Positions 1 to 64,000 of a DNA stretch of 64,000 bases are shown one piece after another. Each line of letters begins with the position of its first letter. Positions within the stretch are counted from its first letter, which is position 1. Made by a program: the position numbers and the translations under genes. Origin of the DNA: Candidatus Magasanikiibacteriota bacterium. GTDB lineage: Bacteria; Patescibacteriota; Patescibacteriia; Magasanikbacterales; GWA2-37-8. Location of the stretch: contig JAHFHV010000001.1 in NCBI GenBank assembly GCA_023246725.1, forward strand, positions 13,618 through 77,617. The letters are read 5' to 3'. Under the pieces are notes generated by a model. The model ran no database searches. It saw nothing but the letters and a program-made list of their open reading frames with translations, and was not told the origin of the DNA.

Positions 1-43
1 CACCATGGTTATGAATAGTTCGTAGCCATAGTGAGGACAGCCG

Positions 44-77
44 CAAAAAAACAGACTTTTAAGAAGTCTGTTTTTTT
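44..77. terminator. Bidirectional hairpin terminator (acagactt-ttaa-gaagtctgt flanked by A and T runs)
   Basis: Perfect 8-bp stem, A-run upstream, T7 downstream. Confidence 0.5.
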
Positions 78-94
78 ATGCGTTGCCATAAATA

Positions 95-215
95 CCCCTT
101 CCCTCGCCCTCCCCTTAAGAGGGGGAGGAGAATAGCGAACGAACGACGCTCGTTGTCGCGTTGGCTCCCTCCCCTGTTAGGGGAGGGACAGTGGGAGGGG
201 TATTTGGAGCCATTG
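95..215. repeat. Twin-hairpin CT/GA-rich palindromic element (family 5), same family as insert in recG at 49995-50082
   Basis: Hairpins cctcccc-ttaa-gagggggagg and ctccctcccctgttaggggagggac; sequence architecture shared with recG insert. Confidence 0.5.
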
Positions 216-253
216 CGGAATCCAGGATTATTTGTTAGGATAATCGGGATATA

Positions 254-1150
254 ATGTCTCGCGTAGCTATGCCAGAGATTGAACAATCGCCCGAAAAACA
301 AGCTGAACTCCAGATACTGAAAAAACGGGTTGAAGGAGCCTTGGCAAATCCGGAAACACATGCTAAAGCCAAAGCTGATTTTGAATATACATTTGTGCAG
401 TTGGGCCTGCCCTCTGAAGAAGCTGTCAGTTTATGCCAAGGTATTTTTACCGCCGTTTTGAGTGGTCGGCCACTGGAGCGAATTGAGCAAGACATTTTGA
501 AACAATTTGAATCAATTGTAGTTGGCGCGGGCGACAGCAAGCGTACCTTGGTGGACGTTCTGGAACATCAGCTCAATGGGCGCGCGCAAAAAATATTTTC
601 TCAAGTCGTTTTGCATTTAAAAAATTGTAAAGGAAAAATTATAGATTATGGCGCCGGTGATGGGCAGGTGACACAACTGTTGCGCGACGAAGGCGGATTA
701 GACATTGAAGGGTTTGATGTGCGGACGTATGTGAACCCGGCGGTAACCGTGCCAATTAAATTTTTTGACGGCAAACGATTGCCGGCTCCTGATGGAGCAT
801 ATGAGGCCGCTGTTCTGACGAATGTTTTGCATCACGAAAAAGATAATGAAAAAATATTGGCTGAGTTGGATAGGGTTGTGACCAAGCGTCTGGTGATTTT
901 GGAGACGGTACCGGTTGGCAAAACCGAAGAAGAAATGGAAGCGGATAAAGACCGGACATTTATGAATGATTATTTGTATAATCGTTTGTTTCACAACGCT
1001 GATGTGCCGGTACCCGGGACGTTTGAAACGCCGTCCGGCTGGATTAAGCGTTTAGCTGACCATGGATGGCGTTTGACGTATCAAGAGGATTTGCGGTTTG
1101 ATCAATCAATTATTAAAGACCGTCATTATTTATTAGTATTTGATCGTTAA
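254..1150 (+). CDS. Class I SAM-dependent methyltransferase domain protein
   Basis: Motif I IIDYGAGDGQ, post-I EGFDV, motif II AAVLTNVLHH in translation. Confidence 0.6.
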   Translation: MSRVAMPEIEQSPEKQAELQILKKRVEGALANPETHAKAKADFEYTFVQLGLPSEEAVSLCQGIFTAVLSGRPLERIEQDILKQFESIVVGAGDSKRTLVDVLEHQLNGRAQKIFSQVVLHLKNCKGKIIDYGAGDGQVTQLLRDEGGLDIEGFDVRTYVNPAVTVPIKFFDGKRLPAPDGAYEAAVLTNVLHHEKDNEKILAELDRVVTKRLVILETVPVGKTEEEMEADKDRTFMNDYLYNRLFHNADVPVPGTFETPSGWIKRLADHGWRLTYQEDLRFDQSIIKDRHYLLVFDR

Positions 1151-1155
1151 TTTGT

Positions 1156-3045
1156 ATGTCCACACAGCAACTCACCGAGCTCGCCAAACTTATTCGCTAT
1201 TATTCACTTGTCTCCACCACCGCGGCTGGCTCTGGTCATCCCACATCTTCCCTCTCGGCGGCGGACTTGATGACTGTTTTAATGTTCAACGGATTTTTTA
1301 GAACTGATTTAGATAATCACGCATATATCAATAACGACCGGCTGATTTTTTCTAAAGGCCACGCGTCGCCCTTGTTTTATTCGATTTACGCGGCGGCCGG
1401 CAAAGTGAATGAAGAAGAAATGCTGACGCTCCGCAAGTTTGGAAGTCGCTTAGAAGGGCACCCTACTATGATGTTTCCGTATACCGAAGTGCCGACCGGT
1501 TCTTTGGGACAAGGGTTGTCGGTGGGCGTTGGAATGGCTTTGAACGCTAAACTGGATAAGCTCCCGTATCGTACCTGGGTGCTTTTGGGGGATAGTGAAA
1601 TGGCCGAAGGCAGTGTGTGGGAAGCGATGGCCTGTGCTTCGCATTACAAACTTAATAATTTAGTGGCGATTTTGGATGTGAATCGGCTCGGTCAGCGGGG
1701 GGAAACGATGTACGGGCACCACACCGAAGTGTATGAAGCCAAAGCCAAGGCCTTTGGATGGGAGACGATTGTGATTGATGGGCATAATTATGAGGAAATA
1801 GCGGTGGCGTACGCGACGGCCATAAATCAAAAAAACAATAAATCAAAAAATCAAAGCGAACGGCCGACGATGATAATTGCCAAAACGTTGAAAGGCAAAG
1901 GTGTTTCGTTTATAGAAGATAAAGACGGATGGCACGGGAAGGCGTTGTCGAAAGAGGAGCTTGTATTGGCACTTAAAGAGTTGGGAGAAGTGAATAAAAC
2001 GGTTAAGGGAGAAGTTGTGAAACCGGAAGTGGTGGAAACGAAGAATGAAGAATTAAGAATGAATATCCAATATCCAATATCCAATATCCAATATCCTACC
2101 GACAAGCCGGTAGCGACGCGTAAAGCGTTTGGGAATGCGCTGCTTAATATTTATGCCGAGTTCCCCAACATGGTGGTACTTGACGCGGAAGTAAGCAATT
2201 CAACGTACACGGAATTTTTTAAGAAAGCACACCCGGAGCGATTTTTTGAGATGTACATTGCGGAGCAAAATATGGTTGGCGTGGCAACGGGGTTGGATCG
2301 TCGCGGTAAGTTGGTATTTGCCTCCACGTTTGCCGCATTTTTTGCGCGCGCGTTTGACCAAATTCGAATGAGTCAATACGCAGAGTCAAATATCAAATTT
2401 ATTCAGTCGCATGCCGGCGTATCAATAGGCGAAGATGGCGCGTCGCAGATGGCGCTGGAGGATTTGGCAATGTTTCGGTCGCTTTTAAATATCGTCGTAT
2501 TATATCCGTGTGACGCGATTTCGGAAGAAAAATTAGTTGTTGCGGCGGCTCGGCACAAGGGCAACGTGTATATTCGCAATACCAGAAAAGAAACGCCGAT
2601 TTTATATAGTCCAACTGAAGAATTTCCAATTGGCGGGAGTAAAACGGTACGTTCGAGTGATTCCGATGTGGTGACAGTGATTGGGGCCGGGGTGACGTTA
2701 TTTGAGGTACTGAAGGCGTACGATGAATTACAAAAAGAGGGGATTAATATAAGGGTGGTGGATCTTTACAGTATTAAGCCACTTGATAGTGCGATGCTCG
2801 CGAAAGCGGCGCAAGAGACGAAGGCAATTATTACCGTTGAGGATCATTATGCCGAGGGCGGATTAGGTGAGGCCACCGCGACTGCGGTCGCGGAATTAAG
2901 AATGAAGAATGAAGAATGTCGAATACTGGTGATTCGATTGGCGGTGAGGAAGATGCCCAAGAGCGGCAAACCGGAGGAGTTGTTGGCGTATGAGGAGATT
3001 GATGCGAAGGCGATTGTGAAGAAGGTTAAAGAGATAATTAAATAA
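1156..3045 (+). CDS. tkt: Transketolase, fused N- and C-terminal halves
   Basis: GHPTSSLSAADLMTVLMF (TPP-binding N-term), pyrimidine-binding and C-terminal domains; 629 aa. Confidence 0.85.
   Translation: MSTQQLTELAKLIRYYSLVSTTAAGSGHPTSSLSAADLMTVLMFNGFFRTDLDNHAYINNDRLIFSKGHASPLFYSIYAAAGKVNEEEMLTLRKFGSRLEGHPTMMFPYTEVPTGSLGQGLSVGVGMALNAKLDKLPYRTWVLLGDSEMAEGSVWEAMACASHYKLNNLVAILDVNRLGQRGETMYGHHTEVYEAKAKAFGWETIVIDGHNYEEIAVAYATAINQKNNKSKNQSERPTMIIAKTLKGKGVSFIEDKDGWHGKALSKEELVLALKELGEVNKTVKGEVVKPEVVETKNEELRMNIQYPISNIQYPTDKPVATRKAFGNALLNIYAEFPNMVVLDAEVSNSTYTEFFKKAHPERFFEMYIAEQNMVGVATGLDRRGKLVFASTFAAFFARAFDQIRMSQYAESNIKFIQSHAGVSIGEDGASQMALEDLAMFRSLLNIVVLYPCDAISEEKLVVAAARHKGNVYIRNTRKETPILYSPTEEFPIGGSKTVRSSDSDVVTVIGAGVTLFEVLKAYDELQKEGINIRVVDLYSIKPLDSAMLAKAAQETKAIITVEDHYAEGGLGEATATAVAELRMKNEECRILVIRLAVRKMPKSGKPEELLAYEEIDAKAIVKKVKEIIK
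2041..2096 (+). repeat. Heptanucleotide tandem repeat block (aagaatg/t x3 + aatatcc x5) inside tkt at N/C-domain junction
   Basis: Direct reading: 8 consecutive 7-bp units, encodes ELRMNIQYPISNIQYP. Confidence 0.8.
2899..2919 (+). repeat. Second heptanucleotide tandem repeat (aagaatg x3) inside tkt
   Basis: aagaatgaagaatgaagaatg; preceded by the same gaattaagaatgaa context as the first block. Confidence 0.7.
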
Positions 3046-3049
3046 AAAT

Positions 3050-3084
3050 TTAAAAGACGCCTCATATGAAGGCGTCTTTTAAAT
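3050..3084. terminator. Bidirectional rho-independent terminator between tkt and gyrA
   Basis: aaaagacgcctcatatgaaggcgtctttt hairpin flanked by A/T runs. Confidence 0.7.
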
Positions 3085-3099
3085 TGTGAATAGTAGTAT

Positions 3100-5565
3100 T
3101 TAGATAATAGTGACACTCGCCACTTTATCACCCTCTTCTTTAAAGCGCATCAGGCGAACACCCTGGGTGGCTCTCCCGGTGGTGTTAATTGATTTGAAAG
3201 GTAGGCGGATGACCTGGCCTTTGCCACTCATCATCATTAAGTCTTGGTTTTCCGCATTGGCGCGATTAATAACCTTGGCGTATACAATCGGGCCGGTTTT
3301 GGCGGTAACCTCGGCGGTTTTAATACCACTGCCGCCGCGGCCTTGCACTTTGTATTCATTTAGTTCGGTACATTTGCCAAGGCCATTAGCGCCCACGGTG
3401 AGGAATTCTAGGCTTTGGTTTTTGGGGTCCACAATATCCATGCCAATCACCGTGTCATCACTCCGAAGGCGCATGCCGCGTACGCCGGCAGCCGTGCGGC
3501 CCATACTGCGGACGTCTTTTTCTTTAAAGCGGATGGCCTGGCCACCTTTGGTCGCAATCATAAGTTCATCATTTCCAGTCGATGGCTTGACCCATTCTAA
3601 ATTATCATCGCCCTTAAGTTTAAGAGCGATAAGCCCACTCCGGCGAACATTAGCAAAATCGGCTAGTTCAGTTTTTTTGATGAGTCCTTTGGTTGTGACC
3701 ATCACTAAGTGTTTAATTTTTTCAAGGTTACTCATGGGCAGGAGTGCCGTAATGGTTTCGTTCGGGGCCAATTGTAAAAAGTTAACGAGGGCCTGGCCTT
3801 TGGCGGTGCGGCTGCCTTGGGGAATATCATAGGCCATGAGCTGAAATACCCGGCCGCGGCTGGTGAAAAACAAAATATTGTCGTGCGTGCTCACCGTCAG
3901 GAGTTGGTCCACGGATTCGTCTTCTTTGGTGGTAACACCAATCACGCCTTTGCCGCCGCGCGATTGCTGTTTGAAGGTGTCGGGCGGCAGGCGTTTAATG
4001 TAGCCATCGGTGGTTGTCATTACCATGGTTGGTTCGTTGGGGATCAGGTCTTCGGTAGTAAATTCTTTCACACCGTGGGCAATAATTTGGGTCTTGCGGT
4101 CATTGCCGTATTTCTCTTTGAGCGTTATGGTCTCGGTTTTTACAATGCCGAGAATCTTGCTCTCGGACGCTAAAATTGATTCCAATTCTTTAATGATGAA
4201 TTTTTTTTCTTTTAATTCATCTTCAATTTTTTGGCGCTCTAAGTTGGCTAACTGTTGCAGGCGCATTTCCAAAATCGCCGTAGTTTGCCGGTCGGTGAAT
4301 TTGAATTTTTTCATGAGTTCAACTTTGGCATCGTCTTTGTCTTTGGCCGCCCGGATGGTTTTGATAACCAAATCGATTTTATCCAGCGCCATACTTAAGC
4401 CTTCTAAAATATGGGCGCGGTCTTTATTTTTGACCAAATCAAACTCGGTGCGGCGGCGAATAACCACCTGGCGGTGCTTAATAAATTCCTCTAAAATATT
4501 TTTGATGTTGAGGACGCGCGGCTGAATGCCGTCGACCAGGGCCAGCATGTTGTAGTGGAAGGTGGTTTGAAGAGCGGTGTGGTTGTAGAGTTGGTTTAGA
4601 ATCTTTTTGGGATAAGCGTCTTTTTTCATTTCTATCACCACGCGCACACCGTCTTTATTAGATTCATCCCGAATGTCTTTAATACCTTCAATTTTTTTCT
4701 CTTGGACCAGGCCCGCAATTTTCTCAATCAGTTCCGCCTTGTTCACTTGATAAGGCATTTCGGTAACAATTATGCGGTACTGTCCATTTTTTGTTTCCTC
4801 AATTTCGGCTTTGGCGCGCATTACCACGCCGCCCCGGCCGGTCGCAAAGGCCGCCGCGATATCTTTTTTGCCATACACAATGCCGCCGGTCGGGAAATCT
4901 GGCCCCTGGATAATTTCATCCAGGTCTTCAATGGTAGTTTTGGGTTTGTCAATTAAGGCCACCACGCCGTCACAGAGTTCGCGCAGATTATGTGGGGGGA
5001 TAGACGTGGCCATACCAACCGCGATGCCGACCGTGCCGTTTAAGAGCAGATTGGGAACTTGCGTTGGTAAGACAGTTGGTTCTTGGTGTGAGCCGTCGTA
5101 GTTCGGGATGAAGTTAACGGTATCTTTGTCGATATCGGCGAGCATCTCTTCGGCCAGGGCGGTGAGGCGGGCTTCGGTGTAGCGCATGGCCGCGGCGCTG
5201 TCGCCATCCATACTGCCAAAGTTACCTTGGCCATTTACTAATTGGTGACGCATAGCAAAATCTTGGGCCATGCGAACCATGGAATCGTAAATGGCAGCGT
5301 CGCCGTGGGGGTGGTATTTGGCCATCACCTCACCCACCACGTGCGCGGATTTGCGAAAACGCGCGGTGTGGCGCAGGCCCAAATTGCCCATAGCATAGAG
5401 GATGCGGCGGTGCACGGGCTTGAGGCCGTCGCGTACATCGGGGAGCGCGCGCGAAATAATAACGCTCATGGCGTATTCCAAATATGATTGTTTCACTTCG
5501 TCCACAATCGGGGTGGGAGTAAGGCGGCCGATGTTGTTTTTAATAAGAGGAAGTTGTTCGGACAT
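3100..5565 (-). CDS. gyrA: DNA gyrase subunit A
   Basis: [28 protein letters not shown], active-site Tyr region, C-terminal beta-pinwheel repeats; 821 aa. Confidence 0.92.
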
Positions 5566-5590
5566 AGGATTTATTTATGTGATTTGATTT

Positions 5591-5710
5591 GTCATTCCGA
5601 ATCCCCCGTCACAGGGGGTGAGGAATCTCTGTCCAATCGTTGTCATTCCGACCGTAGTGGAGGAATCTCGCCAACAATCGCGAGATCCCTCGGCTGCGCT
5701 CGGGATGACA
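5591..5710. repeat. MITE-like palindromic element family 1 (GTCATYCYGA...GGATGACA), 1.5 copies
   Basis: Terminal inverted repeats gtcattccga/cgggatgaca; related copies at 13178, 16076, 23146, 25217, 27229, 45026, 49713. Confidence 0.8.
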
Positions 5711-5721
5711 ATTGACAATTA

Positions 5722-6126
5722 TTATTTATTTGTAGTGGTCGCTGTACTTGTTGTGTGCTCGGCCTGTGCCGTAACTGAAGCGGCGTTTAATTTATTCATT
5801 ACATCTTTAATTTGTTCTAGGGCGGCCCCGTGGTCGGCAGCCTGTTCTTTTTGTTTGGCAAAAATATCACCCCACTCTTGTTTGGTTTTGCTCGCCAAGG
5901 CAACTTCCGGCGCTTTGTTCCACTGCAGTCCGGAAATTTGTACAGTGACTGACCATCCCCAGAGCGCGAAAATTATTACGGAAAAACTAATTACTCCAAT
6001 CCACATTAATCGGCGAGCGTGGCGTTCGCGCTCAGTTTCTTTAAAAATAGGGAGCTCTGGGGTAGCCTCTATTGGAGTCTCCGGCGCTTCTTTTTTATGG
6101 CTCATTCGTTTCTTTTTTTGAGGCAT
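5722..6126 (-). CDS. Hypothetical small membrane protein
   Basis: ORF with one predicted TM helix (MWIGVISFSVIIFALWGW); ATG at 6126 preferred over TTG at 6150, which lies in repeat. Confidence 0.45.
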   Translation of the reverse strand: MPQKKKRMSHKKEAPETPIEATPELPIFKETERERHARRLMWIGVISFSVIIFALWGWSVTVQISGLQWNKAPEVALASKTKQEWGDIFAKQKEQAADHGAALEQIKDVMNKLNAASVTAQAEHTTSTATTTNK

Positions 6127-6131
6127 ACCAC

Positions 6132-6236
6132 ACAAAATGACAAAATCCAAATGACAAATGTCAAATCAAATCCAAAATCCCAATTCTAGAATTTGATATT
6201 TGAGCTTGATTTGACGTTTGAAATTTGTCATTTGAT
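6132..6236. repeat. Inverted-repeat element family 2 (caaatgtcaaat / atttgacatttg)
   Basis: Copies at 47992, 50969, 52215 (inside radA), 57313. Confidence 0.7.
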
Positions 6237-6282
6237 ATTAAACTTTAGCTTTAATTTTTTTTACAGCACATAAAAGCTGTTT

Positions 6283-6897
6283 CTAAGTTTTTTCTAATAT
6301 AATTAGCCGTGTTTCTTCCTGCGGCAAATCTTTCTTTTTAATAATAATTTTTTTATCGGTCGTGTCCGGTTTAATTCCCAGCTCTTTAATAAAATCATTC
6401 ACGGGTTTGGCATTCGGGTCGGTGTCGCAATTGTAGGCAATGGGGATGACGATACGCGGTTCAAGGGTAGTCACAATCGCGGCGGCGTCTTCCGCGTTTA
6501 AATAATCGTTCGTGCCGCCCACCGGTACAATGAGGATATCCACGTGGCCTAATTTTTCTAAATCCTCCACGGCGGGTTTTTTAGTCAGCCTCCCTAAGTG
6601 CGCCACGGCCAAACTTTCGGCGTTGATTTTAAACATAACCGTGCCTTCGCTGGTGGGCCAGGTGGTAATCATGGCTTCTTTTAGTTCCACTTCGCCGAGC
6701 GTGGAGAGCACAAACGGACTTTGCGAGAGCGTGGCGGCATTGTCTTCGCCCTTGGAGAACAAGGCGATAGTGGGGGAGAAACTGCGCGGAAACTCTCCCT
6801 TACTAGGTTTGTAGGCGTCAATCAGGACGGTAACATCTTCATCTTGGAATTTGGTTTGGAGTTTAACGCAGGTTTGGCCGAGCCAGGATAAATGCAT
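6283..6897 (-). CDS. Metal-dependent hydrolase, metallo-beta-lactamase fold (UPF0173-like)
   Basis: HVDILIVPVGG...; start moved to MHLSWLGQTCVKL because upstream ORF part lies in repeat family 3. Confidence 0.55.
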   Translation of the reverse strand: MHLSWLGQTCVKLQTKFQDEDVTVLIDAYKPSKGEFPRSFSPTIALFSKGEDNAATLSQSPFVLSTLGEVELKEAMITTWPTSEGTVMFKINAESLAVAHLGRLTKKPAVEDLEKLGHVDILIVPVGGTNDYLNAEDAAAIVTTLEPRIVIPIAYNCDTDPNAKPVNDFIKELGIKPDTTDKKIIIKKKDLPQEETRLIILEKT

Positions 6898-6990
6898 ACA
6901 AGAGTAAAAAGTTTGTAAAGTTATAAAGTTTATAAAGGAAGACAGGACAAGTAACTTTATAAACTTTGAACTTTTCGCCTTTATAAACTC
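6898..6990. repeat. Repeat family 3 (agtttgtaaagttataaagtt...)
   Basis: Near-identical block at 17405-17466. Confidence 0.6.
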
Positions 6991-7102
6991 CAACTATTTT
7001 ACCATAATTTGCCTGGGGTGGCAAGTCCGGCAGAGAGCCTTGACCCGCCCTTATTTTTATGCTAGTCTTGGGCTAACCGGACATATCCGGAGGAGGTGAA
7101 CC

Positions 7103-7486
7103 ATGTACAAGCGAATAGTCCTTCCAGGTAAAATGGGGTCGGCGGGCGGGATCTCTGACGGGCTTTCACTCATGCTCGTGCCCTGTGGGCGGGCCTTCTG
7201 GGTCCACCACAACCTCAATGTGCTGGGATGGAACAGGGCGTGGGCGCCACCGCTCGTCCTCACGCAGAGCCAGGTGCCAGAGGAGTGGCTCGCCAAGGGC
7301 GCTTCGGTCTTGTGGGCTGACCAGGTGACACTCGACGAATGCAACTATTTCTCCAACACCCAACTCGGTGACGGCAGCTACCTCGTCCTGTTCACGCACA
7401 ACCACGGGAGCGGTTCTGATCGCGTGCACAAGATCGATCTGTTTGTCTCGCCGGGGCTCCCAGAGGTCGAACAGACCGAGCCTTGA
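7103..7486 (+). CDS. Hypothetical protein in high-GC island A
   Basis: ggaggaggtgaacc-ATG Shine-Dalgarno; region about 65% GC against about 45% backbone; no recognisable family. Confidence 0.4.
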   Translation: MYKRIVLPGKMGSAGGISDGLSLMLVPCGRAFWVHHNLNVLGWNRAWAPPLVLTQSQVPEEWLAKGASVLWADQVTLDECNYFSNTQLGDGSYLVLFTHNHGSGSDRVHKIDLFVSPGLPEVEQTEP

Positions 7487-7557
7487 TCCCGCTCTTCCAA
7501 TCGGCCAAGGAGGCAGGCATGGCCCGCGCACCGCCGTAAGGCATGCCGACGAAGAAC

Positions 7558-7625
7558 AGAACCACCTTCCGACGCATCATATATATAGTTCGCTGTATGT
7601 ATGGTGCGAGGGTGGTTTTTTGTTT
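7558..7625 (+). terminator. Long-loop hairpin + T-run element (gaaccaccttc...gagggtggtttttt) shared with 34752-34820
   Basis: Stem aaccaccYtc/gagggtggtt, about 40-nt loop, T-run; conserved acgcatc and atggtgcgagggtggtttt in both copies. Confidence 0.55.
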
Positions 7626-7703
7626 TGCCAGGATTCAGACAGATTTTGTGGATCTGCCTGCGGGCAGGGATTACACGGACTGCGACGGAAGATTGCGAAG
7701 TAT

Positions 7704-7732
7704 TGACAACGTAAAGACAGTGTAATACACTA
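7704..7732 (+). promoter_or_regulatory. Sigma70-type promoter of dinJ-yafQ (ttgaca-17-tacact) with flanking imperfect palindrome
   Basis: Exact 17-nt spacing; 16 nt upstream of ATG. Confidence 0.5.
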
Positions 7733-7748
7733 GTAATGTTACTCATAA

Positions 7749-8048
7749 GTGTTATATTCTATGTCTCATACCATCCAAGTTCGTGTTAACCCTAAAACCA
7801 AGCGCGCGGTAGGTAAGATTTTTGCGGAGCTCGGCCTGGACATGAGCACGGGGATTAAAATTTATTTTTCCCAGGTGCTTAAAACAGGCGGCGTGCCGTT
7901 TCCTTTATTAACTGAAAACGGGTTTACTCCGGAACAGGAAAACAAACTTTTGGCTATCGCGCGGCAAACCGAAGCCGACTATGCGAGCGGCAAGTTAAAA
8001 GCGTATTCATCGCTAGCAGAAATGAGAAAAGATATTTTGTCGCGCTAA
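7749..8048 (+). CDS. dinJ: Type II antitoxin, RelB/DinJ family
   Basis: VNPKTKRAVGKIFAELGLDMSTGIKIYFSQV resembles DinJ ribbon-helix-helix N-terminus; 99 aa; immediately precedes toxin. Confidence 0.7.
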   Translation: MLYSMSHTIQVRVNPKTKRAVGKIFAELGLDMSTGIKIYFSQVLKTGGVPFPLLTENGFTPEQENKLLAIARQTEADYASGKLKAYSSLAEMRKDILSR

Positions 8049-8051
8049 GGT

Positions 8052-8336
8052 ATGAGATTAATTATCTTGCCGTCAAAACAATTCAAACGCCAATACAGAC
8101 GCCTGCAAGTTTCCGGAAATGTTAGATTGATACATAAGCTTGATGCGATGATTGAGGCGCTGGCTTGTGGCGAGAAGCTCCCGGAAAGCGCCCGAAGCCA
8201 CAAACTTTTGGGCAATCTCAATAAATATGTAGAATGTCATGTTGAGCCGGACTGGTTATTGATTTATCAAGTTTACGAAGAAAATCTCATACTGGAACTT
8301 TTTGCCACCGGCACACACGCTACCCTGTTTGGATAG
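8052..8336 (+). CDS. yafQ: Type II toxin mRNA interferase, YafQ/RelE family
   Basis: C-terminus HVEPDWLLIYQV...ATGTHATLFG matches YafQ signature (HVEPDWILIYK...RTGTHAALFG). Confidence 0.75.
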   Translation: MRLIILPSKQFKRQYRRLQVSGNVRLIHKLDAMIEALACGEKLPESARSHKLLGNLNKYVECHVEPDWLLIYQVYEENLILELFATGTHATLFG

Positions 8337-8343
8337 GAGGGGT

Positions 8344-8372
8344 GTTGACATTTTCCACCTGTTAAGGTATAC
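8344..8372 (+). promoter_or_regulatory. Consensus promoter ttgaca-17-tatact upstream of rpsA
   Basis: Read directly. Confidence 0.55.
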
Positions 8373-8469
8373 TATCGGCACAATCAATTTTTCAAGCTTT
8401 TCCGCATTTAAGAGAAAAGCCCTCGTCGCCTTTTACGGCCTACGGGTTAAAGAAAAATTTTTGTTTTTT

Positions 8470-9687
8470 ATGACAACTTCTAACAATAAAGACATTGTCA
8501 AAGCCGGCAGTTTTAAAACATTATTCCAGCTTCAGGCCATGGACGTGCCTAAGCCCGGGGACGTGATTAAAGGCAAAGTGATCTCCGTGGATAAAGGCGA
8601 GATCCATATTGATATTGAAGGCATGACGACCGGCGTGGTGCGCGGAGAGGAATTGTTTGCCGAATCCAGCGAGTACGGACATTTAAAAGTGGGAGATGTT
8701 GTGGAAGCCACTTTGGTGGAATTGGAAAACGAAAACGGCGAAATGGAATTGTCGTTCCGCATTGCCGGATTTAAGCGCGCCTGGGAAAACATGAAGAAAT
8801 TCCTTAAAGACGGACTTACCTTAAAAGCTAAAATTACCGGCGCGAATAAAGGCGGACTCATGATTCAGGTGGAAGCCTTGGCCGCGTTTATGCCGGTGTC
8901 ACAATTATCTCCGGATAATTACCCGCGTGTGGCCGGCGGCGACAAGAATCGCATTTTTGAAAAGTTGCGCGAAATGGTGGGCAAGGAAATGGAGGTAAAA
9001 GTGATTGACGTTAATGAGATGGAAGAAAAATTAATTGTGTCCGAGCGCGCCGTGTGGGAAGATTCCCAAAAGGCGGTGCTGGACGCCTATAAAATTGGCG
9101 ATGTGGTAGAGGGCGAAGTGTCCGCGCTTACTTCGTTTGGCGCGTTTATTCGCTTTGGCGAAGGACTGGAAGGCCTGGTGCATATTTCGGAAATTGCTTG
9201 GCAGAGAATTGACCACCCCAAGGATGTTTTAAAAGTTGGCCAAAAGGTAAAAGCGCAAATTATTCAGCTGGATCATTCTAAAATTTATCTCTCCATTAAG
9301 CGCACGATTGATGACCCGTGGAAAAGCGTGAAGGAGAAATATAAGGTAGGGGAGACGGTGAAAGGCAAGGTGCTTAAAATTGAATCATTCGGCCTGATGA
9401 TTGGGCTGGATAAAGATATTCATGGGCTGGCTCACATTTCTGAATTATCCGATGAGCCGATTGCCAACTTGGCGGATAAATTTAAGCCTGGCCAGGAACT
9501 GGAATTGGAAATTGTGTCCTTGGAACCAGCCGAGCACCGCTTGGGGCTTAAACTGGCGGGCGTTAAAGGCCGGAGCGGCCGGCGCAGCGAGGCCAAAGAA
9601 AAAATGGCTAAAGACGAGGGCAAGAAACTCCTTAAAGATGAAACTTTTGTAGGCGAGGAAAGGAAGCCGGAAGAGGTAAAAGAGTAA
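8470..9687 (+). CDS. rpsA: 30S ribosomal protein S1, short 4-domain form
   Basis: Four S1 domains (GDVIKGKVISV..., GDVVEGEVSALTSFGAFIRF..., etc.); start set at MTTSNNKD to avoid overlap with yafQ. Confidence 0.8.
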   Translation: MTTSNNKDIVKAGSFKTLFQLQAMDVPKPGDVIKGKVISVDKGEIHIDIEGMTTGVVRGEELFAESSEYGHLKVGDVVEATLVELENENGEMELSFRIAGFKRAWENMKKFLKDGLTLKAKITGANKGGLMIQVEALAAFMPVSQLSPDNYPRVAGGDKNRIFEKLREMVGKEMEVKVIDVNEMEEKLIVSERAVWEDSQKAVLDAYKIGDVVEGEVSALTSFGAFIRFGEGLEGLVHISEIAWQRIDHPKDVLKVGQKVKAQIIQLDHSKIYLSIKRTIDDPWKSVKEKYKVGETVKGKVLKIESFGLMIGLDKDIHGLAHISELSDEPIANLADKFKPGQELELEIVSLEPAEHRLGLKLAGVKGRSGRRSEAKEKMAKDEGKKLLKDETFVGEERKPEEVKE

Positions 9688-9727
9688 AAATATTAAACAG
9701 ATATTAAGAAAATATTAAACGAATATT

Positions 9728-11608
9728 ATGAGAAATTTTCTTAAAAATTTTATCTTCATTTTTCTCTGCCTATTTTTAATTGCCGGAGTTATTAGCATGG
9801 TTCGCGGCGGCGCTACCACTAAGCCCGAGGTGATTGGCGTTGGCAAACTGGTGGAAGAAATTAATGCCGGAGCCGTGAAGCAAATTGTGGTACAGGGGGA
9901 TATGCTCCAGGTAACGCTGAAAGACGACAAAGCCAAGCCCCAGCAAGTGAAAAAAGAAATGCAAGAATCGTTTGGCGACATTATGAAAAATTACGGGGTG
10001 AGTGATGACGCCCGTAAACAACTCCAGGTAGAAGTAAAAGACGAAAGCTCGTGGAAGTACTGGCTGATTAATTTGCTCCCGAGCATTTTGCCGCTCATTT
10101 TGTTCGTGGTCATCATCTACTTTATGAGCCGCGGGGTGCAGGGCATGAATAACAAGGCCATGGGGTTTGGGCAGAGCAACCCGCGCCAGGTAAAGCCGGA
10201 AGATAATAAAGATAAAAAAACCTTTACGGACGTAGCGGGCGCTAAAGAGGCTAAAGAAGAATTAGTGGAAGTGGTGGACTTCCTCAAGGACCAAAAAAAG
10301 TTTACCGACATGGGCGCGAAGATTCCCAAAGGAGTTTTGCTCACCGGTTCTCCCGGGACGGGCAAGACACTCCTCGCGAAAGCCGTGGCCGGGGAAGCCA
10401 ACGTGCCGTTTTTCCACATGAGCGGATCGGAATTTGTGGAAATGTTTGTGGGTGTTGGGGCCAGCCGCGTGCGTGATTTATTTAGCAAGGCTAAAAAAGC
10501 CGCCCCGGCCATTGTGTTTATAGATGAAATTGATGCCGTGGGTCGACGCCGCGGGGCGGGCATGGGCGGCGGGCACGATGAGCGCGAACAAACCTTAAAC
10601 CAAATTCTGGTGGAGATGGACGGGTTTGAAACTAACCTCGGCGTGATTGTGATGGCCGCCACGAATCGGCCGGATGTTTTGGATCCGGCTTTGCTCCGAC
10701 CAGGACGTTTTGATCGGCGAGTTGTCATCGATCTTCCGGACATTAAAGACCGCGAAGAAATTTTACATATTCACGCCCGTAATAAAAAATTGGCTACCGG
10801 AGTAAGTCTGCGCAATATTGCCGAGCGCACGCCCGGTTTTTCCGGCGCGGATTTAGCCAACCTCTTAAATGAAGCCGCCATTCTCACGGTGCGCCGCACT
10901 TTGCCGGAAATTGGCGAGCCAGAAGTTTTGGAAAGCATTGAAAAAGTACTCTTAGGGCCAGAGCGCAAGAGCCGCATTATTTCCGAGCATGAGAAAAAAG
11001 TTACGGCATATCACGAAGCCGGCCACGCCGTGGTGGGGTATGTGTTGCCGCACGGCGACCCGGTGCGCAAAGTCTCCATTATATCGCGCGGCCAGGCCGG
11101 CGGCTACACTCTTAAGATGCCGGATTATGACCGCCACTATCATACTTTGGCCCAGTTTAAAGATGAACTGGCCATGTCCCTGGGCGGTTACGTGGCCGAA
11201 AAATTATTTTTTGGCGACGCGTATGTGTCTACCGGCCCATCCAGCGATCTTAAAAACGCCACGCATATTGCCCACAACATGATTACGCGCTATGGCATGA
11301 GCGATACGCTTGGCCCGCGCACCTTTGGCGAACAGGAAGACCTGGTATTTATGGGCGGGCGCACCGGCGAAGAGCGCGACTTTAGCGACAAGACTGCCGA
11401 GGTGATTGACGCGGAAATTAAGCGGCTCATGGTAGAAGCGGAAGCGACAGCCAAGAAGACAATTGAGGCGAATCGTGCTACACTAGAAAAGATGGTGGCG
11501 GTACTCCTCCAAAAAGAAACCCTGGAGCAAAGCGAAATTGAGGCCATTATGGGCCGGCCGCAGAAAAAGGCCGTTAGCGGCGCCCCAGGCGTTGTAGTAC
11601 AAGAATAA
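9728..11608 (+). CDS. ftsH: ATP-dependent zinc metalloprotease FtsH
   Basis: N-terminal TM helices, Walker [25 protein letters not shown] zinc site. Confidence 0.92.
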
Positions 11609-11625
11609 TTTTAACTTATAATCAT

Positions 11626-11886
11626 ATGTCAGGCAGAGAAACAGCGGCTATCAATATTCCAGAAATTAGACGCGAGCTTTTTCTGAGAGGACTTCGTGAG
11701 CTTAAAACCATGCCGGCGAAAGATGCGGCGCAGTGGCTGGCGCGGAACGGGTTTACCCGTCAAGACATGCTTGACCCTAAAATGAATTTCGCAGGCACTT
11801 TAAAGTCAGCTCTCGGGAGCAAAGAAGGGGCGGAAGTCATTAGTCAGCTAAGCAGTATTGAGTCGGAAAATAAAGCCGCCGCCTAG
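11626..11886 (+). CDS. Hypothetical protein
   Basis: 86-aa ORF directly after ftsH, followed by terminator. Confidence 0.35.
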   Translation: MSGRETAAINIPEIRRELFLRGLRELKTMPAKDAAQWLARNGFTRQDMLDPKMNFAGTLKSALGSKEGAEVISQLSSIESENKAAA

Positions 11887-11892
11887 AATTCA

Positions 11893-11925
11893 AAAATCCC
11901 TTGCCGAATTGGCGAGGGATTTTTA
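11893..11925 (+). terminator. Rho-independent terminator
   Basis: aaatcccttgcc-gaattg-gcgagggattttt. Confidence 0.75.
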
Positions 11926-12074
11926 ATTCCACTTGAATCTATCTTTTAAGACAAACTCAAGTGGATGACGGAGCTATAAAAAAATAAGATAAATTATGAG
12001 TCCCGCATCCACCCTGCTTACGCAGTCTGTGTGGGCAGTCCCCGCGAGGCTCCGTCAGACTCGTGGGAGGCTGG

Positions 12075-13067
12075 TTAGCGCGCTGGTTCGACGATGCGGA
12101 ATCCAATCCGTTCGTTAGCAGCCCGTCCGGCTTTGGTCGTGTTTGGCAACATTGGCTTAGTACTGCCAAAACCAGCCATCATCAGTCGCCCGGACGGTAC
12201 TCCCATTATTTCCACCAGATATTGCCCAACTGTTTGGGCGCGCTTTAGTGAGAGACCGAGGTTTTTGCCGGCATTACCCCGATTGTTAGTGTGCCCTTCA
12301 ATGCACACAAGGCTTATGTCTTGCCTGGCGATAAGCGCATTGGCGACCGCGCCGAGCACCGGAAAGCTCCGGGGCAGGATGGTTTCTTTGCCTCGCGCGA
12401 ACCTGATCGGCGAGAGCGTCATGATCATTCCGGCCCTGATTTCTACCAGTCCCGGACAGCCATTCTTGCTAGGGTCCGGGTCGGGCGCGCCACGCTGGTC
12501 GGGGCAAGCGTCTAAGTGGTCGAGCACCGTGTCTTCATCGCGGTCGCGAATCGGACACCCCCGGTATTCGGGGCGCTTATCGGGGTGGGGTCCGGCTGGA
12601 ACAGTTTTACATTCGTCAGCTTCGTTCCCGATGCCGTCGCCGTCGCTGTCCGGGTTGGGCGGCGGCTTCGGCACCGCCTCACGCAGGGGCGGAGCCGGAA
12701 TCGCGGCCGTCTTTTGCGTGTCGGCGATTAACCGTTCCATGTCCGCGATCTTGGTTTCCACTTCGTCGCGGTTCGGTGCCTTGGGCGCTCTCCGGATGTA
12801 CGTCCGGTAGAAGCGCAGGGCTTCCAGGTGCTTCCCGGCGAGTCGGAACGACTGCGCGATGTTGTAGAGGAGCACCGGATCGTCCTTGATCTCGTAGGCC
12901 TGCTGGAAGGCCACGATTGCCTCGTTGTACTTGCCTTGGTCGAATAGGCTGGTGCCGCGCTTGTAGTGCTCGCGGGCGGCCGAGGCCTCGTACTGGATGG
13001 GCTGGCCGAAGGCGAGCGAAGAGAAGACGACGAGGGCGGTGGCGAGAGCGATGGCGATGTGGCGCAT
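12075..13067 (-). CDS. Secreted TPR-repeat / thrombospondin type-3 repeat / OmpA-domain protein, in high-GC island
   Basis: Signal peptide, TPR (YNEAIVAFQQAYEI...), TSP3 Asp-rich Ca-binding repeats (DSDGDGIGNEADEC, DRDEDTVLDHLDACPD), C-terminal OmpA-like; about 62% GC. Confidence 0.7.
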   Translation of the reverse strand: MRHIAIALATALVVFSSLAFGQPIQYEASAAREHYKRGTSLFDQGKYNEAIVAFQQAYEIKDDPVLLYNIAQSFRLAGKHLEALRFYRTYIRRAPKAPNRDEVETKIADMERLIADTQKTAAIPAPPLREAVPKPPPNPDSDGDGIGNEADECKTVPAGPHPDKRPEYRGCPIRDRDEDTVLDHLDACPDQRGAPDPDPSKNGCPGLVEIRAGMIMTLSPIRFARGKETILPRSFPVLGAVANALIARQDISLVCIEGHTNNRGNAGKNLGLSLKRAQTVGQYLVEIMGVPSGRLMMAGFGSTKPMLPNTTKAGRAANERIGFRIVEPAR

Positions 13068-13177
13068 GAAATCCTCCTTGGTCCAAGTTGGACACTTTAC
13101 CCTACAATATTTTGGCCAGTTTGTCAAGGTTGTGCTATACTGTAAGCAGGGTTAACTCATAGCCAATCTCATCAACT

Positions 13178-13269
13178 GTCATTCTGACCCCGCACTTGCG
13201 GGGGAAGAATCTCTGTCCAATTGGTCAAATAACGACCGACAGAGATCCTTCACTGCGTTCAGGATGACA
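13178..13269. repeat. MITE family 1 copy
   Basis: gtcattctgaccc...gttcaggatgaca. Confidence 0.8.
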
Positions 13270-13297
13270 GGCCAAAAATAAACCTAATTTTTTAATT

Positions 13298-14254
13298 ATG
13301 CATGAACCAACCTATCGCGCGGCTGTGGGCCACGCCTGGAAATTAACTTGGCACCATAAAAGCTTATGGGTGCTTGGGCTCTTATCGATTTTTTTAGGGC
13401 AGTTTGGACTAGCTAATTTTATTGGGCAATTGGCGAGCAAGATATTTTTTGCGGACAGCTCGTGGTGGCCGGCTTCCTGGGGGGCGGTGCATATTGCCAG
13501 TCCGGATCAATTTGTATGGTTTAGCTGGCTGGCCTTTATAACGGCAGCCCTTACCATGTTTGTGGTGGCGGCGGCCGCCTGCGCCGAAGGGGCGCTGATT
13601 GCTACGGCGGTGCATTATTTTAACGTGCGCACGGTGTTAAGCATTCACAATGCGTGGCGGCAGGGAGTGAAACATTTTTGGCGAATACTAGCGGTGAATG
13701 TGCTAGAAAAATTATCGCTGGCCGTTATTTTAGCAGTGCTGTTAGAACTGATAACTTTTTTTTCCGGAGCGAGCGTGTGGTGGTTTGGTTTTGGAGTGCT
13801 TTTGATTGCCGTTTGTTTGTTCGCGGCGCTGGCAATTTCTACCGTGGCCATTTTTACCTTAGGTTATGTTATGGTTGACAACCAGGGGTTAATTGATGCC
13901 CTGGCCGAAGCGTGGCGTCTGTTTTGCCGCCATATTTTTGTTTCTTTAGAATTGAGCCTGATGCTGTTAGTTTGCAATGCCCTGGTGTTCGCGGCGCTTT
14001 GGCTCGGGTCATTCCTCGTGCTCATTCCCTCATTTTTTATTTCCCTGGCGGCGGGCTTTACCGGGTATTTGACGCTTTTATCTATTTCGGTGGTAGCATA
14101 TGTGTTTTTGTTTGTGCTCGTGGTCGCTTGGCTCGGCGCGATTTTTAACGCCTTTACTACCAGCGCCTGGATGTATTTGTTTATGCATATGTACCATGAG
14201 GGGTTGGGGAGCCGATTGAAACATTGGGCGGGGAAAGTATTAAAGCGAACGTAA
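13298..14254 (+). CDS. Hypothetical polytopic membrane protein
   Basis: At least 6 hydrophobic segments; no family recognised. Confidence 0.5.
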   Translation: MHEPTYRAAVGHAWKLTWHHKSLWVLGLLSIFLGQFGLANFIGQLASKIFFADSSWWPASWGAVHIASPDQFVWFSWLAFITAALTMFVVAAAACAEGALIATAVHYFNVRTVLSIHNAWRQGVKHFWRILAVNVLEKLSLAVILAVLLELITFFSGASVWWFGFGVLLIAVCLFAALAISTVAIFTLGYVMVDNQGLIDALAEAWRLFCRHIFVSLELSLMLLVCNALVFAALWLGSFLVLIPSFFISLAAGFTGYLTLLSISVVAYVFLFVLVVAWLGAIFNAFTTSAWMYLFMHMYHEGLGSRLKHWAGKVLKRT

Positions 14255-14309
14255 TTCTCTCGATTGACCTTTAAATTTCGATATTTGAATTTAGGATTTT
14301 TTACTAGTT

Positions 14310-16061
14310 ATGTCCAATTTTCAGTCAATTAATGATCTGATTCCCTCTGGCGGCAAGCCGCTCGACAATGCTCGAGGCGGGGCGGTTGCTGTTAAAAAAG
14401 GCCAGGCCACGCCAACGCAAAGCGTCAGCCAGGCCTTTAGCCATAAGATGGAAGAAATTACCTTAAAAGAAAAAGAAGCCCTGGTGGCGGCGCAAGCGCA
14501 AAAATTTGGCATTCCGCACATTGATTTAAGCGCGTTTCCGGTTTCCGCCGAAGCGCTGCGCGCTGTGCCCGAGGAATTGGCGCGAGCAAAGAGCCTGGTG
14601 TGTTTTTATTTTACGCCGGAAGAAATGCGCCTTGGCGTGGTTGCCCCAAGCGCAGAGCTGGATGAAGATTTGTATCAGCTGGGTGAAAAGTTTCACGCCA
14701 AGATTGCGCCCTATATTATTTCTCCCCACAGTTTGGAGCGGGTTTTAAAATTGTACGCTAATTTGCCCATTGTGAAGCCGGTAACCAAAGACATTGTCAT
14801 TACTGATGAAAATCTGGAACAATTTTCGGCCGGAGTAAGCTCAATTCAGAGTTTGCAGGAATCATTTAAAAATGTCTCTATTACCGATATTTTAACCTTG
14901 CTTATAGCCTCAGCGCTTAAAGTCAATGCCACCGATATCCACGTGGAAGCCGAGTCGGACGATATCGCCGTTCGCTACCGCATTGATGGCATCCTCCAGG
15001 ACGTAGCGCGTTTAGCCAAAGGAGAATGGAAAAAATTTGTGTCACGCATCAAACTCCTCGCGGCTTTAAAAATTAACGTGATTGACCGCCCGCAGGACGG
15101 CCGCGTCAGTCTGCAGCTCTCGGCCGGGAGCCTGGACGTGCGCGTGTCCACCCTCCCCACCATCCATGGCGAGAGCGTGGTAATGCGTATTTTGCATAGT
15201 GGCAGTAAAGGCGTAAATTTTGACGAGCTGGGTCTACGCGGCAGCGTGGCCGAAGAATTAAGGCGGGAAATTTTACGCCCCAATGGCATGATTATTACGA
15301 CCGGTCCAACGGGTAGCGGTAAAACCACCACGATGTATGCTATCCTTAAGGAGTTGAATAAGCCAGGCGTTAAAATCATTACCCTGGAAGACCCGATTGA
15401 AATTAAAATGGACGGCATTAACCAAAGCCAGGTGGATGTGAGTCATGATTATAGTTTTGCCAAGGGCCTGCGCAGTATTTTGCGGCAAGACCCGGACATT
15501 TGTATGGTTGGTGAAATCAGAGACCTTGAAACCGCGGAAATTGCCATTCAGTCGGCCCTTACCGGGCACCTCATGCTTTCAACTATCCACACTAACAGCG
15601 CGGCTGGAGCGATTCCACGGTTTTTATCCATGGGGGTTAAGCCTTTTTTGTTAGCCCCGGCTTTAAACGCGGTTATTGGCCAGCGCTTGGTGCGGCGCGT
15701 CTGTGAAGAATGCAAAACCGAAGACACCTTGAGCGCGGAGGAGTTAGCCAAAGCCAAGGAAATTCTGGGAGCGTTGCCGGAAAAAGAAAAATTTTCGGCC
15801 GACATCAACAACCTGCATTTTTATAAGGGCAAGGGCTGCGATGCCTGCAGCGGCCTGGGCTACAAGGGCCGCATTAGCATTTACGAAATTTTTCACATGA
15901 CCAAAGAGATTGAAGAAGTGATTTTGAGCGCCAAGGTTTCGGAGTATACCATTCAAGAATTGGCCATAAAACAAGGAATGATCACGATGGCGCAGGACGG
16001 ACTCCTCAAAGCGCTAGATAAGATAACGACGGTAAAAGAAGTGTTTAGAGTGGCGGAGTAA
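14310..16061 (+). CDS. pilB: Type II secretion / type IV pilus assembly ATPase (GspE/PilB family)
   Basis: Walker A GPTGSGKTTT, Asp box, His box LMLSTIHTNSA, C-terminal tetracysteine CxxC...CxxC. Confidence 0.88.
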   Translation: MSNFQSINDLIPSGGKPLDNARGGAVAVKKGQATPTQSVSQAFSHKMEEITLKEKEALVAAQAQKFGIPHIDLSAFPVSAEALRAVPEELARAKSLVCFYFTPEEMRLGVVAPSAELDEDLYQLGEKFHAKIAPYIISPHSLERVLKLYANLPIVKPVTKDIVITDENLEQFSAGVSSIQSLQESFKNVSITDILTLLIASALKVNATDIHVEAESDDIAVRYRIDGILQDVARLAKGEWKKFVSRIKLLAALKINVIDRPQDGRVSLQLSAGSLDVRVSTLPTIHGESVVMRILHSGSKGVNFDELGLRGSVAEELRREILRPNGMIITTGPTGSGKTTTMYAILKELNKPGVKIITLEDPIEIKMDGINQSQVDVSHDYSFAKGLRSILRQDPDICMVGEIRDLETAEIAIQSALTGHLMLSTIHTNSAAGAIPRFLSMGVKPFLLAPALNAVIGQRLVRRVCEECKTEDTLSAEELAKAKEILGALPEKEKFSADINNLHFYKGKGCDACSGLGYKGRISIYEIFHMTKEIEEVILSAKVSEYTIQELAIKQGMITMAQDGLLKALDKITTVKEVFRVAE

Positions 16062-16075
16062 CACTCTACCGTTTG

Positions 16076-16186
16076 TCATCCTGAGCGTAGCGAAGGATCT
16101 CTGTCTTGTTCAATTGTTAAATTGCTGTATTGTTGGTGATTGGTAGAGAGATCCTTCAGTCGCTGCGACGCTTCTTCAGGATGACA
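16076..16186. repeat. MITE family 1 copy
   Basis: tgtcatcctgagcgtagcgaaggatctc ... cttcaggatgaca. Confidence 0.8.
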
Positions 16187-16259
16187 AACGAACACTGGGA
16201 ATTCTGAGATTTTTGTGTTATACTAATAACAAGTCACCCAACAACCAATAACTCCACAT

Positions 16260-17411
16260 ATGATCACCTATCGCCTGGCCACCCAGCCGCCCTTGGAGCC
16301 ATCGGTCAAGTTTTATAAAATTATCGCAGTATCTTTTTTGGCCATCACGATTGTTCTTTTGGCCTTGGTCATTTTTATGACTTCTAAAAAAGCTACCATT
16401 ACTATTGTGGCTAAAAATGATACCAAGAACGTGTCTTTGGCAGTTGGGGTGGGCGCTAAAGTTACCGAGGCCACGAGTATTGGCGGCACGGTAGCTTCTC
16501 AAATTTTTCCCTGGGCCGAGGATTTTCACCCCACGGGCAACAAAATGGTTGACGCCGTGGCTACGGGGGCGGTCGTGATTTACAATAAAACCAATAGCCC
16601 CCAGCCTTTGGTTAAAACCACGCGGGTGCTTACGCCGGCCGGAATCTTATTCCGATTATCCGAAGGCGTAACGGTTCCAGCCAGCGGGCAAGTGACGGCG
16701 CGCGTGTACGCGGATCAAAAAGGCGCGGCTTATAATATCAGTCCGAGCAGGTTTACCATTCCCGGCCTGGACGCGAGCAAACAAAAAGTTATTTATGCCG
16801 AAAGTAGCGCGCCCATGAGCGGCGGCGTGGCCACACTCGGCATTTTAAGCGCCGAGGATATTAAGAGCGCGGAATTGGCTTATAAACAAAAGGCGCAAGA
16901 GGCATTTCTTAAAAATTTAACGCCCACTAATGATGCCGGGCAGGCGCAAATTGTTACCGTAGTTGATACTCACGCCAAAGCTAACCACAAAGCGGGGGAT
17001 GAAGTAACGGTTTTTACCGTGAGTGGTACGAGTACCGTTGTGGTGGTGCGCTACGCTAAAGCCGATTTGACGACGCTGGTTAATAAACAAATTACCGACA
17101 AAGTTAACGCGTCGGCCGAGCGGTTTGTAGCTACCGGCAGCAACGCTCCAGAGGTAAGCGTCGCTAGCTTTGACGCCAAGGCCGGCACGGCCTCACTTAA
17201 TGTTCACCAAAATGTTTCTGTAACTTTGGACGCGAACGTGGACGCGCTGTCGCCGGATCATTTTGCTGGTAAAAAGAAAGCCGATATTGAACGTTATATT
17301 TTAGGGCTGGACCACGTGGCTCAGGTGGACGTGAAATTCTTTCCGTCTTGGATGTTTAGCGCGCCCAGCGTGCCGGACAGGATAAAGGTGATAGTGAAAA
17401 ACGTACAGTAA
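16260..17411 (+). CDS. Hypothetical membrane-anchored exported protein
   Basis: N-terminal TM then Thr/Val/Ala-rich beta-type sequence; downstream of pilB. Confidence 0.45.
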   Translation: MITYRLATQPPLEPSVKFYKIIAVSFLAITIVLLALVIFMTSKKATITIVAKNDTKNVSLAVGVGAKVTEATSIGGTVASQIFPWAEDFHPTGNKMVDAVATGAVVIYNKTNSPQPLVKTTRVLTPAGILFRLSEGVTVPASGQVTARVYADQKGAAYNISPSRFTIPGLDASKQKVIYAESSAPMSGGVATLGILSAEDIKSAELAYKQKAQEAFLKNLTPTNDAGQAQIVTVVDTHAKANHKAGDEVTVFTVSGTSTVVVVRYAKADLTTLVNKQITDKVNASAERFVATGSNAPEVSVASFDAKAGTASLNVHQNVSVTLDANVDALSPDHFAGKKKADIERYILGLDHVAQVDVKFFPSWMFSAPSVPDRIKVIVKNVQ

Positions 17412-17466
17412 GAGTTTGTAAAGTTATCAAGTTATAAAGTTTGTAAAGTTACGACGAACAAGTTAC
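17405..17466. repeat. Repeat family 3 copy (agtttgtaaagttatcaagttataaagtttgtaaagttacgacgaac x2)
   Basis: Matches 6898-6990. Confidence 0.6.
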
Positions 17467-17476
17467 GACGAACGCT

Positions 17477-17505
17477 TGACAGCCAACGTATTATTTTGTA
17501 TAGTA
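17477..17505 (+). promoter_or_regulatory. Consensus promoter ttgaca-17-tatagt driving thrS leader
   Basis: Read directly. Confidence 0.6.
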
Positions 17506-17511
17506 GAAACG

Positions 17512-17690
17512 TTACGGTTGACGCGAGACTACCAACCTCGCTGTGGAAAAATCTATTATAAATTGAGTTAAACTTCGGGTGGAACCGTCCTTCGTCCCGC
17601 ATTGCGGGACTACGGACGGCAGGCCGTCTTGGCTTGCTGTCAAATTAGGACCCCGATATGCCTTTGTTTGGTGTGTCGGGGTATTTTTTT
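17512..17690 (+). promoter_or_regulatory. T-box riboswitch leader (threonine-specific, inferred) with intrinsic terminator
   Basis: T-box core aacttcGGGTGGaACCGtcc, candidate ACC specifier, terminator accccga...tcggggt + T7 just before thrS. Confidence 0.5.
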
Positions 17691-17748
17691 ACACGGATTA
17701 CGCGGACTGCCATTTACCAATCTACTAATAAACTAATCAACATTTACT

Positions 17749-19491
17749 ATGGACAAAGAACACTTAAACAATTTACGCCACTCCTGCGCCCATCTCCTCG
17801 CCGCCGCCGTGCGGAGTATTTGGCCGTCTGCCCAAAATGCCATTGGCCCCTCAATTGACGATGGGTTTTACCAGGATTTTGACATGGGAGAGGTAAAGAT
17901 TTCTGAGGCGGATTTTGAGACCATAGAAGATAAAATGCGGGGGATTTTAAAGACCTGGGATGATTTTAGCATCCACGAGGTGCCGGTGGAGCAAGCGAAA
18001 AAGGATTTCGCGTGGAATGCGTATAAGTCTGAATTGATTGATGAATTTGCCACAGCCGGCAAAATGATTACCGAAACCAGGCAGGGTGATTTTTTGGATT
18101 TATGCAAAGGCGGCCATTTGGAAAAACCAAAAGATGAGATTAAGCACTTTAAACTTCTTTCCGTGGCCGGGGCCTACTGGCGGGGAAATGAGAAAAATAA
18201 AATGTTGACCAGAATTTATGGCACCTGTTTTTTTTCCAAGCAGGAATTGTATGATTATTTGCAGATGATGGAAGAGGCCAAAAAGCGCGACCACCGCAAA
18301 TTGGGCAAAGAACTGGGATTATTTGTTACGTCTGATTTAGTTGGCCCGGGGATGCCTTTATATACTCCCAAAGGCACGATTGTTCGGGCTGAAATTATAA
18401 ATTATTCGCGCGAGCTGAATACCAAGATTGGGTTTGAGGAGGTTCACACCCCCAATATTAATAAAGCGGAATTGTTTAAAATGTCCGGCCACTACGACAA
18501 ATACAAAGATGACATGCTGATGGTGAAATCACATTATTCGGATGAGGAATATTACCTTAAGCCCATGAACTGCCCCCAGCACACGCAGATTTACGCCTCG
18601 CAGATGAGAAGCTACCGGGATTTGCCGATTCGTTTTTCCGATTTTGCCAACTTGTACCGCGATGAGCGTCCCGGGGAATTATCCGGCCTGACGCGCCTGC
18701 GCTGTTTTTGCCAGGATGACGGCCATGCTTTTTGCCGCGAGGATCAATTGGAACAGGAATTTGGCAATGTGCTTAGGGTGATTAAAGAGGCTCTTGCCAC
18801 TTACGGACTTATCTATTGGATTAGACTGTCGCTTCGCGATCCGGCTCAGATGGATAAATTTTTGGGCGATGATGCCACCTGGGAAAAGGCCGAAGCAACA
18901 CTTCGCAAGCTCATGTCACAGAATAATATTACCTGTAAAGAAGCGATTGGTGATGCCGCTTTTTATGGCCCTAAAATGGATATTGTGGCCACGGATTCCT
19001 TGGGGCGCGAATGGCAAATTTCTACCATCCAATTGGATATGCAGATGCCCGGCCGATTTGGTTTAACCTATACTGATGCGGATGGCACGGAAAAGACGCC
19101 TGTGATGATCCACCGCGCGCTGGTTGGCTCGCCCGAGCGATTTATGGCTATTTTGATTGAACATTACGCCGGAGCCTTCCCCGTATGGCTCTCGCCGGTA
19201 CAAGTTATGCTGGCGGCCGTGTCCGAAAAGCACGCGGACGGAGCGCGTAAACTGGCCGAAGAATTTAAACTAGCTGGCATTAGAGTTGAAGTAGACGATG
19301 CCAATGAGTCCATTGGTAAAAAAGTGCGTAATGCCGCCAAGCAAAAAATCCCCTATATTGTGGTAGTGGGGGATAGGGAACTAGAAGGTGGGGAGTGGAC
19401 AGTGCGCGTCCGCGGGCAGGAAGAACAAATTAAGATGAGTAAAAATGAATTTGTGGAAAAGGTTAAAAAGGAAATTACCGAACGAAGTTAA
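17749..19491 (+). CDS. thrS: Threonine--tRNA ligase, lacking N-terminal TGS domain
   Basis: Second additional domain HSCAHLLAAAV, class II motifs, anticodon-binding domain; 580 aa. Confidence 0.9.
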   Translation: MDKEHLNNLRHSCAHLLAAAVRSIWPSAQNAIGPSIDDGFYQDFDMGEVKISEADFETIEDKMRGILKTWDDFSIHEVPVEQAKKDFAWNAYKSELIDEFATAGKMITETRQGDFLDLCKGGHLEKPKDEIKHFKLLSVAGAYWRGNEKNKMLTRIYGTCFFSKQELYDYLQMMEEAKKRDHRKLGKELGLFVTSDLVGPGMPLYTPKGTIVRAEIINYSRELNTKIGFEEVHTPNINKAELFKMSGHYDKYKDDMLMVKSHYSDEEYYLKPMNCPQHTQIYASQMRSYRDLPIRFSDFANLYRDERPGELSGLTRLRCFCQDDGHAFCREDQLEQEFGNVLRVIKEALATYGLIYWIRLSLRDPAQMDKFLGDDATWEKAEATLRKLMSQNNITCKEAIGDAAFYGPKMDIVATDSLGREWQISTIQLDMQMPGRFGLTYTDADGTEKTPVMIHRALVGSPERFMAILIEHYAGAFPVWLSPVQVMLAAVSEKHADGARKLAEEFKLAGIRVEVDDANESIGKKVRNAAKQKIPYIVVVGDRELEGGEWTVRVRGQEEQIKMSKNEFVEKVKKEITERS

Positions 19492-19495
19492 CATA

Positions 19496-19530
19496 AAACC
19501 CCCCTGCCAATTTGGCAAGGGGGTTTCTCA
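19496..19530 (+). terminator. Rho-independent terminator of thrS
   Basis: aaacccccctgcc-aatttg-gcaagggggttt. Confidence 0.75.
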
Positions 19531-19535
19531 AGAAG

Positions 19536-19754
19536 CTAACTTATCCAATCCTTTAATCTATCCTTCCATTCCCGTCTGGGTATCTTAATTGTTTCGTCGT
19601 CAACCCTTTCGCGGTCAGCAGCTTGTTCTCCCGCCACTACAGCAGCTCTGATTTTATCAGTAGACTTTTTAGATTCAACCCCCCTTTTAATGGCTTCTAA
19701 ATTAGTAGATTCAGGAGGCATAAAAACCTCTTGGTGGTGAGAGTGACCTTCCAT
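19536..19754 (-). CDS. Hypothetical small acidic protein
   Basis: 72-aa ORF only; low confidence. Confidence 0.25.
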   Translation of the reverse strand: MEGHSHHQEVFMPPESTNLEAIKRGVESKKSTDKIRAAVVAGEQAADRERVDDETIKIPRREWKDRLKDWIS

Positions 19755-20156
19755 ACTATTTTAAATTAAGAGTAACCATGTTAAGCGGCTGTCTGTTTGC
19801 GCCGTAGTTGCACCGGCTTTTCTGATTCGGAGCGAAGGTCTTTAATTTCGCTTTCCTTTAGCGGCTCACTGCCTTGATCATTTTCAATGCCTTCTTCTTC
19901 CAAAAGACCCTCGATTTTTAGCTCTCGCCCGACATCTCTGTTTTGATCCACCGACCTGCCTCTTTTAAATGATTAAGGCACCAATGACTCAAAATTAATG
20001 GGTTGACTTTCCATATATTTTGCTAAAGTTAGCTAAATTATGTATATAGTATAGCATAAAATAACCTATTTGTCAACCCCCCGCCTTTTGCAAGAGGCCA
20101 GGCAAGCCTTTTTTGTTTAATTGACGCAGGAACACATCACCGCTAGAATACTAGGC

Positions 20157-21095
20157 ATGACACAACGACTTCCAAAATTAGTTGCACTGCTTGGCCCTAC
20201 GGCTTCGGGTAAAACCGATTTGGCCTTGGCTTTTGCCAAGAAATTCAACGGCGAAATTATTTCCGCGGATTCTAGGCAGGTGTTTAAAAAAATGGACATT
20301 GGTACGGCGAAGCCAAAGGGTGAATGGGAAATGGTGAATGGACGAAAGTCGTACATTGTTGAAGGCATTCCGCATTATGGCATGGATATTGTTGACCCGG
20401 GGCAGGCAGTGAGTGTGGCGGATTTTAAAAAATTGGCGCTTGAGGCCGCGAGAGACATTGCCGCTCGCGGTAAAATTCCTTTTTTAGTCGGCGGCACGGG
20501 GTTGTATATTTGGGCGGTGGTGGATAATTTGGATTTCCCTAAAATTACGCCGAATAAAAAATTACGCCGCAGTTTGGAGAAAAAATCCCTGTCTGATTTG
20601 CAAGCCCTCTTAAACACGCTCGATCCAACGGCCGCCGCCGTGGTAGACGTGAAAAATCCGCGACGTTTGATGCGGGCGCTTGAAGTAGCGATTTTGAGCG
20701 GTGAATCATTTGTTAAACAGCGACGAATAGGTCGGCCGATTTTTGACGCGCTTCAAATTGGCATTGCGTGGAATCAATCCGTTTTGCAACAACGTTGGGA
20801 GCATCGTGTGGATGAGCAAATGGCGCGCGGGCTGGTGGGAGAAACACAGGCTCTGGTAAAACAACGCTACTCCGGGAATTTGCCAAGCATGAGCAGTATT
20901 GGATACAAGCAAATTGGGAGTTACCTGCGCGGGGAGTGTACTTTGCCGGAAGCGATTGCTTTAATTAAAATCGAGACGCGGCGGTATGCCAAGCGGCAAG
21001 TGACTTGGTTTAAGCGGGATAAACGTATCCAGTGGATTGCAGGCGATGATATAACAGTAGCCGAAGGATTGGTAAAGGATTTTCTCATACCGTAG
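20157..21095 (+). CDS. miaA: tRNA dimethylallyltransferase
   Basis: LVALLGPTASGKTDLALAFA P-loop, SADSRQVFKKMDIGTAKP; start at MTQRLPKL. Confidence 0.88.
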   Translation: MTQRLPKLVALLGPTASGKTDLALAFAKKFNGEIISADSRQVFKKMDIGTAKPKGEWEMVNGRKSYIVEGIPHYGMDIVDPGQAVSVADFKKLALEAARDIAARGKIPFLVGGTGLYIWAVVDNLDFPKITPNKKLRRSLEKKSLSDLQALLNTLDPTAAAVVDVKNPRRLMRALEVAILSGESFVKQRRIGRPIFDALQIGIAWNQSVLQQRWEHRVDEQMARGLVGETQALVKQRYSGNLPSMSSIGYKQIGSYLRGECTLPEAIALIKIETRRYAKRQVTWFKRDKRIQWIAGDDITVAEGLVKDFLIP

Positions 21096-21134
21096 AGACC
21101 GGTCGCGACCGGTCCACGCATGTTTGATTGTTGT

Positions 21135-23093
21135 TCATTCCGTTAGAAGAGAAACTTCCTCGCCCATAAAGTCCATGGTTTTGCCGGTAACGGTGTCATC
21201 GGCGGTGACATGGACTTTGGAAATAAGCGTATTTTGCGTGGGGTTGTCTTTATTGAGCACAATCGTAAACGGAAGCGCCAGCGTATCCACGCTCACTGGC
21301 ATGTCCGGAATGTGCCAGGTAAGTTTCTGCGTCTTGGCGTCATAGGCAACGCTTCCCGCCGGGATTGAGGAGCTTACATAGGATAAAGCCACGTCGCCAA
21401 ACACGTCAGCCGACAGGGAAATATTCTTGAGCGCGTGGAATGAATTGGCCAGCACCCAATGCCCAGCAAATTGTTTTTTACCGGCCCCGTTTATCAAGCG
21501 CTCGGTTTTTTCGCTAAAAACAAGATCGGAATTGAGCGTAATGGCAAGACGATTGCTCTCCAAGGTTTGTTTAGCGCCGTTGTCATCAGCAAAATCAACC
21601 GCGGCTCTGGCCATAATGGCGCTTGCCGTCAGCGCCGACAGGTCAAAATTCTTGCCATCTTTAATTGGTAATCGTACATCCACCGAAATTTCCTCTCCGG
21701 GTTTTACTTTGGCCAGTTCGGGAATGGTTTGGCTATTCCACGTAATGCTCCCGCGGCGCATTGTGTCCGAAAGTTTTTTGCCAAACACATCAGCATTGTA
21801 CGGTTCGTTCAGCTCGCTCCAATTTAGCACGCTCTGGTTTTTATCATTAGCTGGGGCGTCAAATACCAGCGTTAGGCTAGCATTTTTAAGATTGTGGTCA
21901 GTGTTATTTTTAAGGCGGACCGTGGCGTTTAAGGTGTCGCCGGGCTGGGCGTCAAAATTACCGAGCGTGCCATTAATTGCCAGATTAAAGTCTAAATTAT
22001 TTTTTGACAAGGCGGTGATGATAGTACTGCTCGCCACAGTTAACACGCGGTCTGTGTTTGGGATCGAAAAGGCAATCAGGCCGGATAGTGAACTGGAAAC
22101 CGCGGTGTTGTCTGTAAATTTTCCTACCAGCTTAAATACGGTTTGCGCCAGTGTTGACGTGGCAGTCGCGGCGCTGGCCGGGCTTACTGTCCAGCGATTT
22201 TTATTAAGCCCGGGGGTGGATGAAACGAGCGTGAAACCGCTGGGCAGCTGGGGCATGAGGAAAAGCCCGGGCAGGGCGGTTAGGCCGGTGTTTTTTACAG
22301 TAAAGACATACGCAACAGCTTGGCCAAGGCTCGCCGTGTCTGGTCCGGCTAAGGCCAGGCTTAAAGGCGAGGTGGCCAAAGTAATAGCTAAAGTAGCGGC
22401 GGTTTGCAATTCGGATTTAAAGTTAGTGGGGGAATATTTTATAAACACGCGCCAGCTTTCGCTGGCCCCCAGGGGGGCGAATTCTGCTCCAGTTAAAGTT
22501 AAGGCGCCAGAGGCGCGGGGGGCCAATGTTCCGAGCGCCCATTCATTTTGTTTGGCATTAGTAGCGAGCACAGAGCTTTTGGCGAGCACGAATCCAGCGG
22601 GGTAATTAATATTAAGTCTGACATTATTCATTGCCACCGTGTCGTTATTTTTATACTCGATAGTATAAGTAACTGGAGCTCCCAGACTAACCATGGTTGG
22701 CCCGCTAATAACCACTGCCAAAGTATCTTTAGGCGGCGCTTGATGCGCCGGAGCCAGGCGCGCGCCAATCCAAATTACGATTCCAACAACTACGGCCGCT
22801 ATTAAGAGGCGCGAAAAAAACCGCCCGAAGGCCGATGATTTTTTGATGTCGATTTTTCGAACGTCAGAATCAGCGTTGTTTTTATAGAGCGACGCGAGGG
22901 TTTGATTCATTTCCGAACGCGCTGAACTGGTTTTAGCGGCAGTCATTTTTTTAGTTCTTACGGGAGTTTTGCGCCTCTCGACTACGCTCGAGGGCCGGCG
23001 TTTTTTTCCGCCCAAGGCGGATCCGCCTTGGGCGGAAGGCGGCCTAATTTCTGGTGCCGGAGTAGAAGAAAAAATCGGCGTTTCGTCTGGCAT
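21135..23093 (-). CDS. Hypothetical large exported/anchored protein with repetitive beta-rich regions
   Basis: Low-complexity basic N-terminus, TM, about 550 aa Thr/Ser/Ala/Leu-rich repeats. Confidence 0.5.
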   Translation of the reverse strand: MPDETPIFSSTPAPEIRPPSAQGGSALGGKKRRPSSVVERRKTPVRTKKMTAAKTSSARSEMNQTLASLYKNNADSDVRKIDIKKSSAFGRFFSRLLIAAVVVGIVIWIGARLAPAHQAPPKDTLAVVISGPTMVSLGAPVTYTIEYKNNDTVAMNNVRLNINYPAGFVLAKSSVLATNAKQNEWALGTLAPRASGALTLTGAEFAPLGASESWRVFIKYSPTNFKSELQTAATLAITLATSPLSLALAGPDTASLGQAVAYVFTVKNTGLTALPGLFLMPQLPSGFTLVSSTPGLNKNRWTVSPASAATATSTLAQTVFKLVGKFTDNTAVSSSLSGLIAFSIPNTDRVLTVASSTIITALSKNNLDFNLAINGTLGNFDAQPGDTLNATVRLKNNTDHNLKNASLTLVFDAPANDKNQSVLNWSELNEPYNADVFGKKLSDTMRRGSITWNSQTIPELAKVKPGEEISVDVRLPIKDGKNFDLSALTASAIMARAAVDFADDNGAKQTLESNRLAITLNSDLVFSEKTERLINGAGKKQFAGHWVLANSFHALKNISLSADVFGDVALSYVSSSIPAGSVAYDAKTQKLTWHIPDMPVSVDTLALPFTIVLNKDNPTQNTLISKVHVTADDTVTGKTMDFMGEEVSLLTE

Positions 23094-23145
23094 AGTGATT
23101 GTACAATTTATTAATAATAAAAATTTTAAAAAAATATATCAAATT

Positions 23146-23226
23146 GTCATTCTGAGTGAAACGAAGAATCTGTTTCGATTGGCCAAACAACAACCAACTA
23201 GATCCTTCGCTCTGCTCAGGATGACA
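23146..23226. repeat. MITE family 1 copy
   Basis: gtcattctgagtgaaacgaagaatct...ctgctcaggatgaca. Confidence 0.8.
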
Positions 23227-23230
23227 GACG

Positions 23231-25858
23231 CTATTTTTTCATAAGTAAACTCCACACAGTATCGCGCTCCAAAGGCTGGCTAGGAATTTTTCCGCCGTTG
23301 CTCGCCGGAACCATATCGCTCCCATCCTGCCAGACCGGCCTCCAACCATCCGGAAAAATAATTTGGCTATCAAATTTGCTCTCGGAGCCGGATTGACGCC
23401 CCACGACTAATTGGTATGAAGCGGCCTGTGCACTTGTCGATCGCTCGTTTTGAAAGGCGGTAAAGGGAAGTTTATAGACGAATTCAATGCGGCTGGTTGC
23501 CCCCGGCTCCGTAATTATCCAATTTCCAAAGGCTGTCTTGCCAAACTCTTCGGTAACGCGCGTGCCGGTACGCGCCTCAATGCCGATCTCGGTTTCTTTG
23601 GCAGTTAGGGCGGCGTCGGTTACGGCCCAGGGGTCGGGAACGCGAAAGAGCGTCTCGTTTGGCCAGCTAAAACCGCTGACCGAAATAAGCGCGCTGCCTT
23701 TGGGAACATATAGGCGGAGATAATCTATATTGGCAGTACCGTACAATTTTTCGCCAAAGGCACCAGTATGCTCGCGCATAATGGTGACGGTATTGGTAAT
23801 GGTGCCATTTTCTTCAACCACTGCCTGGTGGCTGATATTTTGTTTAATTTTACTATCGGATTTTTCCCCCTGGATATTGGTATTAATGGCCATGAGAAAA
23901 TCTTGGTCCGCTCGCGTTGTGGGCACAGCTCCGCTCCAGCCTAAGGCAACCAAGGCGCTCTCGGCCTCTTCGTCGGTATTATAGAGCTGAATTTCTTTTT
24001 GCTCCAGCGCGTTTTCAAGCTGGTGTAAAACTCCCAGGAGCGAGCCCAGCGGGGCTTTTTGAATAGTGTCCAAAAGATTAGGCGCCAGATCAGCCAGAAT
24101 TTGTTTGGGAGTATTGGCAGTTTTCTCCGGGCCGGTTTCAATAATTTTTTCTAAGATGGGGAGTGCGCTCTCGGCCGAGAGTGTGAGCGAACGGGAGTTA
24201 TCGGTTAAAGGGCCAAGCACACTAAGAAGCCTTTCCAACACCGTTCCATTAATCGCAATCACCCCATCCAAGGTTACGCCGCGGCTATGGCGGTAAAACC
24301 ACAGCATCTTGTCCGCGCTGGCGGGGAAGTCCGGAAACCAGTTAGCGTCCTGGAATTCCCAGCGCTTGTTGGCAAGGAGCAGAGGCGTGGGCGGTTTTAC
24401 GTACGCGTTGAGCTGTCCTTGCAAATCGTAGCTGCCGCCGGGGGGCAATTTAAAGCTTAACAGCTGGCCATCTTTTACCTCAATTACGGCAAAACTGCCC
24501 ATAAAGCCGCCAGTCGGTCGCAATTCGTGCTGGTTTTGGAAAACCAGCAGAAAGCGCCGCCGGCCAGTCTGCCCTAAAAATTCTTTCAGGGGCCCCGCCA
24601 GCTCTGTAATTACTTCCAGGTCGTGGCTGATCGCATTCACCACTTTTTTAACATTGGCAAAATCGGCCTGATGCTCTGCCGGCAGCACGCTGATATCCAC
24701 GCGCGCTAATTTTTTCTGGGCCGCCTGGTAATGAGGCAAGGTGGCTTTGACGCCAGCCAGAATTGGTTCCAAGTGTCCAAGGAGCGTAGCGCCCGGCGCT
24801 ATGTTTCCTTGGCCAAGAGACGAAAAGAGATAGGAATTTCCGAGAGCAATATCTGCGCCGGCCAGCAGTACGTTTTCTTTACTGGTAATATTGTTGCCTA
24901 CTCTGGGGAGCATCGCGGCCACGGTGGCCAAAAATCCATGCTTGGTTTGCAGCAGGCTCGCGGCTTTGTTAAGCTGCTTAAGGGCAAGGTCTGTAGTTTC
25001 TTCGGCTAAGGAAATATTACCGCCTCTTAAGGCGTCGGTGGAATTTTTTAACGAAGCAAACCCGGCTAAACTTTGCGCGGTAATTTCGTTAGTATCATCT
25101 TTCAGGCTGGTAACATAACCAAAACTGGCGCGCGGCAGAATAATAACCAAGACAATAACAGCGAGCGCCCAGCGGAGTTTAAAATTTTGTTTTGTAATGA
25201 GGCGAGAAAGCAGTGTGTCATTTCGAGTCCTATGGTCCCGCGGCGAGCGGGATCCGCGATCCTTCGGGATCAGGACAATCCCCTCGTTTTCAGAAAGAGC
25301 TCTGTAATCAGTGGGATCGCCACGCCCCGCTTGAGCGGGGCTCGCGATGACAATAGCACGCTTCACCACCTTCTCTTTTTTGTCATGCCACCACTCACCG
25401 CACGCAGTTACCATTTGTTGTAAGTGTGATATTGGTTTTAAAGAATCAAACCTACTAGGACTTGCTTGGTCTTGATCTAAATCTTGATCGACACTTTGTG
25501 CAAACAATCTTTCGGGCGCACTCGGCAGTTTATGATAATAATGGTAGAGCGGATTTTGAGAATCAACGGGAGCCGCGGCGGTAACATTTTTCCACACCTC
25601 TTTTTTATGGTGGCGCATGTCAATAACATAGGGCGAGGCGGCGGACGCGTGACTAACATGGTGCACAAAAAATTTCAGCGGCGTTCTTGAAACAGGCGCT
25701 GGCGGAGGCGTCGTTGAAGTTGGAGCGCTGGGAAGGACAACAACAGGGCAAGTGGCTTTATTGTGGCCAGCTTTTTTACAGCTGCCGCAGCGGCGCAGTT
25801 GGCGAGAGGGTGATTCTTTGGACATGAAAAACAAACAATGGGAATGGAAAATTCTCAT
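23231..25858 (-). CDS. Hypothetical large single-pass membrane protein with N-terminal CCHC zinc-knuckle
   Basis: CGSCKKAGHNKATC (C-X2-C-X4-H-X4-C), TM WALAVIVLVIIL, about 640-aa extracytoplasmic domain; alternative start 25825; possible leaderless (tataat 5 nt before ATG 25858). Confidence 0.55.
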   Translation of the reverse strand: MRIFHSHCLFFMSKESPSRQLRRCGSCKKAGHNKATCPVVVLPSAPTSTTPPPAPVSRTPLKFFVHHVSHASAASPYVIDMRHHKKEVWKNVTAAAPVDSQNPLYHYYHKLPSAPERLFAQSVDQDLDQDQASPSRFDSLKPISHLQQMVTACGEWWHDKKEKVVKRAIVIASPAQAGRGDPTDYRALSENEGIVLIPKDRGSRSPRDHRTRNDTLLSRLITKQNFKLRWALAVIVLVIILPRASFGYVTSLKDDTNEITAQSLAGFASLKNSTDALRGGNISLAEETTDLALKQLNKAASLLQTKHGFLATVAAMLPRVGNNITSKENVLLAGADIALGNSYLFSSLGQGNIAPGATLLGHLEPILAGVKATLPHYQAAQKKLARVDISVLPAEHQADFANVKKVVNAISHDLEVITELAGPLKEFLGQTGRRRFLLVFQNQHELRPTGGFMGSFAVIEVKDGQLLSFKLPPGGSYDLQGQLNAYVKPPTPLLLANKRWEFQDANWFPDFPASADKMLWFYRHSRGVTLDGVIAINGTVLERLLSVLGPLTDNSRSLTLSAESALPILEKIIETGPEKTANTPKQILADLAPNLLDTIQKAPLGSLLGVLHQLENALEQKEIQLYNTDEEAESALVALGWSGAVPTTRADQDFLMAINTNIQGEKSDSKIKQNISHQAVVEENGTITNTVTIMREHTGAFGEKLYGTANIDYLRLYVPKGSALISVSGFSWPNETLFRVPDPWAVTDAALTAKETEIGIEARTGTRVTEEFGKTAFGNWIITEPGATSRIEFVYKLPFTAFQNERSTSAQAASYQLVVGRQSGSESKFDSQIIFPDGWRPVWQDGSDMVPASNGGKIPSQPLERDTVWSLLMKK
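25217..25352. repeat. Two adjacent MITE family 1-type palindromic elements inserted in-frame in CDS 23231..25858
   Basis: gtcatttcgag...ggatcaggaca and ...gccacgccccgcttgagcggggctcgcgatgaca; the latter matches half-copy at 48035-48072; encodes linker between Zn-knuckle and TM. Confidence 0.7.
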
Positions 25859-25993
25859 TCTTTATTATACACTACTTATGCACAATTCCCAAGCCTTGTT
25901 TTAGTGTTGCCATTTCTAGGCGCGGGGAGTATTATTATAGCGGTAGCGGTGTTAGATATTGCGAAGATATTAAGAGAATATTAAAAAAATATT

Positions 25994-27205
25994 ATGTTAT
26001 ATTTAAGCGAGCTTTTAAAACGCCCGATTCGCGACAGTTCGGACACCAAAGTCGGGCGGCTTGTGGATATTGTGATTAGTCCCCGGGCCGGGGAGTATCC
26101 GCCGCTCTTGTTTTTGGTTATGGAAGCAAAGCGGACTGAACAGCGGATTTTTATTTCGTATGCCTATGTGGCTAATGTAAGCCGCGAAGAAATTGCCTTA
26201 AAACATTTGTTTAAAACCATTCCCGAAGGCGCTCCAGCCGACGGAGCGGTGTGGTTGTGCCGCGATATTTTGGACGAACAGATTGTGGATGTGGAAGGCG
26301 CGCGGGTGGTACGCGTCAACGACTTGCGTCTGGGGACTTTTGAAAATCAATTATGCGTGCTGGGGATTGACGTGAGTTTTAAAGGGCTCCTGCGCCGTCT
26401 TGGCCTCTCGGGTATGGATGTGTTTGAGATGTGGCCAGTTAATTTAATTGACTGGCGGAAAGCGCAACTCGTCAAGGGGGTATTAAAGCTGGATACGATT
26501 TTAAAAGATTTGGTAAAAATCCACCCGGCTGACCTGGCTAACATTGTGGAAGATTTGAGTTTGAAGCAAGGTGGCAAACTGGTGAGAAGTTTGGATGCCG
26601 CGGCCGCGGCGCATGTTTTGGAAGAACTGGATCCGCATATTCAAAAAACTCTGGTGCATTATTTGGGGCCGGAGCGGGCCTCCCAGATTGTAGCGCAAAT
26701 GTCGGTTGATGAGACGGTTGATCTGTTAAAAATGCTGCCCAAACAAGAGGCAACGGAATTTTTGTCGTACATCCAGGGCAGCAAGCTGGCCAAGGTTAAA
26801 AAATTGATCAGTTACTCCGAAGACAGCGCCGGCGGGCTTATGACTACTGAGCACGTGGCGGCCCGGCCGGATTGGACCGTACTTCAGACCATTGACGAGG
26901 TACGCCGCTTATCGGACCGCATGCGTTCCATTGTGCATGTGTATATAACCGATGATGAGGGTTATTTTAAAGGTTCGGTGTCGCTCCGGCGCCTGCTGTT
27001 GGCGCGCCCGGGCGACGCGCTTAAAAATATTATGAAACGCCTGCCCAAACGCAACGTATTAAAAATTGATGATTCGATTAATAAAGTAATTAAAATGATG
27101 ACTAAATACGATTTGTACACCGCGGCCGTTTTGGACAAAGAGCATAAACTGGTGGGAGTCGTAACGATTGACGACGTGATGCGACACCTGGTGCCAAATG
27201 CCTAA
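25994..27205 (+). CDS. Soluble PRC-barrel + MgtE-N + CBS-pair protein, no membrane domain
   Basis: MgtE N-domain-like acidic helical region, tandem CBS; lacks MgtE TM helices. Confidence 0.65.
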   Translation: MLYLSELLKRPIRDSSDTKVGRLVDIVISPRAGEYPPLLFLVMEAKRTEQRIFISYAYVANVSREEIALKHLFKTIPEGAPADGAVWLCRDILDEQIVDVEGARVVRVNDLRLGTFENQLCVLGIDVSFKGLLRRLGLSGMDVFEMWPVNLIDWRKAQLVKGVLKLDTILKDLVKIHPADLANIVEDLSLKQGGKLVRSLDAAAAAHVLEELDPHIQKTLVHYLGPERASQIVAQMSVDETVDLLKMLPKQEATEFLSYIQGSKLAKVKKLISYSEDSAGGLMTTEHVAARPDWTVLQTIDEVRRLSDRMRSIVHVYITDDEGYFKGSVSLRRLLLARPGDALKNIMKRLPKRNVLKIDDSINKVIKMMTKYDLYTAAVLDKEHKLVGVVTIDDVMRHLVPNA

Positions 27206-27228
27206 ACACGAGACACAAGAAAACCAGT

Positions 27229-27324
27229 TGTCATTCTGAGCAAAGCGAAGAATCTCTGTCCATCATTCACTTACAATAGAGCAATTGAACGAGACAGAGA
27301 TCCTTCACTGCGTTCAGGATGACA
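27229..27324. repeat. MITE family 1 copy
   Basis: gtcattctgagcaaagcgaagaatctc ... gttcaggatgaca. Confidence 0.8.
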
Positions 27325-27355
27325 GAAAAAAAGCGTTCCGCAGTCCAAAATAAAT

Positions 27356-28618
27356 ATGCCTCAAAAATTAAAAAAACACTGGCCCCGCATCGCGCTCCTT
27401 TTGGCCGTGGTTGGGCCTGGACTCATTACCGCGGTGGCTGATAACGATGCCGGCGGCGTGGCTACCTACACGGTGGCCGCTTCTTTGTTTGGCATGGCCT
27501 CGCAGTATTTTATTATCCCCACCACCCTGCTTTTGGCGGTAACGCAAGAAATTGGCGCCCGCCTGGCGATTGTTACTGGCAAGGGGTTGGGCGGCCTTAT
27601 TCGCGAACGGTTTGGAGTGAAAATCGCGGCCCTGGTCTTTCTCCTCTATTTGATTGTGAACGAAGGCGTGGTCCTGCAAAATATCAGCGGGCTTAAAGCG
27701 GCCCTCCAATTATTTAACGCGCCGTGGCAATGGGGTCTTATTATCACGTGTATTATTCTCACTATCGCCATTATCAAACTCAATTTTCGCCGTCTCCAGC
27801 GGGTTTTTTTAATCATGATTTTGTTCTACCTCGCGTATGTGGTATCGGCCTTTCTCTCGCACCCAGACTGGAGCGAAGCCTTGCAGGAGAGTTTTATTTT
27901 TCCGCGTAAAATAAATATTTGGAATATTAATTATTGGTTCACGCTTATCGCCGTCCTTGGCACCACCATTACGGCTTGGGGGCAGTTTTTTGTGAGCAGT
28001 TTTATTGTCGATAAAGGAATTCACTCTAATCAGCTTGGCGGCGAGCGGGTAGAAATTTTTGGCGGCGCGGTGATTACCAATTTTATTTCCTGGATGATCG
28101 CGCTGTCGGTTACGTACACACTCTTTGCCCACAGCATTAAAGTTACCGACGGCTTTGCCGCGGCCTTGGCCATTAAGCCGTTCGTCGGCGAATTCGCCGG
28201 CACTCTATTCGCGGCGGGCCTGTTTGGCGCGTCGCTTTTGGGCCTCACGATTGTGCCTTTGGCCACGGCCTATGTGTTTACCGAATTGTTTGGCTATGAG
28301 CGCACCTTGAACGCTAGTTTTAAAAAAGGCCGTCCGTTTTATATTTTTTTCATTCTCCAATTATTGGTTGGCCTCTTCGCGGCGCTCATTCCGTCAGTGA
28401 ATTTGTTCCGCGTCACGCTCTACGCCGATTATTTAAACGGCGCCATGCTCCCGTTGATTTTTTATTTTTTAATCACGTTCTCGGAAGACAAAAGCATTAT
28501 GGGCGAAAAGCACGTAGTGAAGGGCTGGATGAGCTGGGTGTTACGTTTTTCCGCGGTGGTGATTATGGCCGCGGTGGCGGTAACATTTTTTGGGAAGCTT
28601 TTGGGATGGGGAGCGTAA
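27356..28618 (+). CDS. NRAMP/SLC11-family divalent cation transporter, divergent (DPGN and MPH motifs absent)
   Basis: GPGLITAVADNDAGGVATYT...EIGARLAIVTGKGL aligns to Nramp TM1-TM2; TM6 reads GLTIVPLATAY. Confidence 0.7.
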   Translation: MPQKLKKHWPRIALLLAVVGPGLITAVADNDAGGVATYTVAASLFGMASQYFIIPTTLLLAVTQEIGARLAIVTGKGLGGLIRERFGVKIAALVFLLYLIVNEGVVLQNISGLKAALQLFNAPWQWGLIITCIILTIAIIKLNFRRLQRVFLIMILFYLAYVVSAFLSHPDWSEALQESFIFPRKINIWNINYWFTLIAVLGTTITAWGQFFVSSFIVDKGIHSNQLGGERVEIFGGAVITNFISWMIALSVTYTLFAHSIKVTDGFAAALAIKPFVGEFAGTLFAAGLFGASLLGLTIVPLATAYVFTELFGYERTLNASFKKGRPFYIFFILQLLVGLFAALIPSVNLFRVTLYADYLNGAMLPLIFYFLITFSEDKSIMGEKHVVKGWMSWVLRFSAVVIMAAVAVTFFGKLLGWGA

Positions 28619-28666
28619 CGTGAAGTGTTGTGCTGTTTTAGTGTTGTGCTTTACCGTGGAGCGCTA

Positions 28667-28717
28667 TTGACAAAATATCCGAATTATAGTATAATTAGGA
28701 TAGTATAGTATCCTAAT
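28667..28717 (+). promoter_or_regulatory. Consensus promoter ttgaca-17-tataat plus perfect palindrome ttaggatagtatagtatcctaa (operator candidate)
   Basis: Read directly upstream of 28729 CDS. Confidence 0.55.
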
Positions 28718-28728
28718 TTAGCTTAAAT

Positions 28729-29853
28729 ATGCTAATTAAACGCATAATTCAGCCAAAAATTGAAGCTTCTCTATTTAAAGGCAAAGCCATTATTATTTAT
28801 GGCGCCCGCCAGGTAGGCAAAACCACCTTGGTTAAAGAAATTCAAAAGAAATTTGTGGCCGCGTCCCTTTACCTGAATTGTGATGAACCAGACATCCGCG
28901 CGGCCCTTACGAACACCACCTCCACCGAGCTCAAGGCGTATTTTGGGACTAAAAAAATAATTATTATTGATGAAGCCCAGCGCGTGGAAAACATCGGCCT
29001 GACGCTTAAACTGCTCGTGGATGCTTTTCCCGAATTGCAAATCATCGCGACCGGATCTTCGTCGTTTGAATTGTCCAACCGCATTGTGGAGCCTTTAACC
29101 GGGCGCGCCTTTGAATTTTTGTTATATCCTTTTTCCAGCGAAGAGCTTGGCGAACAGTACGCGCCCCTGGAAATCAAACGTCTGTTGGAACAGCGGCTTA
29201 TTTATGGGATGTACCCGGAAATTGTGGAACAAACGGAAAATATTGCCACGCGCTTAAAAAACATCGCCCGCAGTTACGCGTACAAAGATATTTTATTCTA
29301 CCAGCATATCCGCAACCCGGATATTTTAGAAAAATTACTGTCGGCCTTGGCTTTGCAAATTGGCCATGAGGTATCGTACAGCGAGCTGGCCAAGCTCCTT
29401 AGCATTAACCGCGTTACCGTGGAAAACTACGTGGCAATTTTAGAAAAAGCGTTTATTATTTTTCGCCTGCGCCCGTACAGCACGAATCCGCGCAAGGAAC
29501 TGGCCAAACTGCGAAAAATTTATTTTTACGACACCGGCATTCGCAATGCTCTCATTAATAACCTTAACCCGCTTAATTTGCGCAGCGATGCTGGCGCGCT
29601 GTGGAAGAATTTTTGGATTCTGGAACGCCTAAAAAATAACCATAATCATGGCCGTGACGCGCGCGCTTATTTTTGGCGTAATTATCAGAAGCAAGAAATT
29701 GATTATATTGAGGAAGCGAATGGGAAGCTGGCGGCCTTTGAATGCAAATGGTCGGTAACCAAACCAGCGCGAGCGCCCTCTGGCTGGCGCGCCCTCTACC
29801 CGGGTGCCTCGTTTACCGCGGTACACCCGGGTAACTTTTTAGAAATTAAATAG
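28729..29853 (+). CDS. AAA+ ATPase, DUF4143 type
   Basis: Walker A GARQVGKTTL, Walker B IIIDEAQ; paralog of 52389..53633. Confidence 0.7.
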   Translation: MLIKRIIQPKIEASLFKGKAIIIYGARQVGKTTLVKEIQKKFVAASLYLNCDEPDIRAALTNTTSTELKAYFGTKKIIIIDEAQRVENIGLTLKLLVDAFPELQIIATGSSSFELSNRIVEPLTGRAFEFLLYPFSSEELGEQYAPLEIKRLLEQRLIYGMYPEIVEQTENIATRLKNIARSYAYKDILFYQHIRNPDILEKLLSALALQIGHEVSYSELAKLLSINRVTVENYVAILEKAFIIFRLRPYSTNPRKELAKLRKIYFYDTGIRNALINNLNPLNLRSDAGALWKNFWILERLKNNHNHGRDARAYFWRNYQKQEIDYIEEANGKLAAFECKWSVTKPARAPSGWRALYPGASFTAVHPGNFLEIK

Positions 29854-29918
29854 GTAGTGTGCCCATTTGCCTTTTCGTAAGAATGAACTTACAAGACAAG
29901 AAACAGATTTTGTCTAGC

Positions 29919-29962
29919 TTGACAAAGGGTACACCTAGGTGTACACTACAGGTACACCTTAT
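29919..29962 (+). promoter_or_regulatory. Promoter ttgaca-17-tacact overlapping palindromic operator gtacacctaggtgtac + repeat aggtacacc
   Basis: Perfect 16-bp palindrome within spacer/-10; typical TA autoregulation layout. Confidence 0.55.
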
Positions 29963-29979
29963 TTTTTAATAGCAAACCT

Positions 29980-30249
29980 ATGAAACCTGTCTCTAAAGCC
30001 CTTAAAACCAAACTCATTGGCGTTAAGGATTTTCGCCAAAACCTGGCGCATTATTATGCGCAGGGAGTCAAAAACGGCTTAAGCTACATTGTTACCAATC
30101 GTGACCGGGCCATTTTTGAAGTCAAGCCGCTGTCTAAAAAAGAAGCCATGCTTAAAAAGTTGGCGGCGGATATCGCGCACGCCGAACAGCAGGTGCGCGA
30201 GGGCAAGGTGTATACCTTGGAACAGGTCAGACAGCGCCTAGGTATTTAA
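29980..30249 (+). CDS. Type II antitoxin (Phd/YefM-like, inferred)
   Basis: 89 aa, immediately upstream of RelE/ParE toxin; weak family resemblance. Confidence 0.5.
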   Translation: MKPVSKALKTKLIGVKDFRQNLAHYYAQGVKNGLSYIVTNRDRAIFEVKPLSKKEAMLKKLAADIAHAEQQVREGKVYTLEQVRQRLGI

Positions 30250-30259
30250 TGATGGATAT

Positions 30260-30529
30260 ATGGAGGTCTTCAGATTACATCTTACCCAAGACGCGGAAGA
30301 TGATTTGGCTAACCTTGACCAGACGATTGCCTCTCGAATAGCGGATAAACTCCAGTGGTTCGTCTCCCAAGAAAATCCACTGTATTTTTCTAGACGCCTT
30401 TCCGGCTTTTTGGGCAAGTATCGTTTTCGCGTAGGGGACTATCGTATTATCTTCAAAGTTGATTATCGAGGCACCATCACTATTCTCGTCATTCTCCGCA
30501 TCCGGCACCGCCGCGAGGTGTACGATTAA
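30260..30529 (+). CDS. Type II toxin, RelE/ParE family
   Basis: YRFRVGDYRIIFKVDYRGTITILVILRIRHRREVY matches RelE/ParE C-terminal signature. Confidence 0.75.
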   Translation: MEVFRLHLTQDAEDDLANLDQTIASRIADKLQWFVSQENPLYFSRRLSGFLGKYRFRVGDYRIIFKVDYRGTITILVILRIRHRREVYD

Positions 30530-30699
30530 AGAATGTTAAAAACAAAGTCGTTCTCTATCCAAAACGGGCGAGTTTTTACAAGCGGTGCTTACCGATGAAG
30601 AAATGAAGCAGGTTATTGGCGGAGAAGCGGACGAGGCAAGATTATTAAAAAGCGCTAAAGACGCGTGGCGTCCAGGGAGCAAAGAATAAATCCCGATTA

Positions 30700-31821
30700 T
30701 TATTGAATCAGGACCGGCTGTGACAGGCCGGTTTTAAATTCTTCGTAGCGGTTATCCACGTACTGCTTTAGATTGGTTTTAAAATTAGCCACGCTGAATT
30801 TTTCGGCCTGGGATTTTATGTTAGCGCTGTTCCAAGCGGTATGGTCAAAATGGAGCACAGCGTCTAACAGCGATTCCCAGGATTGCTTTTGAAAAAATAC
30901 GCCGGTTTCGCCCGGCACAACCGTTTCGGTGGCGCCGCCTTCGCCGTAGGCAATTACCGGCCGCCCGGCGGCCATGGTTTCTACCGGCGTAATCCCAAAA
31001 TCTTCTAGTTGGGGGTGGATAAAGGCTTTGGCGTGGCGCAACAGTTCACCCTTGGCTTCATCCGAAATCCGGCCGACAAATTCTATGTTGGGTTTGGCGT
31101 GTTTTTGCAGATGCTCTAGCTCTGGGCCAGTGCCAAAAATTTTTAAGGGGTACCGCAATCGATTGAAAGCCTGAACCACCATATCCAGCCGCTTGTAAGG
31201 GACAAGGCGCCCGCCGGCAACAAAATAATCTTCCACACTGGCGCTCGGAGAGAATAAATGCGTGTCAGTGGGCGGAAAAATAATATCGCTTTCGCGGCGG
31301 TAATATTTATTGATGCGGTATCGCACGGTGGCGGAATTGGCCACAAAATGGTCCACGCGGTCGGTGCTCATTTTGTCCCACAGGCGCAGACGCGAAATAA
31401 CACCAGGCAGAAGCGCTTTGACAGCGGGATTATAGGGCAAATCGGCCACGTAGGTATGCGTGTCGCTCCACAAGTAGCGCGCCGGGGTGTGGCAATAGGA
31501 AATATGGAGCGTGTTCGGACTGGTTAAGACGCCTTTGGCAAAGCCGCTGGTGGAAGAAACTACGACATCAAAGTCCGATAGATTAAAGCGTTCGGTGGCG
31601 GTGGGCATCAGTGGCAGATACCATTGAAAATGAGATTTGATAAAGGGCATTTTACTAAGCCATGATTCACGAATATTTTCGGCCGGGAAATCTTTAATTT
31701 TAGTTTTGTCGTGGAACAACAAAAAAATTGGCGCTTCTGGCCACAGTTCGCTCATGGCTTTTAAAACGCGTTCGGCGCCGCCGTCTTGGGCCAGGTAATC
31801 GTGAACTAAGGCTAACCGCAT
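30700..31821 (-). CDS. Glycosyltransferase family 4 (GT-B, group 1)
   Basis: EFGITPVETMAAGRPVIA motif. Confidence 0.75.
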   Translation of the reverse strand: MRLALVHDYLAQDGGAERVLKAMSELWPEAPIFLLFHDKTKIKDFPAENIRESWLSKMPFIKSHFQWYLPLMPTATERFNLSDFDVVVSSTSGFAKGVLTSPNTLHISYCHTPARYLWSDTHTYVADLPYNPAVKALLPGVISRLRLWDKMSTDRVDHFVANSATVRYRINKYYRRESDIIFPPTDTHLFSPSASVEDYFVAGGRLVPYKRLDMVVQAFNRLRYPLKIFGTGPELEHLQKHAKPNIEFVGRISDEAKGELLRHAKAFIHPQLEDFGITPVETMAAGRPVIAYGEGGATETVVPGETGVFFQKQSWESLLDAVLHFDHTAWNSANIKSQAEKFSVANFKTNLKQYVDNRYEEFKTGLSQPVLIQ

Positions 31822-31888
31822 ATGTATAATCCTAATTTACGAATTTTGATCCGAATCTACAAAAATCCGAATACTACCAATGACAACC
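31822..31888. repeat. Left half of duplicated intergenic sequence (family 6), matches 33781-33840
   Basis: tataatcctaat(t/c)(t/c)acgaattt...ccgaat. Confidence 0.55.
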
Positions 31889-32275
31889 TTACTCTTTTCC
31901 GGCGCCATTTAGTACACGTCTTGGGTGCAGTCGGTCTTCTCGAAAATTTACCAATATACCCAGCGCTAAATTAAGCGTGGCCAAGTATCGCCTCGTTTGG
32001 TCATAATCGTCCTTAAGCAGATATTTGGGGTATTTAATCTCTAAAATAATTTTGTTGTCAATCAAGAAATCAACTCGATGCCTGCCCGGTTTTTCTCCTT
32101 CGTGTTCACTTAGTAAATTATTTTCTCGTAAGTATTTGAGATCTCTCTCTTTCAATTTTAGTTCAATCAAATCGCAGATTTGTTTTTCACTGGAGAATTT
32201 TCCTAATTCGTTATGAACTTCAAATAAAATTCCGTTAATGATGAACGATAATTCTTTGTGAATTATGTGGGTCAT
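31889..32275 (-). CDS. GxxExxY family protein (PD-(D/E)XK-like)
   Basis: GILFEVHNELG...VDFLIDNKIILEIK...NFRED pattern typical of GxxExxY proteins. Confidence 0.6.
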   Translation of the reverse strand: MTHIIHKELSFIINGILFEVHNELGKFSSEKQICDLIELKLKERDLKYLRENNLLSEHEGEKPGRHRVDFLIDNKIILEIKYPKYLLKDDYDQTRRYLATLNLALGILVNFREDRLHPRRVLNGAGKE

Positions 32276-32342
32276 ATTTCGTTACATTCGTTATTATTCG
32301 GAAATTTGTGGATTCGGCTAAGATTTGTTGATTCGGATTACA
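32276..32342. repeat. Right half of duplicated intergenic sequence (family 6), matches 33845-33910
   Basis: ttcggctaagatttgttgattcggattacatt identical in both. Confidence 0.6.
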
Positions 32343-33770
32343 TTAAACAATGCTTCCCGTTTTTTTAACCACCACAAACGGCGTCTTAACTAGAATTATG
32401 AAGTCAAGATACAAATTCCAATTTTCTATGTAAAACGCGTCCAGTTTTATTTCTTCGGCAAAGGTTAAATGGCTACGGCCGGAAATTTGGGTCAGGCCGG
32501 TAAGGCCGGGTTTAATGGCAAACACAATGCGGTGCTCATTCTCATAGCCAGCCACTTCCCGGGGCTGGTGGGGGCGCGGGCCCACTAAACTCATGTCGCC
32601 TTTTATAACATTCCAAAATTGCGGCAGTTCATCCAAGCTCCAGCGGCGCAGGAAGCGGCCGACCGGCGTGAGGCGCGGATCATTTTTAATTTTGTAAATC
32701 GGGCCGGCCTTGCTGCTGCTGGTTTTAATTAGTTCGGCTTCGGTTTTTAAGGCGGTTTGCCCGTGGCGGCCAAATTGCGGACCGGTGCAGTACTTTTGAT
32801 ACATGGTGCGGAATTTAAGCGTAAAAAATTTCTCATTCAACTGGCCAACGCGTTCGTTTTTATAAATCACCGGGCGGCCGCTTTCTATTAAAATAATCAA
32901 CGTAATAAACAGGTTTAGAGGAATGAAAATAATAAACAGGAGCGTTCCAAAAAACATATCAAACAGGCGTTTTATTATCCGCCCCCAGCCGGTAAGACGC
33001 GTACGGCGCAGTTCAATAATGGGGATGCCGGCAATGGTGGAGACCGTCATGTTGGCGGTAATGGTGGCAAATAAATCGGCCGAATATTTAAAGGTAATGT
33101 GGTTTAGGTTGGCAAATTCAATGGCGGCCAGGGCTTCGGCTTCACTGCCTTTGGGGTCGGTAAAAATAATTTCATCGGGTTTGGTTTTGCGAATAGCCCC
33201 GGCGGATGCGTGGTTAAAATGGTTGAACGTTCCCACGATGTTATAGCCCAGACGTGGTTGACCTAAAAATGCTTCACGGATAGTTTTCGCAATCTTCTCG
33301 TTTCCGATAATCACGGTGCGGCGGAGACCGACGCCAACGCGGTAGAGCAAGGCCTTGCACCCGCGCAGGAGGAGCCGCCCCAGGCTCACCAAGGCAATTG
33401 ACAGCGCCCCACCCACCAAAACCAAAAAGCGCGAATCAAATTTGCTTAGGGTAAAAAAAACATAAATGGTAATGGCCGCAAACCCGGTGGAACAGGCCAT
33501 GACCACGCGAGTTAAATCCCGCGCCAGTTTGCGGTTAGGGTCAGTGTTATAAAGACCGGAGAGGGCAAAAATAATCAGCCAGCCAAAAGCGACCAAGGCG
33601 ACAATGGGCCAGTAGCGCTCCCAGCTTAATTTAGCGGCAAAAGAGACCGGGCGAATGGCAATTATCCACGGCGAAAAACGCAGGGCGTAGGCGGATGCTC
33701 CGGCCAAGAGGAGCATGAGGTAGTCTACCGGCAGTTGGAGAAAGGTGAAGATAAGTTCAAAGCGTTTCAT
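32343..33770 (-). CDS. Polyprenyl-phosphate hexose-1-phosphate transferase (bacterial sugar transferase, EPS/O-antigen priming enzyme)
   Basis: N-terminal TM helices, C-terminal PVIYKNERVGQ...FTLKFRTM...SLVGPRP. Confidence 0.85.
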   Translation of the reverse strand: MKRFELIFTFLQLPVDYLMLLLAGASAYALRFSPWIIAIRPVSFAAKLSWERYWPIVALVAFGWLIIFALSGLYNTDPNRKLARDLTRVVMACSTGFAAITIYVFFTLSKFDSRFLVLVGGALSIALVSLGRLLLRGCKALLYRVGVGLRRTVIIGNEKIAKTIREAFLGQPRLGYNIVGTFNHFNHASAGAIRKTKPDEIIFTDPKGSEAEALAAIEFANLNHITFKYSADLFATITANMTVSTIAGIPIIELRRTRLTGWGRIIKRLFDMFFGTLLFIIFIPLNLFITLIILIESGRPVIYKNERVGQLNEKFFTLKFRTMYQKYCTGPQFGRHGQTALKTEAELIKTSSSKAGPIYKIKNDPRLTPVGRFLRRWSLDELPQFWNVIKGDMSLVGPRPHQPREVAGYENEHRIVFAIKPGLTGLTQISGRSHLTFAEEIKLDAFYIENWNLYLDFIILVKTPFVVVKKTGSIV

Positions 33771-33774
33771 AGTG

Positions 33775-33910
33775 TACGTATAATCCTAATCCACGAATTT
33801 CAATTCGAATCTATCAATTTCCGAATCCTACGAATATTCTTGGTCGTTAAATTCGTTATTATTAGGATATTTGTAGATTCGGCTAAGATTTGTTGATTCG
33901 GATTACATTC
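33775..33910. repeat. Intact copy of family-6 intergenic sequence
   Basis: Contains both halves that flank the GxxExxY gene. Confidence 0.55.
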
Positions 33911-34098
33911 ATTCTACCTGGTTTTATAACTCTTGACAACCAGGCTAAAATATGTTAAGTTAGTATGCTCTTGTGTAGAGCGTTCTTTATTTTTAGCCTT
34001 TCTTTAGTTTTTTAAACTAAAAAATCTGAGAAGGGTTGAAATAATTTCGGATAACAACGCCACGGATCCGGCGCGATGCCGGGGAGGAAATAGAGACG

Positions 34099-34698
34099 AT
34101 GGACATGACCAAGGAAGAGAGCGCGGCCCTCGCGCTCAAGCTTGCCTTGGAAGGGGCCATTGCGGCCAAGGGCGGCGACCCCGGTGTCGTCATGCGACTC
34201 CTCAAGAATGAGTCCTGGCTCGAGCTGGTCGCCGCGCAGCTCATGGAGCTGGCGATCGCCGAGGGTAGCATCTTTACTCTCCTGCTCGACCGGCGTCCCG
34301 GCGTTATCGCGCGGCTGATCGAGGAGGCCGGCTACGAGGGGTACAAGAATCCGGAGATCACCGACGCGAAATACCAGGTCGCGTCCGGGGGGCTGGTCCC
34401 GGTGCGGTTCCGCACCGTCCCGGGCAAGCAGCTCAAGAGCCCCGACGAGTGGGTCTGGCGGAACAACGCCGAGGCCGCCTTCCACAAGATGGGTCTCCAA
34501 TTCCCGGATCCCGCCGAGGCCCTCCTCGTCCCCGCCAAGAACCGGCAGACCGGCCGCGGCAGGCCCTACGTCGCCTTCATCCAGGGCGCCAGCTGCGCGT
34601 TCTACGTAAGCGAGAGAGACCGGAGGCGCAGCCTCGACCTAAGCGGCGGCAACTGGTACCCGGAATACGAGTTCGTCGGCGTCGAGAAGCAGAAGTAG
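34099..34698 (+). CDS. Hypothetical protein in high-GC island B
   Basis: ggggagg SD; about 67% GC; no family recognised. Confidence 0.4.
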   Translation: MDMTKEESAALALKLALEGAIAAKGGDPGVVMRLLKNESWLELVAAQLMELAIAEGSIFTLLLDRRPGVIARLIEEAGYEGYKNPEITDAKYQVASGGLVPVRFRTVPGKQLKSPDEWVWRNNAEAAFHKMGLQFPDPAEALLVPAKNRQTGRGRPYVAFIQGASCAFYVSERDRRRSLDLSGGNWYPEYEFVGVEKQK

Positions 34699-34751
34699 TG
34701 TTCGTGTCTCCTCCCACCCCCCGGAATCGGCCGCGGGGTGGAGAGGCTAAT

Positions 34752-34820
34752 GAGAACCACCCTCTCAACGCATCGTGATTACGAAAATTTCGTAATTATG
34801 GTGCGAGGGTGGTTTTCTTG
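34752..34820 (+). terminator. Second copy of long-loop hairpin + T-run element (aaccaccctc...gagggtggtttt)
   Basis: Perfect 10-bp stem; shares acgcatc and atggtgcgagggtggtttt with 7558-7625. Confidence 0.55.
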
Positions 34821-34846
34821 ATTTAATATTGTTAGAATGGTATAGT
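34818..34846 (+). promoter_or_regulatory. Promoter ttgatt-17-tatagt
   Basis: Read directly. Confidence 0.4.
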
Positions 34847-34853
34847 TTGGCGT

Positions 34854-35153
34854 ATGCAAATAAAAATTTTAAAAATCAATTTACCCGACCCGGAGCGCTC
34901 CATTAAACGTTGTGGGTATGCCGCGCATGTGGACAGGAGAACGCACGAGACCAGTTACGTGCGGCGGCTGGACCGAGATTTATTTCCCCGGTTTCATTTG
35001 TATGTGGAGGAAAAAGGTGAGAATTATTCGCTGAATTTGCATTTAGACCAGCGGGCGCCAATTTACGCTGGCGTTACAGCACATTCGGGGGAATATGATG
35101 GGGTGGTGGTGGAGCGGGAGATGGAACGAATAAGAAAATTGTTGAATTGCTGA
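34854..35153 (+). CDS. Hypothetical protein
   Basis: 99-aa ORF with promoter. Confidence 0.35.
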   Translation: MQIKILKINLPDPERSIKRCGYAAHVDRRTHETSYVRRLDRDLFPRFHLYVEEKGENYSLNLHLDQRAPIYAGVTAHSGEYDGVVVEREMERIRKLLNC

Positions 35154-35224
35154 ATTGTTATATTGTTAGTGATTATTGTCCAACAATTTAGCAATGTAAC
35201 AATTTAACAATCAAGTTTACAATT

Positions 35225-35833
35225 ATGTTCACCGGCATCATCCAAAAAGTCGTAAAAATTAAAAAGTCAGAGCGTCGTGAAGATACGCTTGTTTTAACAA
35301 TCGCGACTCCTCGAGGCTGGAAGTTAAAGCTGGGGGATTCGATTGCGACCGACGGGGTGTGTTTGACGGTTACAAAAATTGGACGAGGATGGTATCAAAC
35401 TGAATTGATGGAGGAGACGCTGGAGCGCACGACGTTTGGACACCATGTCCCTGACAAAGTTAATTTGGAGCGTTCGCTTCGGCCAATTGATTTTCTTGAC
35501 GGGCATATGGTACAGGGGCATGTAGATTGTGTGGGAGAGATTGTGAAGGTTAAAGGTGAAAGGTTGAAAGTTAAAAGTACGACAGAGAGACGTTCTTTGC
35601 TGTATGCCATTCGTTTTCCAAAAAAATATAGTAAGTTGATTGTTGAAAAATGCTCAATTGCGATGGATGGGATAAGTATGACGGTGGTAGATGCTCGGCG
35701 CGATTGGTTTTCCGTGGCGCTCATTCCCTTTACACTTACTCACACGACGATTGGTGCGAAGGAGGTTGGCGATTTGGTTAATTTGGAGTTTGATGTGATT
35801 GCAAAATATGTAAAACGATTATTGGTTGATTAG
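35225..35833 (+). CDS. ribE: Riboflavin synthase alpha chain
   Basis: MFTGIIQ..., two lumazine-binding repeats (GDSIATDGVCLTV / SIAMDGISMTV). Confidence 0.88.
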   Translation: MFTGIIQKVVKIKKSERREDTLVLTIATPRGWKLKLGDSIATDGVCLTVTKIGRGWYQTELMEETLERTTFGHHVPDKVNLERSLRPIDFLDGHMVQGHVDCVGEIVKVKGERLKVKSTTERRSLLYAIRFPKKYSKLIVEKCSIAMDGISMTVVDARRDWFSVALIPFTLTHTTIGAKEVGDLVNLEFDVIAKYVKRLLVD

Positions 35834-35899
35834 TTTAATGGTTTATTGGTGACCAATCGATTAATTAACGAATAATCTAAGAAACTAATCAATTTTATT

Positions 35900-36304
35900 A
35901 TGTCTAAAAATATTGCCATTATCATGGGAGCGTTTCATAAATCAGAAGTAACTGAAATGTTGGCGGAGGCTCGTAAAGTTGCTGCTGAATGTGGTTTGAA
36001 TATTGTGGAAGAAATTTGGGTGCCTGGTTCATACGAGAAACCGTTGGCATTGAAACGAGTTTTGTCGCGCGAAGATATTCTTGGCGCGGTGGTGCTTGGT
36101 ATCATTGAACGCGGCGAGACTAAACATGGGTTGGTAATGGCCGAGGTGGTGATGTCAGCGATTGTGGATTTGGAATTGGCATATATGAAGCCGGTGGGCA
36201 TTGGCATTTTGGGTCCAGAAGTTCTCCCCGATCAAATTCCTTCTCGTCTTATTCCCTTTGCGCGCGCCGCGGTTAGGGCCGCTGCCCACATGATGGGGGT
36301 TTAA
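35900..36304 (+). CDS. ribH: 6,7-dimethyl-8-ribityllumazine synthase
   Basis: Lumazine synthase fold; 134 aa. Confidence 0.8.
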   Translation: MSKNIAIIMGAFHKSEVTEMLAEARKVAAECGLNIVEEIWVPGSYEKPLALKRVLSREDILGAVVLGIIERGETKHGLVMAEVVMSAIVDLELAYMKPVGIGILGPEVLPDQIPSRLIPFARAAVRAAAHMMGV

Positions 36305-36308
36305 TTTC

Positions 36309-36337
36309 TTGACAGTCGATCCAATTTGTGGTATACA
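36309..36337 (+). promoter_or_regulatory. Consensus promoter ttgaca-17-tataca for rnpB
   Basis: Read directly. Confidence 0.55.
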
Positions 36338-36343
36338 ACAAGT

Positions 36344-36895
36344 GTTTATAGCAGATGATCGCCCGCTCAACGCGCAAGCGCCTGAGCGGGAGGAAAGTCC
36401 GAACACCCTCAGTTTTTTCGCTACCTGCTGAGAAAAGGATAGTGGGTAACACCCACCGTTCCGATGGCAACGTCGGAAAAGGGACAGTGGCACAGAGACA
36501 ATACTACTTTGTCGCGCCGCAGCCTTGGCGAAGGCGGAACCATAAGAATCCCCGCCTTCGCCAAAGCTATGGCGCGGCAAAGGAAAGGTGAAAAGTGTAT
36601 GGGAGTTTTGGTTCTTAAGACCAAAGCTACGATACTCCGTCCCGTAGCAATGCGGGATGTGTGCTAAACCCTGTCTGGTGCAAGAGCAGCGTTTTCGTCG
36701 CAAGGCGAATTCGTAAAGTTCGCTCGCATTGCCTCGCCGAAGCCCCGCAACTGCGGGGCGAAGGCAGGCTTGATCCGGTTAGCAATAACCGGGCTAGATA
36801 AATGATCATCACCACGGATTCTTTGCACGGATCAACACAGATATTAGTGAAGATCAGTGTAAAAAATCCGTGGTACAAAATTCGGCTTATCGCTG
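36344..36895 (+). ncRNA. rnpB: RNase P RNA (bacterial type A-like) with expansion hairpins
   Basis: P4 halves gaGGAAAGUCCGaac (bulged U) and acaaaaUUCGGCUUAucg, GGGUAAcaCCCACC, cUAGAUaAAUGAuc; ends in terminator hairpin 36896-36934. Confidence 0.65.
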
Positions 36896-36963
36896 TAAAC
36901 CGCGCACCACGACAAAATTTGTCGTGGTGCGTTTGTTAGTCATAAGAAGTTGGGGACTGGCTA

Positions 36964-38028
36964 TTAACTGCTGGTTGGCTCTTCGACTTGCAGATAGACG
37001 CGCTTGGCATCGCCTGGGCCAAAGGTTTCCTGCCCGCAGGCGCTAAAGAGCCAAGGTTTTTCTATGGGGTCGGGCATGGGCTGGAGCTTACCCACCAAGC
37101 GAATGGTTTTTCCTTGATGGTTATCGGCGGCTTGCATTAGTTCGTAAACATCAATTGTTTGTACTGCCAAAACCTCCGTATCTCCCACGGTAAGCAGAGC
37201 GCCAGCGCGCCAAATGCAATCCTCTATTTTTACCTGCTCGCAGCCGCAGCGAGCCGCTTGAGGGAATTTGAGCGTGCCGTCAAGCCGGACAAAAGCATTG
37301 TTAAATTCCGAATGAACGGCCAGGCCGCCGGCGAATGTCTCGCTATTTACGAGCGGCAGTTTATCAGCCGAATGGTCTAAGCCTTGGAGGCTCATCGCGA
37401 TTAAAATTAAAATCGTCGGGATAGCCGCGATCGTCCAAAGAATAATAATTGGTTTCCAGGCAGAAATTTTTTGTTCGGGCGGCAACGCTAAGCGACGCTT
37501 AAGAATATACCACGAGAAAAGCCGTAACAGCGGGAAGCCCACAGCGAGCCCGAGCGCGGCCCAGGGGAACAGATAGGTTCTTAAATTGCTGCAGCCGGTT
37601 AGGACGGGAGACGCGCCGCCCAAAGCGGAAACAAAAATAAGCGCAATGCCAATCGCGAATAAATCAATAAATACGTAAGCCGGATTAGTGCTGGGAAAGG
37701 GGTACTCAACCCGGGGCAGAGCCAGGTTGGGCAGAACCACTGGAATTATCGCGTTGGGCAACATCAGCGGTCCGGCTTTAAGTACCGGCCGGAAACTGTC
37801 TCTAATTAGCTTGGGCCACAGCGTTCGCCACGCCACCCAGCCGGCGGCCGCCAGTCCGATCAAAACAAAGGCCAAGTCGCTGCCGTCAAATGTCAGCTCG
37901 GGGGGCGGACAGCCAAAAAAATTAAAGCGAGCCAACAGGCGGGCTCCCAGCATGCCAAGGCTCATGATGGCAATAAATTCAAAAAACAGAATTTTGACTA
38001 AACTGGCCGCGCGGTACCAGTGGTTCAT
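36964..38028 (-). CDS. Hypothetical polytopic membrane protein with C-terminal soluble domain
   Basis: ORF + hydrophobicity. Confidence 0.45.
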   Translation of the reverse strand: MNHWYRAASLVKILFFEFIAIMSLGMLGARLLARFNFFGCPPPELTFDGSDLAFVLIGLAAAGWVAWRTLWPKLIRDSFRPVLKAGPLMLPNAIIPVVLPNLALPRVEYPFPSTNPAYVFIDLFAIGIALIFVSALGGASPVLTGCSNLRTYLFPWAALGLAVGFPLLRLFSWYILKRRLALPPEQKISAWKPIIILWTIAAIPTILILIAMSLQGLDHSADKLPLVNSETFAGGLAVHSEFNNAFVRLDGTLKFPQAARCGCEQVKIEDCIWRAGALLTVGDTEVLAVQTIDVYELMQAADNHQGKTIRLVGKLQPMPDPIEKPWLFSACGQETFGPGDAKRVYLQVEEPTSS

Positions 38029-38207
38029 ATGGTTGAAGTGACAGATAGGTTAAGTTAGAGCCTCGGATTTTTTATCTTCAAATTTTATTGACAACCCTGG
38101 TTCGTTCTATTATAGTGCTTGTACTCAACTATGTTGGTTGGGTTAAAGGAGGCGCGCGATGTGCTGGCGTGACAACGTTCGTATGGAGAGGCATTGTTTT
38201 ATGGACG

Positions 38208-40055
38208 TTAGACCTCAATCACTACTGGCAATATCATCGGTCGCTTCTCGGTTTTGGTAAACAGGAACTGCCCCACATAATCGCGAATTTTGTTGCGAAT
38301 ATAATTCGTGTCGGCCCAGGTCATGGGGTTGGATTCAATCACCAGCTTTTTAACGCGGTGGCGCAGGTCTTCAATTAATTCTTTATGTTCTTTCAAAAAG
38401 ACGAATCCGCGCGAGATGATATCCGGGTTTTGCACCAGGCGGCCGGTTTTGCTGTCCACGGTGGCAATAATTACTACCATGCCGTCTTCGGCCAGTACCT
38501 GACGATCGCGCAGGACTACGTTGGTTTCGTCACTCACGCCAAGGCCGTCCACGAACACATAGTCGGAGACGAGTTTTTCTTTGGTGAGCGTGCCTACTCC
38601 AGTTTTAAATTCCATTACTTGGCCGTTGTCGGCAATAAACACGTTTTCTTTCGGCATGCCCATAGCGGTCGCGATGCGGCCGTTAAGGCGCAGCATAAAA
38701 TGGTTGCCGTGCTGGGGCACAAAGTATTTGGGGTTGAGGAGAGAAAGCATAAGCTTTACGTCATCGGCTTTGGCATGGCCGCCGGCGTGCACGTCCATCA
38801 TTTCGTAGTGCACCACTTCAGCGCCTTTACGGTACAGCGTGTCTTTAAGGCGCTGTACGGTGCGTTCGTTGCCGGGGATAACGGATGACGAAAACACCAC
38901 CGTGTCGCCGGGAACGAGCCTGACTTCGCGGTGTTCGCCGGTCGCGATGCGCATTAACGTAGCATTTTTTTCGCCCTGTGCGCCGGTACAAATAATCACT
39001 ACTTTTTCGTGCGGATATTTTTCAATCTGCCGAATGTCCACCAGCGTTTTGGGGCTGAATTTTAGGTAGCCCAGTTCTTTGGCAATTTCCACGTTACTTT
39101 TCATGCTAAAACCTCCGAGCGCCACCACTTTGCCCATTTTTTCCGACATTTCAATGAGTTGTTTAATGCGCGACAGGAGTGATGAGAATACCCCGATGAT
39201 AATGCGCCCTTGGGCTTTCTCAATGAGCCGCTCCAGGTTGACCCCAATTTCGCTTTCGGAAATTTGGTGGCCGGGCTGCATGGCGTTGGTGGAGTCCGAA
39301 AGAAGCGCGGTCACCCCTTGCGTGCCGATTTGGGCGATGCGCTGAAGGTCAGCCGGCGGCTCGCCCACGGGCTGGTAGTCAAATTTCCAGTCGCCGGTGT
39401 GCACAATAGTGCCCTCGGGCGTTTTTACCACAATGCCCATGGAATCGGGAATGTTGTGGTTGACGTGGAAGAATTCTAAGGCTAATTGTCCCAGTTGTAA
39501 TTTATCATTCACGCTGATTTGGTGAATGGTGAGCGGACGCACGCCTTTAAAATCTTCTTGGCGTTTTTTAATAATGCCAATCGTCATGGGCAAGGCGTAA
39601 ATGGGCGGGTAGCCAATGTTTGGCAAAATATGCGGGATGCCGCCAATGTGGTCGTAGTGGCCGTGAGTGATAATAACCCCGCGGATATTTTTTTCTTTGC
39701 CCTTTAGGTAGCCAATGTTGGGGATAATATAATCAATGCCCGGCATGTCCTCTTCCGGAAATTGGAGCCCGAGGTCAATTAAAATAATATCATGGCCGTA
39801 TTCAATAAGAGTGCAGTTGCGGCCCACTTCTTCGAGGCCCCCGAGGACAGCCACCCGGAGTTTATTGCCCCCCTGGCCTCTTGGCGATGAGCTTAAGGCT
39901 GCAGGGGCCAAGTCAAGAGGGGCAGGCAATTGATTTGTTCCATTTGAAAACGGTTGTCCGATTGGTCGCGGGGCATTAAAGCGGCGCGTTTGGTAGGTGC
40001 GGCGGCCACGGCGTTGTCCGCCGTGGGTAGAGGCTGTTTTGTTTTTTTCAATCAT
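38208..40055 (-). CDS. rnj: Ribonuclease J (MBL/beta-CASP)
   Basis: ITHGHYDHIGGIPHIL motif II, beta-CASP motifs; Arg-rich N-terminal extension. Confidence 0.88.
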   Translation of the reverse strand: MIEKNKTASTHGGQRRGRRTYQTRRFNAPRPIGQPFSNGTNQLPAPLDLAPAALSSSPRGQGGNKLRVAVLGGLEEVGRNCTLIEYGHDIILIDLGLQFPEEDMPGIDYIIPNIGYLKGKEKNIRGVIITHGHYDHIGGIPHILPNIGYPPIYALPMTIGIIKKRQEDFKGVRPLTIHQISVNDKLQLGQLALEFFHVNHNIPDSMGIVVKTPEGTIVHTGDWKFDYQPVGEPPADLQRIAQIGTQGVTALLSDSTNAMQPGHQISESEIGVNLERLIEKAQGRIIIGVFSSLLSRIKQLIEMSEKMGKVVALGGFSMKSNVEIAKELGYLKFSPKTLVDIRQIEKYPHEKVVIICTGAQGEKNATLMRIATGEHREVRLVPGDTVVFSSSVIPGNERTVQRLKDTLYRKGAEVVHYEMMDVHAGGHAKADDVKLMLSLLNPKYFVPQHGNHFMLRLNGRIATAMGMPKENVFIADNGQVMEFKTGVGTLTKEKLVSDYVFVDGLGVSDETNVVLRDRQVLAEDGMVVIIATVDSKTGRLVQNPDIISRGFVFLKEHKELIEDLRHRVKKLVIESNPMTWADTNYIRNKIRDYVGQFLFTKTEKRPMILPVVIEV

Positions 40056-40103
40056 AAAAAAATATGATGGTTAGTGAATGAAGAAGAAAAAAGTGAGATA
40101 ATT

Positions 40104-40187
40104 GGTGCGGACGGAGGGACTCGAACCCTCAAGGATTGCTCCATACGCTTCTGAGACGTACGCGTATACCAGTTCCGCCACGTCCGC
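40104..40187 (-). tRNA. tRNA-Leu (anticodon CAG) with long variable arm
   Basis: Manual fold: acceptor GCGGACG/CGTCCGC, anticodon stem TACGT/GCGTA loop CTCAGAA, 13-nt variable arm, T-arm GAGGG-TTCGAGT-CCCTC, 3' ACC(A). Confidence 0.8.
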
Positions 40188-40214
40188 ATGTTTATAATGA
40201 TTTGATTGTACCAC

Positions 40215-40240
40215 GCGTACCATGAACCACAAGGGTTCAT
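40215..40240 (-). terminator. Hairpin catgaacc-acaa-gggttcatg
   Basis: Perfect 8-bp stem; weak U-run. Confidence 0.35.
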
Positions 40241-42162
40241 GGCCTCCAACGCTTCGCTGTATTAATGTACCACTCGCTCAAGGCAGCTAAACGGCCGGCT
40301 GGAGAAAAAATCACTTTAGGCAAGCGAATGCCCTTAATAGTAGTATTAGTGATAAAATTAGCCTGCGGCGAATAGAGAAAAATCGCGGGACGATCAGCGG
40401 CCAGTATCTGCGCAAATTGATTATATAATTTTATTCGTTTGGCTTCATCAGTAGTAGAACGGGCGTCTTCTAAGAGTTTGTCAACGCTGCGATTGGCGTA
40501 GAGGCTTAAATTAAGTCCCGGGAACATTACTTGCGATGAGTGCCAAAAAGCAAAGGGATCAGGGTCCGCGCCGATGATTTCGGCATAGAGGAGAACTTCG
40601 TAATCGCGCGTCTTAATTATTTCTCGTCCAATTTGCCGGGGGCTAATAAGCTGAATTTGGGTGGCCACGCCAATCGCGTGCCAGTAGCGGGCAATCGCTT
40701 CGGCCACGGTCTGGTAATCGGATGTGTCCCCGGTCGTAAGGGTGAGTTTAAGAATAATGCCATCTTTGTTTTTGCGGAAAAATGTTTGGTCGGACGGCAT
40801 TTCTTTGCGGACTGTTTCGGCCAAGCCGCTGGTGTCGGCCGCGGGTTCCATTATGGTTGAAGAAGCGGCCGTTGATGAGGCCTGCGCCGCTCCAAGGTTT
40901 TTTTTGAGTTCACTTTGGCGGAGTGAAAAATATTCTTCGGGCGGAACGCGCGTAAAATATTTGTCGAGCAGGGCGTTCGCGGCGGAAACATCAAACGCGG
41001 AGGATGAAGCCGCGGCATCCGGCGCGGCCATTCCCGAGACGAACGGACCCACGGCCCATTCGCCTTCGCCCTTGAGCGCGCTCTCAATCATCTCGGGTTT
41101 ATTAAGCGCTCTTTCCAGAGCGGCGCGCACGTCGTCGGTTTTAAGAAACGCGTTCTTTGTCTGGTTGAAAAAAAGCGCAACGTATTCGGGCAAGTGGATG
41201 GTGGAAAACGTAAAATTTTTCTGCGGGAGTTTAGCGCTTTCTTCGCTCGGCACAAAACTTAAGCCCAGGGCGGTTTGACTCCGGAGCGCTTCAAGCGCGC
41301 TGGCAAAATCGACAAAGAATTTAAAAGTGACTAATTCCAGATGCGGTTTGATTGCGGGAAAATACGGGTTGTGTTTTAAGGTAAGGGTGGTAATGGTCCC
41401 GCCGTTATCCTTGGTCAATTTGTCAAACATCCATGGGCCCGCGCCAATTGGTTCCAGATTGTTTTTGGCGAGCCGGAGACTCCCGGGAGCCAAATCGCCC
41501 CAGCGGTGTTCTGGTAAAATTCCTACGGTGAGACTGTGTAAAAACGGCGCGAAAGGCTCTTTAAGCGTAAAGCGAATGGTGGCGTCATCAATTTTGTCTA
41601 TTTTAATTCCCTCAAAACTGGAGATAAGCGGGCTGCCGACTTCTGGATTTTGAATTGATTCAAAGGTAAATAAAATGTCATCAGGCGTGACCGGTTCGCC
41701 ATCAGCCCACCGCATATCATTTCGCAGCGTGATGTCGTACAGCCTGCCATCGGCGCTTATGGTGTAGTGCGCGGCCAAAATGGGAATTAATTTTTGGTTG
41801 CTATCATACCCCAATAGTCCGCTGTACGTTAGGCTGGTTATGTCGCTATCAATATCGCTGGTCGAAGCAAAAATCGGGTTGATATATTTTGGCTGGCCAA
41901 CCAGGGCTTCAGAATACGTGCCGCCCGGCCCCGCTCCGCTCACGACATGATGGGAAATAAATAAGCCGATCCACGCGAGCGTGCTTAGCATAACCACCCC
42001 CAAAGCTCCCAGCACTAAGCGTTTTTCCCGCGCGTTAAGAAAGGCGGGCAGATATTTTAATTGCGCAAAATTGGGCAGTGAGCGAACGCGCAAACGGCCG
42101 ACTAATTTTTGATCAAGGCGGCCCCCAGCCACTACTGATTGGTTGGTTCGTTTTGAAAACAC
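40237..42162 (-). CDS. ABC-type substrate-binding protein, family 5 (oligopeptide/nickel-binding fold)
   Basis: Family 5 SBP motifs; N-terminal TM anchor. Confidence 0.7.
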   Translation of the reverse strand: MFSKRTNQSVVAGGRLDQKLVGRLRVRSLPNFAQLKYLPAFLNAREKRLVLGALGVVMLSTLAWIGLFISHHVVSGAGPGGTYSEALVGQPKYINPIFASTSDIDSDITSLTYSGLLGYDSNQKLIPILAAHYTISADGRLYDITLRNDMRWADGEPVTPDDILFTFESIQNPEVGSPLISSFEGIKIDKIDDATIRFTLKEPFAPFLHSLTVGILPEHRWGDLAPGSLRLAKNNLEPIGAGPWMFDKLTKDNGGTITTLTLKHNPYFPAIKPHLELVTFKFFVDFASALEALRSQTALGLSFVPSEESAKLPQKNFTFSTIHLPEYVALFFNQTKNAFLKTDDVRAALERALNKPEMIESALKGEGEWAVGPFVSGMAAPDAAASSSAFDVSAANALLDKYFTRVPPEEYFSLRQSELKKNLGAAQASSTAASSTIMEPAADTSGLAETVRKEMPSDQTFFRKNKDGIILKLTLTTGDTSDYQTVAEAIARYWHAIGVATQIQLISPRQIGREIIKTRDYEVLLYAEIIGADPDPFAFWHSSQVMFPGLNLSLYANRSVDKLLEDARSTTDEAKRIKLYNQFAQILAADRPAIFLYSPQANFITNTTIKGIRLPKVIFSPAGRLAALSEWYINTAKRWRP

Positions 42163-42234
42163 AAATTGAAACTGCAGAAGAATTTAAAAATAGGGAGCGC
42201 GGCAGTCCTGTGTGTACAGAGTGAGAAGTTGAGG

Positions 42235-42453
42235 TTAAATGATTAGGCGCAGAAGGGAGCAGCCAAAAAATACCGCCGCAATCACCATAGTTGCGTAATG
42301 AAGAATTTTATCCACCCCGCGTTTGGTGGAATAGATGTTGCTGGAGCCTCCAAACACGCCGCCAAGCCCAGCGCCTTTTTGCTGGAGGAGAATCACCACG
42401 ATTAGAAGGGAGGCGGCAATAAGCTGGCTAAGAGTAAAAATTGTTTCTTTCAT
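42235..42453 (-). CDS. secG: Preprotein translocase subunit SecG
   Basis: 72 aa, two TM, LLQQKGAGLGGVFGGSS signature. Confidence 0.8.
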   Translation of the reverse strand: MKETIFTLSQLIAASLLIVVILLQQKGAGLGGVFGGSSNIYSTKRGVDKILHYATMVIAAVFFGCSLLRLII

Positions 42454-42577
42454 AATGTTTAGAAGCGGATACGGGCGAATAGTAACGCGGATATACGCAG
42501 AATCATACCAATAAGGATACCACGGGGTTTAATCTTTGTCAACTGCGCGGTTGTGTGTTATGCTACCCCTTAACTGG

Positions 42578-42706
42578 GAAATCCGAATGTCGAATATCGA
42601 AGCACGAAACAAATTCGAATGATCCAATGTACAAATGGTATATTGTTTTGAACATTATAATTTTGGTTATTTGGCATTGTTTCGAACTTCGTGCTTCGGA
42701 TTTTCT
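42578..42706. repeat. Long imperfect palindrome in secG/dsbA divergent intergenic region
   Basis: gaaatccgaa...cgaagcacgaaacaa vs ttgtttcgaacttcgtgcttcggattttc. Confidence 0.5.
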
Positions 42707-42745
42707 AAGTGAGTAGTTTACTTTCGTTTTAGTTGATTATTCTGT

Positions 42746-43510
42746 ATGGAAGATTTTGGTAAGCCAACAAACAGGTGGCATCAAACCTGGTGGGGAGTGG
42801 TATTAATCAGCCTCGTCGCGCTCATTTTTATTATAGTTATAGTTGTGGCCGGCTTTACCAGCTGGTACTGGTGGCAAATTCGCCATGGCGCAGGCGCGTT
42901 TTTAAGCAGGCAATTTGCCGCTCCGTTTACGGTCTCGGTGGCGGGCAATACCGTTAAACCAAGAGCAACGGACCGTGCGGCGTTAGAAATTGCTACGGCG
43001 CCGGCTTTGGGCAGGCAAGGCGCCCCCATTACGATTGTTGAATTTATTGATTTTAAATGCCCGAATTGCCAAGCGGCCGCCCCGATTATGCGCCAGCTTA
43101 TGGCCAAGTATGGCTATACCGCGCGGCTCCTAGTCAGGCATATTCCGCCGGAGTCGATGCATCCGGGCACCACGCGCTTGTCTGAATTTGCTTGGTGCGC
43201 TGGCGCGCAAGGGCGCTTTTGGGAAGCGCATGATTGGCTGTTCAGCCGCCAGGCTGAAATTTCGGACGCGCCAACCCCAGCAGAGCTCGCGGCGCTATCC
43301 CGGGAGGCCGGGCTTGACTCGCAAAAAATGAACGCTTGTTTAAATGGGCCCGCGGCCGAGCGCGCGGTTAAAGCCGATTATTTTGACGCGCTCCGTTTTG
43401 GCGTGCGCGGCACGCCGACGTTTTTTATCAATGGGCAAAAAATTGAAGGCGTCATTCCCTTAAGCGCTTGGGAAAATTATTTTAAGACTATTATTCCAGC
43501 CATTAAATGA
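42746..43510 (+). CDS. DsbA-family thiol:disulfide oxidoreductase, membrane-anchored, CPNC active site
   Basis: ITIVEFIDFKCPNCQAAAP, FAWCAGAQGRFWEAHDWLF. Confidence 0.8.
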   Translation: MEDFGKPTNRWHQTWWGVVLISLVALIFIIVIVVAGFTSWYWWQIRHGAGAFLSRQFAAPFTVSVAGNTVKPRATDRAALEIATAPALGRQGAPITIVEFIDFKCPNCQAAAPIMRQLMAKYGYTARLLVRHIPPESMHPGTTRLSEFAWCAGAQGRFWEAHDWLFSRQAEISDAPTPAELAALSREAGLDSQKMNACLNGPAAERAVKADYFDALRFGVRGTPTFFINGQKIEGVIPLSAWENYFKTIIPAIK

Positions 43511-43525
43511 ACTAAGAATTGAGAT

Positions 43526-44968
43526 ATGCGCGCGTTTTTTTTGCTTATCATTGCCAGTTTTTTTATCGCGGTCTCGCCCCCCACGGCTTTGGCCGCGGAG
43601 CCTAAGATTGATCCGGCGTTTAATCCGATTTGCTGGCAAGAAAAGGACTGCGCTTGCGCCCGCGCTAAATTTTTGCGTCTTGATTGTAAAAATCCCCAGG
43701 ACCCAGCTTTGCAAGGAGGATTTGTGCGCGGCGCGGCCCCGTGCGACGCGACCGGCTGGGGCAAATGTTTGCCGGTTGGCAAAACCGTAACCGAAATTTC
43801 GTTTGGCGGCAAGCGGGAATTTGCCAATGTGGCTGTTTTTATCCAGTTGTTGTACCGTTATGCCATTGGCGTCGCGGCCATTATCGCGGTAGCCATGATT
43901 ATGGTAGCGGGCGCGCAATGGATTACGTCCGCTGGCAACAGCGAGGCCATTGCCAGCGCCAAAAAACGCATTGGAGGCGCCCTCATGGGGTTGTTTCTGG
44001 CGTATCTTTCTTTTTTTATTTTGAACGCGCTTAATCCAGCGCTGGTAAATTTTCGTTTGCCCCAGGTTTTTATGGCCCGCCCAAGCCATGCCGTGCCGCA
44101 GTTTTGTTCCACGGTTTCTTCCACCGGCCAGTTTGAATTCGCGGCCAGCAAGGACAATCAGACCGTTAAGCCCAGCCTGTCGGCCCAGGCTAGTTTTTCT
44201 TTAGCGTATGCCGACCCAGCCGCCCGGGATAAATTTGTCTGCGGCAACCGGCTGTTTATTAAAAATGGCGGCGAGCAGACGTGTTTTGGAGATGTGTGCA
44301 ACCCGGGAGCAATGTGTATTGACTTGGATGATCTGGGAAAGACCGCGCCGTTCCATTGTTCTAGCGTCAGCATTATTGGCCGGATTACCAATGATAAGTT
44401 TACTGATTCAGGCTGCCTGGCAGCCACCGCCGGCCACTTGCTTTCTGGCGAAGGGTGGGAGAGTCCTCTGATTGTAAGCCATTGTAAAGTTTGTTCAAAC
44501 AAACCATGGGTTATTTGTAAGAATGGAACCAAGGTTAAAATTAGCGATGCTCGCGGCGAACTCTATGAGATGGAAGACCAGCAAAGTTATTATTTTTCTC
44601 TGTCCGGTTTAATGATTGATAATGCCGCCAAGCAATGCGGAAACCAAGGAGCAAAAGGAATCGTGATTAATTTTGAAATGAATGAAGACTGTGATATGAC
44701 AAATGAAAATCATTGGATTGGTTATGATGGCGAAGCCGGCGCTAACCAGAACCGAGGCAAGGATTTGGGCGATGATAGATTTTTTGAAAAAAATTCTGCG
44801 ACCATGCCGGAAAAATATTTTATTCCGCTGGATAAGGTTAAAAAAGGCATTATTTTAAATGTGTTTGCCGCGTCGGATATACATGATATTGACTGCCCGG
44901 GAGTGTTTGACAGCAAGGAATGCGACGCGGTGCGCGCAAAATTCTATTCGGACTTGCTTCGAAATTAG
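43526..44968 (+). CDS. Exported Cys-rich protein with internal VirB2/TrbC-pilin-like two-helix hairpin
   Basis: Signal peptide; AIGVAAIIAVAMIMVAGAQWITSAG-NSEAIASAKKRIGG-ALMGLFLAYLSFFILNALNP; 20 Cys; paralogous region in 53848..55422. Confidence 0.55.
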   Translation: MRAFFLLIIASFFIAVSPPTALAAEPKIDPAFNPICWQEKDCACARAKFLRLDCKNPQDPALQGGFVRGAAPCDATGWGKCLPVGKTVTEISFGGKREFANVAVFIQLLYRYAIGVAAIIAVAMIMVAGAQWITSAGNSEAIASAKKRIGGALMGLFLAYLSFFILNALNPALVNFRLPQVFMARPSHAVPQFCSTVSSTGQFEFAASKDNQTVKPSLSAQASFSLAYADPAARDKFVCGNRLFIKNGGEQTCFGDVCNPGAMCIDLDDLGKTAPFHCSSVSIIGRITNDKFTDSGCLAATAGHLLSGEGWESPLIVSHCKVCSNKPWVICKNGTKVKISDARGELYEMEDQQSYYFSLSGLMIDNAAKQCGNQGAKGIVINFEMNEDCDMTNENHWIGYDGEAGANQNRGKDLGDDRFFEKNSATMPEKYFIPLDKVKKGIILNVFAASDIHDIDCPGVFDSKECDAVRAKFYSDLLRN

Positions 44969-45025
44969 TTTTGGGGTATACTGGTTCCTTATTAAATAGT
45001 CTGCATTGCTCAATGCATTTTTACT

Positions 45026-45135
45026 GTCATCCTGAGCGTAGCGAAGGATCTCTGTCCGGTTCAATTCTCACATTGTTCTATTGCTATATTGTTAGTGATT
45101 GAGACAGAGATTCCTCCTTCGTCGTCGGAATGACA
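45026..45135. repeat. MITE family 1 copy
   Basis: gtcatcctgagcgtagcgaaggatctc ... cgtcggaatgaca. Confidence 0.8.
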
Positions 45136-45142
45136 AGACGTT

Positions 45143-47992
45143 ATGAAAGATCAGTTAACTATACGAGGCGCGCGCGTCCACAACCTCAAAAATCTTTCCA
45201 TTACTATCCCCAAGCACAAATTAGTCGTGCTTACGGGTTTATCCGGGTCGGGCAAATCCAGCTTAGCCTTTGACACTATTTATGTGGAAGGCCAGCGCCG
45301 GTACGCCGAATCATTGTCCAGTTACGCCCGGCAGTTTATGGAAGTGCGTGATAAGCCGGATATTGATGGGATTGAGGGATTGTCTCCCACCATCGCGATT
45401 GACCAAAAAGTATCCACCCAGAACCCGCGTTCCACCGTTGGCACGGTAACGGAAATTTATGATTATCTCCGGTTGCTGTTCGCGCGCGCGGGCGTGCAGT
45501 ATTGCCCGGAGTGCCGCGTGGCCGTGGAGGTGTACACCCCTGGGGCGATTAGCGCCAAGTCCAGGGAGCTGGCTCGCAAAACTAAAGAACTGACGATTTT
45601 TGCTCCATTGATTCGGGATGGTCGGGTTGATTCTAAAAGCCTTCTTGAAACCGTGGAAAAATCCGGCTATGAATGGGTGCGGGTTGATGGCGAGCTTTTA
45701 AAAATAAATGATTTAGCCACGTATCGCTTTGCTCCGGAGACGAATTACACAGTGGAACTTTTAATTGGCAAATTAACGGACATTAAAAAAGACGACCCGA
45801 CCAAGTTTATTGAATCTGCCCTGGAGCTTACCAACGGCCTGGTGATTGTGGCAACTGACGATACCAGTCGGCTGTTTGCCACGATTGGCCTCTGTCCGCG
45901 GTGCGGCAAAACCTTGCCCAGCCTTGATCTGCGCAGTTTTAGCTTTAACAGCCCATACGGAGCTTGCCCACGCTGTACCGGCCTGGGGGTTACCATGGAA
46001 GTAGACCCCAATTTAGTAATTCCCAATACGCGGCTAACCTTATCCGAAGGCGCCATTCAGCCCTGGACGCGCATTACCGGCAACCAAAGTTTGTATCAAA
46101 AAATGCTCTCCGCAGTGGCGGAGAGGCACGGGTTTTCCACCAGCATTCCCGTGGCCGATTTGCCGGCAAAAATTTTGGATATTATTTTGTACGGCGGGGG
46201 CGTTGAGCAGTACATGATTGAAAATAAAAAAATTAGCTTTGCCGGGGTGATTCCGGATTTAATGCAAAAGCATTTAGATACCACGTCCGATTACGTGCGC
46301 AAAGAAATTGAACAATACATGCGCGAGAAAATTTGTCCCATCTGCCAGGGAAAACGTTTGCGGCTGGAGTCGCTGGCGGTCCGGGTAGGGGATTTTACGA
46401 TTGCGGAACTGTCTAACTTAAGCGTGGCGGAATGCCGGGCGGCAGTGGAAAGGTTATCCGCTATAGGCGGAGGCGAAAGGTTTAAGGTGATTGAACCGAT
46501 TGCGAAAGAGATTGGCCCGCGCTTAAAAAATTTAGAACGAGTAGGCCTGGGGTATTTAAGTTTAAGCCGCTCCATGAATACCTTGTCGGGCGGTGAAGTT
46601 ACGCGCGTCCGCTTGGCCTCGCAATTGTCGGCCGGTCTTACGGGCGTGATTTATGTTTTGGATGAGCCGTCGGTGGGCCTGCACCCGCGCGACAATGAGC
46701 AGTTGATTGATACCTTAAAATATTTGCGCGACCTAGGCAATTCCGTTATTGTGGTGGAACACGACCCGGCCATGATGCTGGCGGCCGATTACTTAATTGA
46801 TATTGGCCCGGGCGCCGGGGTGTATGGCGGCGAAGTACTCATCGCGGGGAACTTGCGCGAATTTAAAAAAGCCGCGGCTCGCCTAGACTCGGGGCGGGCT
46901 AAAGGAAAATCTGCCAGTGGCCAGCATTCGCTGACAGCCGACTATTTATTTGGTCAAGCGGATTTTAGCGATTTGTACCCCAAAAAATCAGACGGAAAGA
47001 AGCCGCCAACGGGCAAAAGTTTGAGCATTATGGGAGCGAGCGCGTTTAATTTAAAAAATATTGATGTGGAGATTCCGCTCGGCAAGCTTGTTTCCGTCAC
47101 GGGCGTGTCTGGTTCCGGCAAGTCAACTTTAATTATAGATATTTTAGGCAAGGCATTATCCAAATATTTTTACCGCGCCAAAGACGAGCCGGGCGCGCAT
47201 AAAACCATCAAAGGGCTCTCTAACATAGACAAAGTGATTGCCATTGACCAAAGCCCCATTGGCCGCACGCCCCGTTCTAACCCCGCTACCTACACCGGTG
47301 TGTTTACACTTATTCGGGATGTGTTCGCGTCCCTTACCGAAGCCCGCATGCGCGCGTACGACGCCGGTAAATTTAGTTTTAACGTTAAAGGCGGGCGGTG
47401 CGAGGCCTGCGCCGGCGAAGGCTATGTGCGCATCCCCATGCAATTTTTGGCCGATGTGTTTGTGGAGTGTAGCGAGTGCAATGGCCTAAGGTACAATCAA
47501 GAGGCTTTGGAAATTCATTACCACAATAAGCACATTGCCGACGTGTTAAAGATGACGGTGGAAGAAGCGCGCAGTTTTTTTAGCGAGTTTCCGCCTATAG
47601 CCGACAAGCTCAACATTCTGCGCGAAGTGGGCCTGGGCTACGTGGAACTGGGCCAGCCGGCTACCACCATATCGGGCGGCGAGGCCCAGCGCATAAAATT
47701 GGCGCAAGAGTTGTCCCGCCCGTCTACCGGCAAGACACTCTACATTTTGGACGAACCAACGACCGGACTGCATTTTGAAGATACCAAACGACTCTTGCGA
47801 GTGCTTCGTCAGTTAGTCAGCAAAGGTAATTCGGTGGTGATTATTGAACATAACGTGGATGTGATTCGTTGCAGTGATTGGGTAATTGATTTAGGGCCCG
47901 AGGGCGGCAACCAAGGCGGCCTGGTGGTAGCCGAAGGCACGCCAGGTGACGTGAAGAAGAATAAGAAGAGCTGGACGGGACGGTACCTGTGA
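45143..47992 (+). CDS. uvrA: Excinuclease ABC subunit A
   Basis: Two ABC ATPase modules ([20 protein letters not shown]), zinc-finger cysteines; 949 aa. Confidence 0.93.
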
Positions 47993-48017
47993 AATATCAA
48001 ATATCAAATGTCAAAGT
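47992..48017. repeat. Repeat family 2 fragment (atatcaaatatcaaatgtcaaag)
   Basis: Matches 6132/57313. Confidence 0.55.
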
Positions 48018-48034
48018 GAGCGTTGATGGTTTGT

Positions 48035-48072
48035 GTCATTGCGAGCCCCGCTCAAGCGGGGCGTGGCAATCC
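48035..48072. repeat. Half-copy of MITE family 1 variant (gtcattgcgagccccgctcaagcggggcgtggcaatccc)
   Basis: Reverse complement matches 25310-25352. Confidence 0.65.
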
Positions 48073-48096
48073 CGTAACATTCAGAGAGAATTAAAA

Positions 48097-48127
48097 TAAA
48101 GGCGTCCGAAAGGGCGTCTTTTTTTTA
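48097..48127. terminator. Bidirectional terminator between uvrA and rplS
   Basis: aaggcgtccgaaagggcgtcttttttttt with A-run upstream. Confidence 0.7.
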
Positions 48128-48156
48128 ACGACTCCTGGCCCCGCCTCTGGCAGGTT

Positions 48157-48498
48157 CTAGTTTTTCTTTTCCTTCATCTTGCGCTTGAAGTTCGTATTTT
48201 TAATGTAGTTTAGTTTGGCGCGACGGACCTCAAATTCGCGCACAACTTCTATTTTATCAATCACTGGCGAGCGCAAGGGGAAGATGCGTTCCACGCCCAC
48301 GCCATCGGAAACTTTGCGCACCGTAATGGTGGCGCCCACCTCACTGCCGTGTTTGGCAGCTAAAATGAGCCCTTCAAAAATTTGAACGCGCTCTTTTTCT
48401 TCGCCTTTGGCATTTAATTCTTTTACTTTTTGGTGCACTTTAACGATCATGCCGGGCTTGTAAACTGCGGCAGCAGTTGTAACGTTAGCTTCAGTCAT
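48157..48498 (-). CDS. rplS: 50S ribosomal protein L19
   Basis: L19 signature (PGMIVKVHQKV...ERVQIFEGLI...ITVRK...GVERIFPL); start at MTEANV. Confidence 0.85.
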   Translation of the reverse strand: MTEANVTTAAAVYKPGMIVKVHQKVKELNAKGEEKERVQIFEGLILAAKHGSEVGATITVRKVSDGVGVERIFPLRSPVIDKIEVVREFEVRRAKLNYIKNTNFKRKMKEKKN

Positions 48499-48514
48499 AT
48501 GTTTGATTGTGCAA

Positions 48515-48590
48515 AACGATACATGATACACATACAACGATACCAATCGAGTTGTCTCGTTATACGTGTATCGTGTATCCTGCTTTAAGG
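48515..48590. repeat. Palindromic element family 4 (gatacacgatacacgtataacg core)
   Basis: 22-nt exact match (reverse complement) to 61886-61907; imperfect inverted arms. Confidence 0.7.
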
Positions 48591-48668
48591 TCGCCCTATT
48601 CTAGCTAATTTTGGTTTTTTTGTCAAGAGCTCTTTTGGACTGGTATTGTATGCTATAATACCGATTCT

Positions 48669-50939
48669 ATGAACCTCACAACCCCGGTAAGCGAACTCAC
48701 CAAGGTAGGCAAAACCGCGGCCAAGCGCCTGGGGTATCTTGGCATTCACACCGCCCAGGACTTATTGTATTACTTTCCGTTTCGCTACGAAGACTATCGC
48801 CGCGTGGTTTTAATTAAAGATTTGCGAGACGGAGAGAGTGTTACCATTAGTGGAGCAGTGGAACTAATTTCCAATCGGCGCAGTTTCCGCAGCCGCAAGA
48901 TGGTTACCGAGGCGCTCATTCGCGACCACAGCGGGAGCTTGCGCGTGGTGTGGTTTAACCAGCCGTTTATTGGCAAGGCGCTCCGCCCGGGCGATAAAGT
49001 TTATCTCTCGGGCGCTGTTAAAGGCGATCTGCTGGGGGCCCAAATGGTCAGCCCGGCTTATGAAAAAATTACGTCGCGGGAAACTACCTCAACCGCGCGC
49101 CTGGTGCCAATGTACGCGCTTACGGCCGGACTTACCCAAAAACAAATTCGATTTTTAGCCCAGCAAGTAGCGCCGTTGGCCGAGCAGCTGTCTGATTGGC
49201 TGCCAGCCAAAATTTTAGGACAGTATGATTTGATTCCACTGCCCCAGGCTCTCCGCGGCATTCATTTTCCGATTGATGAAGCGGCTCTTAAAAAGAGCAC
49301 CGAGCGATTGAAGTTTGATGAGTTATTGCTGCTCCAGCTTCAGGCTGAAGACAGTCGAAAAAACAGATTAGACCACAGCGCGCCCCAGCTTACTTTTCAC
49401 CAAAGCGCTCTGCAAGAGTTTGTGGGCCGCCTGCCGTTTACGCTTACCAAAACCCAAAAAATCGCGGCCTGGGAAATACTTCAAGACATCCAAAAATCAA
49501 CTCCGATGAACCGCCTGCTCTCGGGCGATGTTGGCTCGGGCAAAACCGTGGTGGCGGCTATGGCGCTGTACTCAGCATTTTTAAATGGTTACCAAGGAGT
49601 GCTCATGGCGCCAACCGAGATACTCGCGGCCCAACACTTTGCGTCTTTGTGTAGATTGTTTAGCGGTCTCCCTATTTCAATTGGGTTACTTACGGCTAAT
49701 CAAGTTTCAACTGTCATTCTGAACGGAGCGCAGCGCAGTGAAGAATCTCTGTCTCAATCAATCAACGGAGAGAGATCCTTCGCTACGCTCAGGATGACAG
49801 TTGCTAAAAAAGAAAAAGAAGGATTTTTGAAAAAATTAGCTATCGGAGAAATAAAGATCATCGTTGGCACGCACGCTTTGCTTTCGGAAGGGGTACATTT
49901 TAAAAAACTCGGCCTGGTGATTGTGGATGAGCAACATCGATTTGGCGTGGAACAGCGGAAGGTTATTAAGGAGAAATCATTGACGACTTCCAGCCAGACC
50001 TCTCTCACCGCTCTCTCCTCTGCAGAGGAGAGAGGTACGGTCACACCCTCTCCTTTGCAAAGGAGAGGGCAGGGAGAGGTCTCGCAATCGGCGCATTTTT
50101 TAAGTATGACGGCCACTCCCATCCCGCGTTCATTGGCTCTTATGTTGTATGGCGACCTCGACATTTCTATCATCAGTGAACTTCCGCCGGGACGCAAGCC
50201 AATTATCACGCGCCTGGTGGAGCCAGCCAAACGGGAAAAAGCCTATGAGTTTATTCGGGCACAGGTGAAAAATGGACGACAAGTATTTGTGGTGTGTCCG
50301 CTGATTGAAGATAAACAGGCTGGTGCGATTGTTGCCCCCCTGCGAGGGGGTGGTTCTAACGACAAAAGATCAGTCTTGAGTGAATATGACAAACTATCCC
50401 AACAAATTTTTCTTGACCTCCGCGTAGGCTATCTACACGGTAAAATGAAAGCTAAAGAAAAAGATGGGGCAATGGAGAAATTTAAACAAGGCGAGACCGA
50501 TATTCTTGTGTCCACGTCGGTCGTAGAAGTCGGCGTGGACATCCCGAACGCCAGTGTGATGATGATTGAAGGCGCGGATAAATTTGGCCTGGCGCAACTG
50601 CACCAATTCCGCGGACGCGTGGGCAGGTCAATCCATCAATCATATTGTTTGCTGTTTACCGATAGTGATTCGTATCGCTCTTCCGAGCGATTAAAATATT
50701 TTGAAACGCACCACGATGGTTTTAAACTAGCGGAAAAAGATTTGGCTATGCGGGGGCCAGGCGAAGTGTATGGCACGGAGCAAAGCGGCCTGCAACAACT
50801 CCGGCTCGCGAAATTGACTGATCAGGGCATAATAAAAAAAGCGCGCGAGGTGGCGCGCGAGGTGGCTCCAGACATTAAGAAATATCCTAAACTTTTAGAA
50901 AAGATTAAAGAGTGGGAGCGAGTGGTGCATTTGGAATAA
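48669..50939 (+). CDS. recG: ATP-dependent DNA helicase RecG, with in-frame palindromic insertions
   Basis: Wedge domain, helicase motifs (GDVGSGKT, DEQHRFG), C-terminal TRG motif; 756 aa. Confidence 0.9.
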   Translation: MNLTTPVSELTKVGKTAAKRLGYLGIHTAQDLLYYFPFRYEDYRRVVLIKDLRDGESVTISGAVELISNRRSFRSRKMVTEALIRDHSGSLRVVWFNQPFIGKALRPGDKVYLSGAVKGDLLGAQMVSPAYEKITSRETTSTARLVPMYALTAGLTQKQIRFLAQQVAPLAEQLSDWLPAKILGQYDLIPLPQALRGIHFPIDEAALKKSTERLKFDELLLLQLQAEDSRKNRLDHSAPQLTFHQSALQEFVGRLPFTLTKTQKIAAWEILQDIQKSTPMNRLLSGDVGSGKTVVAAMALYSAFLNGYQGVLMAPTEILAAQHFASLCRLFSGLPISIGLLTANQVSTVILNGAQRSEESLSQSINGERSFATLRMTVAKKEKEGFLKKLAIGEIKIIVGTHALLSEGVHFKKLGLVIVDEQHRFGVEQRKVIKEKSLTTSSQTSLTALSSAEERGTVTPSPLQRRGQGEVSQSAHFLSMTATPIPRSLALMLYGDLDISIISELPPGRKPIITRLVEPAKREKAYEFIRAQVKNGRQVFVVCPLIEDKQAGAIVAPLRGGGSNDKRSVLSEYDKLSQQIFLDLRVGYLHGKMKAKEKDGAMEKFKQGETDILVSTSVVEVGVDIPNASVMMIEGADKFGLAQLHQFRGRVGRSIHQSYCLLFTDSDSYRSSERLKYFETHHDGFKLAEKDLAMRGPGEVYGTEQSGLQQLRLAKLTDQGIIKKAREVAREVAPDIKKYPKLLEKIKEWERVVHLE
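49713..49799. repeat. MITE family 1 copy inserted in-frame in recG (87 bp = 29 codons)
   Basis: gtcattctgaacggagcgcagcgcagtgaagaatctctgtc...gagatccttcgctacgctcaggatgaca. Confidence 0.85.
49995..50082. repeat. Family 5 twin-hairpin element inserted in-frame in recG
   Basis: ctctcctctgcagaggagag and ccctctcctttgcaaaggagaggg hairpins; encodes SLTALSSAEERGTVTPSPLQRRGQGE. Confidence 0.7.
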
Positions 50940-50968
50940 TCTAAAATGAGGCGATGATAAACAAGTAT

Positions 50969-51018
50969 TGATTTTTTGAGCTTGATTTGTCATTTGACCT
51001 TTGGATTTTGATATTTTA
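50969..51018. repeat. Repeat family 2 copy
   Basis: tttgagcttgatttgtcatttgacctttggattttg, matches 6195-6236. Confidence 0.6.
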
Positions 51019-52377
51019 AGCCGTATGTTTAATCAATTCCTGAATATTCACAACGTCGATAATTTTTAATTTATAATTTATAATTTTCAATTTCTTTCCT
51101 CCGTTCGTAATAACTCTTTTTAATCCAACCAACTCACATTCCTTCAGTCGTTTTTCCATTTGCCCTACTGGCCGTACTTCACCACTTAAACCAATTTCGC
51201 CAAATACTACCAGGTCACTTCCGAGTACCTTGTCTTTATAGGAGCTCGCAATGGATAGCGCCACCGCCAAATCTGCGGCCGGTTCACTGGCTTCCAGGCC
51301 TCCCACCACATTCACATGCACATCATATTGTTCCAGTTTCAGTCCAGCGCGCTTTTGCAAAACCGCTATCAACACGTGCAATCGATTAATATCAAATCCA
51401 CTCGCCTTGCGCGTGGGATACCCAAACGCCGTCTTGGTTACTAGTGCCTGAATTTCCACCAAGAGCGGGCGCGTTCCTTCCAAGAGGCAGGTGAGGACAT
51501 TCCCGGGCGCGTTTTCACCGCGCTCCAGTAAAAATTGCGCGGACGGATTTTTCACTTCTTTGAGTCCTTCAGAGTGCATTGCAAAAATCCCTACTTCATC
51601 CGTGGCGCCAAAACGGTTTTTCACCGTACGCAGAATTCGGTAATCATGGTGGCGGTCGCCCTCGAGGTACAGCACTGTATCTACCACATGCTCCAAAGTT
51701 TTCGGTCCAGTAATCGTCCCATCTTTAGTTACGTGGCTCACCAGGACTACCGCGGTGCCGGTGGTTTTGGTGGCTTCGAGAAGTTTTACCGCGCTGGCGC
51801 GAATCTGGTTCACGTTCCCGGGTTCGCCTTCCACTTCCCCGGAAGAGATGGTTTGGATGGAATCGATAATAGCCAGAGCTGGTTTTGTAGTTTGAATCGT
51901 CGCAATGATCGTTTCAACATCAGTTTCGTTCCCCAGGCGCAGTGTCCCCGAAGAAATATGTAACCGGTCAGCCCGGAGTTTAATTTGCTCAATGGATTCC
52001 TCCGCCGAAAGATACAAGGTGCTGGGGATTGCCGCGGCCAACTGCAAGGCCAAGGTCGATTTTCCAATCCCCGGCTCACCACCCAGCACAATCAAACTCC
52101 CGGGCACCAGGCCCCCGCCCAGCACGCGGTCCAGCTCGCCAATATTGGTTTTAATACGCGTGAGATTTTTTCCTTCAATTTCTTGCAAACCAAACGTCTT
52201 GGCTGTGGGATAATTACTATTTGAATTTTGGTTTTTGGATTTGATTTGGAATTTGACATTTGACATTTGACATTTTTCAATCGTTCCCCATTTACCACAT
52301 TCCAAACACCGGCCCGTCCATTTAGTGAACTGGGCGTCGCAGTTGGCGCAGGCAAAAATGAGGGAGTCTTTGGGCAT
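51016..52377 (-). CDS. radA: DNA repair protein RadA/Sms, with family-2 repeat inserted in linker
   Basis: N-terminal C4 zinc finger CANC...CLEC, RecA-like Walker A GEPGIGKST, KNRFG motif, C-terminal Lon-like domain. Confidence 0.88.
   Translation of the reverse strand: MPKDSLIFACANCDAQFTKWTGRCLECGKWGTIEKCQMSNVKFQIKSKNQNSNSNYPTAKTFGLQEIEGKNLTRIKTNIGELDRVLGGGLVPGSLIVLGGEPGIGKSTLALQLAAAIPSTLYLSAEESIEQIKLRADRLHISSGTLRLGNETDVETIIATIQTTKPALAIIDSIQTISSGEVEGEPGNVNQIRASAVKLLEATKTTGTAVVLVSHVTKDGTITGPKTLEHVVDTVLYLEGDRHHDYRILRTVKNRFGATDEVGIFAMHSEGLKEVKNPSAQFLLERGENAPGNVLTCLLEGTRPLLVEIQALVTKTAFGYPTRKASGFDINRLHVLIAVLQKRAGLKLEQYDVHVNVVGGLEASEPAADLAVALSIASSYKDKVLGSDLVVFGEIGLSGEVRPVGQMEKRLKECELVGLKRVITNGGKKLKIINYKLKIIDVVNIQELIKHTA
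52215..52276. repeat. Repeat family 2 copy in-frame in radA (encodes KCQMSNVKFQIKSKNQNSNSN)
   Basis: atttgacatttgacatttgacattttt on + strand inside minus-strand ORF. Confidence 0.75.
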
Positions 52378-52388
52378 ATTGATACTTT

Positions 52389-53633
52389 TTATATCACCCA
52401 TCGAGGAAGAAAATGCACGGCGGTGTTTTCTATTTTTGTGGCATGGAAGGCGGAATCTCCCAAAAGTAAAGCGTGGGACGGGCGGTATTCCCGTATAAAG
52501 TTGTGAAGCGATCGAGTAACGGTCGCTGTATTGAGCAAACTTTTACTTTCGATGGGAATTACCGTTGGTCCGGTTTTAACAACAAAATCAACCTCCGACT
52601 GGGATTTGCTGCGCCAATAATTGACTGAGCAATTCTGTTTTAAGAGTTGCGTAAAAATAAAATTTTCATATAGCGGCCCCTTGTCGCTCCGCCGGTTAAG
52701 CGGGTTAAAATTTTGCAGGACATAATTTCGCAGACCAGTGTCGAAAAAATACGGCTTAGGATTTTTGGTGATTTCTTTGCGTCGGTTGGAAAACCACGGC
52801 CGCACCAGTTGGCAGATAAAAGTTTTTTCCAGAATATTGAGATATTTTTTTAGGGTTATCTGATCGTATCCGGAAATTTGGCCGAGTTCGTTATAGTTTA
52901 CTAATTGCCCGATTTGCACCGCCAAGGCTTCAATTAGTTTTGAGAGCTTAAAATCATCAATTAGGCCCAAGGTATCCTTAATATCACGCAGAAAATAGGT
53001 GTTGTAAATATTGCTTAAAACAGTCATTTTTTTATCTTCGGTATCTTCTAGTATTACTCGCGGGTAGCCGCCCCAAATAATAAATTCATCGGCCAGCGCT
53101 AAAAGTTGGCTATTAGCAGGGCCGCTAATTTTTAGCGAGGCAATGCTTGGTTTTTTTAAATTAATGTGCTGGCGGCATTCCGCGTATAGCGCCATGAGCG
53201 ATGGATCGCGGAAAGACACGAATTCCTCAAAATCAAGCTCATACAGGTTAAAAATAAAAACCCGGCCGACTAAAAATTTTAGCGCCTTGATGGTTAAATC
53301 AATAGCGCTGGAACCGGAAATTATTATTTTACAGCCCGGGTAAGTGTCATAGAGATATTTAAGATTTTTTCCGCCTTGCTTGGCATATTGGAATTCATCA
53401 ATAAATAGGTATTTGCCTGCTAAGTATTTCTTGGCAAATCCGTCAATATCCCGTTCAAAGTCAGCCAGGGTTTGCATTTTATCAAAACTAATAAAAACCG
53501 CGTCGCTTAAGCCGCCATGGATTTTTTTTAACAACGTGGTTTTGCCGCTTTGCCGCGGGCCGACAATTGCCAAAATTTCTGGGTCTTCTAAATAGCTTAA
53601 AATGGTAGTCTCTAATTTTCGCTTAATATACAT
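52389..53633 (-). CDS. AAA+ ATPase, DUF4143 type (paralog 2)
   Basis: Walker A GPRQSGKTTLL, Walker B LFIDEFQ. Confidence 0.7.
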   Translation of the reverse strand: MYIKRKLETTILSYLEDPEILAIVGPRQSGKTTLLKKIHGGLSDAVFISFDKMQTLADFERDIDGFAKKYLAGKYLFIDEFQYAKQGGKNLKYLYDTYPGCKIIISGSSAIDLTIKALKFLVGRVFIFNLYELDFEEFVSFRDPSLMALYAECRQHINLKKPSIASLKISGPANSQLLALADEFIIWGGYPRVILEDTEDKKMTVLSNIYNTYFLRDIKDTLGLIDDFKLSKLIEALAVQIGQLVNYNELGQISGYDQITLKKYLNILEKTFICQLVRPWFSNRRKEITKNPKPYFFDTGLRNYVLQNFNPLNRRSDKGPLYENFIFTQLLKQNCSVNYWRSKSQSEVDFVVKTGPTVIPIESKSLLNTATVTRSLHNFIREYRPSHALLLGDSAFHATKIENTAVHFLPRWVI

Positions 53634-53847
53634 AAAATTCAGGCATACTTACTAAAATAATATTACAATATCATTTTAGCAGATACAAAAATATATGTCA
53701 AATCTGGGTGTGTATAAATCCAAAACTCCTCTGTTTTTAAGAGGAGTTTTGGGTACCAAATGGTTTCATTATCATTCGTGGCCAAATAACGGAGGCGAAG
53801 TTGGGGTAGATAAAAATTATAGATTTGCCAATTTTTAGTTTAAGATG

Positions 53848-55422
53848 CTAGAAAGGCAGATACCACGAACAGGCGTGGCCTTGTGATGCCGCCTTTTTTT
53901 CTTCATTTTTTAAACCTAACTTTGTCCAATCGAAAGCGCGCGGGTCGCCGTGTCCGTTTGATGGAACTAGTTCACAATGGCCAACAATATTTTTTGAAGC
54001 GAGAGGAATATTATAACGCGCCCTAATATCATCTACCAATTTTTTTAAAGAATCATATTGTGCCGCTGTCGGATCGCATGCTGTGTGTACATCTTGCGCG
54101 GAAGGATTTTTAAGTGAGTTGCATGAATTCCCGCTGGCATCTTTGCCAATATTAAGCTCTATTCCTATGCCATCATTGTTGCCGCCTGGCGCATGGGGGA
54201 CAACACACCTCTCAGCGGCATGTTGAACGATTTTCCCATCCTTGCTAATAGTATAATGCGCGCCAGCAAGTTTGTACTTAATTGGTTTGCCGTTTTTGTC
54301 ATATCTTTCTTTCTCCGGTATCTGATCAGGATTTCTATTGTAAAAACAACCTTTATACCATGTATTCTGGTTCATTTCTAAAGTATAACCACCATTGTGG
54401 ATAACTATTTTTTTAATATTTGATGAATCCCGTGTTTTATAAGTGCAAACATCAACTTTACCAAGAAAAGTTTGTGTATCAACATAGCTACGGTTTTTTT
54501 CTCCGGGAGTAAGTTCTTTCAAAGAATCACATGGGCCAGAGACAGCCTTTATGGCAATAACAGTGGCTTTTTCATCCTCTATATGATTATCTTCTAACGC
54601 TATCTTTGCCACATACTTCACCCGCAAGGCTTTAAAGGCCACTAAATCCGGATTAAGGTAAAACATTATTACGTACGAAAACCACAGAATCATAAGGCCA
54701 ATGACAATCTGCCCAATGCGCTTATAGGCTTCCATTTTGCCTTCGCCGCCGCCGGAAATAACAATGTCAAACCCTTTTTTAATAATAATGGCTACGGCCA
54801 CTACGCTTCCCACGGCCACGCCGAATTTATACACGGCGGCAATGTATTCCCCAATCCACGGGATGTGCAAGAAGCCTTCCGCGTCCACTTGGCCGGACAG
54901 ATCGGAAAATTTAAGCTGGGGAAGGCGGATCATTAGCTTGGGTTTATAGGTGCCGGCGTTAATTTCGTTCTGCAGGCTAAGGCCCCATACCCCGGGGTCG
55001 AGCAAAGCATCAGTGGCGCTGGACTTGCCGGGTTTAAGGGGCGCGCAGATTTCCCCGTGGGTGCTTTCGCAATAGTCTAGGTCTTTTGTGGTGTTAGCGC
55101 CGTCAACACAGCTCCATTCGCCATGGTCGCTGGGAGCGCCGTAGGCGCTAAAACAGTCGTTATCATCGTCGCAGTCGCAATACCATTTGTTTTCAATAAT
55201 GCCACCCTGGTTTTTAAAAACTTCCGTGCTTTTTTCGCAATCGCCGCTAAAACACTGGGAGTCGCCCTGGCATTCTTCGCCAAACTTTTTTTTGCCGCCG
55301 GTAGGAGCCTGTTCGCAGCTGCCGGCCAAGGCCGGCGCTAGCGGCGCGAGAAGAATAAAAATCAAACCGGTTAACCAGCTAACGGCCAGGGCTTTACAGA
55401 TTAATGCTCGTGGGCGCGACAT
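53848..55422 (-). CDS. Exported Cys-rich VirB2/TrbC-pilin-like protein fused to Amidase_2/PGRP peptidoglycan amidase
   Basis: Signal/TM, Cys-rich N-domain, helical hairpin AVAIIIKKGFDIVISGGGEGKMEAYKRIGQIVIGLMILWFSYVIMFYLNPDLVAF parallel to 43526 protein; C-terminal amidase-like block HAPGGNNDGIGIEL...GHCELVPSNGHGDP. Confidence 0.55.
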   Translation of the reverse strand: MSRPRALICKALAVSWLTGLIFILLAPLAPALAGSCEQAPTGGKKKFGEECQGDSQCFSGDCEKSTEVFKNQGGIIENKWYCDCDDDNDCFSAYGAPSDHGEWSCVDGANTTKDLDYCESTHGEICAPLKPGKSSATDALLDPGVWGLSLQNEINAGTYKPKLMIRLPQLKFSDLSGQVDAEGFLHIPWIGEYIAAVYKFGVAVGSVVAVAIIIKKGFDIVISGGGEGKMEAYKRIGQIVIGLMILWFSYVIMFYLNPDLVAFKALRVKYVAKIALEDNHIEDEKATVIAIKAVSGPCDSLKELTPGEKNRSYVDTQTFLGKVDVCTYKTRDSSNIKKIVIHNGGYTLEMNQNTWYKGCFYNRNPDQIPEKERYDKNGKPIKYKLAGAHYTISKDGKIVQHAAERCVVPHAPGGNNDGIGIELNIGKDASGNSCNSLKNPSAQDVHTACDPTAAQYDSLKKLVDDIRARYNIPLASKNIVGHCELVPSNGHGDPRAFDWTKLGLKNEEKKAASQGHACSWYLPF

Positions 55423-55425
55423 ATT

Positions 55426-56073
55426 TTATTTCGCGATTAAACTCATCAGCATCTGCTCAAGATCAACAGCTTGATCTACGCGCACTCGTTTGTTGTTGGC
55501 AAACAAAGCCGGCGGGTTTTTAAGGCCCAGCGCCGCGGCCAGGCTGGCGCCAGCGTCAATCCCCGGCTCCATGGTTCCAGACGACAAGCACTGCTGCCAT
55601 TCAGTAAGGTTAAGTTTAAGCGCCGCGGCCAATTCCCGCAGAGCCTTGGCGCCGGCTTTGGTTGGCCGCGCCGCCAGCTGGTCGGCATACTGCCAAAATT
55701 TGCCTTGCGCGCCAGCGCACCAAGCGGCCACATGCGGGGCAAGATTGGCCGGGGAAAACAGCTGGCTCTTAGGCAAGTCCTTCCAGGCCAGCCGGGCATC
55801 GCTCGGGTGCGCGTCCACAAAGGCAGCGAGCGTCCGCAATATTTTTTTACTAGCCGCATCGCCTAAATCGGCGAAGATCACCAGTGTGAGCGGCGCCCCG
55901 GGGTTGCCGCGCAGGGGGTCGCTGCTTAAAATTGGCAGGGGGTAGTTCTCAAAACTAATTAAAGGAGCGACTTCGGCCGTGGTCACAATTCCTTGCGCGC
56001 GTTTAACCTGACGCCAGAAAATTATGGCCAGGATGATTGTGCAGAGCCCGATAATCAACAATAGTTTTTTCAT
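55426..56073 (-). CDS. DsbA-family thioredoxin-fold protein, CXXC lost (degenerate paralog of 42746 DsbA)
   Basis: LTLVIFADLGDAASK where CPNC expected; AAWCAGAQGKFWQYADQLA conserved with 42746 product. Confidence 0.6.
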   Translation of the reverse strand: MKKLLLIIGLCTIILAIIFWRQVKRAQGIVTTAEVAPLISFENYPLPILSSDPLRGNPGAPLTLVIFADLGDAASKKILRTLAAFVDAHPSDARLAWKDLPKSQLFSPANLAPHVAAWCAGAQGKFWQYADQLAARPTKAGAKALRELAAALKLNLTEWQQCLSSGTMEPGIDAGASLAAALGLKNPPALFANNKRVRVDQAVDLEQMLMSLIAK

Positions 56074-56074
56074 A

Positions 56075-57331
56075 TTATAAGTTTACCTGAAACACCCCCT
56101 GTTTATTGGGATCCGTAAACAGCACCTTATTTTTTTTAGCATCGTAGGATATTGAATTGATGTGAAAGTTATTACCCAAGGGAACATTGGTGGTCAAACC
56201 GGTTTTCAAATCAATTTTGTACATGTCATCGGGCAGAGTGTCGGCAATGGCCGGCGACATGCCCGCTCCTTGGGGCAAGTCGCGCGGCACAGCGCAGAAC
56301 AGGGTGTTGTCATCGCCAAACGAACATTTGTTAGCCCAGGTGTTTAAGCGCAGAGTTTGGCGGTTGCTGCCAATATCATCACCATACGAATTCACCACCC
56401 ACAGCTCTGGTTTAAAATCGCTGCGGGCGCTATCCACGCTGTAAAGCAGTTTTTTACCGGTCGGCGACCACTGCGGCTGAAAATTCAACCCTTCCACGAC
56501 CGTGGATTTAAAATTTTCCCCGTTCAAGCCCACAAATAATACTTCCACCCGGTCGGCCCCTTGCGGCGCCCCGGTGCGGGACAAAGCCACGGTTTGCCGG
56601 CTGGGCGACCAATCCACGGTAACGCGGTCGCCATTATCGCCCAAGGGTTCAATTAGCTTGGTGCCGGTGCCGTCGTCTTTGGCTACCACCAGCCAGCGGT
56701 TTTCCGGTGAGAGTCCTAGGCTTTTGGCCGCTACTTCCGTGCTATCTGGGGAAAAGGAAAAATCTTGCCAGTGTTTGGGCAAGGTAATTTGTTTTTTAAG
56801 ATCAAAATTGTACAAAATTTTGGAGCTGTCGGGGTACTCCAGCACCGCTTTGTTACCAGTTTTTGCCCAGGTAACATTTTGGACGTTATAGAATACTTGG
56901 TCGCTTAAGGCAGTGGTTTGCCCAGCGTCGCCCACGCGGTAAAATTTGCCGTCTTGCGCGTTATGGTAGCGAAAATCGCCGCTCGCCGCCAGAGAAGAAA
57001 AAACGGCCGCGTCAGCATTAAGCTGAGTTACCGGTTCCGGCGTAAAGTAGCTGGGCGTCGCTCCAGGAATGGCGCCTGCCGTCGGCAAGCCTCCTTCCGC
57101 GCCGCCGCTTGGTGTTGCCTCGCCCGCCCCGGGCACGCGTTCTCCCGCGCCCGGCAGCTGGCCAGGCGCTGCGCCCGGGCGAGTTCCGCCGACCGTGGTG
57201 GGGGGCGGCGTGGCCTTAAAAAACAGCGTGAAAATGCCCCAGGCAATTAAAGCCGAGATTGTAAGCAAGCCGAGGATGAGGAGAATTCGTTTGAGTCCAG
57301 AAGACATAGGAAGTGAAATATCAAATGACAA
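56075..57331 (-). CDS. Membrane-anchored PD40 (TolB-like) beta-propeller repeat protein
   Basis: N-terminal TM, Pro/Gly-rich linker, repeated propeller blades. Confidence 0.55.
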   Translation of the reverse strand: MSFDISLPMSSGLKRILLILGLLTISALIAWGIFTLFFKATPPPTTVGGTRPGAAPGQLPGAGERVPGAGEATPSGGAEGGLPTAGAIPGATPSYFTPEPVTQLNADAAVFSSLAASGDFRYHNAQDGKFYRVGDAGQTTALSDQVFYNVQNVTWAKTGNKAVLEYPDSSKILYNFDLKKQITLPKHWQDFSFSPDSTEVAAKSLGLSPENRWLVVAKDDGTGTKLIEPLGDNGDRVTVDWSPSRQTVALSRTGAPQGADRVEVLFVGLNGENFKSTVVEGLNFQPQWSPTGKKLLYSVDSARSDFKPELWVVNSYGDDIGSNRQTLRLNTWANKCSFGDDNTLFCAVPRDLPQGAGMSPAIADTLPDDMYKIDLKTGLTTNVPLGNNFHINSISYDAKKNKVLFTDPNKQGVFQVNL

Positions 57332-57350
57332 ATGTCAAATACCAAATGTG
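57313..57350. repeat. Repeat family 2 copy
   Basis: tatcaaatgacaaatgtcaaataccaaatg. Confidence 0.6.
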
Positions 57351-57367
57351 ATTATCGCCGTGATTTT

Positions 57368-59317
57368 TTATTTCGCGTTGGCGGGTGTCGTAGGCGCGGG
57401 CGCGGGCGGCGGCGCTCCGCCGGTTTTGCCTCCCGCAGAAATTGTCGCCTGGTTTGGCAGGGCTCCGGCCGAGCCCTCGTCGGCCAGTTCTTTGTTAATG
57501 TCAACGAGTTTGTTTTTGAGGTAAACTTTTTTCTTTTCAACGGCCAGCTTTTCTTCCAGCGGCTTAAGTTTTTTGTTAATATCTTCAATCACATCGCCAA
57601 TCGCTTTTACCAGCGGCGCCGCCGGAATGTTTATGGCGCGCAAGGGCTTAATGAACTCCCTGGCTAGAATAAACATCGCGATTGGTATGGCGATGACGGG
57701 CGAGATGATTGCCAAAACAATACCAGCCGGGAAGAATATGCCCAGCAGACGCAAAATCCATTTTAAAACTATCCAGCCGGCGTCAATTTCGGCGCCCGGC
57801 AAAATTTGCGCGAACCGAAGCGACGAACGAGCGCTCTTAAGAATTCCAATCCGCGCTTCCAGGGCCGTTATCATCACTTCGCTCGTTACATTCTCCAGGC
57901 CGTATTTCATGCCTTCTATTTTAGCATAAATGCCGGGAAGAAAAAAGCGGATAATCCGGAGCGAGGTGGTTTTTTTGATGCTGTCCACCTTGCCTTGCAT
58001 TTGGTTTAGCTCTTTCATTATCGCGTCCCGGGCTTTTTTAAGCTTTTGTTTGCGGCTACGAAGAGCGTTGGCAATACCCCCCTGGTCTTTGGATTTGGCG
58101 GCTTCGGGAGGCGCACCATCTTTGCCCGGGGCGCCAGCGGCTTGACCAGCGCCTCCCTCCGAGGGAACTTGCTCGGGCGGGTTGAGCCGCTCATCGTTAG
58201 CCGTGGCCGGCTGGTCATTCGCGCCAGCTGGTTCCGACTGGGCGCCGCGCTCGGCCCCTAACTGGGCGGCTTTATCGCGGTTTAAATCGTTGACGGCTTC
58301 AGGGGGAGCCGCGGGCGGCTCTGTGCCCGGGGCGGAGGGGCCCGCTTCCGGGGCGGCTGGAGAGGCTTCGCCTTCGGTGCCCGGGGCGGCTGGTTGTTCG
58401 CCGTCAGTTGGTGAAGGCTGTTCCCCGCCCGCAGCCTTGTTTGCGGCGTCGGCATCAGAGTCATTTTTTTGTTCAGCGGGATTATCTTCATTTTGATCTT
58501 TTTCCGCTGTTTCATCGGTTGGTTTTTCGTTGTCTGCCGGGGAGCTGGGGGCCTCCGGTGCCGCGTTTTTGGATTGTTCCGGCGGAGTTTCTCCAGGCGC
58601 TGATTCCGTTCCAACCGGCTGTCCAGTCTTGTCATCAGGACCAGCCGTCGGAGTATTGTCGCCACCTTGCGCTGGGCCGCCCTCTGGCTTTGGAGCTGGG
58701 ACGGGCGTCTCTTGGTCGCTTGGCCCGCCAACGCCAGGGGGGACGGTCTGGGCGGTTGGTTTTTCTTTTGTCTCTCCGCCGCTAGCCGCTGGCTGTTCTG
58801 CCTCGCCGCCCTCTGGCGCTGGTTCGCTTTCGGCCGCCCCCCGCTCATACTCGTCACGGGCCGCTGCCCAGGCGGCTTCGTCCAAGGCGTTGCCGCCGTT
58901 GTTTTTTTCCGCCGCTAAAAGTATCTCCTGCCAAGCATCGTCTTGTTCCGGCAAGGGAAGATTAGTTTTTAAGTTCACTATGAGTTTGTTGCCAGAAGTT
59001 TGCGCTTGGTTCCCTGGCCCCGAACTTACTGCGTTAACAACTTCCACTGGGGCACCAGAACCAGAAACTGGAGTAGTAGGTTCGGCTGACACCGGCGCCG
59101 GCTGATCTTTCTCCGGAGCTTTAGAAGCCTGTGCCGCGAGATCGGCAATGGTTCTGTTGTTGTCATGCCTAACGTTTCTGGTTTGCCCAAGTTTCGTGCG
59201 CAAAGCGCGGTGTTTTAAATAATCAGAATAGCCGCTCGAGGCAGGAGTAGCGCCTTCCGCGTCTGGCGCGGCACCCGGCAACTGCGGGGTGGGAGCCGTG
59301 GAAGGGTCAACAGGCAT
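57368..59317 (-). CDS. Hypothetical membrane protein with about 400-aa Pro/Ala/Glu/Gly-rich low-complexity region
   Basis: C-terminal TM segments (IFFPAGIVLAIISPVIAIPIAMFIL); compositional high-GC due to low complexity. Confidence 0.5.
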   Translation of the reverse strand: MPVDPSTAPTPQLPGAAPDAEGATPASSGYSDYLKHRALRTKLGQTRNVRHDNNRTIADLAAQASKAPEKDQPAPVSAEPTTPVSGSGAPVEVVNAVSSGPGNQAQTSGNKLIVNLKTNLPLPEQDDAWQEILLAAEKNNGGNALDEAAWAAARDEYERGAAESEPAPEGGEAEQPAASGGETKEKPTAQTVPPGVGGPSDQETPVPAPKPEGGPAQGGDNTPTAGPDDKTGQPVGTESAPGETPPEQSKNAAPEAPSSPADNEKPTDETAEKDQNEDNPAEQKNDSDADAANKAAGGEQPSPTDGEQPAAPGTEGEASPAAPEAGPSAPGTEPPAAPPEAVNDLNRDKAAQLGAERGAQSEPAGANDQPATANDERLNPPEQVPSEGGAGQAAGAPGKDGAPPEAAKSKDQGGIANALRSRKQKLKKARDAIMKELNQMQGKVDSIKKTTSLRIIRFFLPGIYAKIEGMKYGLENVTSEVMITALEARIGILKSARSSLRFAQILPGAEIDAGWIVLKWILRLLGIFFPAGIVLAIISPVIAIPIAMFILAREFIKPLRAINIPAAPLVKAIGDVIEDINKKLKPLEEKLAVEKKKVYLKNKLVDINKELADEGSAGALPNQATISAGGKTGGAPPPAPAPTTPANAK

Positions 59318-59326
59318 AATGAAGAG

Positions 59327-61870
59327 TTATTTTATTTCCAGATGATTATCATTCATGACAAGCTGATACTGGCGTTTAACTTTATGTTCAAAAATAAGTT
59401 CCGCTATCAGGCTTTCCACATCGCTCCTGACCAGGCGGCGAATTTCGCGCGCGCTTTGGTCAGGCTTTTTAAGGTTTTCAATAATCGTTTGGAGCGTTTC
59501 ATCTTTGGCGGTTACTTTAGTGTGGTAGGCGCTAAGGCGTTCGTTGAGTTCGTTCAGTTCGCGCTCGGCAATGGCCACCAACTCCGGCATTCCCAAATGT
59601 TTAAAGTAGCAAATCGCGTCCAGCCGATTAATTATTTCCGGAGAAAAGAATTTTTTTAAAGTTTCTTTTAAATGGTCTTCTTGTTCGCGGTCGCTGCGTT
59701 CGCTGTTGCCAAATCCCACCAACCCCTTTTTAGCATCGTCCGCTCCCAGCGAGGTCGTTAAAATAATAATGGCGTGCCGGAGGGAGATTTTTTTGCCGGC
59801 CGCGTCCGTAATCGCGCCATTTTCCAGCATCTGGAGCAGGAGCCGCGTCACGTCTTTGTGCGCCTTGTCAATTTCGTCAAATAAAATGACCGAGTAAGGG
59901 TTGAGTTTAATTTTGTCGGAGAATTGGTTGCTTTCTTTGTACCCCACATACCCGGCGGGGGAGCCGAGGAGTTTTGACACGCTGTAGCCTTCGTTAAATT
60001 CGCTCATGTCCAGTTTAATCAGCGCGTCTTGGCCCGGGTAGAGCGTTTTGGCCAGCGTTTTAGCTAGTTCGGTTTTGCCTACCCCGCTTTCGCCCACGAA
60101 TAAAAACGAGACCAAAGGCCGTTCGGCATTGGACAGGCCCAGCTGAGCTTGACGCACTAATTTACTCACCATTTCAATAGCGGTCTTTTGGCCTACTACC
60201 GAGTCCGAGAGATGCTCGGCTAAGCTGCGCATTCCCTGGCTGGTTTCTAAAATAAGTTCGCTTGGCGCGATACCAGTTATTTTGGCTACTTGGGCCACCA
60301 CGTCTTTTTCCGTTACCGTACCCACGCGTTTGATTTTTTTAGTATCAGCCAGCGCCGCTTGTTTTTTAATGACCCCGCTCAGTTCTTCCTCTTCTTTTTT
60401 ATATTTCACGGCGGCTGTAAAATCATCCGCGCCAGCGGCCGCTTCTTTAGCGTTAATCGTTTGTTCTAATTGCTGTTCCAGCCGCCATAGTTTGCTTACG
60501 GCCGGGGAGCCTTTGGCCGTGAGGCGCTTGGCCGCGGCGGTTTCGTCCAAAAGATCAATCGCCTTATCAGGTAGAAATTTACTGGTGATGTAGCGAGTCG
60601 AGAGTCGGACGGCCGCGGCCACCGCCTCGTCAGCAATCGTCACTTGGTGGTACGTTTCATAATTAGCTTTAAGGCCATTCAAAATCGCAATTGTGTCCGC
60701 CACGCTTGGCTCGGGCGTAATAACCGGCTGAAAACGGCGCTCCAAAGCCGGGTCGCTTTCAATATATTTTTTGTACTCGCCCGGAGTGGTGGCGCCAATG
60801 CACCTAAGTTGCCCGCGCGCCAACGCCGGCTTTAACAGGTTGGCCGCGTCCAGAGTGCCTTGGTTAGAGCCAGCGCCCACAATGTTATGAATTTCATCAA
60901 TAAACATAATAATATCCGGCCGGCTCGTTACTTCCTCAATCACTTGTTTTAAGCGGCCTTCAAATTCGCCGCGGTACATCGTTCCGGCTATCAAAAGACC
61001 CATATCAAGGCTGTAAATTTTTTTATTCAATAACAGTTCCGGTACCCGTCCGGCCACAATCCGCTTAGCCAAGCCTTCTACAATCGCGGTTTTTCCCACG
61101 CCCGGCTCGCCTAGGAGAAGCGGGTTGTTTTTGGTGCGCCGGCTTAACACATGAATCACCCGCTCAATTTCTTTGTCACGTCCAATCACCGGGTCAATGT
61201 CGGCCTGCGCTTCGGGAGACGTTAAATTCGTCGCGAACCAATCTAAAGCGGTTTCTTTTTTGCGCCCCGAATTTTGCGCGCTTGATGGCTTGGTTTTTTT
61301 GGCCTCGACGTGGTGAGAATGTTCGGCGTGCCAAGCATCGCCTAAATTTTCTTGGAGCCTTTCTACCACCTCGGCCACTTCCGTGATTCTGGGGAATTGG
61401 CTGGCATTGCTAAGGACGGCATCCAGCTGATGCGCCAGGTCGGAAATTTTTACCATGTTTACTTTTAACACATCATCAATGAGCGCGTCGTTCAGCCGGA
61501 TAATGGCGATGAGAAGGTGCTCGGTGCCAATGTAGGCGTGACTATTTTCCTGGGCGATTAGCATGGCTTTCTCCAGCGCAGTTTTGGTGGCCGGGGATAA
61601 CGGCGTCAAAACGGCTTGAGCCGTCGCTCCCGGGCTGGCTGGAGTCAGAGGTTCGGCGGCCGCCGGCAAGCTTAATACAGCCTGCTCCATGGTTTTAACA
61701 TTCAGCTTAAGGCGATTCAAAATTTCGGAGGCCACCGAGCCTTTTTGAGTGGACAAGGCAAACAAGACGTGGATTGGCTCCACGAGCGGGTTGTTGAGTT
61801 CCGCCGCCACCTGAATACTGCGCGCCAACACATCGCGCAAGTGGCTGGAAAAACGGTCGATGATGTTCAT
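59327..61870 (-). CDS. clpC: Clp/Hsp100 ATPase with N-domain, ClpC-like
   Basis: Clp_N repeats, two AAA modules ([15 protein letters not shown]; [15 protein letters not shown]), short M-domain; 847 aa. Confidence 0.88.
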
Positions 61871-61879
61871 AGATAATCA

Positions 61880-61975
61880 AAATACACGATACACGTATAA
61901 CGATACAAGCGCACGATAGATGATAGATGGAGAGCAACAGACAATCATTATGTATCGTGCTACGTGTATCGTATA
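61880..61975. repeat. Palindromic element family 4 copy upstream of clpC
   Basis: aatacacgatacacgtataacgatac ... gtatcgtgctacgtgtatcgtat. Confidence 0.7.
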
Positions 61976-62044
61976 GGTGATTGATTTTTCAATGCATATA
62001 TTATATAGTATGGGAATCGTTTAGTCAAAGTAATTTTTCTTCGT

Positions 62045-62851
62045 ATGCCCCGTTCAAACATTGCTTCTATAATAAAAAAATTAGACACCAAAAAAGTGTT
62101 TGTGTTTGATTTAGACGGCACCCTCGCGCCTACCAAATCTCCCTTGGAACCCAGCATGACCAAATTGTTTGAACAGCTTTTGACGGTAAAAAAGGTGGCC
62201 GTGATTGGCGGGGGCAAGTACGAACTTTTTCAAATGCAGCTCTTGGATGAATTAAAGCCCACGCCTAAAAAGCTTTTTAACAATCTGTTTCTGTTCCCGA
62301 CTACCGCGACCGCATTTTATCGCTATAACCAAGGCTGGAAACTAATGTACAAATTAAATTTATCCGCCGCCGAGGCGAAAAAAATTAAACACACGTTTGA
62401 AAAAGTGTTTACAGAAATCGGCTACCGGCACCCTAAAAAAATATACGGAGAGTTAATTGAAAATCGCGGCTCGCAAGTCAGCTTTTCCATTTACGGCCAA
62501 GATATTGTGGCGGTTTTAGGCAAACGCGGCATCCGTATGAAAGAGGAGTGGAAGAAAAAACACACGCCGCTAAAAATGAAGATAGCCAAGCTTATGCAAA
62601 AATATTTACCGGAATTCGCGGTGCGCGCCGCCGGGCACACCACCATTGATGTGACCAAAAAAGGTATTAACAAAGCCTACGGCCTGCGCCAAATTGAAAA
62701 ACATATCGGCGTCAAAATTAAAGACATGGTATTTATCGGCGACGCGATTTTCCCTGGTGGCAATGACTATGCCATCACCAAAACTAACATTGATTATATT
62801 CCCGTGAAGGACCCAAAAGAGACGGAAGAAATAATTAGAGAAATACTTTAA
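62045..62851 (+). CDS. HAD-IIB hydrolase (phosphomannomutase-like)
   Basis: VFVFDLDGTLAP motif I; cap domain; 268 aa. Confidence 0.65.
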   Translation: MPRSNIASIIKKLDTKKVFVFDLDGTLAPTKSPLEPSMTKLFEQLLTVKKVAVIGGGKYELFQMQLLDELKPTPKKLFNNLFLFPTTATAFYRYNQGWKLMYKLNLSAAEAKKIKHTFEKVFTEIGYRHPKKIYGELIENRGSQVSFSIYGQDIVAVLGKRGIRMKEEWKKKHTPLKMKIAKLMQKYLPEFAVRAAGHTTIDVTKKGINKAYGLRQIEKHIGVKIKDMVFIGDAIFPGGNDYAITKTNIDYIPVKDPKETEEIIREIL

Positions 62852-62866
62852 ATGTCATAAGTTATT

Positions 62867-63181
62867 ATGGAGGTACAATTCTTTGATGAGGCACTAGTAA
62901 AGTTTATCAGAACACTTGAACAATCAACTGGCGCCAAGATTTTTCGCGCAATTGATTTGCTTGAACGTTTTGGTTCAACGCTAGGGATGCCGCACAGCAA
63001 AAAGATCGCACTTCGGTTATTTGAACTGCGAATCAGAGGTCAGCAAGAAGTGAGGATTTTGTACGCATTCCATAATAATACCGCCATGTTATTGCATGGA
63101 TTTGTTAAAAAAACCGATCGTATTCCCGCCCGGGAATTACGTACTGCCTTACAAAAATTAGCGACACTTGACAAAGTATAA
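62867..63181 (+). CDS. higB: Type II toxin HigB-like (Gp49/RelE superfamily)
   Basis: LFELRIRGQQEVRILYAF...LLHGFVKKTDRIPARE pattern; precedes HTH antitoxin. Confidence 0.7.
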   Translation: MEVQFFDEALVKFIRTLEQSTGAKIFRAIDLLERFGSTLGMPHSKKIALRLFELRIRGQQEVRILYAFHNNTAMLLHGFVKKTDRIPARELRTALQKLATLDKV

Positions 63182-63204
63182 CGTATATGTTATACTGAAT
63201 TTAT

Positions 63205-63477
63205 ATGAAATCATACACTGAAATTAAAAAGGAATTTCTTAAAGATCCTGCTTTCCGCAAAGCCTATGAAGAACTGGGGCCTGAGTTTGAATTGGCCAGC
63301 ATGATTATTGAGAAGCGCCTGCGTAAAGGGCTGACACAAAAAGCGCTGGCTAAAAAAATTGGAACTCAACAGTCAGCTATTGCCCGCCTTGAGTCCGGAG
63401 ATTATAACCCAACAATAGCGTTTTTAGAAAAAGTTTCTAAAGCGCTTGGTGCTCGTTTGTCAATCTCGTTAGGTTAG
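63205..63477 (+). CDS. higA: HigA-like antitoxin, XRE-family HTH
   Basis: LRKGLTQKALAKKIGTQQSAIARLESG helix-turn-helix. Confidence 0.75.
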   Translation: MKSYTEIKKEFLKDPAFRKAYEELGPEFELASMIIEKRLRKGLTQKALAKKIGTQQSAIARLESGDYNPTIAFLEKVSKALGARLSISLG

Positions 63478-64000
63478 TGAATTGTATCGGCAAGTGAGAG
63501 TCCAGAAAAGTTTTTGATATACAATTTGGCTCCAGGGAGTTGCCGTTTGGAGTAGCTGTTCGTAATGGCGATGACCGACATTTTGGCATTCACTCCGGCC
63601 TGTACTCCCAAAATCGCGTCCTCAAACACCACACACTTCTTGGGTGGTGTTTTTAGTTTTTTAGCGGCTTTTAAAAACATGTCGGGCGCTGGTTTGCCAC
63701 GCGTAATGCCGCTGGCGTCAATAATGAAAGAAAAATATTTACGCAGCTTCGTTTTACCCAGCACAAACCGCACGTTTTCCGGTGGCGCCGAGGTCGCTAA
63801 GGCCATCGGAATTTTGGCGCGTCGGGCTGTTTCTAAAAATGTGGTAAGGCCAGACAGTGACGCAATATGTGGCGCGTAGGTTTTACGGTAATAGGCCTCG
63901 CGCTCATCATCCCAGTGCTTCGTTTGCTCTGCCACTGCGGCATTGCCAAACAAATTATGCATTACTTCCGCGCCGCGTCTGCCGTTAATGTGGTTGTTAA
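63474..64000 (-). CDS. HAD-IA hydrolase (beta-phosphoglucomutase-like), 5' end probably beyond window
   Basis: C-terminal HAD motifs CVVFEDAILGVQAGVNAKM; DxDGT motif I not present in window. Confidence 0.6.
   Translation of the reverse strand, partial: NNHINGRRGAEVMHNLFGNAAVAEQTKHWDDEREAYYRKTYAPHIASLSGLTTFLETARRAKIPMALATSAPPENVRFVLGKTKLRKYFSFIIDASGITRGKPAPDMFLKAAKKLKTPPKKCVVFEDAILGVQAGVNAKMSVIAITNSYSKRQLPGAKLYIKNFSGLSLADTIH

What the first reader, a model, noticed from the sequence alone, without database searches (positions are those of the whole stretch)
48669..50939. Palindromic repeat elements inserted in-frame inside recG (RPE-like behaviour)
Two different repeat families are embedded in the recG reading frame without disrupting it. 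A family-1 MITE (49713-49799, exactly 87 bp = 29 codons, translating ...VILNGAQRSEESLSQSINGERSFATLRMT...). A family-5 twin-hairpin element (about 49995-50082, translating SLTALSSAEERGTVTPSPLQRRGQGE). A third mini-hairpin (50335-50350, cccccctgcgaggggg) also lies in frame. The same family-1 element occurs intergenically at least six times in this window. In-frame colonisation of essential genes by palindromic elements is best known from Rickettsia RPEs. Seeing it here for two unrelated repeat families suggests active or recent selfish-element spread that generates novel peptide insertions.
Basis: seen in the sequence. Interest (0 to 1): 0.65.

Follow-up and report, generated by a model that had tools for sequence, protein, structure and literature searches.

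The report
Palindromic repeats inserted in-frame in recG
A DNA-repair helicase gene (recG) of an uncultured Patescibacteria bacterium carries two, possibly three, small palindromic repeat elements that read through in frame as extra loops; this is like the Rickettsia case, but the elements belong to families found across many bacterial phyla.

Summary
recG (48669-50939, 756 aa) is intact and carries an 88-nt TGTCAT...ATGACA inverted-repeat element (49712-49799) and a 93-nt twin GC-hairpin element (49993-50085), both in frame. Alignments to solved RecG structures and to 119 orthologs show both are insertions. Shortest orthologs have 14 and 29 residues where this protein has 49 and 64. AlphaFold gives pLDDT below 50 only there and in a third loop. 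Six other sites in the window carry the first family, apparently all intergenic.

The third mini-hairpin is real but not significant alone. It may be a remnant of a twin-hairpin element at that site in close relatives.

New context:
- 14 of 120 Patescibacteria RecGs carry 22 complete elements of this family, in three of four insertion-prone loops.
- The arm sequence occurs verbatim in many phyla, mostly intergenically.
- Each arm is a covarying hairpin around GCGNAGC.
- No target-site duplications were found.

The element therefore looks more like a REPIN than a classical MITE.

"Recent or active" spread is not shown. Arm subfamilies are conserved between distant genomes, and the closest relatives share the same junction. 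Verdict: a genuine new example of a known phenomenon.

The parts
48669..50939 (+). recG coding sequence (756 aa), the host gene. All helicase motifs are intact.
   Evidence: ORF. Pfam finds RecG_wedge, DEAD, Helicase_C and RecG_dom3_C. Best solved relative is 1gm5 RecG, E = 1.7e-142. The AF2 model matches 1gm5 at TM 0.64-0.66. Invariant motif residues are conserved.
49712..49799 (+). Element 1: TGTCAT...ATGACA palindromic element (88 nt; complementarity extends to 49708-49803). It is read in frame as residues 349-377.
   Evidence: Inverted repeat. Arms found. Fold z = -6.5. Only the used frame is open. Absent from the shortest orthologs and from solved RecGs. pLDDT is below 50 at residues 353-377.
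49712..49748 (+). Left arm of element 1, a long variant with a 17-nt inner segment.
   Evidence: near-identical to the left arms of the elements inserted at site 3 of RecG P0051 and P0061. By my count from those printed sequences, 40/42 and 39/42 when the adjacent CTGTC is included.
49773..49799 (-). Right arm of element 1 (TGTCATCCTGAGCGTAGCGAAGGATCT on the minus strand), containing the GCGTAGC mini-hairpin core.
   Evidence: identical to the arms at 16074 and 45025. The exact 27-mer occurs in many phyla.
49993..50085 (+). Element 2: twin GC-rich hairpin element (93 nt). It lies within the 35-residue site-2 insertion, residues about 438-472.
   Evidence: I1, I4, I5, I6. Fold z = -8.7. Orthologs have a median of 29 residues across this block against 64 here. 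pLDDT is below 50 at 439-470. Related hairpin modules occur in L123, both intergenic and in genes.
50335..50350 (+). Mini-hairpin CCCCCCTGCGAGGGGG in the site-3 loop (residues about 556-561). Possibly a remnant of a twin-hairpin element.
   Evidence: Present. Fold z is only -1.5. P0002 and P0003 carry a twin CCCCCCTCGAGGGGGG / CCCCCC(C)CGAGGGGGG element at the same loop. pLDDT is below 50 at 550-562.
5590..5710 (.). Family-1 solo arm (5590-5628) plus a complete 70-nt element (5641-5710).
   Evidence: The two overlapping ORFs have no Pfam hit.
13177..13269 (.). Family-1 element, intergenic.
   Evidence: z = -6.8.
16074..16186 (.). Family-1 element, intergenic.
23145..23226 (.). Family-1 element, intergenic.
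27229..27324 (.). Family-1 element, intergenic.
   Evidence: z = -8.1.
45025..45135 (.). Family-1 element, intergenic, upstream of uvrA.
90..205 (.). Twin GC-hairpin element with the same architecture as element 2 (outer inverted repeat plus two internal hairpins). Sequence similarity is only loose.
   Evidence: I2; z = -8.2.

Best explanation
Small non-coding palindromic repeat elements have landed inside recG and survived there. They survive because they fall in tolerant loops of the helicase, have lengths divisible by three, and have no stop codon in the reading frame.

Element 1 is an inverted doublet of a roughly 27-40 nt hairpin unit. The unit reads YTGTCAT, a 3-bp stem, GA, a small inner hairpin (often GCGNAGC), GA, the other stem strand, then ATCTC. 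Element 2 is a twin GC-rich hairpin module.

Shown here:
- both are lineage-specific insertions;
- both belong to multi-copy families;
- element 1's family is cross-phylum;
- its arms are structurally constrained;
- it makes no target-site duplication;
- related elements entered the same RecG loops independently in many Patescibacteria.

Inferred:
- The elements move as single-stranded DNA hairpins, in the manner of REPINs mobilised by an HUH/RAYT-type enzyme, rather than by a cut-and-paste DDE transposase.
- They are translated into disordered loops.
- They are neutral or mildly harmful passengers rather than adaptations.
For: Insertion status:
- HMMER alignments to RecG 1gm5 and 9wm0 break at residues 343-379 and 438-476.
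- The ortholog alignment shows block lengths from 14 (site 1) and 29 (site 2) residues, against 49 and 64 here.

Repeat family:
- 15 arms occur in the window against about 0.1 expected.
- The exact 27-nt arm occurs in at least 120 genome loci from Saccharibacteria, Acidobacteriota, Chloroflexota, Planctomycetota, Nitrospirales, Proteobacteria, Verrucomicrobiota, Pedobacter and Clostridia.
- The 37-nt long-arm variant occurs in at least 120 metagenome loci with GC from 0.34 to 0.69.

Independent insertions:
- 22 complete elements occur in 14 of 120 RecGs, at three loops and in two different codon phases (VI... versus CH...).
- This was confirmed at DNA level for five relatives.
- P0051 and P0061 carry nearly the same left arm at site 3 that this window carries at site 1.
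- The site-1 arm in L127 shares its inner hairpin with an intergenic copy on the same contig.

Structure of the element:
- 83 of 97 distinct arms have a fully complementary 3-bp stem in 10 different pair combinations.
- On 50 distinct 27-nt arms, 97.6% of cells pair against 84% in shuffles (0 of 500 reach it). All 5 pairs show changes on both sides.
- GCGNAGC is the documented 'mini-hairpin DNA' motif, Tm 70-76 C (PMC13037366).
- 125 arm pairs lie 60-140 nt apart, with the mode at 80-89 nt.
- No target-site duplication of any length from 2 to 9 nt was found in 122 elements.

Tolerance by the protein:
- The AF2 model has pLDDT below 50 at 353-377, 439-470 and 550-562, between confident secondary-structure elements.
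- The core matches RecG 1gm5.
- Motif residues are conserved.
- Only the used frame of element 1 is open.

GC-hairpin modules also sit in frame in the Pth and M24-peptidase genes of related contigs.
Against: - No empty-site allele or close relative lacking the inserts was found. The nearest RecG is 67% identical.
- No transposase or RAYT was looked for beyond a search for distant arm pairs, which found none.
- P0001-P0004 share the identical site-1 junction (CAACTGTCAT / CAACTGTTAT). This suggests one old insertion, yet the hairpins remain well paired and differ between lineages. A purely neutral passenger would be expected to decay. Turnover by gene conversion, or selection on the hairpin, has to be invoked.
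- Translation of the inserts is inferred, not observed.
- Arms begin with YTGTCAT, not the GTAG or CGTC tags typical of REPs.
- Cross-phylum conservation is unlike known, species-specific REPINs.
Confidence: 0.75

Rival explanations
1. The palindromes are kept inside recG because they act at the nucleic-acid level. They could be an mRNA structure controlling translation or decay, or a single-stranded DNA signal such as a priming or pausing site. On this view the peptide loops are a by-product, and the elements are exapted rather than merely tolerated.
For: Hairpins at the orthologous sites 1 and 2 stay almost perfectly paired in P0001-P0004, although their sequences differ and the host proteins are only 63-67% identical. 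Arm hairpins covary. GCGNAGC-type mini-hairpins occur at phage and plasmid priming sites (PMC13037366). The same RecG loops are hit again and again.
Against: Most orthologs lack any element at these sites. P0003 has lost half of its site-1 element. Mismatches between the two arms show no strand-consistent G-T bias, so there is no sign of selection on one long RNA hairpin (p = 0.75). The same elements are mainly intergenic elsewhere.
Confidence: 0.12
2. The inserted segments do not end up in the mature protein. They would be removed or skipped by RNA splicing, translational bypassing (as with phage T4 gene 60 or the mitochondrial 'byp' GC-clusters), or protein splicing.
For: GC-rich mobile hairpins that ribosomes bypass are known in yeast mitochondria (my own knowledge; not checked here).
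Against: Both elements have lengths divisible by three. Element 1 is open in exactly the used frame out of six. This is what is expected if they are translated and unnecessary if they are skipped. No Rfam intron or ribozyme family matches; there are only sub-threshold hairpin-like microRNA hits. Segments of 29-35 residues are far too short for an intein, and Pfam finds nothing in them.
Confidence: 0.04
3. Artefact or decaying gene: the inserts come from mis-assembly of repeats in a metagenome bin, or recG is a pseudogene accumulating junk.
For: The source is a metagenome assembly, and repeats can mislead assemblers.
Against: The identical 756-aa protein lies on two contigs from two different samples. 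Their DNA is 99.98% and 100% identical to the window, with no gaps. The reading frame is intact, and the nearly invariant RecG residues and motifs are conserved. The core folds confidently as RecG.
Confidence: 0.03

Closest known systems
Rickettsia palindromic elements (RPEs; Ogata et al. 2000, as summarised in PMC10969869)
   Same: Both are multi-copy palindromic repeats that sit in frame inside unrelated protein-coding genes. Both add a peptide at sites compatible with the protein fold, and both also occur between genes.
   Different: RPEs are about 150 bp and belong to the genus Rickettsia. Nearly half the copies of three of the ten RPE families lie in ORFs. Here the elements are 60-140 nt with unrelated termini (YTGTCAT) and are found across many phyla. 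They are overwhelmingly intergenic: 1 of 7 in the window, and about 2 of 121 in the metagenome sample. Sequence relatedness to RPEs could not be tested.
REP / REPIN elements mobilised by RAYT (IS200/IS605-like HUH) transposases
   Same: The unit is a short structured hairpin. Units occur as inverted doublets with a short spacer. They are abundant, mostly intergenic and make no target-site duplication.
   Different: There is no GTAG or CGTC tag (compare PMC3733652, seen only as a title and abstract). No RAYT gene was identified. The family is conserved almost verbatim across phyla, whereas REPINs are, to my knowledge, species-specific.
Classical bacterial MITEs (Correia/NEMIS, ERIC, BOX, Coxiella QMITE1/2, Anabaena MITEs)
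   Same: They are small, non-coding and multi-copy, with terminal inverted repeats starting TG...CA. Occasional in-frame fusions with host ORFs are reported for several of them (PMC10969869; PMC5896051).
   Different: No target-site duplication was found. No parent IS with the same ends was found in the sampled loci. The two arms are themselves covarying hairpins.
Mini-hairpin DNA motif GCGNAGC (Hirao and colleagues; review PMC13037366)
   Same: The core of the commonest arms is exactly GCGNAGC. It is flanked by GA/GA and a 3-bp stem.
   Different: That literature describes the motif at phage and plasmid priming sites and in engineered oligonucleotides, not as part of a dispersed genomic repeat. 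Whether the arms fold this way in vivo is untested.

Membership tests
RecG helicase (host gene) | Wedge domain plus two RecA-like helicase domains and the RecG C-terminal domain; fold like 1GM5 | tested here: met
   Pfam finds RecG_wedge, DEAD, Helicase_C and RecG_dom3_C above their cut-offs. 1gm5 matches at E = 1.7e-142. Foldseek to 1gm5_A gives E = 3e-46, TM 0.64/0.66.
Rickettsia palindromic elements (RPE) | Palindromic multi-copy element inserted in frame in ORFs without disrupting them | tested here: met
Rickettsia palindromic elements (RPE) | Sequence homology to one of the RPE consensus families, in Rickettsia | not testable with these tools
   No RPE library is available, and Rfam has no match. 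The host is a Patescibacteria bacterium, judged from the names sources give to the closest RecGs.
Rickettsia palindromic elements (RPE) | A large share of copies lies inside ORFs | tested here: not met
   1 of 7 complete copies in the window. About 2 of 121 metagenome copies lie in convincing ORFs. Most genome copies lie in short frames.
Classical MITE (derived from a DDE-transposase IS) | Terminal inverted repeats, small size, no coding capacity, many copies | tested here: met
Classical MITE (derived from a DDE-transposase IS) | Target-site duplication flanking the element | tested here: not met
   In 122 complete elements, identical flanking k-mers (k = 2-9, three boundary offsets) occur no more often than with shuffled pairing.
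Classical MITE (derived from a DDE-transposase IS) | A full-length IS with the same termini | tested here: inconclusive
   No arm pair 400-4000 nt apart enclosing a candidate gene was seen in about 250 loci; the cases listed are neighbouring small elements. The sample was chosen around small elements, so it is not a fair search.
REP / REPIN | The unit is a short imperfect palindrome (hairpin) | tested here: met
   83 of 97 arms have a complementary 3-bp stem. 97.6% of cells pair against 84% in shuffles, and 5 of 5 pairs show double changes.
REP / REPIN | Two units in inverted orientation separated by a short spacer | tested here: met
   125 arm pairs, 60-140 nt overall, mode 80-89 nt.
REP / REPIN | Conserved GTAG or CGTC tetranucleotide at one end | tested here: not met
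   Arms start YTGTCAT.
REP / REPIN | A cognate RAYT (TnpA-REP) gene in the same genome | not tested
   Only 64 kb of the genome is in hand, and the ORFs of the window were not all annotated.

The most novel reading that the evidence does not exclude
The TGTCAT...GCGNAGC...ATCTC doublet may be an undescribed, pan-bacterial, REPIN-like single-stranded-DNA hairpin element. It is absent from Rfam 15 and from the literature I could search. It may have repeatedly colonised permissive loops of RecG, and probably of other proteins, in the small genomes of Patescibacteria. On this reading its hairpins persist at orthologous coding positions despite deep host divergence because they are renewed by gene conversion or selected as DNA or RNA structures. 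Such elements would then be a standing source of new protein loops in this radiation.
Probability: 0.3. Interest if true: 0.7.

Novelty: new member of a known kind. Interest (0 to 1): 0.55.

Why it matters
In-frame colonisation of genes by selfish palindromes has been documented mainly in Rickettsia and a few other bacteria. This case shows it in the Candidate Phyla Radiation, in a core DNA-repair helicase, for two element families at once. The same loops are hit independently in many lineages.

This helps explain why proteins of these organisms often carry odd, low-complexity insertions. It warns annotators that peptides such as VILS..., CHPERSEGS... and ...LRMT are repeat-derived. It also points to a very widespread hairpin element whose mobility mechanism is unknown.

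The finding does not change what is known about RecG function.

Tried and rejected
- Known RNA family: the Rfam gathering scan of the window found only RNase P RNA and a tRNA. A permissive scan of 49600-50450 gave only sub-threshold microRNA-like hairpin hits.
- Literature by sequence or peptide: searches for GTCATCCTGAGC and similar, and for CHPERSEGS, VILSEAKDL and LRFAQDD, found nothing relevant. Patescibacteria plus MITE, and CPR plus palindromic plus in-frame, also found nothing relevant.
- Pfam on the inserted peptides: no family.
- One long RNA hairpin selected on one strand: transitions between the two arms are not strand-concordant (273 of 402 observed against 276 expected, p = 0.75). 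Rejected.
- Target-site duplications: none.
- Specific target motif: flanks are only mildly A/T-rich, with Y at position -1.
- Autonomous parent IS: none seen.
- Search of the 1.84-billion-protein library with the 33-residue insert: one 75-aa hit, so the query is too short to be informative.
- Annotated plasmids: one unannotated match, in a Calothrix plasmid.
- E. coli genomes with the GC-hairpin element: only chance-level matches, so my recollection of a link to enterobacterial BoxC repeats stays untested.
- Recency from arm identity: rejected as an argument, because the same arm subfamilies recur in distantly related genomes.
Full report
**What is there**

The window encodes an uninterrupted 756-aa ORF at 48669..50939(+).
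- Pfam finds the RecG wedge, DEAD, Helicase_C and RecG C-terminal domains.
- The best solved relative is Thermotoga maritima RecG 1gm5, at E = 1.7e-142.
- The names sources give to the closest database proteins place the organism in Patescibacteria, near Candidatus Magasanikbacteria.
- The identical protein is encoded on two contigs assembled from two different samples. Their DNA matches the window at 99.98% and 100% with no gaps. The gene structure is therefore not an assembly artefact.

**Element 1**

An inverted repeat spans 49708-49803, with 26-nt arms that are 85% complementary. Its conserved termini, TGTCAT...ATGACA, lie at 49712-49799.
- It folds far better than shuffles: -44.7 kcal/mol, z = -6.5.
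- It is stop-free in only one of its six frames, the one recG uses.
- A pattern that captures the arm architecture finds 15 arms in the window, against about 0.1 in shuffles. They form seven complete elements and one solo arm.
- The other six sites lie between the long ORFs.

**Element 2 and the third hairpin**

Region 49993-50085 holds two perfect hairpins inside an outer inverted repeat, with z = -8.7. The window holds only one other element of this architecture, at 90-205, and the sequence similarity is loose.

The related contig L123 settles the multi-copy question. The same hairpin-plus-CAGGGTGAGG module occurs there as an intergenic twin, inside the Pth gene, and at two RecG sites. The M24 peptidase genes of L123 and L124 also carry extra peptides at one shared site, and L124 has a matching GC hairpin there.

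The third hairpin, 50335-50350, exists but is not significant alone (z = -1.5). That loop is of ordinary length for this clade. P0002 and P0003 carry a twin CCCCCC-loop-GGGGGG element at the same loop. A remnant is therefore plausible, but it is an inference.

**Are they insertions?**

Yes, on three lines of evidence.
- HMMER alignments to two solved RecGs split into three blocks. The breaks fall at residues 343-379 and 438-476, with a gap in the third loop.
- In a MAFFT alignment of the 120 best database hits, the site-1 block is 14-71 residues long (median 28, 49 here). The site-2 block is 29-64 residues long (median 29, 64 here, the longest of all).
- An AlphaFold2 model built on 70 sequences is confident for the RecG core and matches 1gm5. 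Its pLDDT is below 50 at 353-377, 439-470 and 550-562. These are loops between a strand and a helix, or a helix and a strand, in the two RecA-like domains. Shorter low-confidence stretches also occur at 39-42, 141-148 and 697-709.

Walker A (GDVGSGKT), DEQHRFG, SMTATPIPR and the arginine-rich C-terminal motif are all conserved.

**The wider picture in RecG**

The same loops are hot spots across Patescibacteria. A peptide pattern finds 22 complete TGTCAT-type elements in 14 of the 120 RecGs: 12 at site 1, 8 at site 3 and 2 at a fourth loop after YEK.
- They occur in two codon phases (VI... and CH...) and at slightly different positions. Many are therefore independent events.
- I fetched DNA for five relatives and confirmed that the peptides are encoded by palindromic elements.
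- P0051 and P0061, only 53-57% identical to this RecG, carry an element at site 3 whose 42-nt left arm is near-identical to the one at site 1 here. By my count it is 40/42 and 39/42.
- The three closest relatives, P0002-P0004, carry other members of the family at exactly the same site-1 junction.

**What kind of element is it?**

- The exact 27-nt arm GTCATCCTGAGCGNAGCGAAGGATCTC occurs in at least 120 genome loci from many phyla.
- The long-arm variant occurs in at least 120 metagenome loci with GC from 0.34 to 0.69.
- Most copies are intergenic. Only about 2 of 121 metagenome copies sit in convincing genes: a DUF72 protein and what looks, by eye, like a sensor kinase.
- Each arm is itself a hairpin. 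83 of 97 distinct arms have a complementary 3-bp stem, in ten different pair combinations.
- On 50 distinct 27-nt arms, the five proposed pairs are 97.6% paired against 84% in shuffles, and all five show compensatory changes.
- The core, GCGNAGC, is the 'mini-hairpin DNA' motif with Tm 70-76 C (PMC13037366).
- Arms come as inverted doublets 60-140 nt long.
- There is no target-site duplication, no clear target motif and no parent IS in the sampled loci.
- Mismatches between the two arms show no strand bias. The constraint therefore acts on the arm hairpins, not on one long RNA stem.

This profile fits a REPIN-like element better than a classical MITE. However, the REP tag is absent, no RAYT was sought, and the cross-phylum conservation is unlike known REPINs.

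**How it most likely works**

Shown: the insertions, the repeat families, the structured arms, the lack of duplications, the recurrent independent hits, and the tolerant loop positions.

Inferred:
- mobility through single-stranded DNA hairpins;
- survival only of copies that keep the frame open and fall in permissive loops;
- translation into disordered loops;
- little or no benefit to the host.

The open frame and the lengths divisible by three argue for ordinary translation rather than bypassing or splicing.

**What remains unexplained**

P0001-P0004 share the site-1 and site-2 positions, which suggests old insertions. Yet their hairpins are still almost perfectly paired while differing in sequence. 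Possible causes are turnover by gene conversion from other copies, self-templated repair of palindromes, selection on the hairpin, or very site-specific re-insertion. I could not separate these.

For the same reason, 'recent or active spread' is not established. Identical arm subfamilies recur in genomes whose RecGs are only 53-67% identical.

**Comparison with what is known**

The behaviour is that of Rickettsia palindromic elements, and of the occasional in-frame MITEs reviewed in PMC10969869 and reported for Coxiella (PMC5896051). The element is not an RPE by host, size or share of copies in genes. It fails the target-duplication test for classical MITEs. It meets several, but not all, REPIN features.

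I found no description of this family or of in-frame repeats in Patescibacteria in the searchable literature. That does not prove none exists.

**Verdict**

It is a new member of a known kind, with an interesting and possibly undescribed element family behind it.

Noticed in passing
window 23006-23037: A 32-nt perfect palindrome (TTCCGCCCAAGGCGGATCCGCCTTGGGCGGAA) lies in frame near the N-terminus of a 652-aa DUF11-domain protein (ORF 21135..23093, minus strand), encoding PSAQGGSALGGK. Similar peptides (GGQASGSALGGKK) occur in a RecG loop of P0056. It may be another in-frame palindrome family.
   Followed up: partly
window 25324-25341, 36742-36759, 48045-48062, 13188-13203: A recurring hairpin of the form GCCCCGC-N4-GCGGGGC. 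One copy is in frame in a DUF4012 protein ORF (encoding SPAQAGR). One is inside the RNase P RNA gene. One follows uvrA. One forms the inner hairpin of a family-1 arm.
   Followed up: partly
window 36343-36905: The RNase P RNA gene spans 563 nt against a 367-position Rfam model. The large inserts include a 76-nt palindrome at 36507-36582 in the middle of the model, and a second inverted repeat at 36811-36874 near the 3' end. Whether these are repeat-element insertions was not tested.
   Followed up: partly
window 6136-6239, 47989-48015, 50964-51015, 52223-52274, 57313-57353: A/T-rich repeats of the TTTGACATTTGATATT type lie in intergenic regions, including just downstream of recG (families D5 and D6, I1). 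Peptides such as FQISNFKFQI at the variable RecG loops of other Patescibacteria look like translations of similar repeats. That link is my reading and was not checked at the DNA level.
   Followed up: no
L123 4844-4864 (Pth gene 4700..5266); M24 peptidase genes L123 3509..4639 and L124 3910..4953: In related Patescibacteria contigs, GC-rich hairpin modules of the element-2 type sit in frame in peptidyl-tRNA hydrolase (PSPGGRGTQGEGS). The M24 peptidases of both contigs carry extra peptides at the same position, and L124 has a GC hairpin at 4330-4350. The behaviour is therefore not confined to recG.
   Followed up: partly
L127 11120-11165 and 6870-6916: The site-1 arm in recG of P0061 and an intergenic arm on the same contig share the inner hairpin GTACCCCTCGGGGCATAAACT. 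Their 3-bp outer stems differ in a compensating way (TCT/AGA against TGC/GCA).
   Followed up: no
window 9679-9749 and 25945-26015: Three tandem 11-nt units (ATATTAAnnAG-like) occur immediately upstream of two ATG start codons, at 9728 and 25994. This may be a shared regulatory or promoter repeat.
   Followed up: no
L001-L120 (genome contigs) and L129-L248 (metagenome contigs): The 27-nt arm and its 37-nt variant occur verbatim in genomes from many phyla and across GC contents of 0.34-0.69. That degree of conservation is unusual for a dispersed repeat and is unexplained.
   Followed up: partly

Follow-up and report, generated by a model that had tools for sequence, protein, structure and literature searches.

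In the contingency loci of Haemophilus and Neisseria tandem repeats lie within genes, the genes concerned being surface or restriction genes. The STRR sequences of cyanobacteria reportedly occur inside the RNase P RNA gene, to judge by the title of a paper by Vioque from 1997. Dispersed heptameric repeats of other bacteria consist mostly of about four units and are mainly intergenic, with some intragenic copies and sometimes inverted pairs, and slippage has been proposed to explain them (PMC4692102). Those of Xanthomonas, Nostoc and the STRR type lie mainly in spacers between co-oriented genes (PMC4692102). Rickettsia palindromic elements (RPEs) are also found in frame, and these copies appear to be compatible with the fold and function of the protein (PMC10969869). 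In literature searches no paper was found that deals with heptamer arrays translated in frame in Patescibacteria. The repeat described here, located within the radA gene of such a genome, is real and is for the most part an ordinary, tolerated simple-sequence repeat.

Results

The radA gene and its product

The window, by which the whole 64-kb stretch of DNA analysed is meant, contains on its minus strand a radA/sms gene at 51016..52377. Its product was identified by TIGR00416 (536 bits against a cutoff of 403) and by the Pfam domains Zn_ribbon, AAA_25/KaiC and Lon_C/ChlI; all features that mark a RadA/Sms protein, i.e. the C4 zinc finger, the RecA-like ATPase, the Lon-protease-like C-terminus and the equivalog score, were found. 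RadA of S. pneumoniae (PDB 5LKM) was matched with E=5e-122. The open reading frame spans 51016..52401 on the minus strand, the upstream ATG at 52401 being an alternative start that would add eight residues. In public gene calls the start is M9 at 52377, which aligns with the starts of the orthologs, and the 453-aa protein beginning there is the product recorded in NCBI, ENA and Logan. An exact look-up of the 461-aa reading frame retrieved no record, the database gene beginning at M9. In the numbering of the 461-aa frame the C4 zinc ribbon (PF18073) comprises aa 16-42 (52276..52356, minus strand) and the ATPase begins near aa 83. Cysteines C18, C21, C32 and C35 of the zinc ribbon, the Walker A sequence GEPGIGKST and the KNRFG motif were invariant in the ortholog alignment.

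A heptanucleotide array is translated between the two domains

The part of the linker encoded by the repeat, KCQMSNVKFQIKSKNQNSNSNYP, corresponds to aa 43-65 (52207..52275, minus strand, in frame), as established by translation and by a hypervariable block in the alignment. It includes a perfect array of (GTCAAAT)x3.6 in the sense orientation, which reads ATTTGAC on the plus strand, at 52251..52275 (TRF, period 7, 100% matches). On its other side, at 52215..52250 of the minus strand, follow degenerate heptamers and a non-periodic segment (TTCCAAA TCAAA TCCAAAA ACCAAAA TTCAAA) that are common to the intergenic copies; TRF reported degenerate period-7 units at 52220-52250, adjoining the perfect array, with period 7 called at 52220-52242. 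The lag-7 autocorrelation of the radA array was 0.63, and the peptide that it encodes is hydrophilic and of low complexity. In the orientation GTCAAAT there is no stop codon in any of the three frames, whereas ATTTGAC contains TGA in all three.

An earlier note on this DNA had read the repeat on the minus strand, and this reading was confirmed by the presence of EKCQMSNVKFQIKSKNQNSNSNYP in the radA repeat. That a dispersed repeat, there called family 2, is translated as part of the RadA reading frame, with the zinc finger on one side and the ATPase on the other, was borne out by family search, alignment and profile alike. Its unit, given as the 8-nt tttgacat, has to be corrected to the 7-nt ATTTGAC found by TRF. 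Nor does the term short palindromic repeat apply to the radA copy, which is a heptanucleotide tandem array with a single arm and without a partner arm within radA. The repeat is indeed translated as linker, but it did not create the linker, which all RadA proteins have at this place.

The linker varies among RadA orthologs

Between zinc ribbon and ATPase the linker was hypervariable in a set of 27 as well as in a set of 120 RadA orthologs. Its length ranged from 41 to 54 aa and was most often 43-44 aa in the clade; with 49 aa the window protein has some 5-6 aa more than usual. Upon alignment with S. pneumoniae RadA a 6-residue gap falls inside the window repeat, and removal of the three perfect units leaves a linker of 42 aa, near the usual 43-44. 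The perfect units make up about the excess length. No ortholog in the alignments had the linker sequence of the window; the same sequence in orthologs lacking repeats elsewhere would have refuted the earlier note.

The nearest species (L001, 88% nucleotide identity) carries an array that has diverged but keeps the 7-nt register. Its linker is 62% identical to that of the window, as against about 90% for the remainder of the gene, and differs in length by 6 nt. The second-closest ortholog was compared as protein. Peaks at lag 7 were also observed in the linkers of L084, L087 and L088, and the linkers of the more distant orthologs L085, L086 and L008 were without 7-nt periodicity. Among Magasanikbacteria the RadA linkers contain the same heptamer family in some cases, a different family in others, and none in some. 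A scan of contigs with the RadA alignment gave mostly distant phyla among the matches listed, of which L004-L006 and L008 were used. Heptamer-derived peptides resembling MTNDQ recur in several distant RadA orthologs, which could hint at some constraint on the linker. In an AlphaFold2 model of mediocre quality (mean pLDDT 64) exactly aa 43-65 had pLDDT <50 and no secondary structure. The low values may be due in part to the variability of the alignment; the model suggests that the linker is probably disordered.

The radA array belongs to a dispersed family

At least six loci of the family are present in the window, mostly in intergenic DNA. Between two minus-strand genes lies its only inverted pair in the window (6136-6240), of which the A-rich left half occupies 6136..6192 on the plus strand (repeat search, nhmmer) and the right half, also intergenic, 6184..6240 on the minus strand (repeat search, nhmmer, fold). 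The folding energy of the pair is -40 kcal/mol (z -4.9), and inverted-pair forms of the family were also seen in L131, L095 and L125. A further copy (50961..51015, minus strand; repeat search, nhmmer) lies where recG and radA converge, between their stop codons; the orthologous recG-radA spacer of L001 lacks it. Shorter are the copy at 57317..57347 (plus strand; TRF, repeat search, nhmmer E=0.005), in a 60-nt intergenic spacer immediately upstream of the start, at 57307, of a minus-strand gene, and that at 47992..48015 (plus strand; TRF, repeat search, nhmmer E=0.1), which consists of AAATATC/AAATGTC units directly after the stop of a uvrA-like gene. The 12-mer ATTTGACATTTG has four exact matches in comparison with 0.01 expected, and 15 with at most one mismatch in comparison with 0.73. 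Of the four intergenic sites previously named as the same element, the exact 12-mer is present only at 6155 and 57329, the copies at 47992 and 50969 being one-mismatch variants.

In a repeat search of the window 6188-6239, 50964-51015 and 52223-52274 were grouped at 73-77% identity, and 6134-6183 paired with 52227-52276 at 82% complementarity over 50 nt. An nhmmer profile was built from three intergenic copies only, with the radA copy left out. It matched radA at 52228-52274 (E=2.9e-7) and gave no match to other A-rich heptamer arrays of the window, such as 1822-1855. The alignment further showed that a non-periodic 16-mer, CAAATCAAATCCAAAA, in the radA copy is the same as 6166-6181, including the same 5-nt phase break. 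The radA copy resembles its paralogous copies (82%) more closely than its ortholog (62%). When the profile was run over 987 kb of ortholog loci, including the linker of L001, nothing was found at E<0.01; one weak match (L084, E=0.44) was obtained among the ten closest ortholog loci. As the profile is blind to these loci, 'same family' here means this genome and a few metagenomic contigs. Arrays of (AAATGWC)3 as such occur in at least 120 metagenomic contigs of 28-68% GC.

Reading frame, copy number and nucleic acid signals

As had been pointed out before, slippage is in frame only for some unit counts: if one or two units are gained or lost, RadA is cut short at 48-99 aa, in the case of one unit at 55 or 92 aa, directly behind the zinc finger, whereas a change of three units (21 nt, 7 aa) keeps the frame. 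Three independent consensus assemblies were 99.98% identical without gaps and showed no variation in copy number, and no length variant was present in the 90% RadA protein cluster. Since the three assemblies agree, an assembly artefact was rejected.

RNA of the radA array is less structured than shuffled sequence (z +1.4). Scanning for promoters and terminators gave no site at the array, and Rfam no family there or in the odd 530-nt spacer of L001. The hexamer TTGACA occurs three times on the plus strand of the array. Inspection of the flanks of the copies revealed no obvious terminal inverted repeats or target-site duplications.

Heptamer arrays are abundant and not confined to DNA-repair genes

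Compared with 30 Markov-1 simulations, the window is rich in arrays of period 7 (17 versus 1.1 expected, an approximately 15-fold excess), period 14 (7 versus 0.2) and period 8 (11 versus 1.3). About nine array loci lie in 7.4 kb of intergenic and about eight in 56.6 kb of coding DNA, i.e. densities of approximately 1.2 and 0.13 per kb, a 9-fold difference. Many unrelated heptamer units coexist in the window and in related genomes.

Arrays in frame were found in several other proteins. The transketolase of the window has three, and in other metagenomic genomes an in-frame GTCAAAT array is present in TsaD, MurB, a MurC-like ligase, homoserine dehydrogenase, TsaE and a transketolase. The array in TsaD forms a clean 10-aa insertion with respect to PDB 8iey (30 nt, 4.3 units). 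Orthologs of recG carry in-frame heptamer arrays as well, and recG of the window genome contains in frame a true palindromic element of about 95 nt. At corresponding linkers of RadA and of transketolase the heptamer family differs between genomes. It had been proposed that short palindromic repeats are tolerated inside the DNA-repair genes recG and radA. The occurrence of in-frame arrays in transketolase, TsaD, MurB and the MurC-like ligase indicates that there is no specific link with DNA repair, and the suggested special tie is removed. A search with the peptide (VKCQMSN)x6 retrieved only open reading frames of 25-74 aa without a Pfam domain, which are probably miscalled.

Discussion

Taken together, the findings make it likely that what radA carries is one passenger copy, tolerated there, of a heterogeneous (AAATGWC)n heptanucleotide array family that is spread over the genome. 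A heptamer array may have been at the radA linker already in the ancestor common to the nearest species. In this lineage another copy would then have homogenized or replaced it, through copy-paste or gene conversion, and/or polymerase slippage would have lengthened it. To survive in radA, a change would have to be a multiple of 3 nt, for instance three units, and only the stop-free orientation of the array would be retained. The array persists, we infer, because the linker tolerates any sequence that preserves frame and flexibility, and the array presumably has no function of its own. Stepwise slippage of a 7-nt unit in an intact gene would lead through frameshifted intermediates, which counts against this reading.

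It is unlikely, although not far-fetched, that the array arose independently and in place, solely because a chance heptamer slipped locally in A-rich coding DNA free of constraint, and that it resembles the intergenic arrays through convergence under a common mutational bias. In the literature, polymerase slippage is the proposed origin of the heptamer excess (PMC4692102); in the nearest species a heptamer array, though diverged, lies at the homologous position, many unrelated units exist here and in related genomes, and (AAATGWC)3 is found in contigs of widely different GC content. Convergence would, however, have to account for the non-periodic CAAATCAAATCCAAAA with its 5-nt phase break common to radA and intergenic copies, for the match (E=2.9e-7) to a profile that ignores other A-rich arrays such as 1822-1855, and for the greater similarity of the radA copy to paralogous copies than to its ortholog. 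The last of these, together with the clean 30-nt insertion in TsaD and the differing families at the same linkers, can also be counted toward an active process in Patescibacteria genomes of this kind, by which heptamer arrays with any sequence enter DNA ready-made, essential genes included. It might rest on a mobile unit of very small size, on gene conversion from array to array, or on a polymerase or repair activity copying 7-nt templates over and over. We regard such a process as doubtful; if it were real, the in-frame survivors in loops and linkers of RadA, RecG, transketolase, TsaD and MurB/C would represent a major, as yet undescribed source of protein indels in these reduced genomes.

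That radA received in frame a mobile palindromic element akin to MITEs or RPEs is highly improbable. In-frame insertion is known for the Rickettsia elements (PMC10969869), the same genome has an approximately 95-nt palindromic element in frame in recG, and intergenic inverted pairs exist (6136-6240; L131, L095 and L125). The radA copy, on the other hand, is one-armed and unstructured, its net gain is merely 5-6 aa, heptamers are already at the orthologous position in the sister species, and the inspected flanks lack obvious terminal inverted repeats or target duplications. Equally little is to be expected of a functional nucleic acid element in radA, be it an antisense promoter, a protein-binding site or a regulatory RNA structure. 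It is true that TTGACA is the -35 consensus of sigma-70 and that intergenic copies lie near gene starts and stops. Nevertheless, the spacing from TTGACA to the downstream ATG varies among the intergenic copies, the array sequence is not kept in the closest ortholog, and the sense RNA falls below shuffled structure and has no match in Rfam; the antisense promoter was abandoned because the promoter and terminator scan was empty at the array. Very unlikely, too, is a contingency locus, in which slippage of the 7-nt array would switch radA on and off and give rise to subpopulations with altered recombination or repair. A unit that is not a multiple of three, so that a one-unit change truncates RadA, fits such a role, and heptamer arrays occur also in recG orthologs. 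Yet there are merely 3.6 perfect units, which is too few for frequent slippage, judging by phase-variable repeats generally. Moreover, the three assemblies are identical and the 90% protein cluster is without length variants, similar arrays lie in the essential genes tkt, tsaD and murB, where on/off switching would be lethal, and long in-frame versions of the array peptide are confined to short reading frames (up to 74 aa) without a Pfam domain.

For radA itself a tolerated passenger copy has little consequence: the repeat fills a freely varying linker, and the function of the protein is probably unchanged. The case does raise the question by what route a repeat whose unit is not a triplet gets into an intact gene, in small genomes rich in 7-base arrays, which turn up in frame again and again where conserved housekeeping proteins have loops and linkers. 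In annotation, the arrays explain odd low-complexity peptides (KCQMSNV, NIQYPIS, MKNEELR) and short spurious reading frames. In alignments and phylogenies of Patescibacteria marker proteins, segments derived from arrays are not homologous residue by residue.

With regard to known systems, the radA array differs from RPEs, which are palindromes of about 150 bp with a conserved peptide, in being one-armed, non-palindromic and some 50-60 nt long and in adding 5-6 residues; the family resembles them in having intergenic as well as in-frame copies, the latter in unrelated housekeeping genes. With the contingency loci of Haemophilus and Neisseria the radA repeat shares its position in an open reading frame and a unit not divisible by three, of which a one-unit change shifts the frame, whereas its 3.6 units, the lack of observed polymorphism and the housekeeping or essential nature of the hosts set it apart. 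The closest likeness is to (GGGAATC)n of Xanthomonas, (GGGGAYT)n of Nostoc and the cyanobacterial STRR sequences, which also have a 7-nt unit, heterogeneous arrays and many dispersed copies, and are mainly intergenic near starts and stops with a minority of intragenic copies and some inverted pairs capable of forming hairpins (PMC4692102). As in these, length and sequence vary between close species, here between L001 and the radA of the window. The host, however, belongs to the Patescibacteria (Magasanikbacteria-like) and the units are AT-rich (AAATGWC) in contrast to those of Xanthomonas and Nostoc; without a G-tract they form no G-quadruplex and do not belong to that G-rich subtype. Unlike all three, many different units coexist in this genome, and copies are translated within housekeeping proteins.

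The radA gene and the repeat in its linker

The minus-strand ORF 51016..52401 encodes RadA/Sms (TIGR00416, 536 bits with a cutoff of 403). Its Pfam domains are a zinc ribbon (aa 16-42), an ATPase of the RecA/KaiC type from about aa 83 and a C-terminal Lon-like domain (numbering of the 461-aa ORF). When started at 52401, the ORF is at its longest and overlaps the stop codon of the gene upstream (52389..53633); M9, at position 52377, is favoured as the start both by public gene calls and by alignment with orthologs. From zinc ribbon to ATPase the sense strand of the linker reads GAAAAA TGTCAAA TGTCAAA TGTCAAA TTCCAAA TCAAA TCCAAAA ACCAAAA TTCAAA TAGTAAT, and the repeat stretch is translated as EKCQMSNVKFQIKSKNQNSNSNYP. 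Translation and repeat mapping thus bear out the earlier note, in which an in-frame repeat was read as RadA linker. Tandem Repeats Finder detected a perfect array, (ATTTGAC)x3.6, at 52251-52275 (100% matches), next to which, at 52220-52250, are degenerate units of period 7. The repeat unit thus measures 7 nt, not the 8 nt of the 'tttgacat' that had been assumed. Nor does the description as palindromic hold for the radA copy, which is a single arm and whose RNA folds worse than shuffled sequence (z +1.4). The full zinc-finger-to-ATPase linker has a GC content of 32% versus 48.8% for the whole window. At the array, the promoter scan found no candidate site, folding no RNA structure and Rfam no family. 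A second, AT-rich period-7/14 array, (AAATTAT)x4, is present near the 3' end of radA (51059-51093); its product, KLKIINYKLKII, belongs to the variable C-terminal segment, and the array is kept in the two closest orthologs.

Kinship with the intergenic copies

At 6136-6240, two co-oriented genes are separated by an inverted pair of arrays, which folds into a long AT hairpin (-40 kcal/mol, z -4.9). Of the other intergenic copies, one (50961-51015) separates the stop codons of the convergent genes recG and radA, one (57317-57347) fills a 60-nt spacer directly upstream of a gene start, and one (47992-48015) begins at a stop codon. The 12-mer ATTTGACATTTG has four exact matches in the window (0.01 expected) and 15 when up to one mismatch is allowed (0.73 expected). 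Repeat search assigned 6188-6239, 50964-51015 and 52223-52274 to one group and paired 6134-6183 with radA 52227-52276 (82% over 50 nt), and in alignment the radA and intergenic copies have the non-periodic stretch CAAATCAAATCCAAAA in common, with the same break in phase. An nhmmer profile of the three long intergenic copies, from which the radA copy was left out, found radA 52228-52274 at E=2.9e-7 and the shorter copies 57317-57347 and 47992-48015 at E=0.005 and E=0.1, and did not match other A-rich heptamer arrays within the window. By the E-value, the 82% match and the common stretch, the radA segment is the same element as the intergenic repeats, as had been claimed.

The linker in RadA orthologs

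The names of homologs place the organism in the Patescibacteria, close to Candidatus Magasanikbacteria. A linker is present at this position in every RadA compared. The distance from zinc finger to ELDRVLG is 41-54 aa in 120 relatives, most commonly 43-44 aa, and 49 aa in the window; removal of the three perfect units would leave 42 aa. Against Streptococcus pneumoniae RadA (PDB 5LKM) the linker region shows one gap, of 6 residues, inside the repeat. The repeat therefore did not create the linker. It takes up the hypervariable part and lengthens it by about 5-6 residues. In the AlphaFold2 model, which is mediocre overall (mean pLDDT 64) with a good ATPase domain, exactly aa 43-65 are without secondary structure and fall below a pLDDT of 50.

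The radA of the nearest species (locus L001, GCA_023246665.1) is 88% identical to that of the window at the nucleotide level, the linker about 62% and the rest of the gene about 90%. Its linker nevertheless shows 7-nt periodicity, in the register of the window array (CCCAAGC CCCAATG TCCACTG CCCAAAA) and was not matched by the intergenic-copy profile. Thus, the window linker is closer to paralogous copies in its own genome than to its ortholog. Among other relatives, a lag-7 peak was seen in the linker DNA of L084 (CAATGAC x2), L087 (CAAATCCAAATGACCAATGACC) and L088 (unrelated unit GAATGAA, peptide VRMKNEELR) and was absent from that of L085, L086 and L004-L008; MTNDQ-type heptamer-derived peptides recur in several orthologs. 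Heptamer arrays thus recur in the RadA linker within this clade. In further orthologs of the alignment (P0002, P0009, P0058/P0067, P0063 and P0117), this linker or other loops contain short inserts of other kinds: GGSASGG, LPAGRQG, SLTKRSRGEVSPHS, GPSTSSGQ and ATLPRQSSNDSHTVGAGSPR. These inserts look like GC-rich dispersed repeats that have been translated, which points to in-frame insertion of repeats as a common event in the clade.

Frame, stability and proposed origin

GTCAAAT gives no stop codon in any frame and ATTTGAC gives TGA in all three, which leaves the observed orientation as the sole one that a gene can tolerate. As the earlier note had foreseen, slippage is in frame for some unit counts only: three units (21 nt) keep the frame, and gain or loss of one or two truncates RadA at 48-99 aa. 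The window and two other assemblies (L002, L003), three sources in all, are 99.98% identical and gap-free, and the 90% RadA protein cluster contains no length variant; nothing at this consensus level points to phase variation. The best-supported reading makes the array a tolerated passenger: one copy of the dispersed heptameric family, sitting in an unconstrained linker. On this reading polymerase slippage shaped it, with a probable contribution of copy-paste or of gene conversion by other copies, and the need for an open frame free of stop codons acted as a filter. The route of non-triplet units into intact genes is an inferred one. A 30-nt (4.3-unit) insertion in TsaD suggests that ready-made arrays were inserted rather than built up unit by unit through slippage.

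Heptamer arrays in the window and in other genomes

The window contains 17 period-7 arrays versus 1.1 expected (about 15-fold excess), 11 of period 8 (1.3 expected) and seven of period 14 (0.2 expected), and array density is about 9-fold higher in intergenic than in coding DNA. The transketolase gene (1156..3045, plus strand) carries three in-frame heptamer arrays (1822-1855, 2040-2096 and 2893-2918) with the peptides NQKNNKSKNQS, KNEELRMNIQYPISNIQYP and ELRMKNEE. KNEELRMNIQYPISNIQYP is encoded by (GAAGAAT)x3.4 and a perfect (AATATCC)x5, the latter giving NIQYPISNIQYP in the inter-domain linker. In a 52% identical transketolase (L157), the same linker and other loops hold different heptamer families, and the recG orthologs of L001, L087 and L088 hold several heptamer arrays apiece. 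A metagenome scan for (AAATGWC)3 matched at least 120 contigs. Among the matches listed, in-frame GTCAAAT arrays occur in TsaD (a clean 10-aa insertion versus PDB 8iey), MurB, a MurC-like ligase, homoserine dehydrogenase, TsaE, a pilin leader and a transketolase with 52% identity to that of the window, where the array again lies in the inter-domain linker; inverted pairs resembling 6136-6240 occur in L131, L095 and L125. With in-frame arrays in transketolase, TsaD, MurB, homoserine dehydrogenase and others, the special link to DNA-repair genes that had been proposed falls away.

Other repeats in the window and the sister locus

Two in-frame inserts of recG (48669..50939, plus strand), at 49709-49807 and about 49983-50090, lack a counterpart in orthologs. 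One, about 95 nt long, is a complete palindromic element (TGTCATTCTGA...TCAGGATGACA, peptide SEESLSQSINGERSFATLRMTV), whose family is also found directly 3' of stop codons (16074, 27229/27293, 45025); the other encodes 35 aa, SLTTSSQTSLTALSSAEERGTVTPSPLQRRGQGEVSQS. A bacterial RNase P RNA (36343-36905, plus strand; Rfam RF00010, 134 bits) spans 563 nt versus a 367-position model and contains a 31-nt inverted repeat (36507-36537 / 36552-36582). It looks like a gene with an inserted repeat element, parallel to the STRR heptamers within the cyanobacterial RNase P RNA gene, rnpB, reportedly described by Vioque in 1997. The minus-strand ORFs 35935..36207 and 36155..36703, which overlap or adjoin it, are probably spurious. 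Two 11-nt-period arrays, (ATATTAAnnnn)x4, at 9679-9749 and 25945-26015 (80% mutual identity) extend precisely to the ATG of the genes that begin at 9728 and 25994; such an architecture could be that of a shared operator or promoter. The two copies of a GC-rich element of 40 nt, TGTCATTGCGAGCCCCGCTCAAGCGGGGCGTGGCAATCCC, are 95% complementary to each other (25313-25352 and 48034-48073); downstream of radA in L001 (11360-11410) a relative of it stands in place of the heptamer copy. The radA-recG spacer of L001 (11410-11890), about 480 nt and partly GC-rich, is absent from the window, where the spacer is 76 nt, and had no match in Rfam.

Comparison with known repeats

A literature search found no published description of such in-frame heptamer arrays in Patescibacteria. 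For radA itself the finding is of modest interest; the general tendency of these genomes to carry such arrays is of more. Rickettsia palindromic elements (RPEs) are the classic in-frame repeats in housekeeping genes (PMC10969869); the radA copy differs from RPEs and MITEs in not being a palindrome. Heptameric repeats are reported to be over-represented in many bacteria, and the explanation put forward is slippage tied to the footprint of the polymerase (PMC4692102). Those of Xanthomonas, (GGGAATC)n, and Nostoc, (GGGGAYT)n, are dispersed, mostly of about four units, mainly intergenic near gene ends (intragenic share 7-11% and 32%, respectively), at times in inverted pairs and variable among close species (PMC4692102). 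With these the radA array agrees in all tested features except G-richness.

Follow-up and report, generated by a model that had tools for sequence, protein, structure and literature searches.

A conserved gene cluster between clpC and radA in Magasanikbacteria encodes a membrane-hairpin protein with exchangeable wall-hydrolase domains and a DsbA-like neighbour that has repeatedly lost its CXXC motif

Results

The 64-kb stretch of DNA that we analysed (the window) comes from an ultra-small, uncultured member of Candidatus Magasanikbacteria and contains four open reading frames on the minus strand at 59317-57368 (649 aa), 57331-56075 (418 aa), 56073-55426 (215 aa), and 55422-53848 (524 aa), as the original prediction had placed them. 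All four are predicted to encode membrane or extracytoplasmic proteins. The genes are tightly packed, with gaps between the longest open reading frames of 36, 1, and 3 nt; the spacing of 2-36 bp given earlier was correct at its upper value but not at its lower end. Gene callers start the second gene 8 codons further downstream (410 aa), so the first gap becomes 60 nt. Upstream lies clpC (59327-61870, minus strand), assigned from the open reading frames, its Clp_N and two AAA modules, and synteny, with a stop codon 9 nt ahead of gene 1. The best sigma-70-like promoter match is found 5' of clpC at 62000-62028 on the minus strand (TTGACT-17-TATAAT, 11/12 positions, a consensus match only) and is a candidate start of the transcription unit. 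Because of the 9-nt gap and the position of this site, the four genes are probably co-transcribed with clpC. About 95 nt past the stop codon of the fourth gene, a 13-bp stem-loop (CCAAAACTCCTCT-TAAAAAC-AGAGGAGTTTTGG) followed by ATTTAT can be read directly from the minus strand at 53720-53752. With its weak T-run it is a possible terminator, and a terminator scanner gave no call at this site. The downstream synteny anchor, recognized from the open reading frames and synteny, is radA (51016-52401, minus strand); in this genome a gene for an AAA_14/DUF4143 ATPase (52389-53633) is inserted between it and the cluster.

The product of gene 1 (57368-59317, minus strand) has no signal peptide and is the least conserved member of the cluster. 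Its N-terminal 430 residues are of low complexity (A 17.7%, P 13.7%, G 10.5%, E 9.5%), and a hydrophobic stretch of ~45 aa at residues 515-559, probably two membrane helices, is followed by a helical region rich in Lys and Glu and by a tail rich in Pro. This composition and the hydrophobic stretch bear out the earlier description of a Pro/Ala/Glu-rich membrane protein. A Pfam search with gene 1 returned no match. Among relatives its length ranges from 168 to 739 aa, and its C-terminal part is detectable at 13/83 loci.

The second gene (56075-57331, minus strand) encodes a membrane-anchored 7-bladed beta-propeller comprised of a transmembrane helix (residues 11-37), a disordered Pro/Gly linker (39-94), and the propeller itself (100-418), with Met9 (nt 57307) as the likely true start. 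The structure model is all-beta with a pLDDT of about 90 across residues 100-418 and matches 7-bladed propellers of generic WD40/tricorn type at no more than 15% identity. The label "PD40 propeller" given before was therefore right about the fold and too specific about the family, the PD40/TolB signals being faint. Residues Cys336 and Cys346 are invariant. The median identity of the propeller over 81 loci is 64%, compared with 57% for ClpC and 62% for RadA; it is as conserved as these two proteins and behaves as a core gene. It occurs in at least 564 species genomes and at least 1350 protein clusters.

The third gene (55426-56073, minus strand) encodes a membrane-anchored DsbA-like protein with a thioredoxin fold that matches Thioredoxin_4 (E=1.7e-6, over the Pfam cutoff) and has no active-site cysteines. 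The codons for D72-A73-A74-S75 (55849-55860, minus strand; context FADLG-DAAS-KK) occupy the CXXC position of its orthologs and of the other DsbA in the window. Thus, the CXXC motif is absent as had been predicted, but the residues equivalent to it are DAAS and not the DLGD proposed, which is two residues out of register. The sequence is 100% identical across three independent assemblies, which rules out a sequencing error as the source of the loss. The protein retains Cys119, Cys162, and Pro188, and these are conserved in all 79 orthologs apart from one ambiguous residue in the Pro188 column of locus L017. The motif itself is CxxC in 55/79 orthologs and CxxxC in 1/79, with no cysteine at this position in 23/79. 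Starting from a CxxC ancestor, the orthologs lost the motif in at least 8 independent events, always both cysteines together, and a single-cysteine form was never seen among them; the replacements follow the pattern [D/N/S/T]xx[S/T/...]. The protein is therefore not the separate dead "paralog" that had been suggested, but an ortholog of proteins in which, for about 70% of related species, CxxC persists. The cysteine content of its hairpin-protein partner is not lower where CXXC has been lost (16.2 versus 14.1, p=0.08).

The fourth gene (53848-55422, minus strand) encodes a hairpin-amidase fusion, as judged from Pfam, a structure model, and alignment. The first segment (54958-55422, minus strand) comprises a signal peptide (residues 1-33, site ALA/GS) and a Cys-rich N-domain (34-155, 10 Cys) that is hypervariable, detectable at 10/83 loci, and modelled with low confidence. 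A constant module follows (residues 156-275; 54598-54957, minus strand), with a conserved segment ahead of the hairpin (KPxLxIxIPxLxFSD...IPWIGEYI), two membrane helices at 189-222 and 226-256 that a short loop, SGGGEGK, connects, and the motif NPDLV. This module is homologous to proteins of the PF18895 "T4SS pilin" family, and its profile retrieves short stand-alone PF18895 proteins. Among 41 family hairpins, 30 match PF18895 and 4 match TrbC/VirB2 (E<0.01), the PF18895 matches being sub-threshold to borderline in most family members. The hairpin in the window reached none of the Pfam pilin models, and the hairpin profile showed no similarity to solved conjugative pilins.

Residues about 300-524 (53851-54525, minus strand) form an Amidase_2/PGRP-type N-acetylmuramoyl-L-alanine amidase domain. 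Residues 334-495 match the Pfam model at E=7.1e-19, scoring 68.9 bits where the cutoff is 26. Residues 300-510 were modelled with AF2 (pLDDT 80-95), and in a Foldseek search this model matched T7 lysozyme, PGRPs, and amidase endolysins, with E-values as low as 1.3e-6 and a probability of 1.0. Residues H342, E422, H482, H491, and D493 are invariant in 16/16 amidase-type relatives. Domain search, fold, and conserved metal and catalytic residues thus agree with the Amidase_2 assignment made originally. H491 sits where AmpD and T7 lysozyme have a catalytic Lys, a placement that needs a 1-residue shift from the HMMER alignment. The domain has six conserved and two lineage-specific cysteines, a conserved C-terminal HACSWYLPF, and an insertion of ~28 residues found only here and in one relative (P0002). 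The cysteine counts of the two ectodomains (ten in the N-domain, eight in the amidase tail) fit an extracytoplasmic location.

A first DsbA-hairpin pair lies on the plus strand of the same window. Its DsbA (42746-43510), identified by Pfam and motif alignment, has an intact CPNC and probably supplies the disulfide-oxidase activity of this genome. In its hairpin protein (43526-44968, 480 aa), a signal peptide and an N-domain with 6 Cys precede the hairpin at residues 102-181, and a Cys-rich tail of 300 aa with no assigned domain follows. The two hairpins are 34% identical over 80 aa (E=3e-12; E=1e-24 with the family HMM), confirming that the hairpin is repeated. The Cys-rich N-domain had also been described as repeated; the two copies are alike in composition only, with no detectable sequence similarity.

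We examined related genomes, all of them metagenome-assembled. The order propeller, DsbA-like protein, hairpin protein recurs in about 70/80 species loci found via the propeller, with median gaps of 9 and 4 nt, and in 6 contigs found via the fusion protein. This recurrence exceeds chance, and the gene set is co-conserved and tightly packed as proposed. The related clusters all lie between clpC and radA, and in each relative inspected the gene immediately upstream of the cluster is clpC. The amidase fusion is no isolated case: at this locus the constant hairpin carries at least 12 different peptidoglycan-hydrolase heads, of which the amidase is one. The others include VanY, M15, M15_4, M23, SLT (with or without GDSL), Peptidase_C39_2, NlpC/P60, CHAP, glucosaminidase, and 3D, and some hairpins bear heads without an assigned family. 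At least 17 clusters of tails can be distinguished, the amidase tail being detectable at 8/83 loci, and tandem hairpin genes (2-3 copies) occur at 13 loci. Between the window and locus L010 the propeller is 78% identical and the N-domain plus hairpin 56%, and the heads are an amidase and a VanY domain, respectively. The DsbA-like protein is 50% identical between the window and the closest relative, which has a VanY head; it therefore cannot be specific to one catalytic head. No candidate immunity gene consistently follows the hairpin gene in the relatives' contigs, where radA or another hairpin gene comes next. A literature search found no published description of such hairpin-hydrolase fusions, in keeping with the original remark that none was known to have been characterized.

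Discussion

Several known systems share parts of this module. Amidase_2 (PF01510) enzymes such as AmpD/AmiD, T7 lysozyme, catalytic PGRPs, and LysCS (6srt) have the same fold, His/His/Asp metal site, and catalytic Glu. The amidase described here differs in being placed behind a two-helix membrane hairpin, in its 6-8 cysteines and conserved HACSWYLPF, and, relative to AmpD and T7 lysozyme, in the His for Lys exchange and the insertion. In Gram-positive conjugation, membrane-anchored modular wall hydrolases (PrgK of pCF10, TraG of pIP501, CwlT of ICEBs1, and TcpG) open the wall locally with mix-and-match SLT, CHAP, NlpC/P60, LytM, and glucosaminidase domains behind a single N-terminal helix, and are encoded within T4SS operons. 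The hairpin proteins resemble them in joining a membrane anchor to interchangeable wall-cutting domains, but we know of no thioredoxin-like or propeller partner and no VirB2-like hairpin in those systems. DsbA-family proteins (Thioredoxin_4/DSBA) share the N-terminal membrane anchor, the Cys119/Cys162 pair, and Pro188 with the DsbA-like protein, which departs from them in having DAAS for CXXC; the family includes actinobacterial types with an additional structural disulfide, and thioredoxin-fold chaperones without redox activity exist. Regulated autolysin complexes such as FtsEX-PcsB/CwlO/RipC, and Tol-Pal with the TolB propeller, also combine a membrane-partnered hydrolase or an extracytoplasmic propeller scaffold. 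This likeness is functional only, as FtsEX or Tol/Pal homologs are absent and the propeller has no TolB N-domain. Finally, PF18895/TrbC-VirB2-like proteins of Patescibacteria share the signal peptide, two helices with a short loop, and an NP motif past helix 2. They are about 100-220 aa long and often form arrays beside virB4 (PMC12102498; PMC10633639), and in Ca. Southlakia epibionticum such a pilin array is essential (PMC10633639). The proteins studied here are mostly 340-830 aa, with a few shorter ones, have ectodomains flanking the hairpin, and are encoded between clpC and radA where T4SS genes are absent.

The reading we favour, in which we place about even confidence, is an exchangeable wall hydrolase, tethered to the membrane, that works together with a conserved scaffold and a folding partner that has become redox-dead. 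The Magasanikbacteria-wide envelope module runs from clpC through a disordered membrane protein, the propeller, the DsbA-like protein, and the hairpin protein to radA. The hairpin protein would be exported by its signal peptide and anchored in the cytoplasmic membrane by its two helices; with two helices and a short cytoplasmic loop, both disulfide-rich ectodomains would face outward. The C-terminal one is here a predicted, active-looking zinc amidase and, because the linker is only ~30-40 residues, it would cut peptidoglycan beside the cell's own membrane. Such cutting could plausibly serve to remodel the wall, to separate daughter cells, or to open the wall for surface structures. The slow-evolving propeller may be a constant docking or regulatory platform in a putative physical complex. 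The DsbA-like protein, ancestrally an oxidase, would be a dedicated partner for folding or handling of the hairpin protein; with both cysteines gone it would be limited to non-redox binding as a holdase or adaptor, and disulfide formation would fall to the intact DsbA at 42746-43510.

A host- or competitor-directed weapon is a tentative alternative that we regard as unlikely. Here an exchangeable head and a variable Cys-rich targeting domain would act at the contact face of a presumed epibiont, the heads following host wall chemistry and the propeller and DsbA-like protein serving as conserved presentation machinery. Polymorphic effectors (T6SS Tae/Tge, LXG/T7SS toxins) likewise join a constant N-terminal module to rapidly exchanged C-terminal enzymatic heads. 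The hairpin proteins share with them the constant module, the exchanged heads, and tandem arrays, but not an immunity gene or linkage to a secretion system. In favour of a weapon, the hypervariable heads span nearly every wall-hydrolase class and differ between close relatives (as with L010), and SLT plus GDSL-esterase combinations and tandem arrays occur. In addition, a role in compromising the envelopes of hosts has been proposed for surface lytic enzymes of Patescibacteria (PMC11665869). Against a weapon, a cognate immunity gene is lacking, the locus keeps a fixed position and is inherited vertically in the manner of a housekeeping locus, and a protein predicted to stay membrane-embedded on a two-helix tether with so short a linker should not reach beyond its own wall. 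A domesticated phage lysis cassette, in which a holin-like two-helix segment was fused to an endolysin, is largely refuted and scarcely credible. The amidase domain matches PHROG endolysin families (phrog_1493, E=9.7e-13) and its nearest solved folds are phage or clostridial endolysins, but the hairpin and the three partner genes have no PHROG match, tblastn against 50,697 phage records found none, the signal peptide and N-terminal ectodomain are not holin-like, and the chromosomal position, which has no phage context, is fixed across about 70 species.

The analogy with VirB1 and VirB2 of a T4SS drawn in the original prediction would make the hairpin a true pilin, assembled by a T4SS encoded elsewhere, with the hydrolase opening the wall. 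The PF18895 and TrbC/VirB2 matches, the stand-alone PF18895 proteins, and the SLT-headed variants are consistent with this, as is a survey in which VirB2-like genes were found in 1,948 Patescibacteria assemblies and few VirB1, with ABY1-class T4SS loci often near recG and radA (PMC12102498). We nevertheless consider it improbable, and the analogy did not hold up: VirB4, VirB6, and coupling protein genes are absent from the 64 kb, from 10 kb further upstream, and from the relatives' flanks, the window's hairpin lacks a pilin match, and ectodomains of 120-250 aa at both ends should make VirB2-type filament packing implausible. It is very improbable that the four genes are mere neighbours inherited together without a joint function. 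Synteny in the lineage extends to the entire neighbourhood (PGM, ClpC, RadA, RecG), so co-occurrence could by itself reflect vertical inheritance, but the small gaps (1-36 nt; medians 4 and 9 nt) persist while gene 1 and the hairpin ectodomains are exchanged or become unrecognizable, every product of the four genes is predicted to be in the membrane or outside the cytoplasm, and the window holds a second DsbA-hairpin pair.

Some points weigh against the reading as a membrane-tethered wall hydrolase. The amidase has a His in place of the catalytic Lys of AmpD and T7 lysozyme, and the relatives are all metagenome-assembled. The hairpin may still be extracted from the membrane into a filament, since its family is named for T4SS pilins. 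The turnover of both ectodomains looks odd for a housekeeping autolysin and more like that of a gene involved in conflict or interaction with a host.

Gene cluster between clpC and radA

The original prediction described a four-gene envelope operon on the minus strand, and we found all four open reading frames (ORFs) where it had placed them, between clpC and radA. In order of transcription, these are gene 1 (59317-57368, 649 aa as the longest ORF), a gene for a propeller protein (57331-56075, 418 aa as the longest ORF), a gene for a DsbA-like protein (55426 to 56073 on the minus strand, starting at 56073; 215 aa) and the gene for a hairpin-amidase fusion protein (55422-53848, 524 aa). The tight packing that had been claimed stands, although the gaps between the longest ORFs are 36, 1 and 3 nt rather than 2-36. 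Gene callers begin the propeller gene at Met9 (410 aa), which lengthens the first gap to 60 nt. The stop codon of clpC (61870-59327, minus strand) is 9 nt ahead of gene 1, and the best promoter-like site on this strand (62028-62000, 11 of 12 consensus matches) lies upstream of clpC. Thus, the four-gene cluster is probably the tail of the clpC transcription unit. A 13-bp stem-loop can be read 3' of the last cluster gene.

Several other genes of the window were recorded. There are two paralogous AAA_14/DUF4143 ATPase genes at 52389-53633 (minus strand) and 28729-29853 (plus strand). The former, with a strong promoter-like site ahead of it (53701-53673), sits between the hairpin-amidase gene and radA only in this genome and its closest relative (L003/L010). 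A Gp49-like toxin and HTH antitoxin pair (62867-63477, plus strand) is located just upstream of the clpC promoter region. A protein with TPR, thrombospondin-type-3 and OmpA-family domains (12075-13127, minus strand) is encoded in the second most GC-rich 2-kb block of the window (0.553 at 12001-14000); a wall-binding protein of the OmpA type would not be expected in a presumed single-membrane CPR bacterium. Two adjoining genes encode large surface-type proteins with DUF11 repeats (21135-23093, minus strand, 652 aa) and DUF4012 (23231-25858, minus strand, 875 aa).

The fusion protein contains a predicted Amidase_2 enzyme

The C-terminal block of the fusion protein had been read as a peptidoglycan amidase, and by Pfam score, modelled fold and conserved residues it is a genuine Amidase_2 domain with predicted amidase activity. 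PF01510 scored 68.9 bits (cutoff 26; E=7.1e-19) at residues 334-495. With 18 family sequences as input, AlphaFold2 gave a model with a pLDDT of 80-95 at residues 300-510 and 75-88 for two long helices. This model also contains an N-terminal signal helix and a Cys-rich region (residues 32-148) with pLDDT below 50, from which no fold of the N-domain could be assigned. Using Foldseek against the PDB, the only significant matches of the amidase domain were Amidase_2 folds (the T7-lysozyme/PGRP alpha/beta fold). These included 6srt, 6ssc, PGRPs and 1lba (E 1e-6 to 1e-4, prob 1.0), with LysCS/LysC endolysins at E ~1e-6 and T7 lysozyme at E=6.7e-5.

The Zn ligands H342, H482 and D493 and the catalytic glutamate E422 are present, and the GHC...DP block aligns with H154...D164 of AmpD. 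These four residues and H491 are invariant across 16/16 amidase-type relatives. AmpD (K162) and T7 lysozyme (K128) have a catalytic lysine two residues ahead of the last Zn ligand, whereas the fusion protein has His491, which occupies the AmpD Lys162 position only after a 1-residue shift of the alignment. Catalytic PGRPs have other residues at that position. The mature protein contains 10 N-domain and 8 tail cysteines, a content that fits a predicted extracytoplasmic location.

Two further features of the amidase tail were observed. The extreme C-terminus, HACSWYLPF (residues 516-524, window 53848-53877), which includes the conserved cysteine C518, is kept in nearly all amidase-type heads. The domain also has an insertion of ~28 residues, KGCFYNRNPDQIPEKERYDKNGKPIKYKL (residues ~356-384, window ~54270-54355), that it has in common only with the homolog P0002 and that goes with an extra cysteine pair, C326/C359.

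The hairpin belongs to a large family with exchangeable heads

The membrane hairpin of the fusion protein is formed by helices at residues 189-222 and 226-256 joined by the loop SGGGEGK, which together with the N-terminal signal helix gives a pilin-like topology. It had been described as the second copy of a module in the window. It is indeed homologous to the hairpin of the first copy (43526-44968, plus strand), with 34% identity over 80 aa (E=3e-12; family HMM E=1e-24), and these two ORFs are the only ones in the window with this hairpin. The N-domains, said to be shared, are Cys-rich in both copies but have no detectable sequence similarity to each other. The tail of the first copy (residues 182-480) is also Cys-rich and had no Pfam, PDB or locus-protein match. 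Relatives of the first copy were sought in metagenome contigs to test the pairing of DsbA and hairpin genes, and none were found.

We found 20 homologs of the fusion protein, several of which carry the prior annotation PF18895 plus PF01510. Two of them, P0011 and P0020, have the N-domain and hairpin in common with the fusion protein and end in VanY and NlpC/P60, respectively. The close relative L010 has a propeller that is 78% identical to that of the window; the N-domain and hairpin are 56% identical up to residue 283, past which the heads differ (amidase in the window, VanY in L010). Head swapping happens between close relatives.

At this one type of locus, the tails behind the hairpin formed at least 17 unrelated clusters, and 13 loci contained two or three tandem hairpin genes. 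The heads were Peptidase_C39_2 (14 loci), VanY (12 loci), Amidase_2 (10 + 3 loci) and SLT with or without a GDSL esterase (10 loci), and further loci had Peptidase_M15, M15_4, NlpC/P60 or 3D heads; some proteins had an N-terminal Metallophos domain. Among tails unassigned by Pfam, one cluster was LAS/VanY-like (hhalign 97.6%, E=3e-12) and another, c5, was weakly GH23-like. A third, c2 (12 loci), was identified neither by PDB profile search nor by hhalign against the C39_2 cluster; its consensus GSCGR...PGD...HAAIF suggests a papain-like peptidase. Within the same locus type, extras among L086 2537-4531, L089 8793-10580, L038 8907-11243 and L053 8900-11167 include SLT plus GDSL-esterase double heads, possibly combining de-O-acetylation with glycan cleavage, and hairpin proteins with a calcineurin-like phosphoesterase as the N-terminal ectodomain. 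In L009, a separate 3D-domain gene (9463-10239) directly follows the amidase fusion.

A filter-free search with the window hairpin recovered 4593 clusters (50% identity) at E<=1e-3, of which 982 passed E<=1e-10. At least 12 Pfam hydrolase families occurred among 97 hairpin relatives, including VanY (23 members), SLT (10), Peptidase_C39_2 and Amidase_2 (8 each), Peptidase_M15 (7), Peptidase_M15_4 (3), Peptidase_M23 and CHAP (2 each), and Glucosaminidase, NlpC/P60 and 3D (1 each).

The locus is conserved as a mosaic

Co-conservation of the cluster genes, which had been predicted, was borne out by the same tight order in relatives. In six contigs, ClpC is followed by a variable protein (168-739 aa) and the propeller (~413 aa), then by a Thioredoxin_4 protein (~218 aa) and the hairpin protein; RadA closes the series, with RecG in the opposite orientation. 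The propeller, used as an anchor, is encoded in at least 564 species genomes, most of whose records bear the title Candidatus Magasanikbacteria or Patescibacteria, and forms at least 1350 protein clusters. Across 80 fetched loci, the propeller, DsbA-like (Trx) and hairpin genes are neighbours wherever the contig permits, with median gaps of 9 and 4 nt.

When identity to the window was determined for 83 loci, the pattern was a mosaic. The propeller had a median identity of 64% and was detectable in 81 loci, followed by RadA (62%, 65 loci), ClpC (57%, 72 loci), RecG (57%, 63 loci), the hairpin (49%, 70 loci) and Trx (36%, 78 loci). The N-domain of the hairpin protein was detectable in 10 loci, the amidase tail in 8 and the C-terminal part of gene 1 in 13. 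Many records with a Magasanikbacteria-type locus (L011, L014-L016, L020-L026 and others) are titled 'uncultured Gammaproteobacteria bacterium' and one 'Candidatus Udaeobacter'; these titles are probably mislabelled. Between radA and recG, L009 has three ORFs of ~80 aa and one of 148 aa (12050-13262); none had a Pfam match, and they could be small pilin-like genes.

In the propeller protein, a disordered Pro/Gly linker connects a transmembrane helix (residues 11-37) to an all-beta domain (100-418). Its AlphaFold2 model had a pLDDT of 81 overall and ~90 in the beta part, and Foldseek returned more than 1400 matches to seven-bladed propellers of the WD40/tricorn type at 15% identity or less. The predicted beta-propeller fold thereby stood; its assignment to PD40 did not, since PD40 signals were faint or occasional in homologs. 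The TolB model scored 17.4 bits against a cutoff of 343. TolB has its own N-terminal domain and Tol-Pal partners, whereas the N-terminus here is a transmembrane helix and linker. Gene 1 had no Pfam family match and no signal peptide. Its N-terminus is of low complexity (A 17.7%, P 13.7%, G 10.5%, E 9.5%), and a hydrophobic stretch of ~45 residues (515-559) is followed by a charged helical region.

The DsbA-like protein has repeatedly lost its CXXC motif

By family model, the DsbA-like protein has the thioredoxin fold with helical insertion; Thioredoxin_4 scored 28.8 bits (cutoff 23.2), and the DSBA model fell below threshold. It is 26% identical (E=2e-15) to the intact DsbA of the window (42746-43510, plus strand), which has CPNC. 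The CXXC motif is absent, as claimed, but the replacement motif named in the original prediction, DLGD, is two residues off; in multiple alignments the column reads D72-A-A-S75. Three independent assemblies encode this protein with 100% identity, and relatives share the loss, which rules out a sequencing error.

The motif is CxxC in 55 of 79 orthologs and CxxxC in one. The other 23, that of the window among them, have no cysteine there and read [D/N/S/T]xx[S/T/A/G/D/Y] instead; no single-Cys form was found. The CxxxC ortholog (L073 8238-8897) has CSKEC, which could represent an intermediate or another kind of active site. Cys119, Cys162 and Pro188 are conserved throughout, Pro188 in 78/79 with an ambiguous residue in L017; Pro188 is equated with the cis-Pro-loop proline by alignment position only. 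On a neighbour-joining tree of the propeller, CxxC is the ancestral state and at least eight losses are needed.

Loss of the motif was not tied to a cysteine-poor partner, the total number of cysteines in the partner being 16.2 where the motif is lost versus 14.1 (p=0.08). There was also no strict association with head type, as both states are found alongside heads of the VanY, amidase and C39_2 types. A literature search on CXXC-less DsbA pseudoenzymes gave nothing usable. Because the gene persists with its structural features intact, and because the protein stays 50% identical between neighbours with amidase and VanY heads, we infer that it still binds, with the constant region of the hairpin protein as its target, or that it aids folding in general. 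Disulfide oxidation in this genome would come from the intact DsbA.

Possible roles of the hairpin proteins

Overall, the observation of the original prediction was confirmed with small corrections and its interpretation was partly supported. Our comparisons show a predicted extracytoplasmic, membrane-tethered wall hydrolase with an exchangeable head, encoded in a conserved, tight envelope cluster. Its predicted partners are the propeller, which is highly conserved, and the DsbA-like protein, which appears to be redox-dead here. We see about an even chance that the fusion enzyme cuts the cell's own wall near the membrane, since a linker of only ~30-40 residues separates helix 2 from the catalytic domain, there is no immunity gene, and the locus resembles that of core genes. 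The propeller would then be a docking or regulatory platform and the Trx-like protein a holdase or adaptor. The main rival, that the heads and variable N-domains are aimed at the wall of a host or competitor, would account for the tandem arrays and for the extreme turnover of these parts, and we regard it as somewhat unlikely. As in polymorphic toxin and effector systems, a constant N-terminal module carries exchangeable C-terminal enzymatic domains. Those systems, however, have a cognate immunity gene directly downstream, where hairpin loci have radA, the ATPase gene or another hairpin gene, and a dedicated secretion system, of which there is none in the neighbourhood here. A phage lysis (holin-endolysin) cassette is essentially excluded; PHROG matches were to the amidase domain alone, the only part that resembles phage proteins, and tblastn gave no match in phage genomes.

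The hairpin had also been likened to VirB2, and its fusion to a hydrolase to the VirB1/VirB2 division of labour in type IV secretion systems (T4SS). PF18895 is matched by 30 of 41 family hairpins, mostly below cutoff, and TrbC by 4 of 41 (E<0.01), and the hairpin profile recovers short PF18895-annotated proteins. Against the analogy, the hairpin of the fusion protein had no match to the Pfam pilin models PF18895 and PF04956 at E<=0.01, while the hairpin of the first copy scored 23.4 bits, below the pilin cutoff of 26.6. Against solved structures, the profile matched no conjugative pilin and gave only chance matches to GPCR helices. Neither VirB4 nor other T4SS genes occur in the 64-kb window, 10 kb beyond it or the flanks of relatives, and the sole secretion ATPase in these regions is of the PilB/T2SSE type (14310-16061). 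VirB2/TrbC and PF18895 pilins are small (~70-220 aa) and have no large ectodomains, whereas the fusion protein has 524 aa with ectodomains of 120 and 250 aa; its closest 150 hairpin relatives are mostly 340-830 aa, with few shorter, and have the hairpin mid-protein. A T4SS pilin-hydrolase lacks genomic context and is improbable. Rather doubtful is a bolder idea, in which the hairpin serves these ultra-small bacteria as a true VirB2-type subunit, or as the membrane stalk of a contact structure, and presents host-matched peptidoglycan-cleaving heads and variable Cys-rich targeting domains. The propeller, Trx and gene 1 set would then act as a new kind of presentation machinery where the bacterium meets its host cell. 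Exchanges of heads would reflect changes of host, and the DsbA-like protein, its active site lost time and again, would have become a dedicated chaperone or adaptor. If true, the candidate phyla radiation (CPR) would have a phylum-wide system for breaching host walls that has so far gone unrecognised.

Significance for Patescibacteria

Magasanikbacteria belong to GTDB class ABY1. A 2025 survey of Patescibacteria reported that T4SS loci of the ABY1 class are often near recG and radA, counted PF18895 matches as VirB2, found few VirB1 homologs, and made no mention of hydrolase fusions (PMC12102498). Our results offer an explanation for its puzzle of abundant VirB2-like and rare VirB1 genes, in that fusion to the 'pilin' hairpin places many wall hydrolases at loci away from virB4. 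Within the limits of the searchable literature, we found no publication describing pilin-like hairpin-hydrolase fusions, and the hairpin family is, as far as could be found, undescribed despite its size. All parts belong to known families; what appears undescribed is their organisation, in which a constant VirB2-like hairpin bears swappable wall-hydrolase heads within a phylum-wide clpC-radA envelope module whose DsbA partner recurrently becomes a pseudoenzyme. That partner offers a clean case of repeated enzyme-to-pseudoenzyme conversion, never half-way. The heads span essentially every wall-hydrolase class, a natural experiment on which wall bonds matter. Patescibacteria make up a big share of bacterial diversity, yet very little is known about the building, division and use of their envelope or about the ways in which they might breach that of a host. 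With its slow-evolving propeller, DsbA-like partner and hairpin, this locus provides a concrete, lineage-wide handle on that problem.
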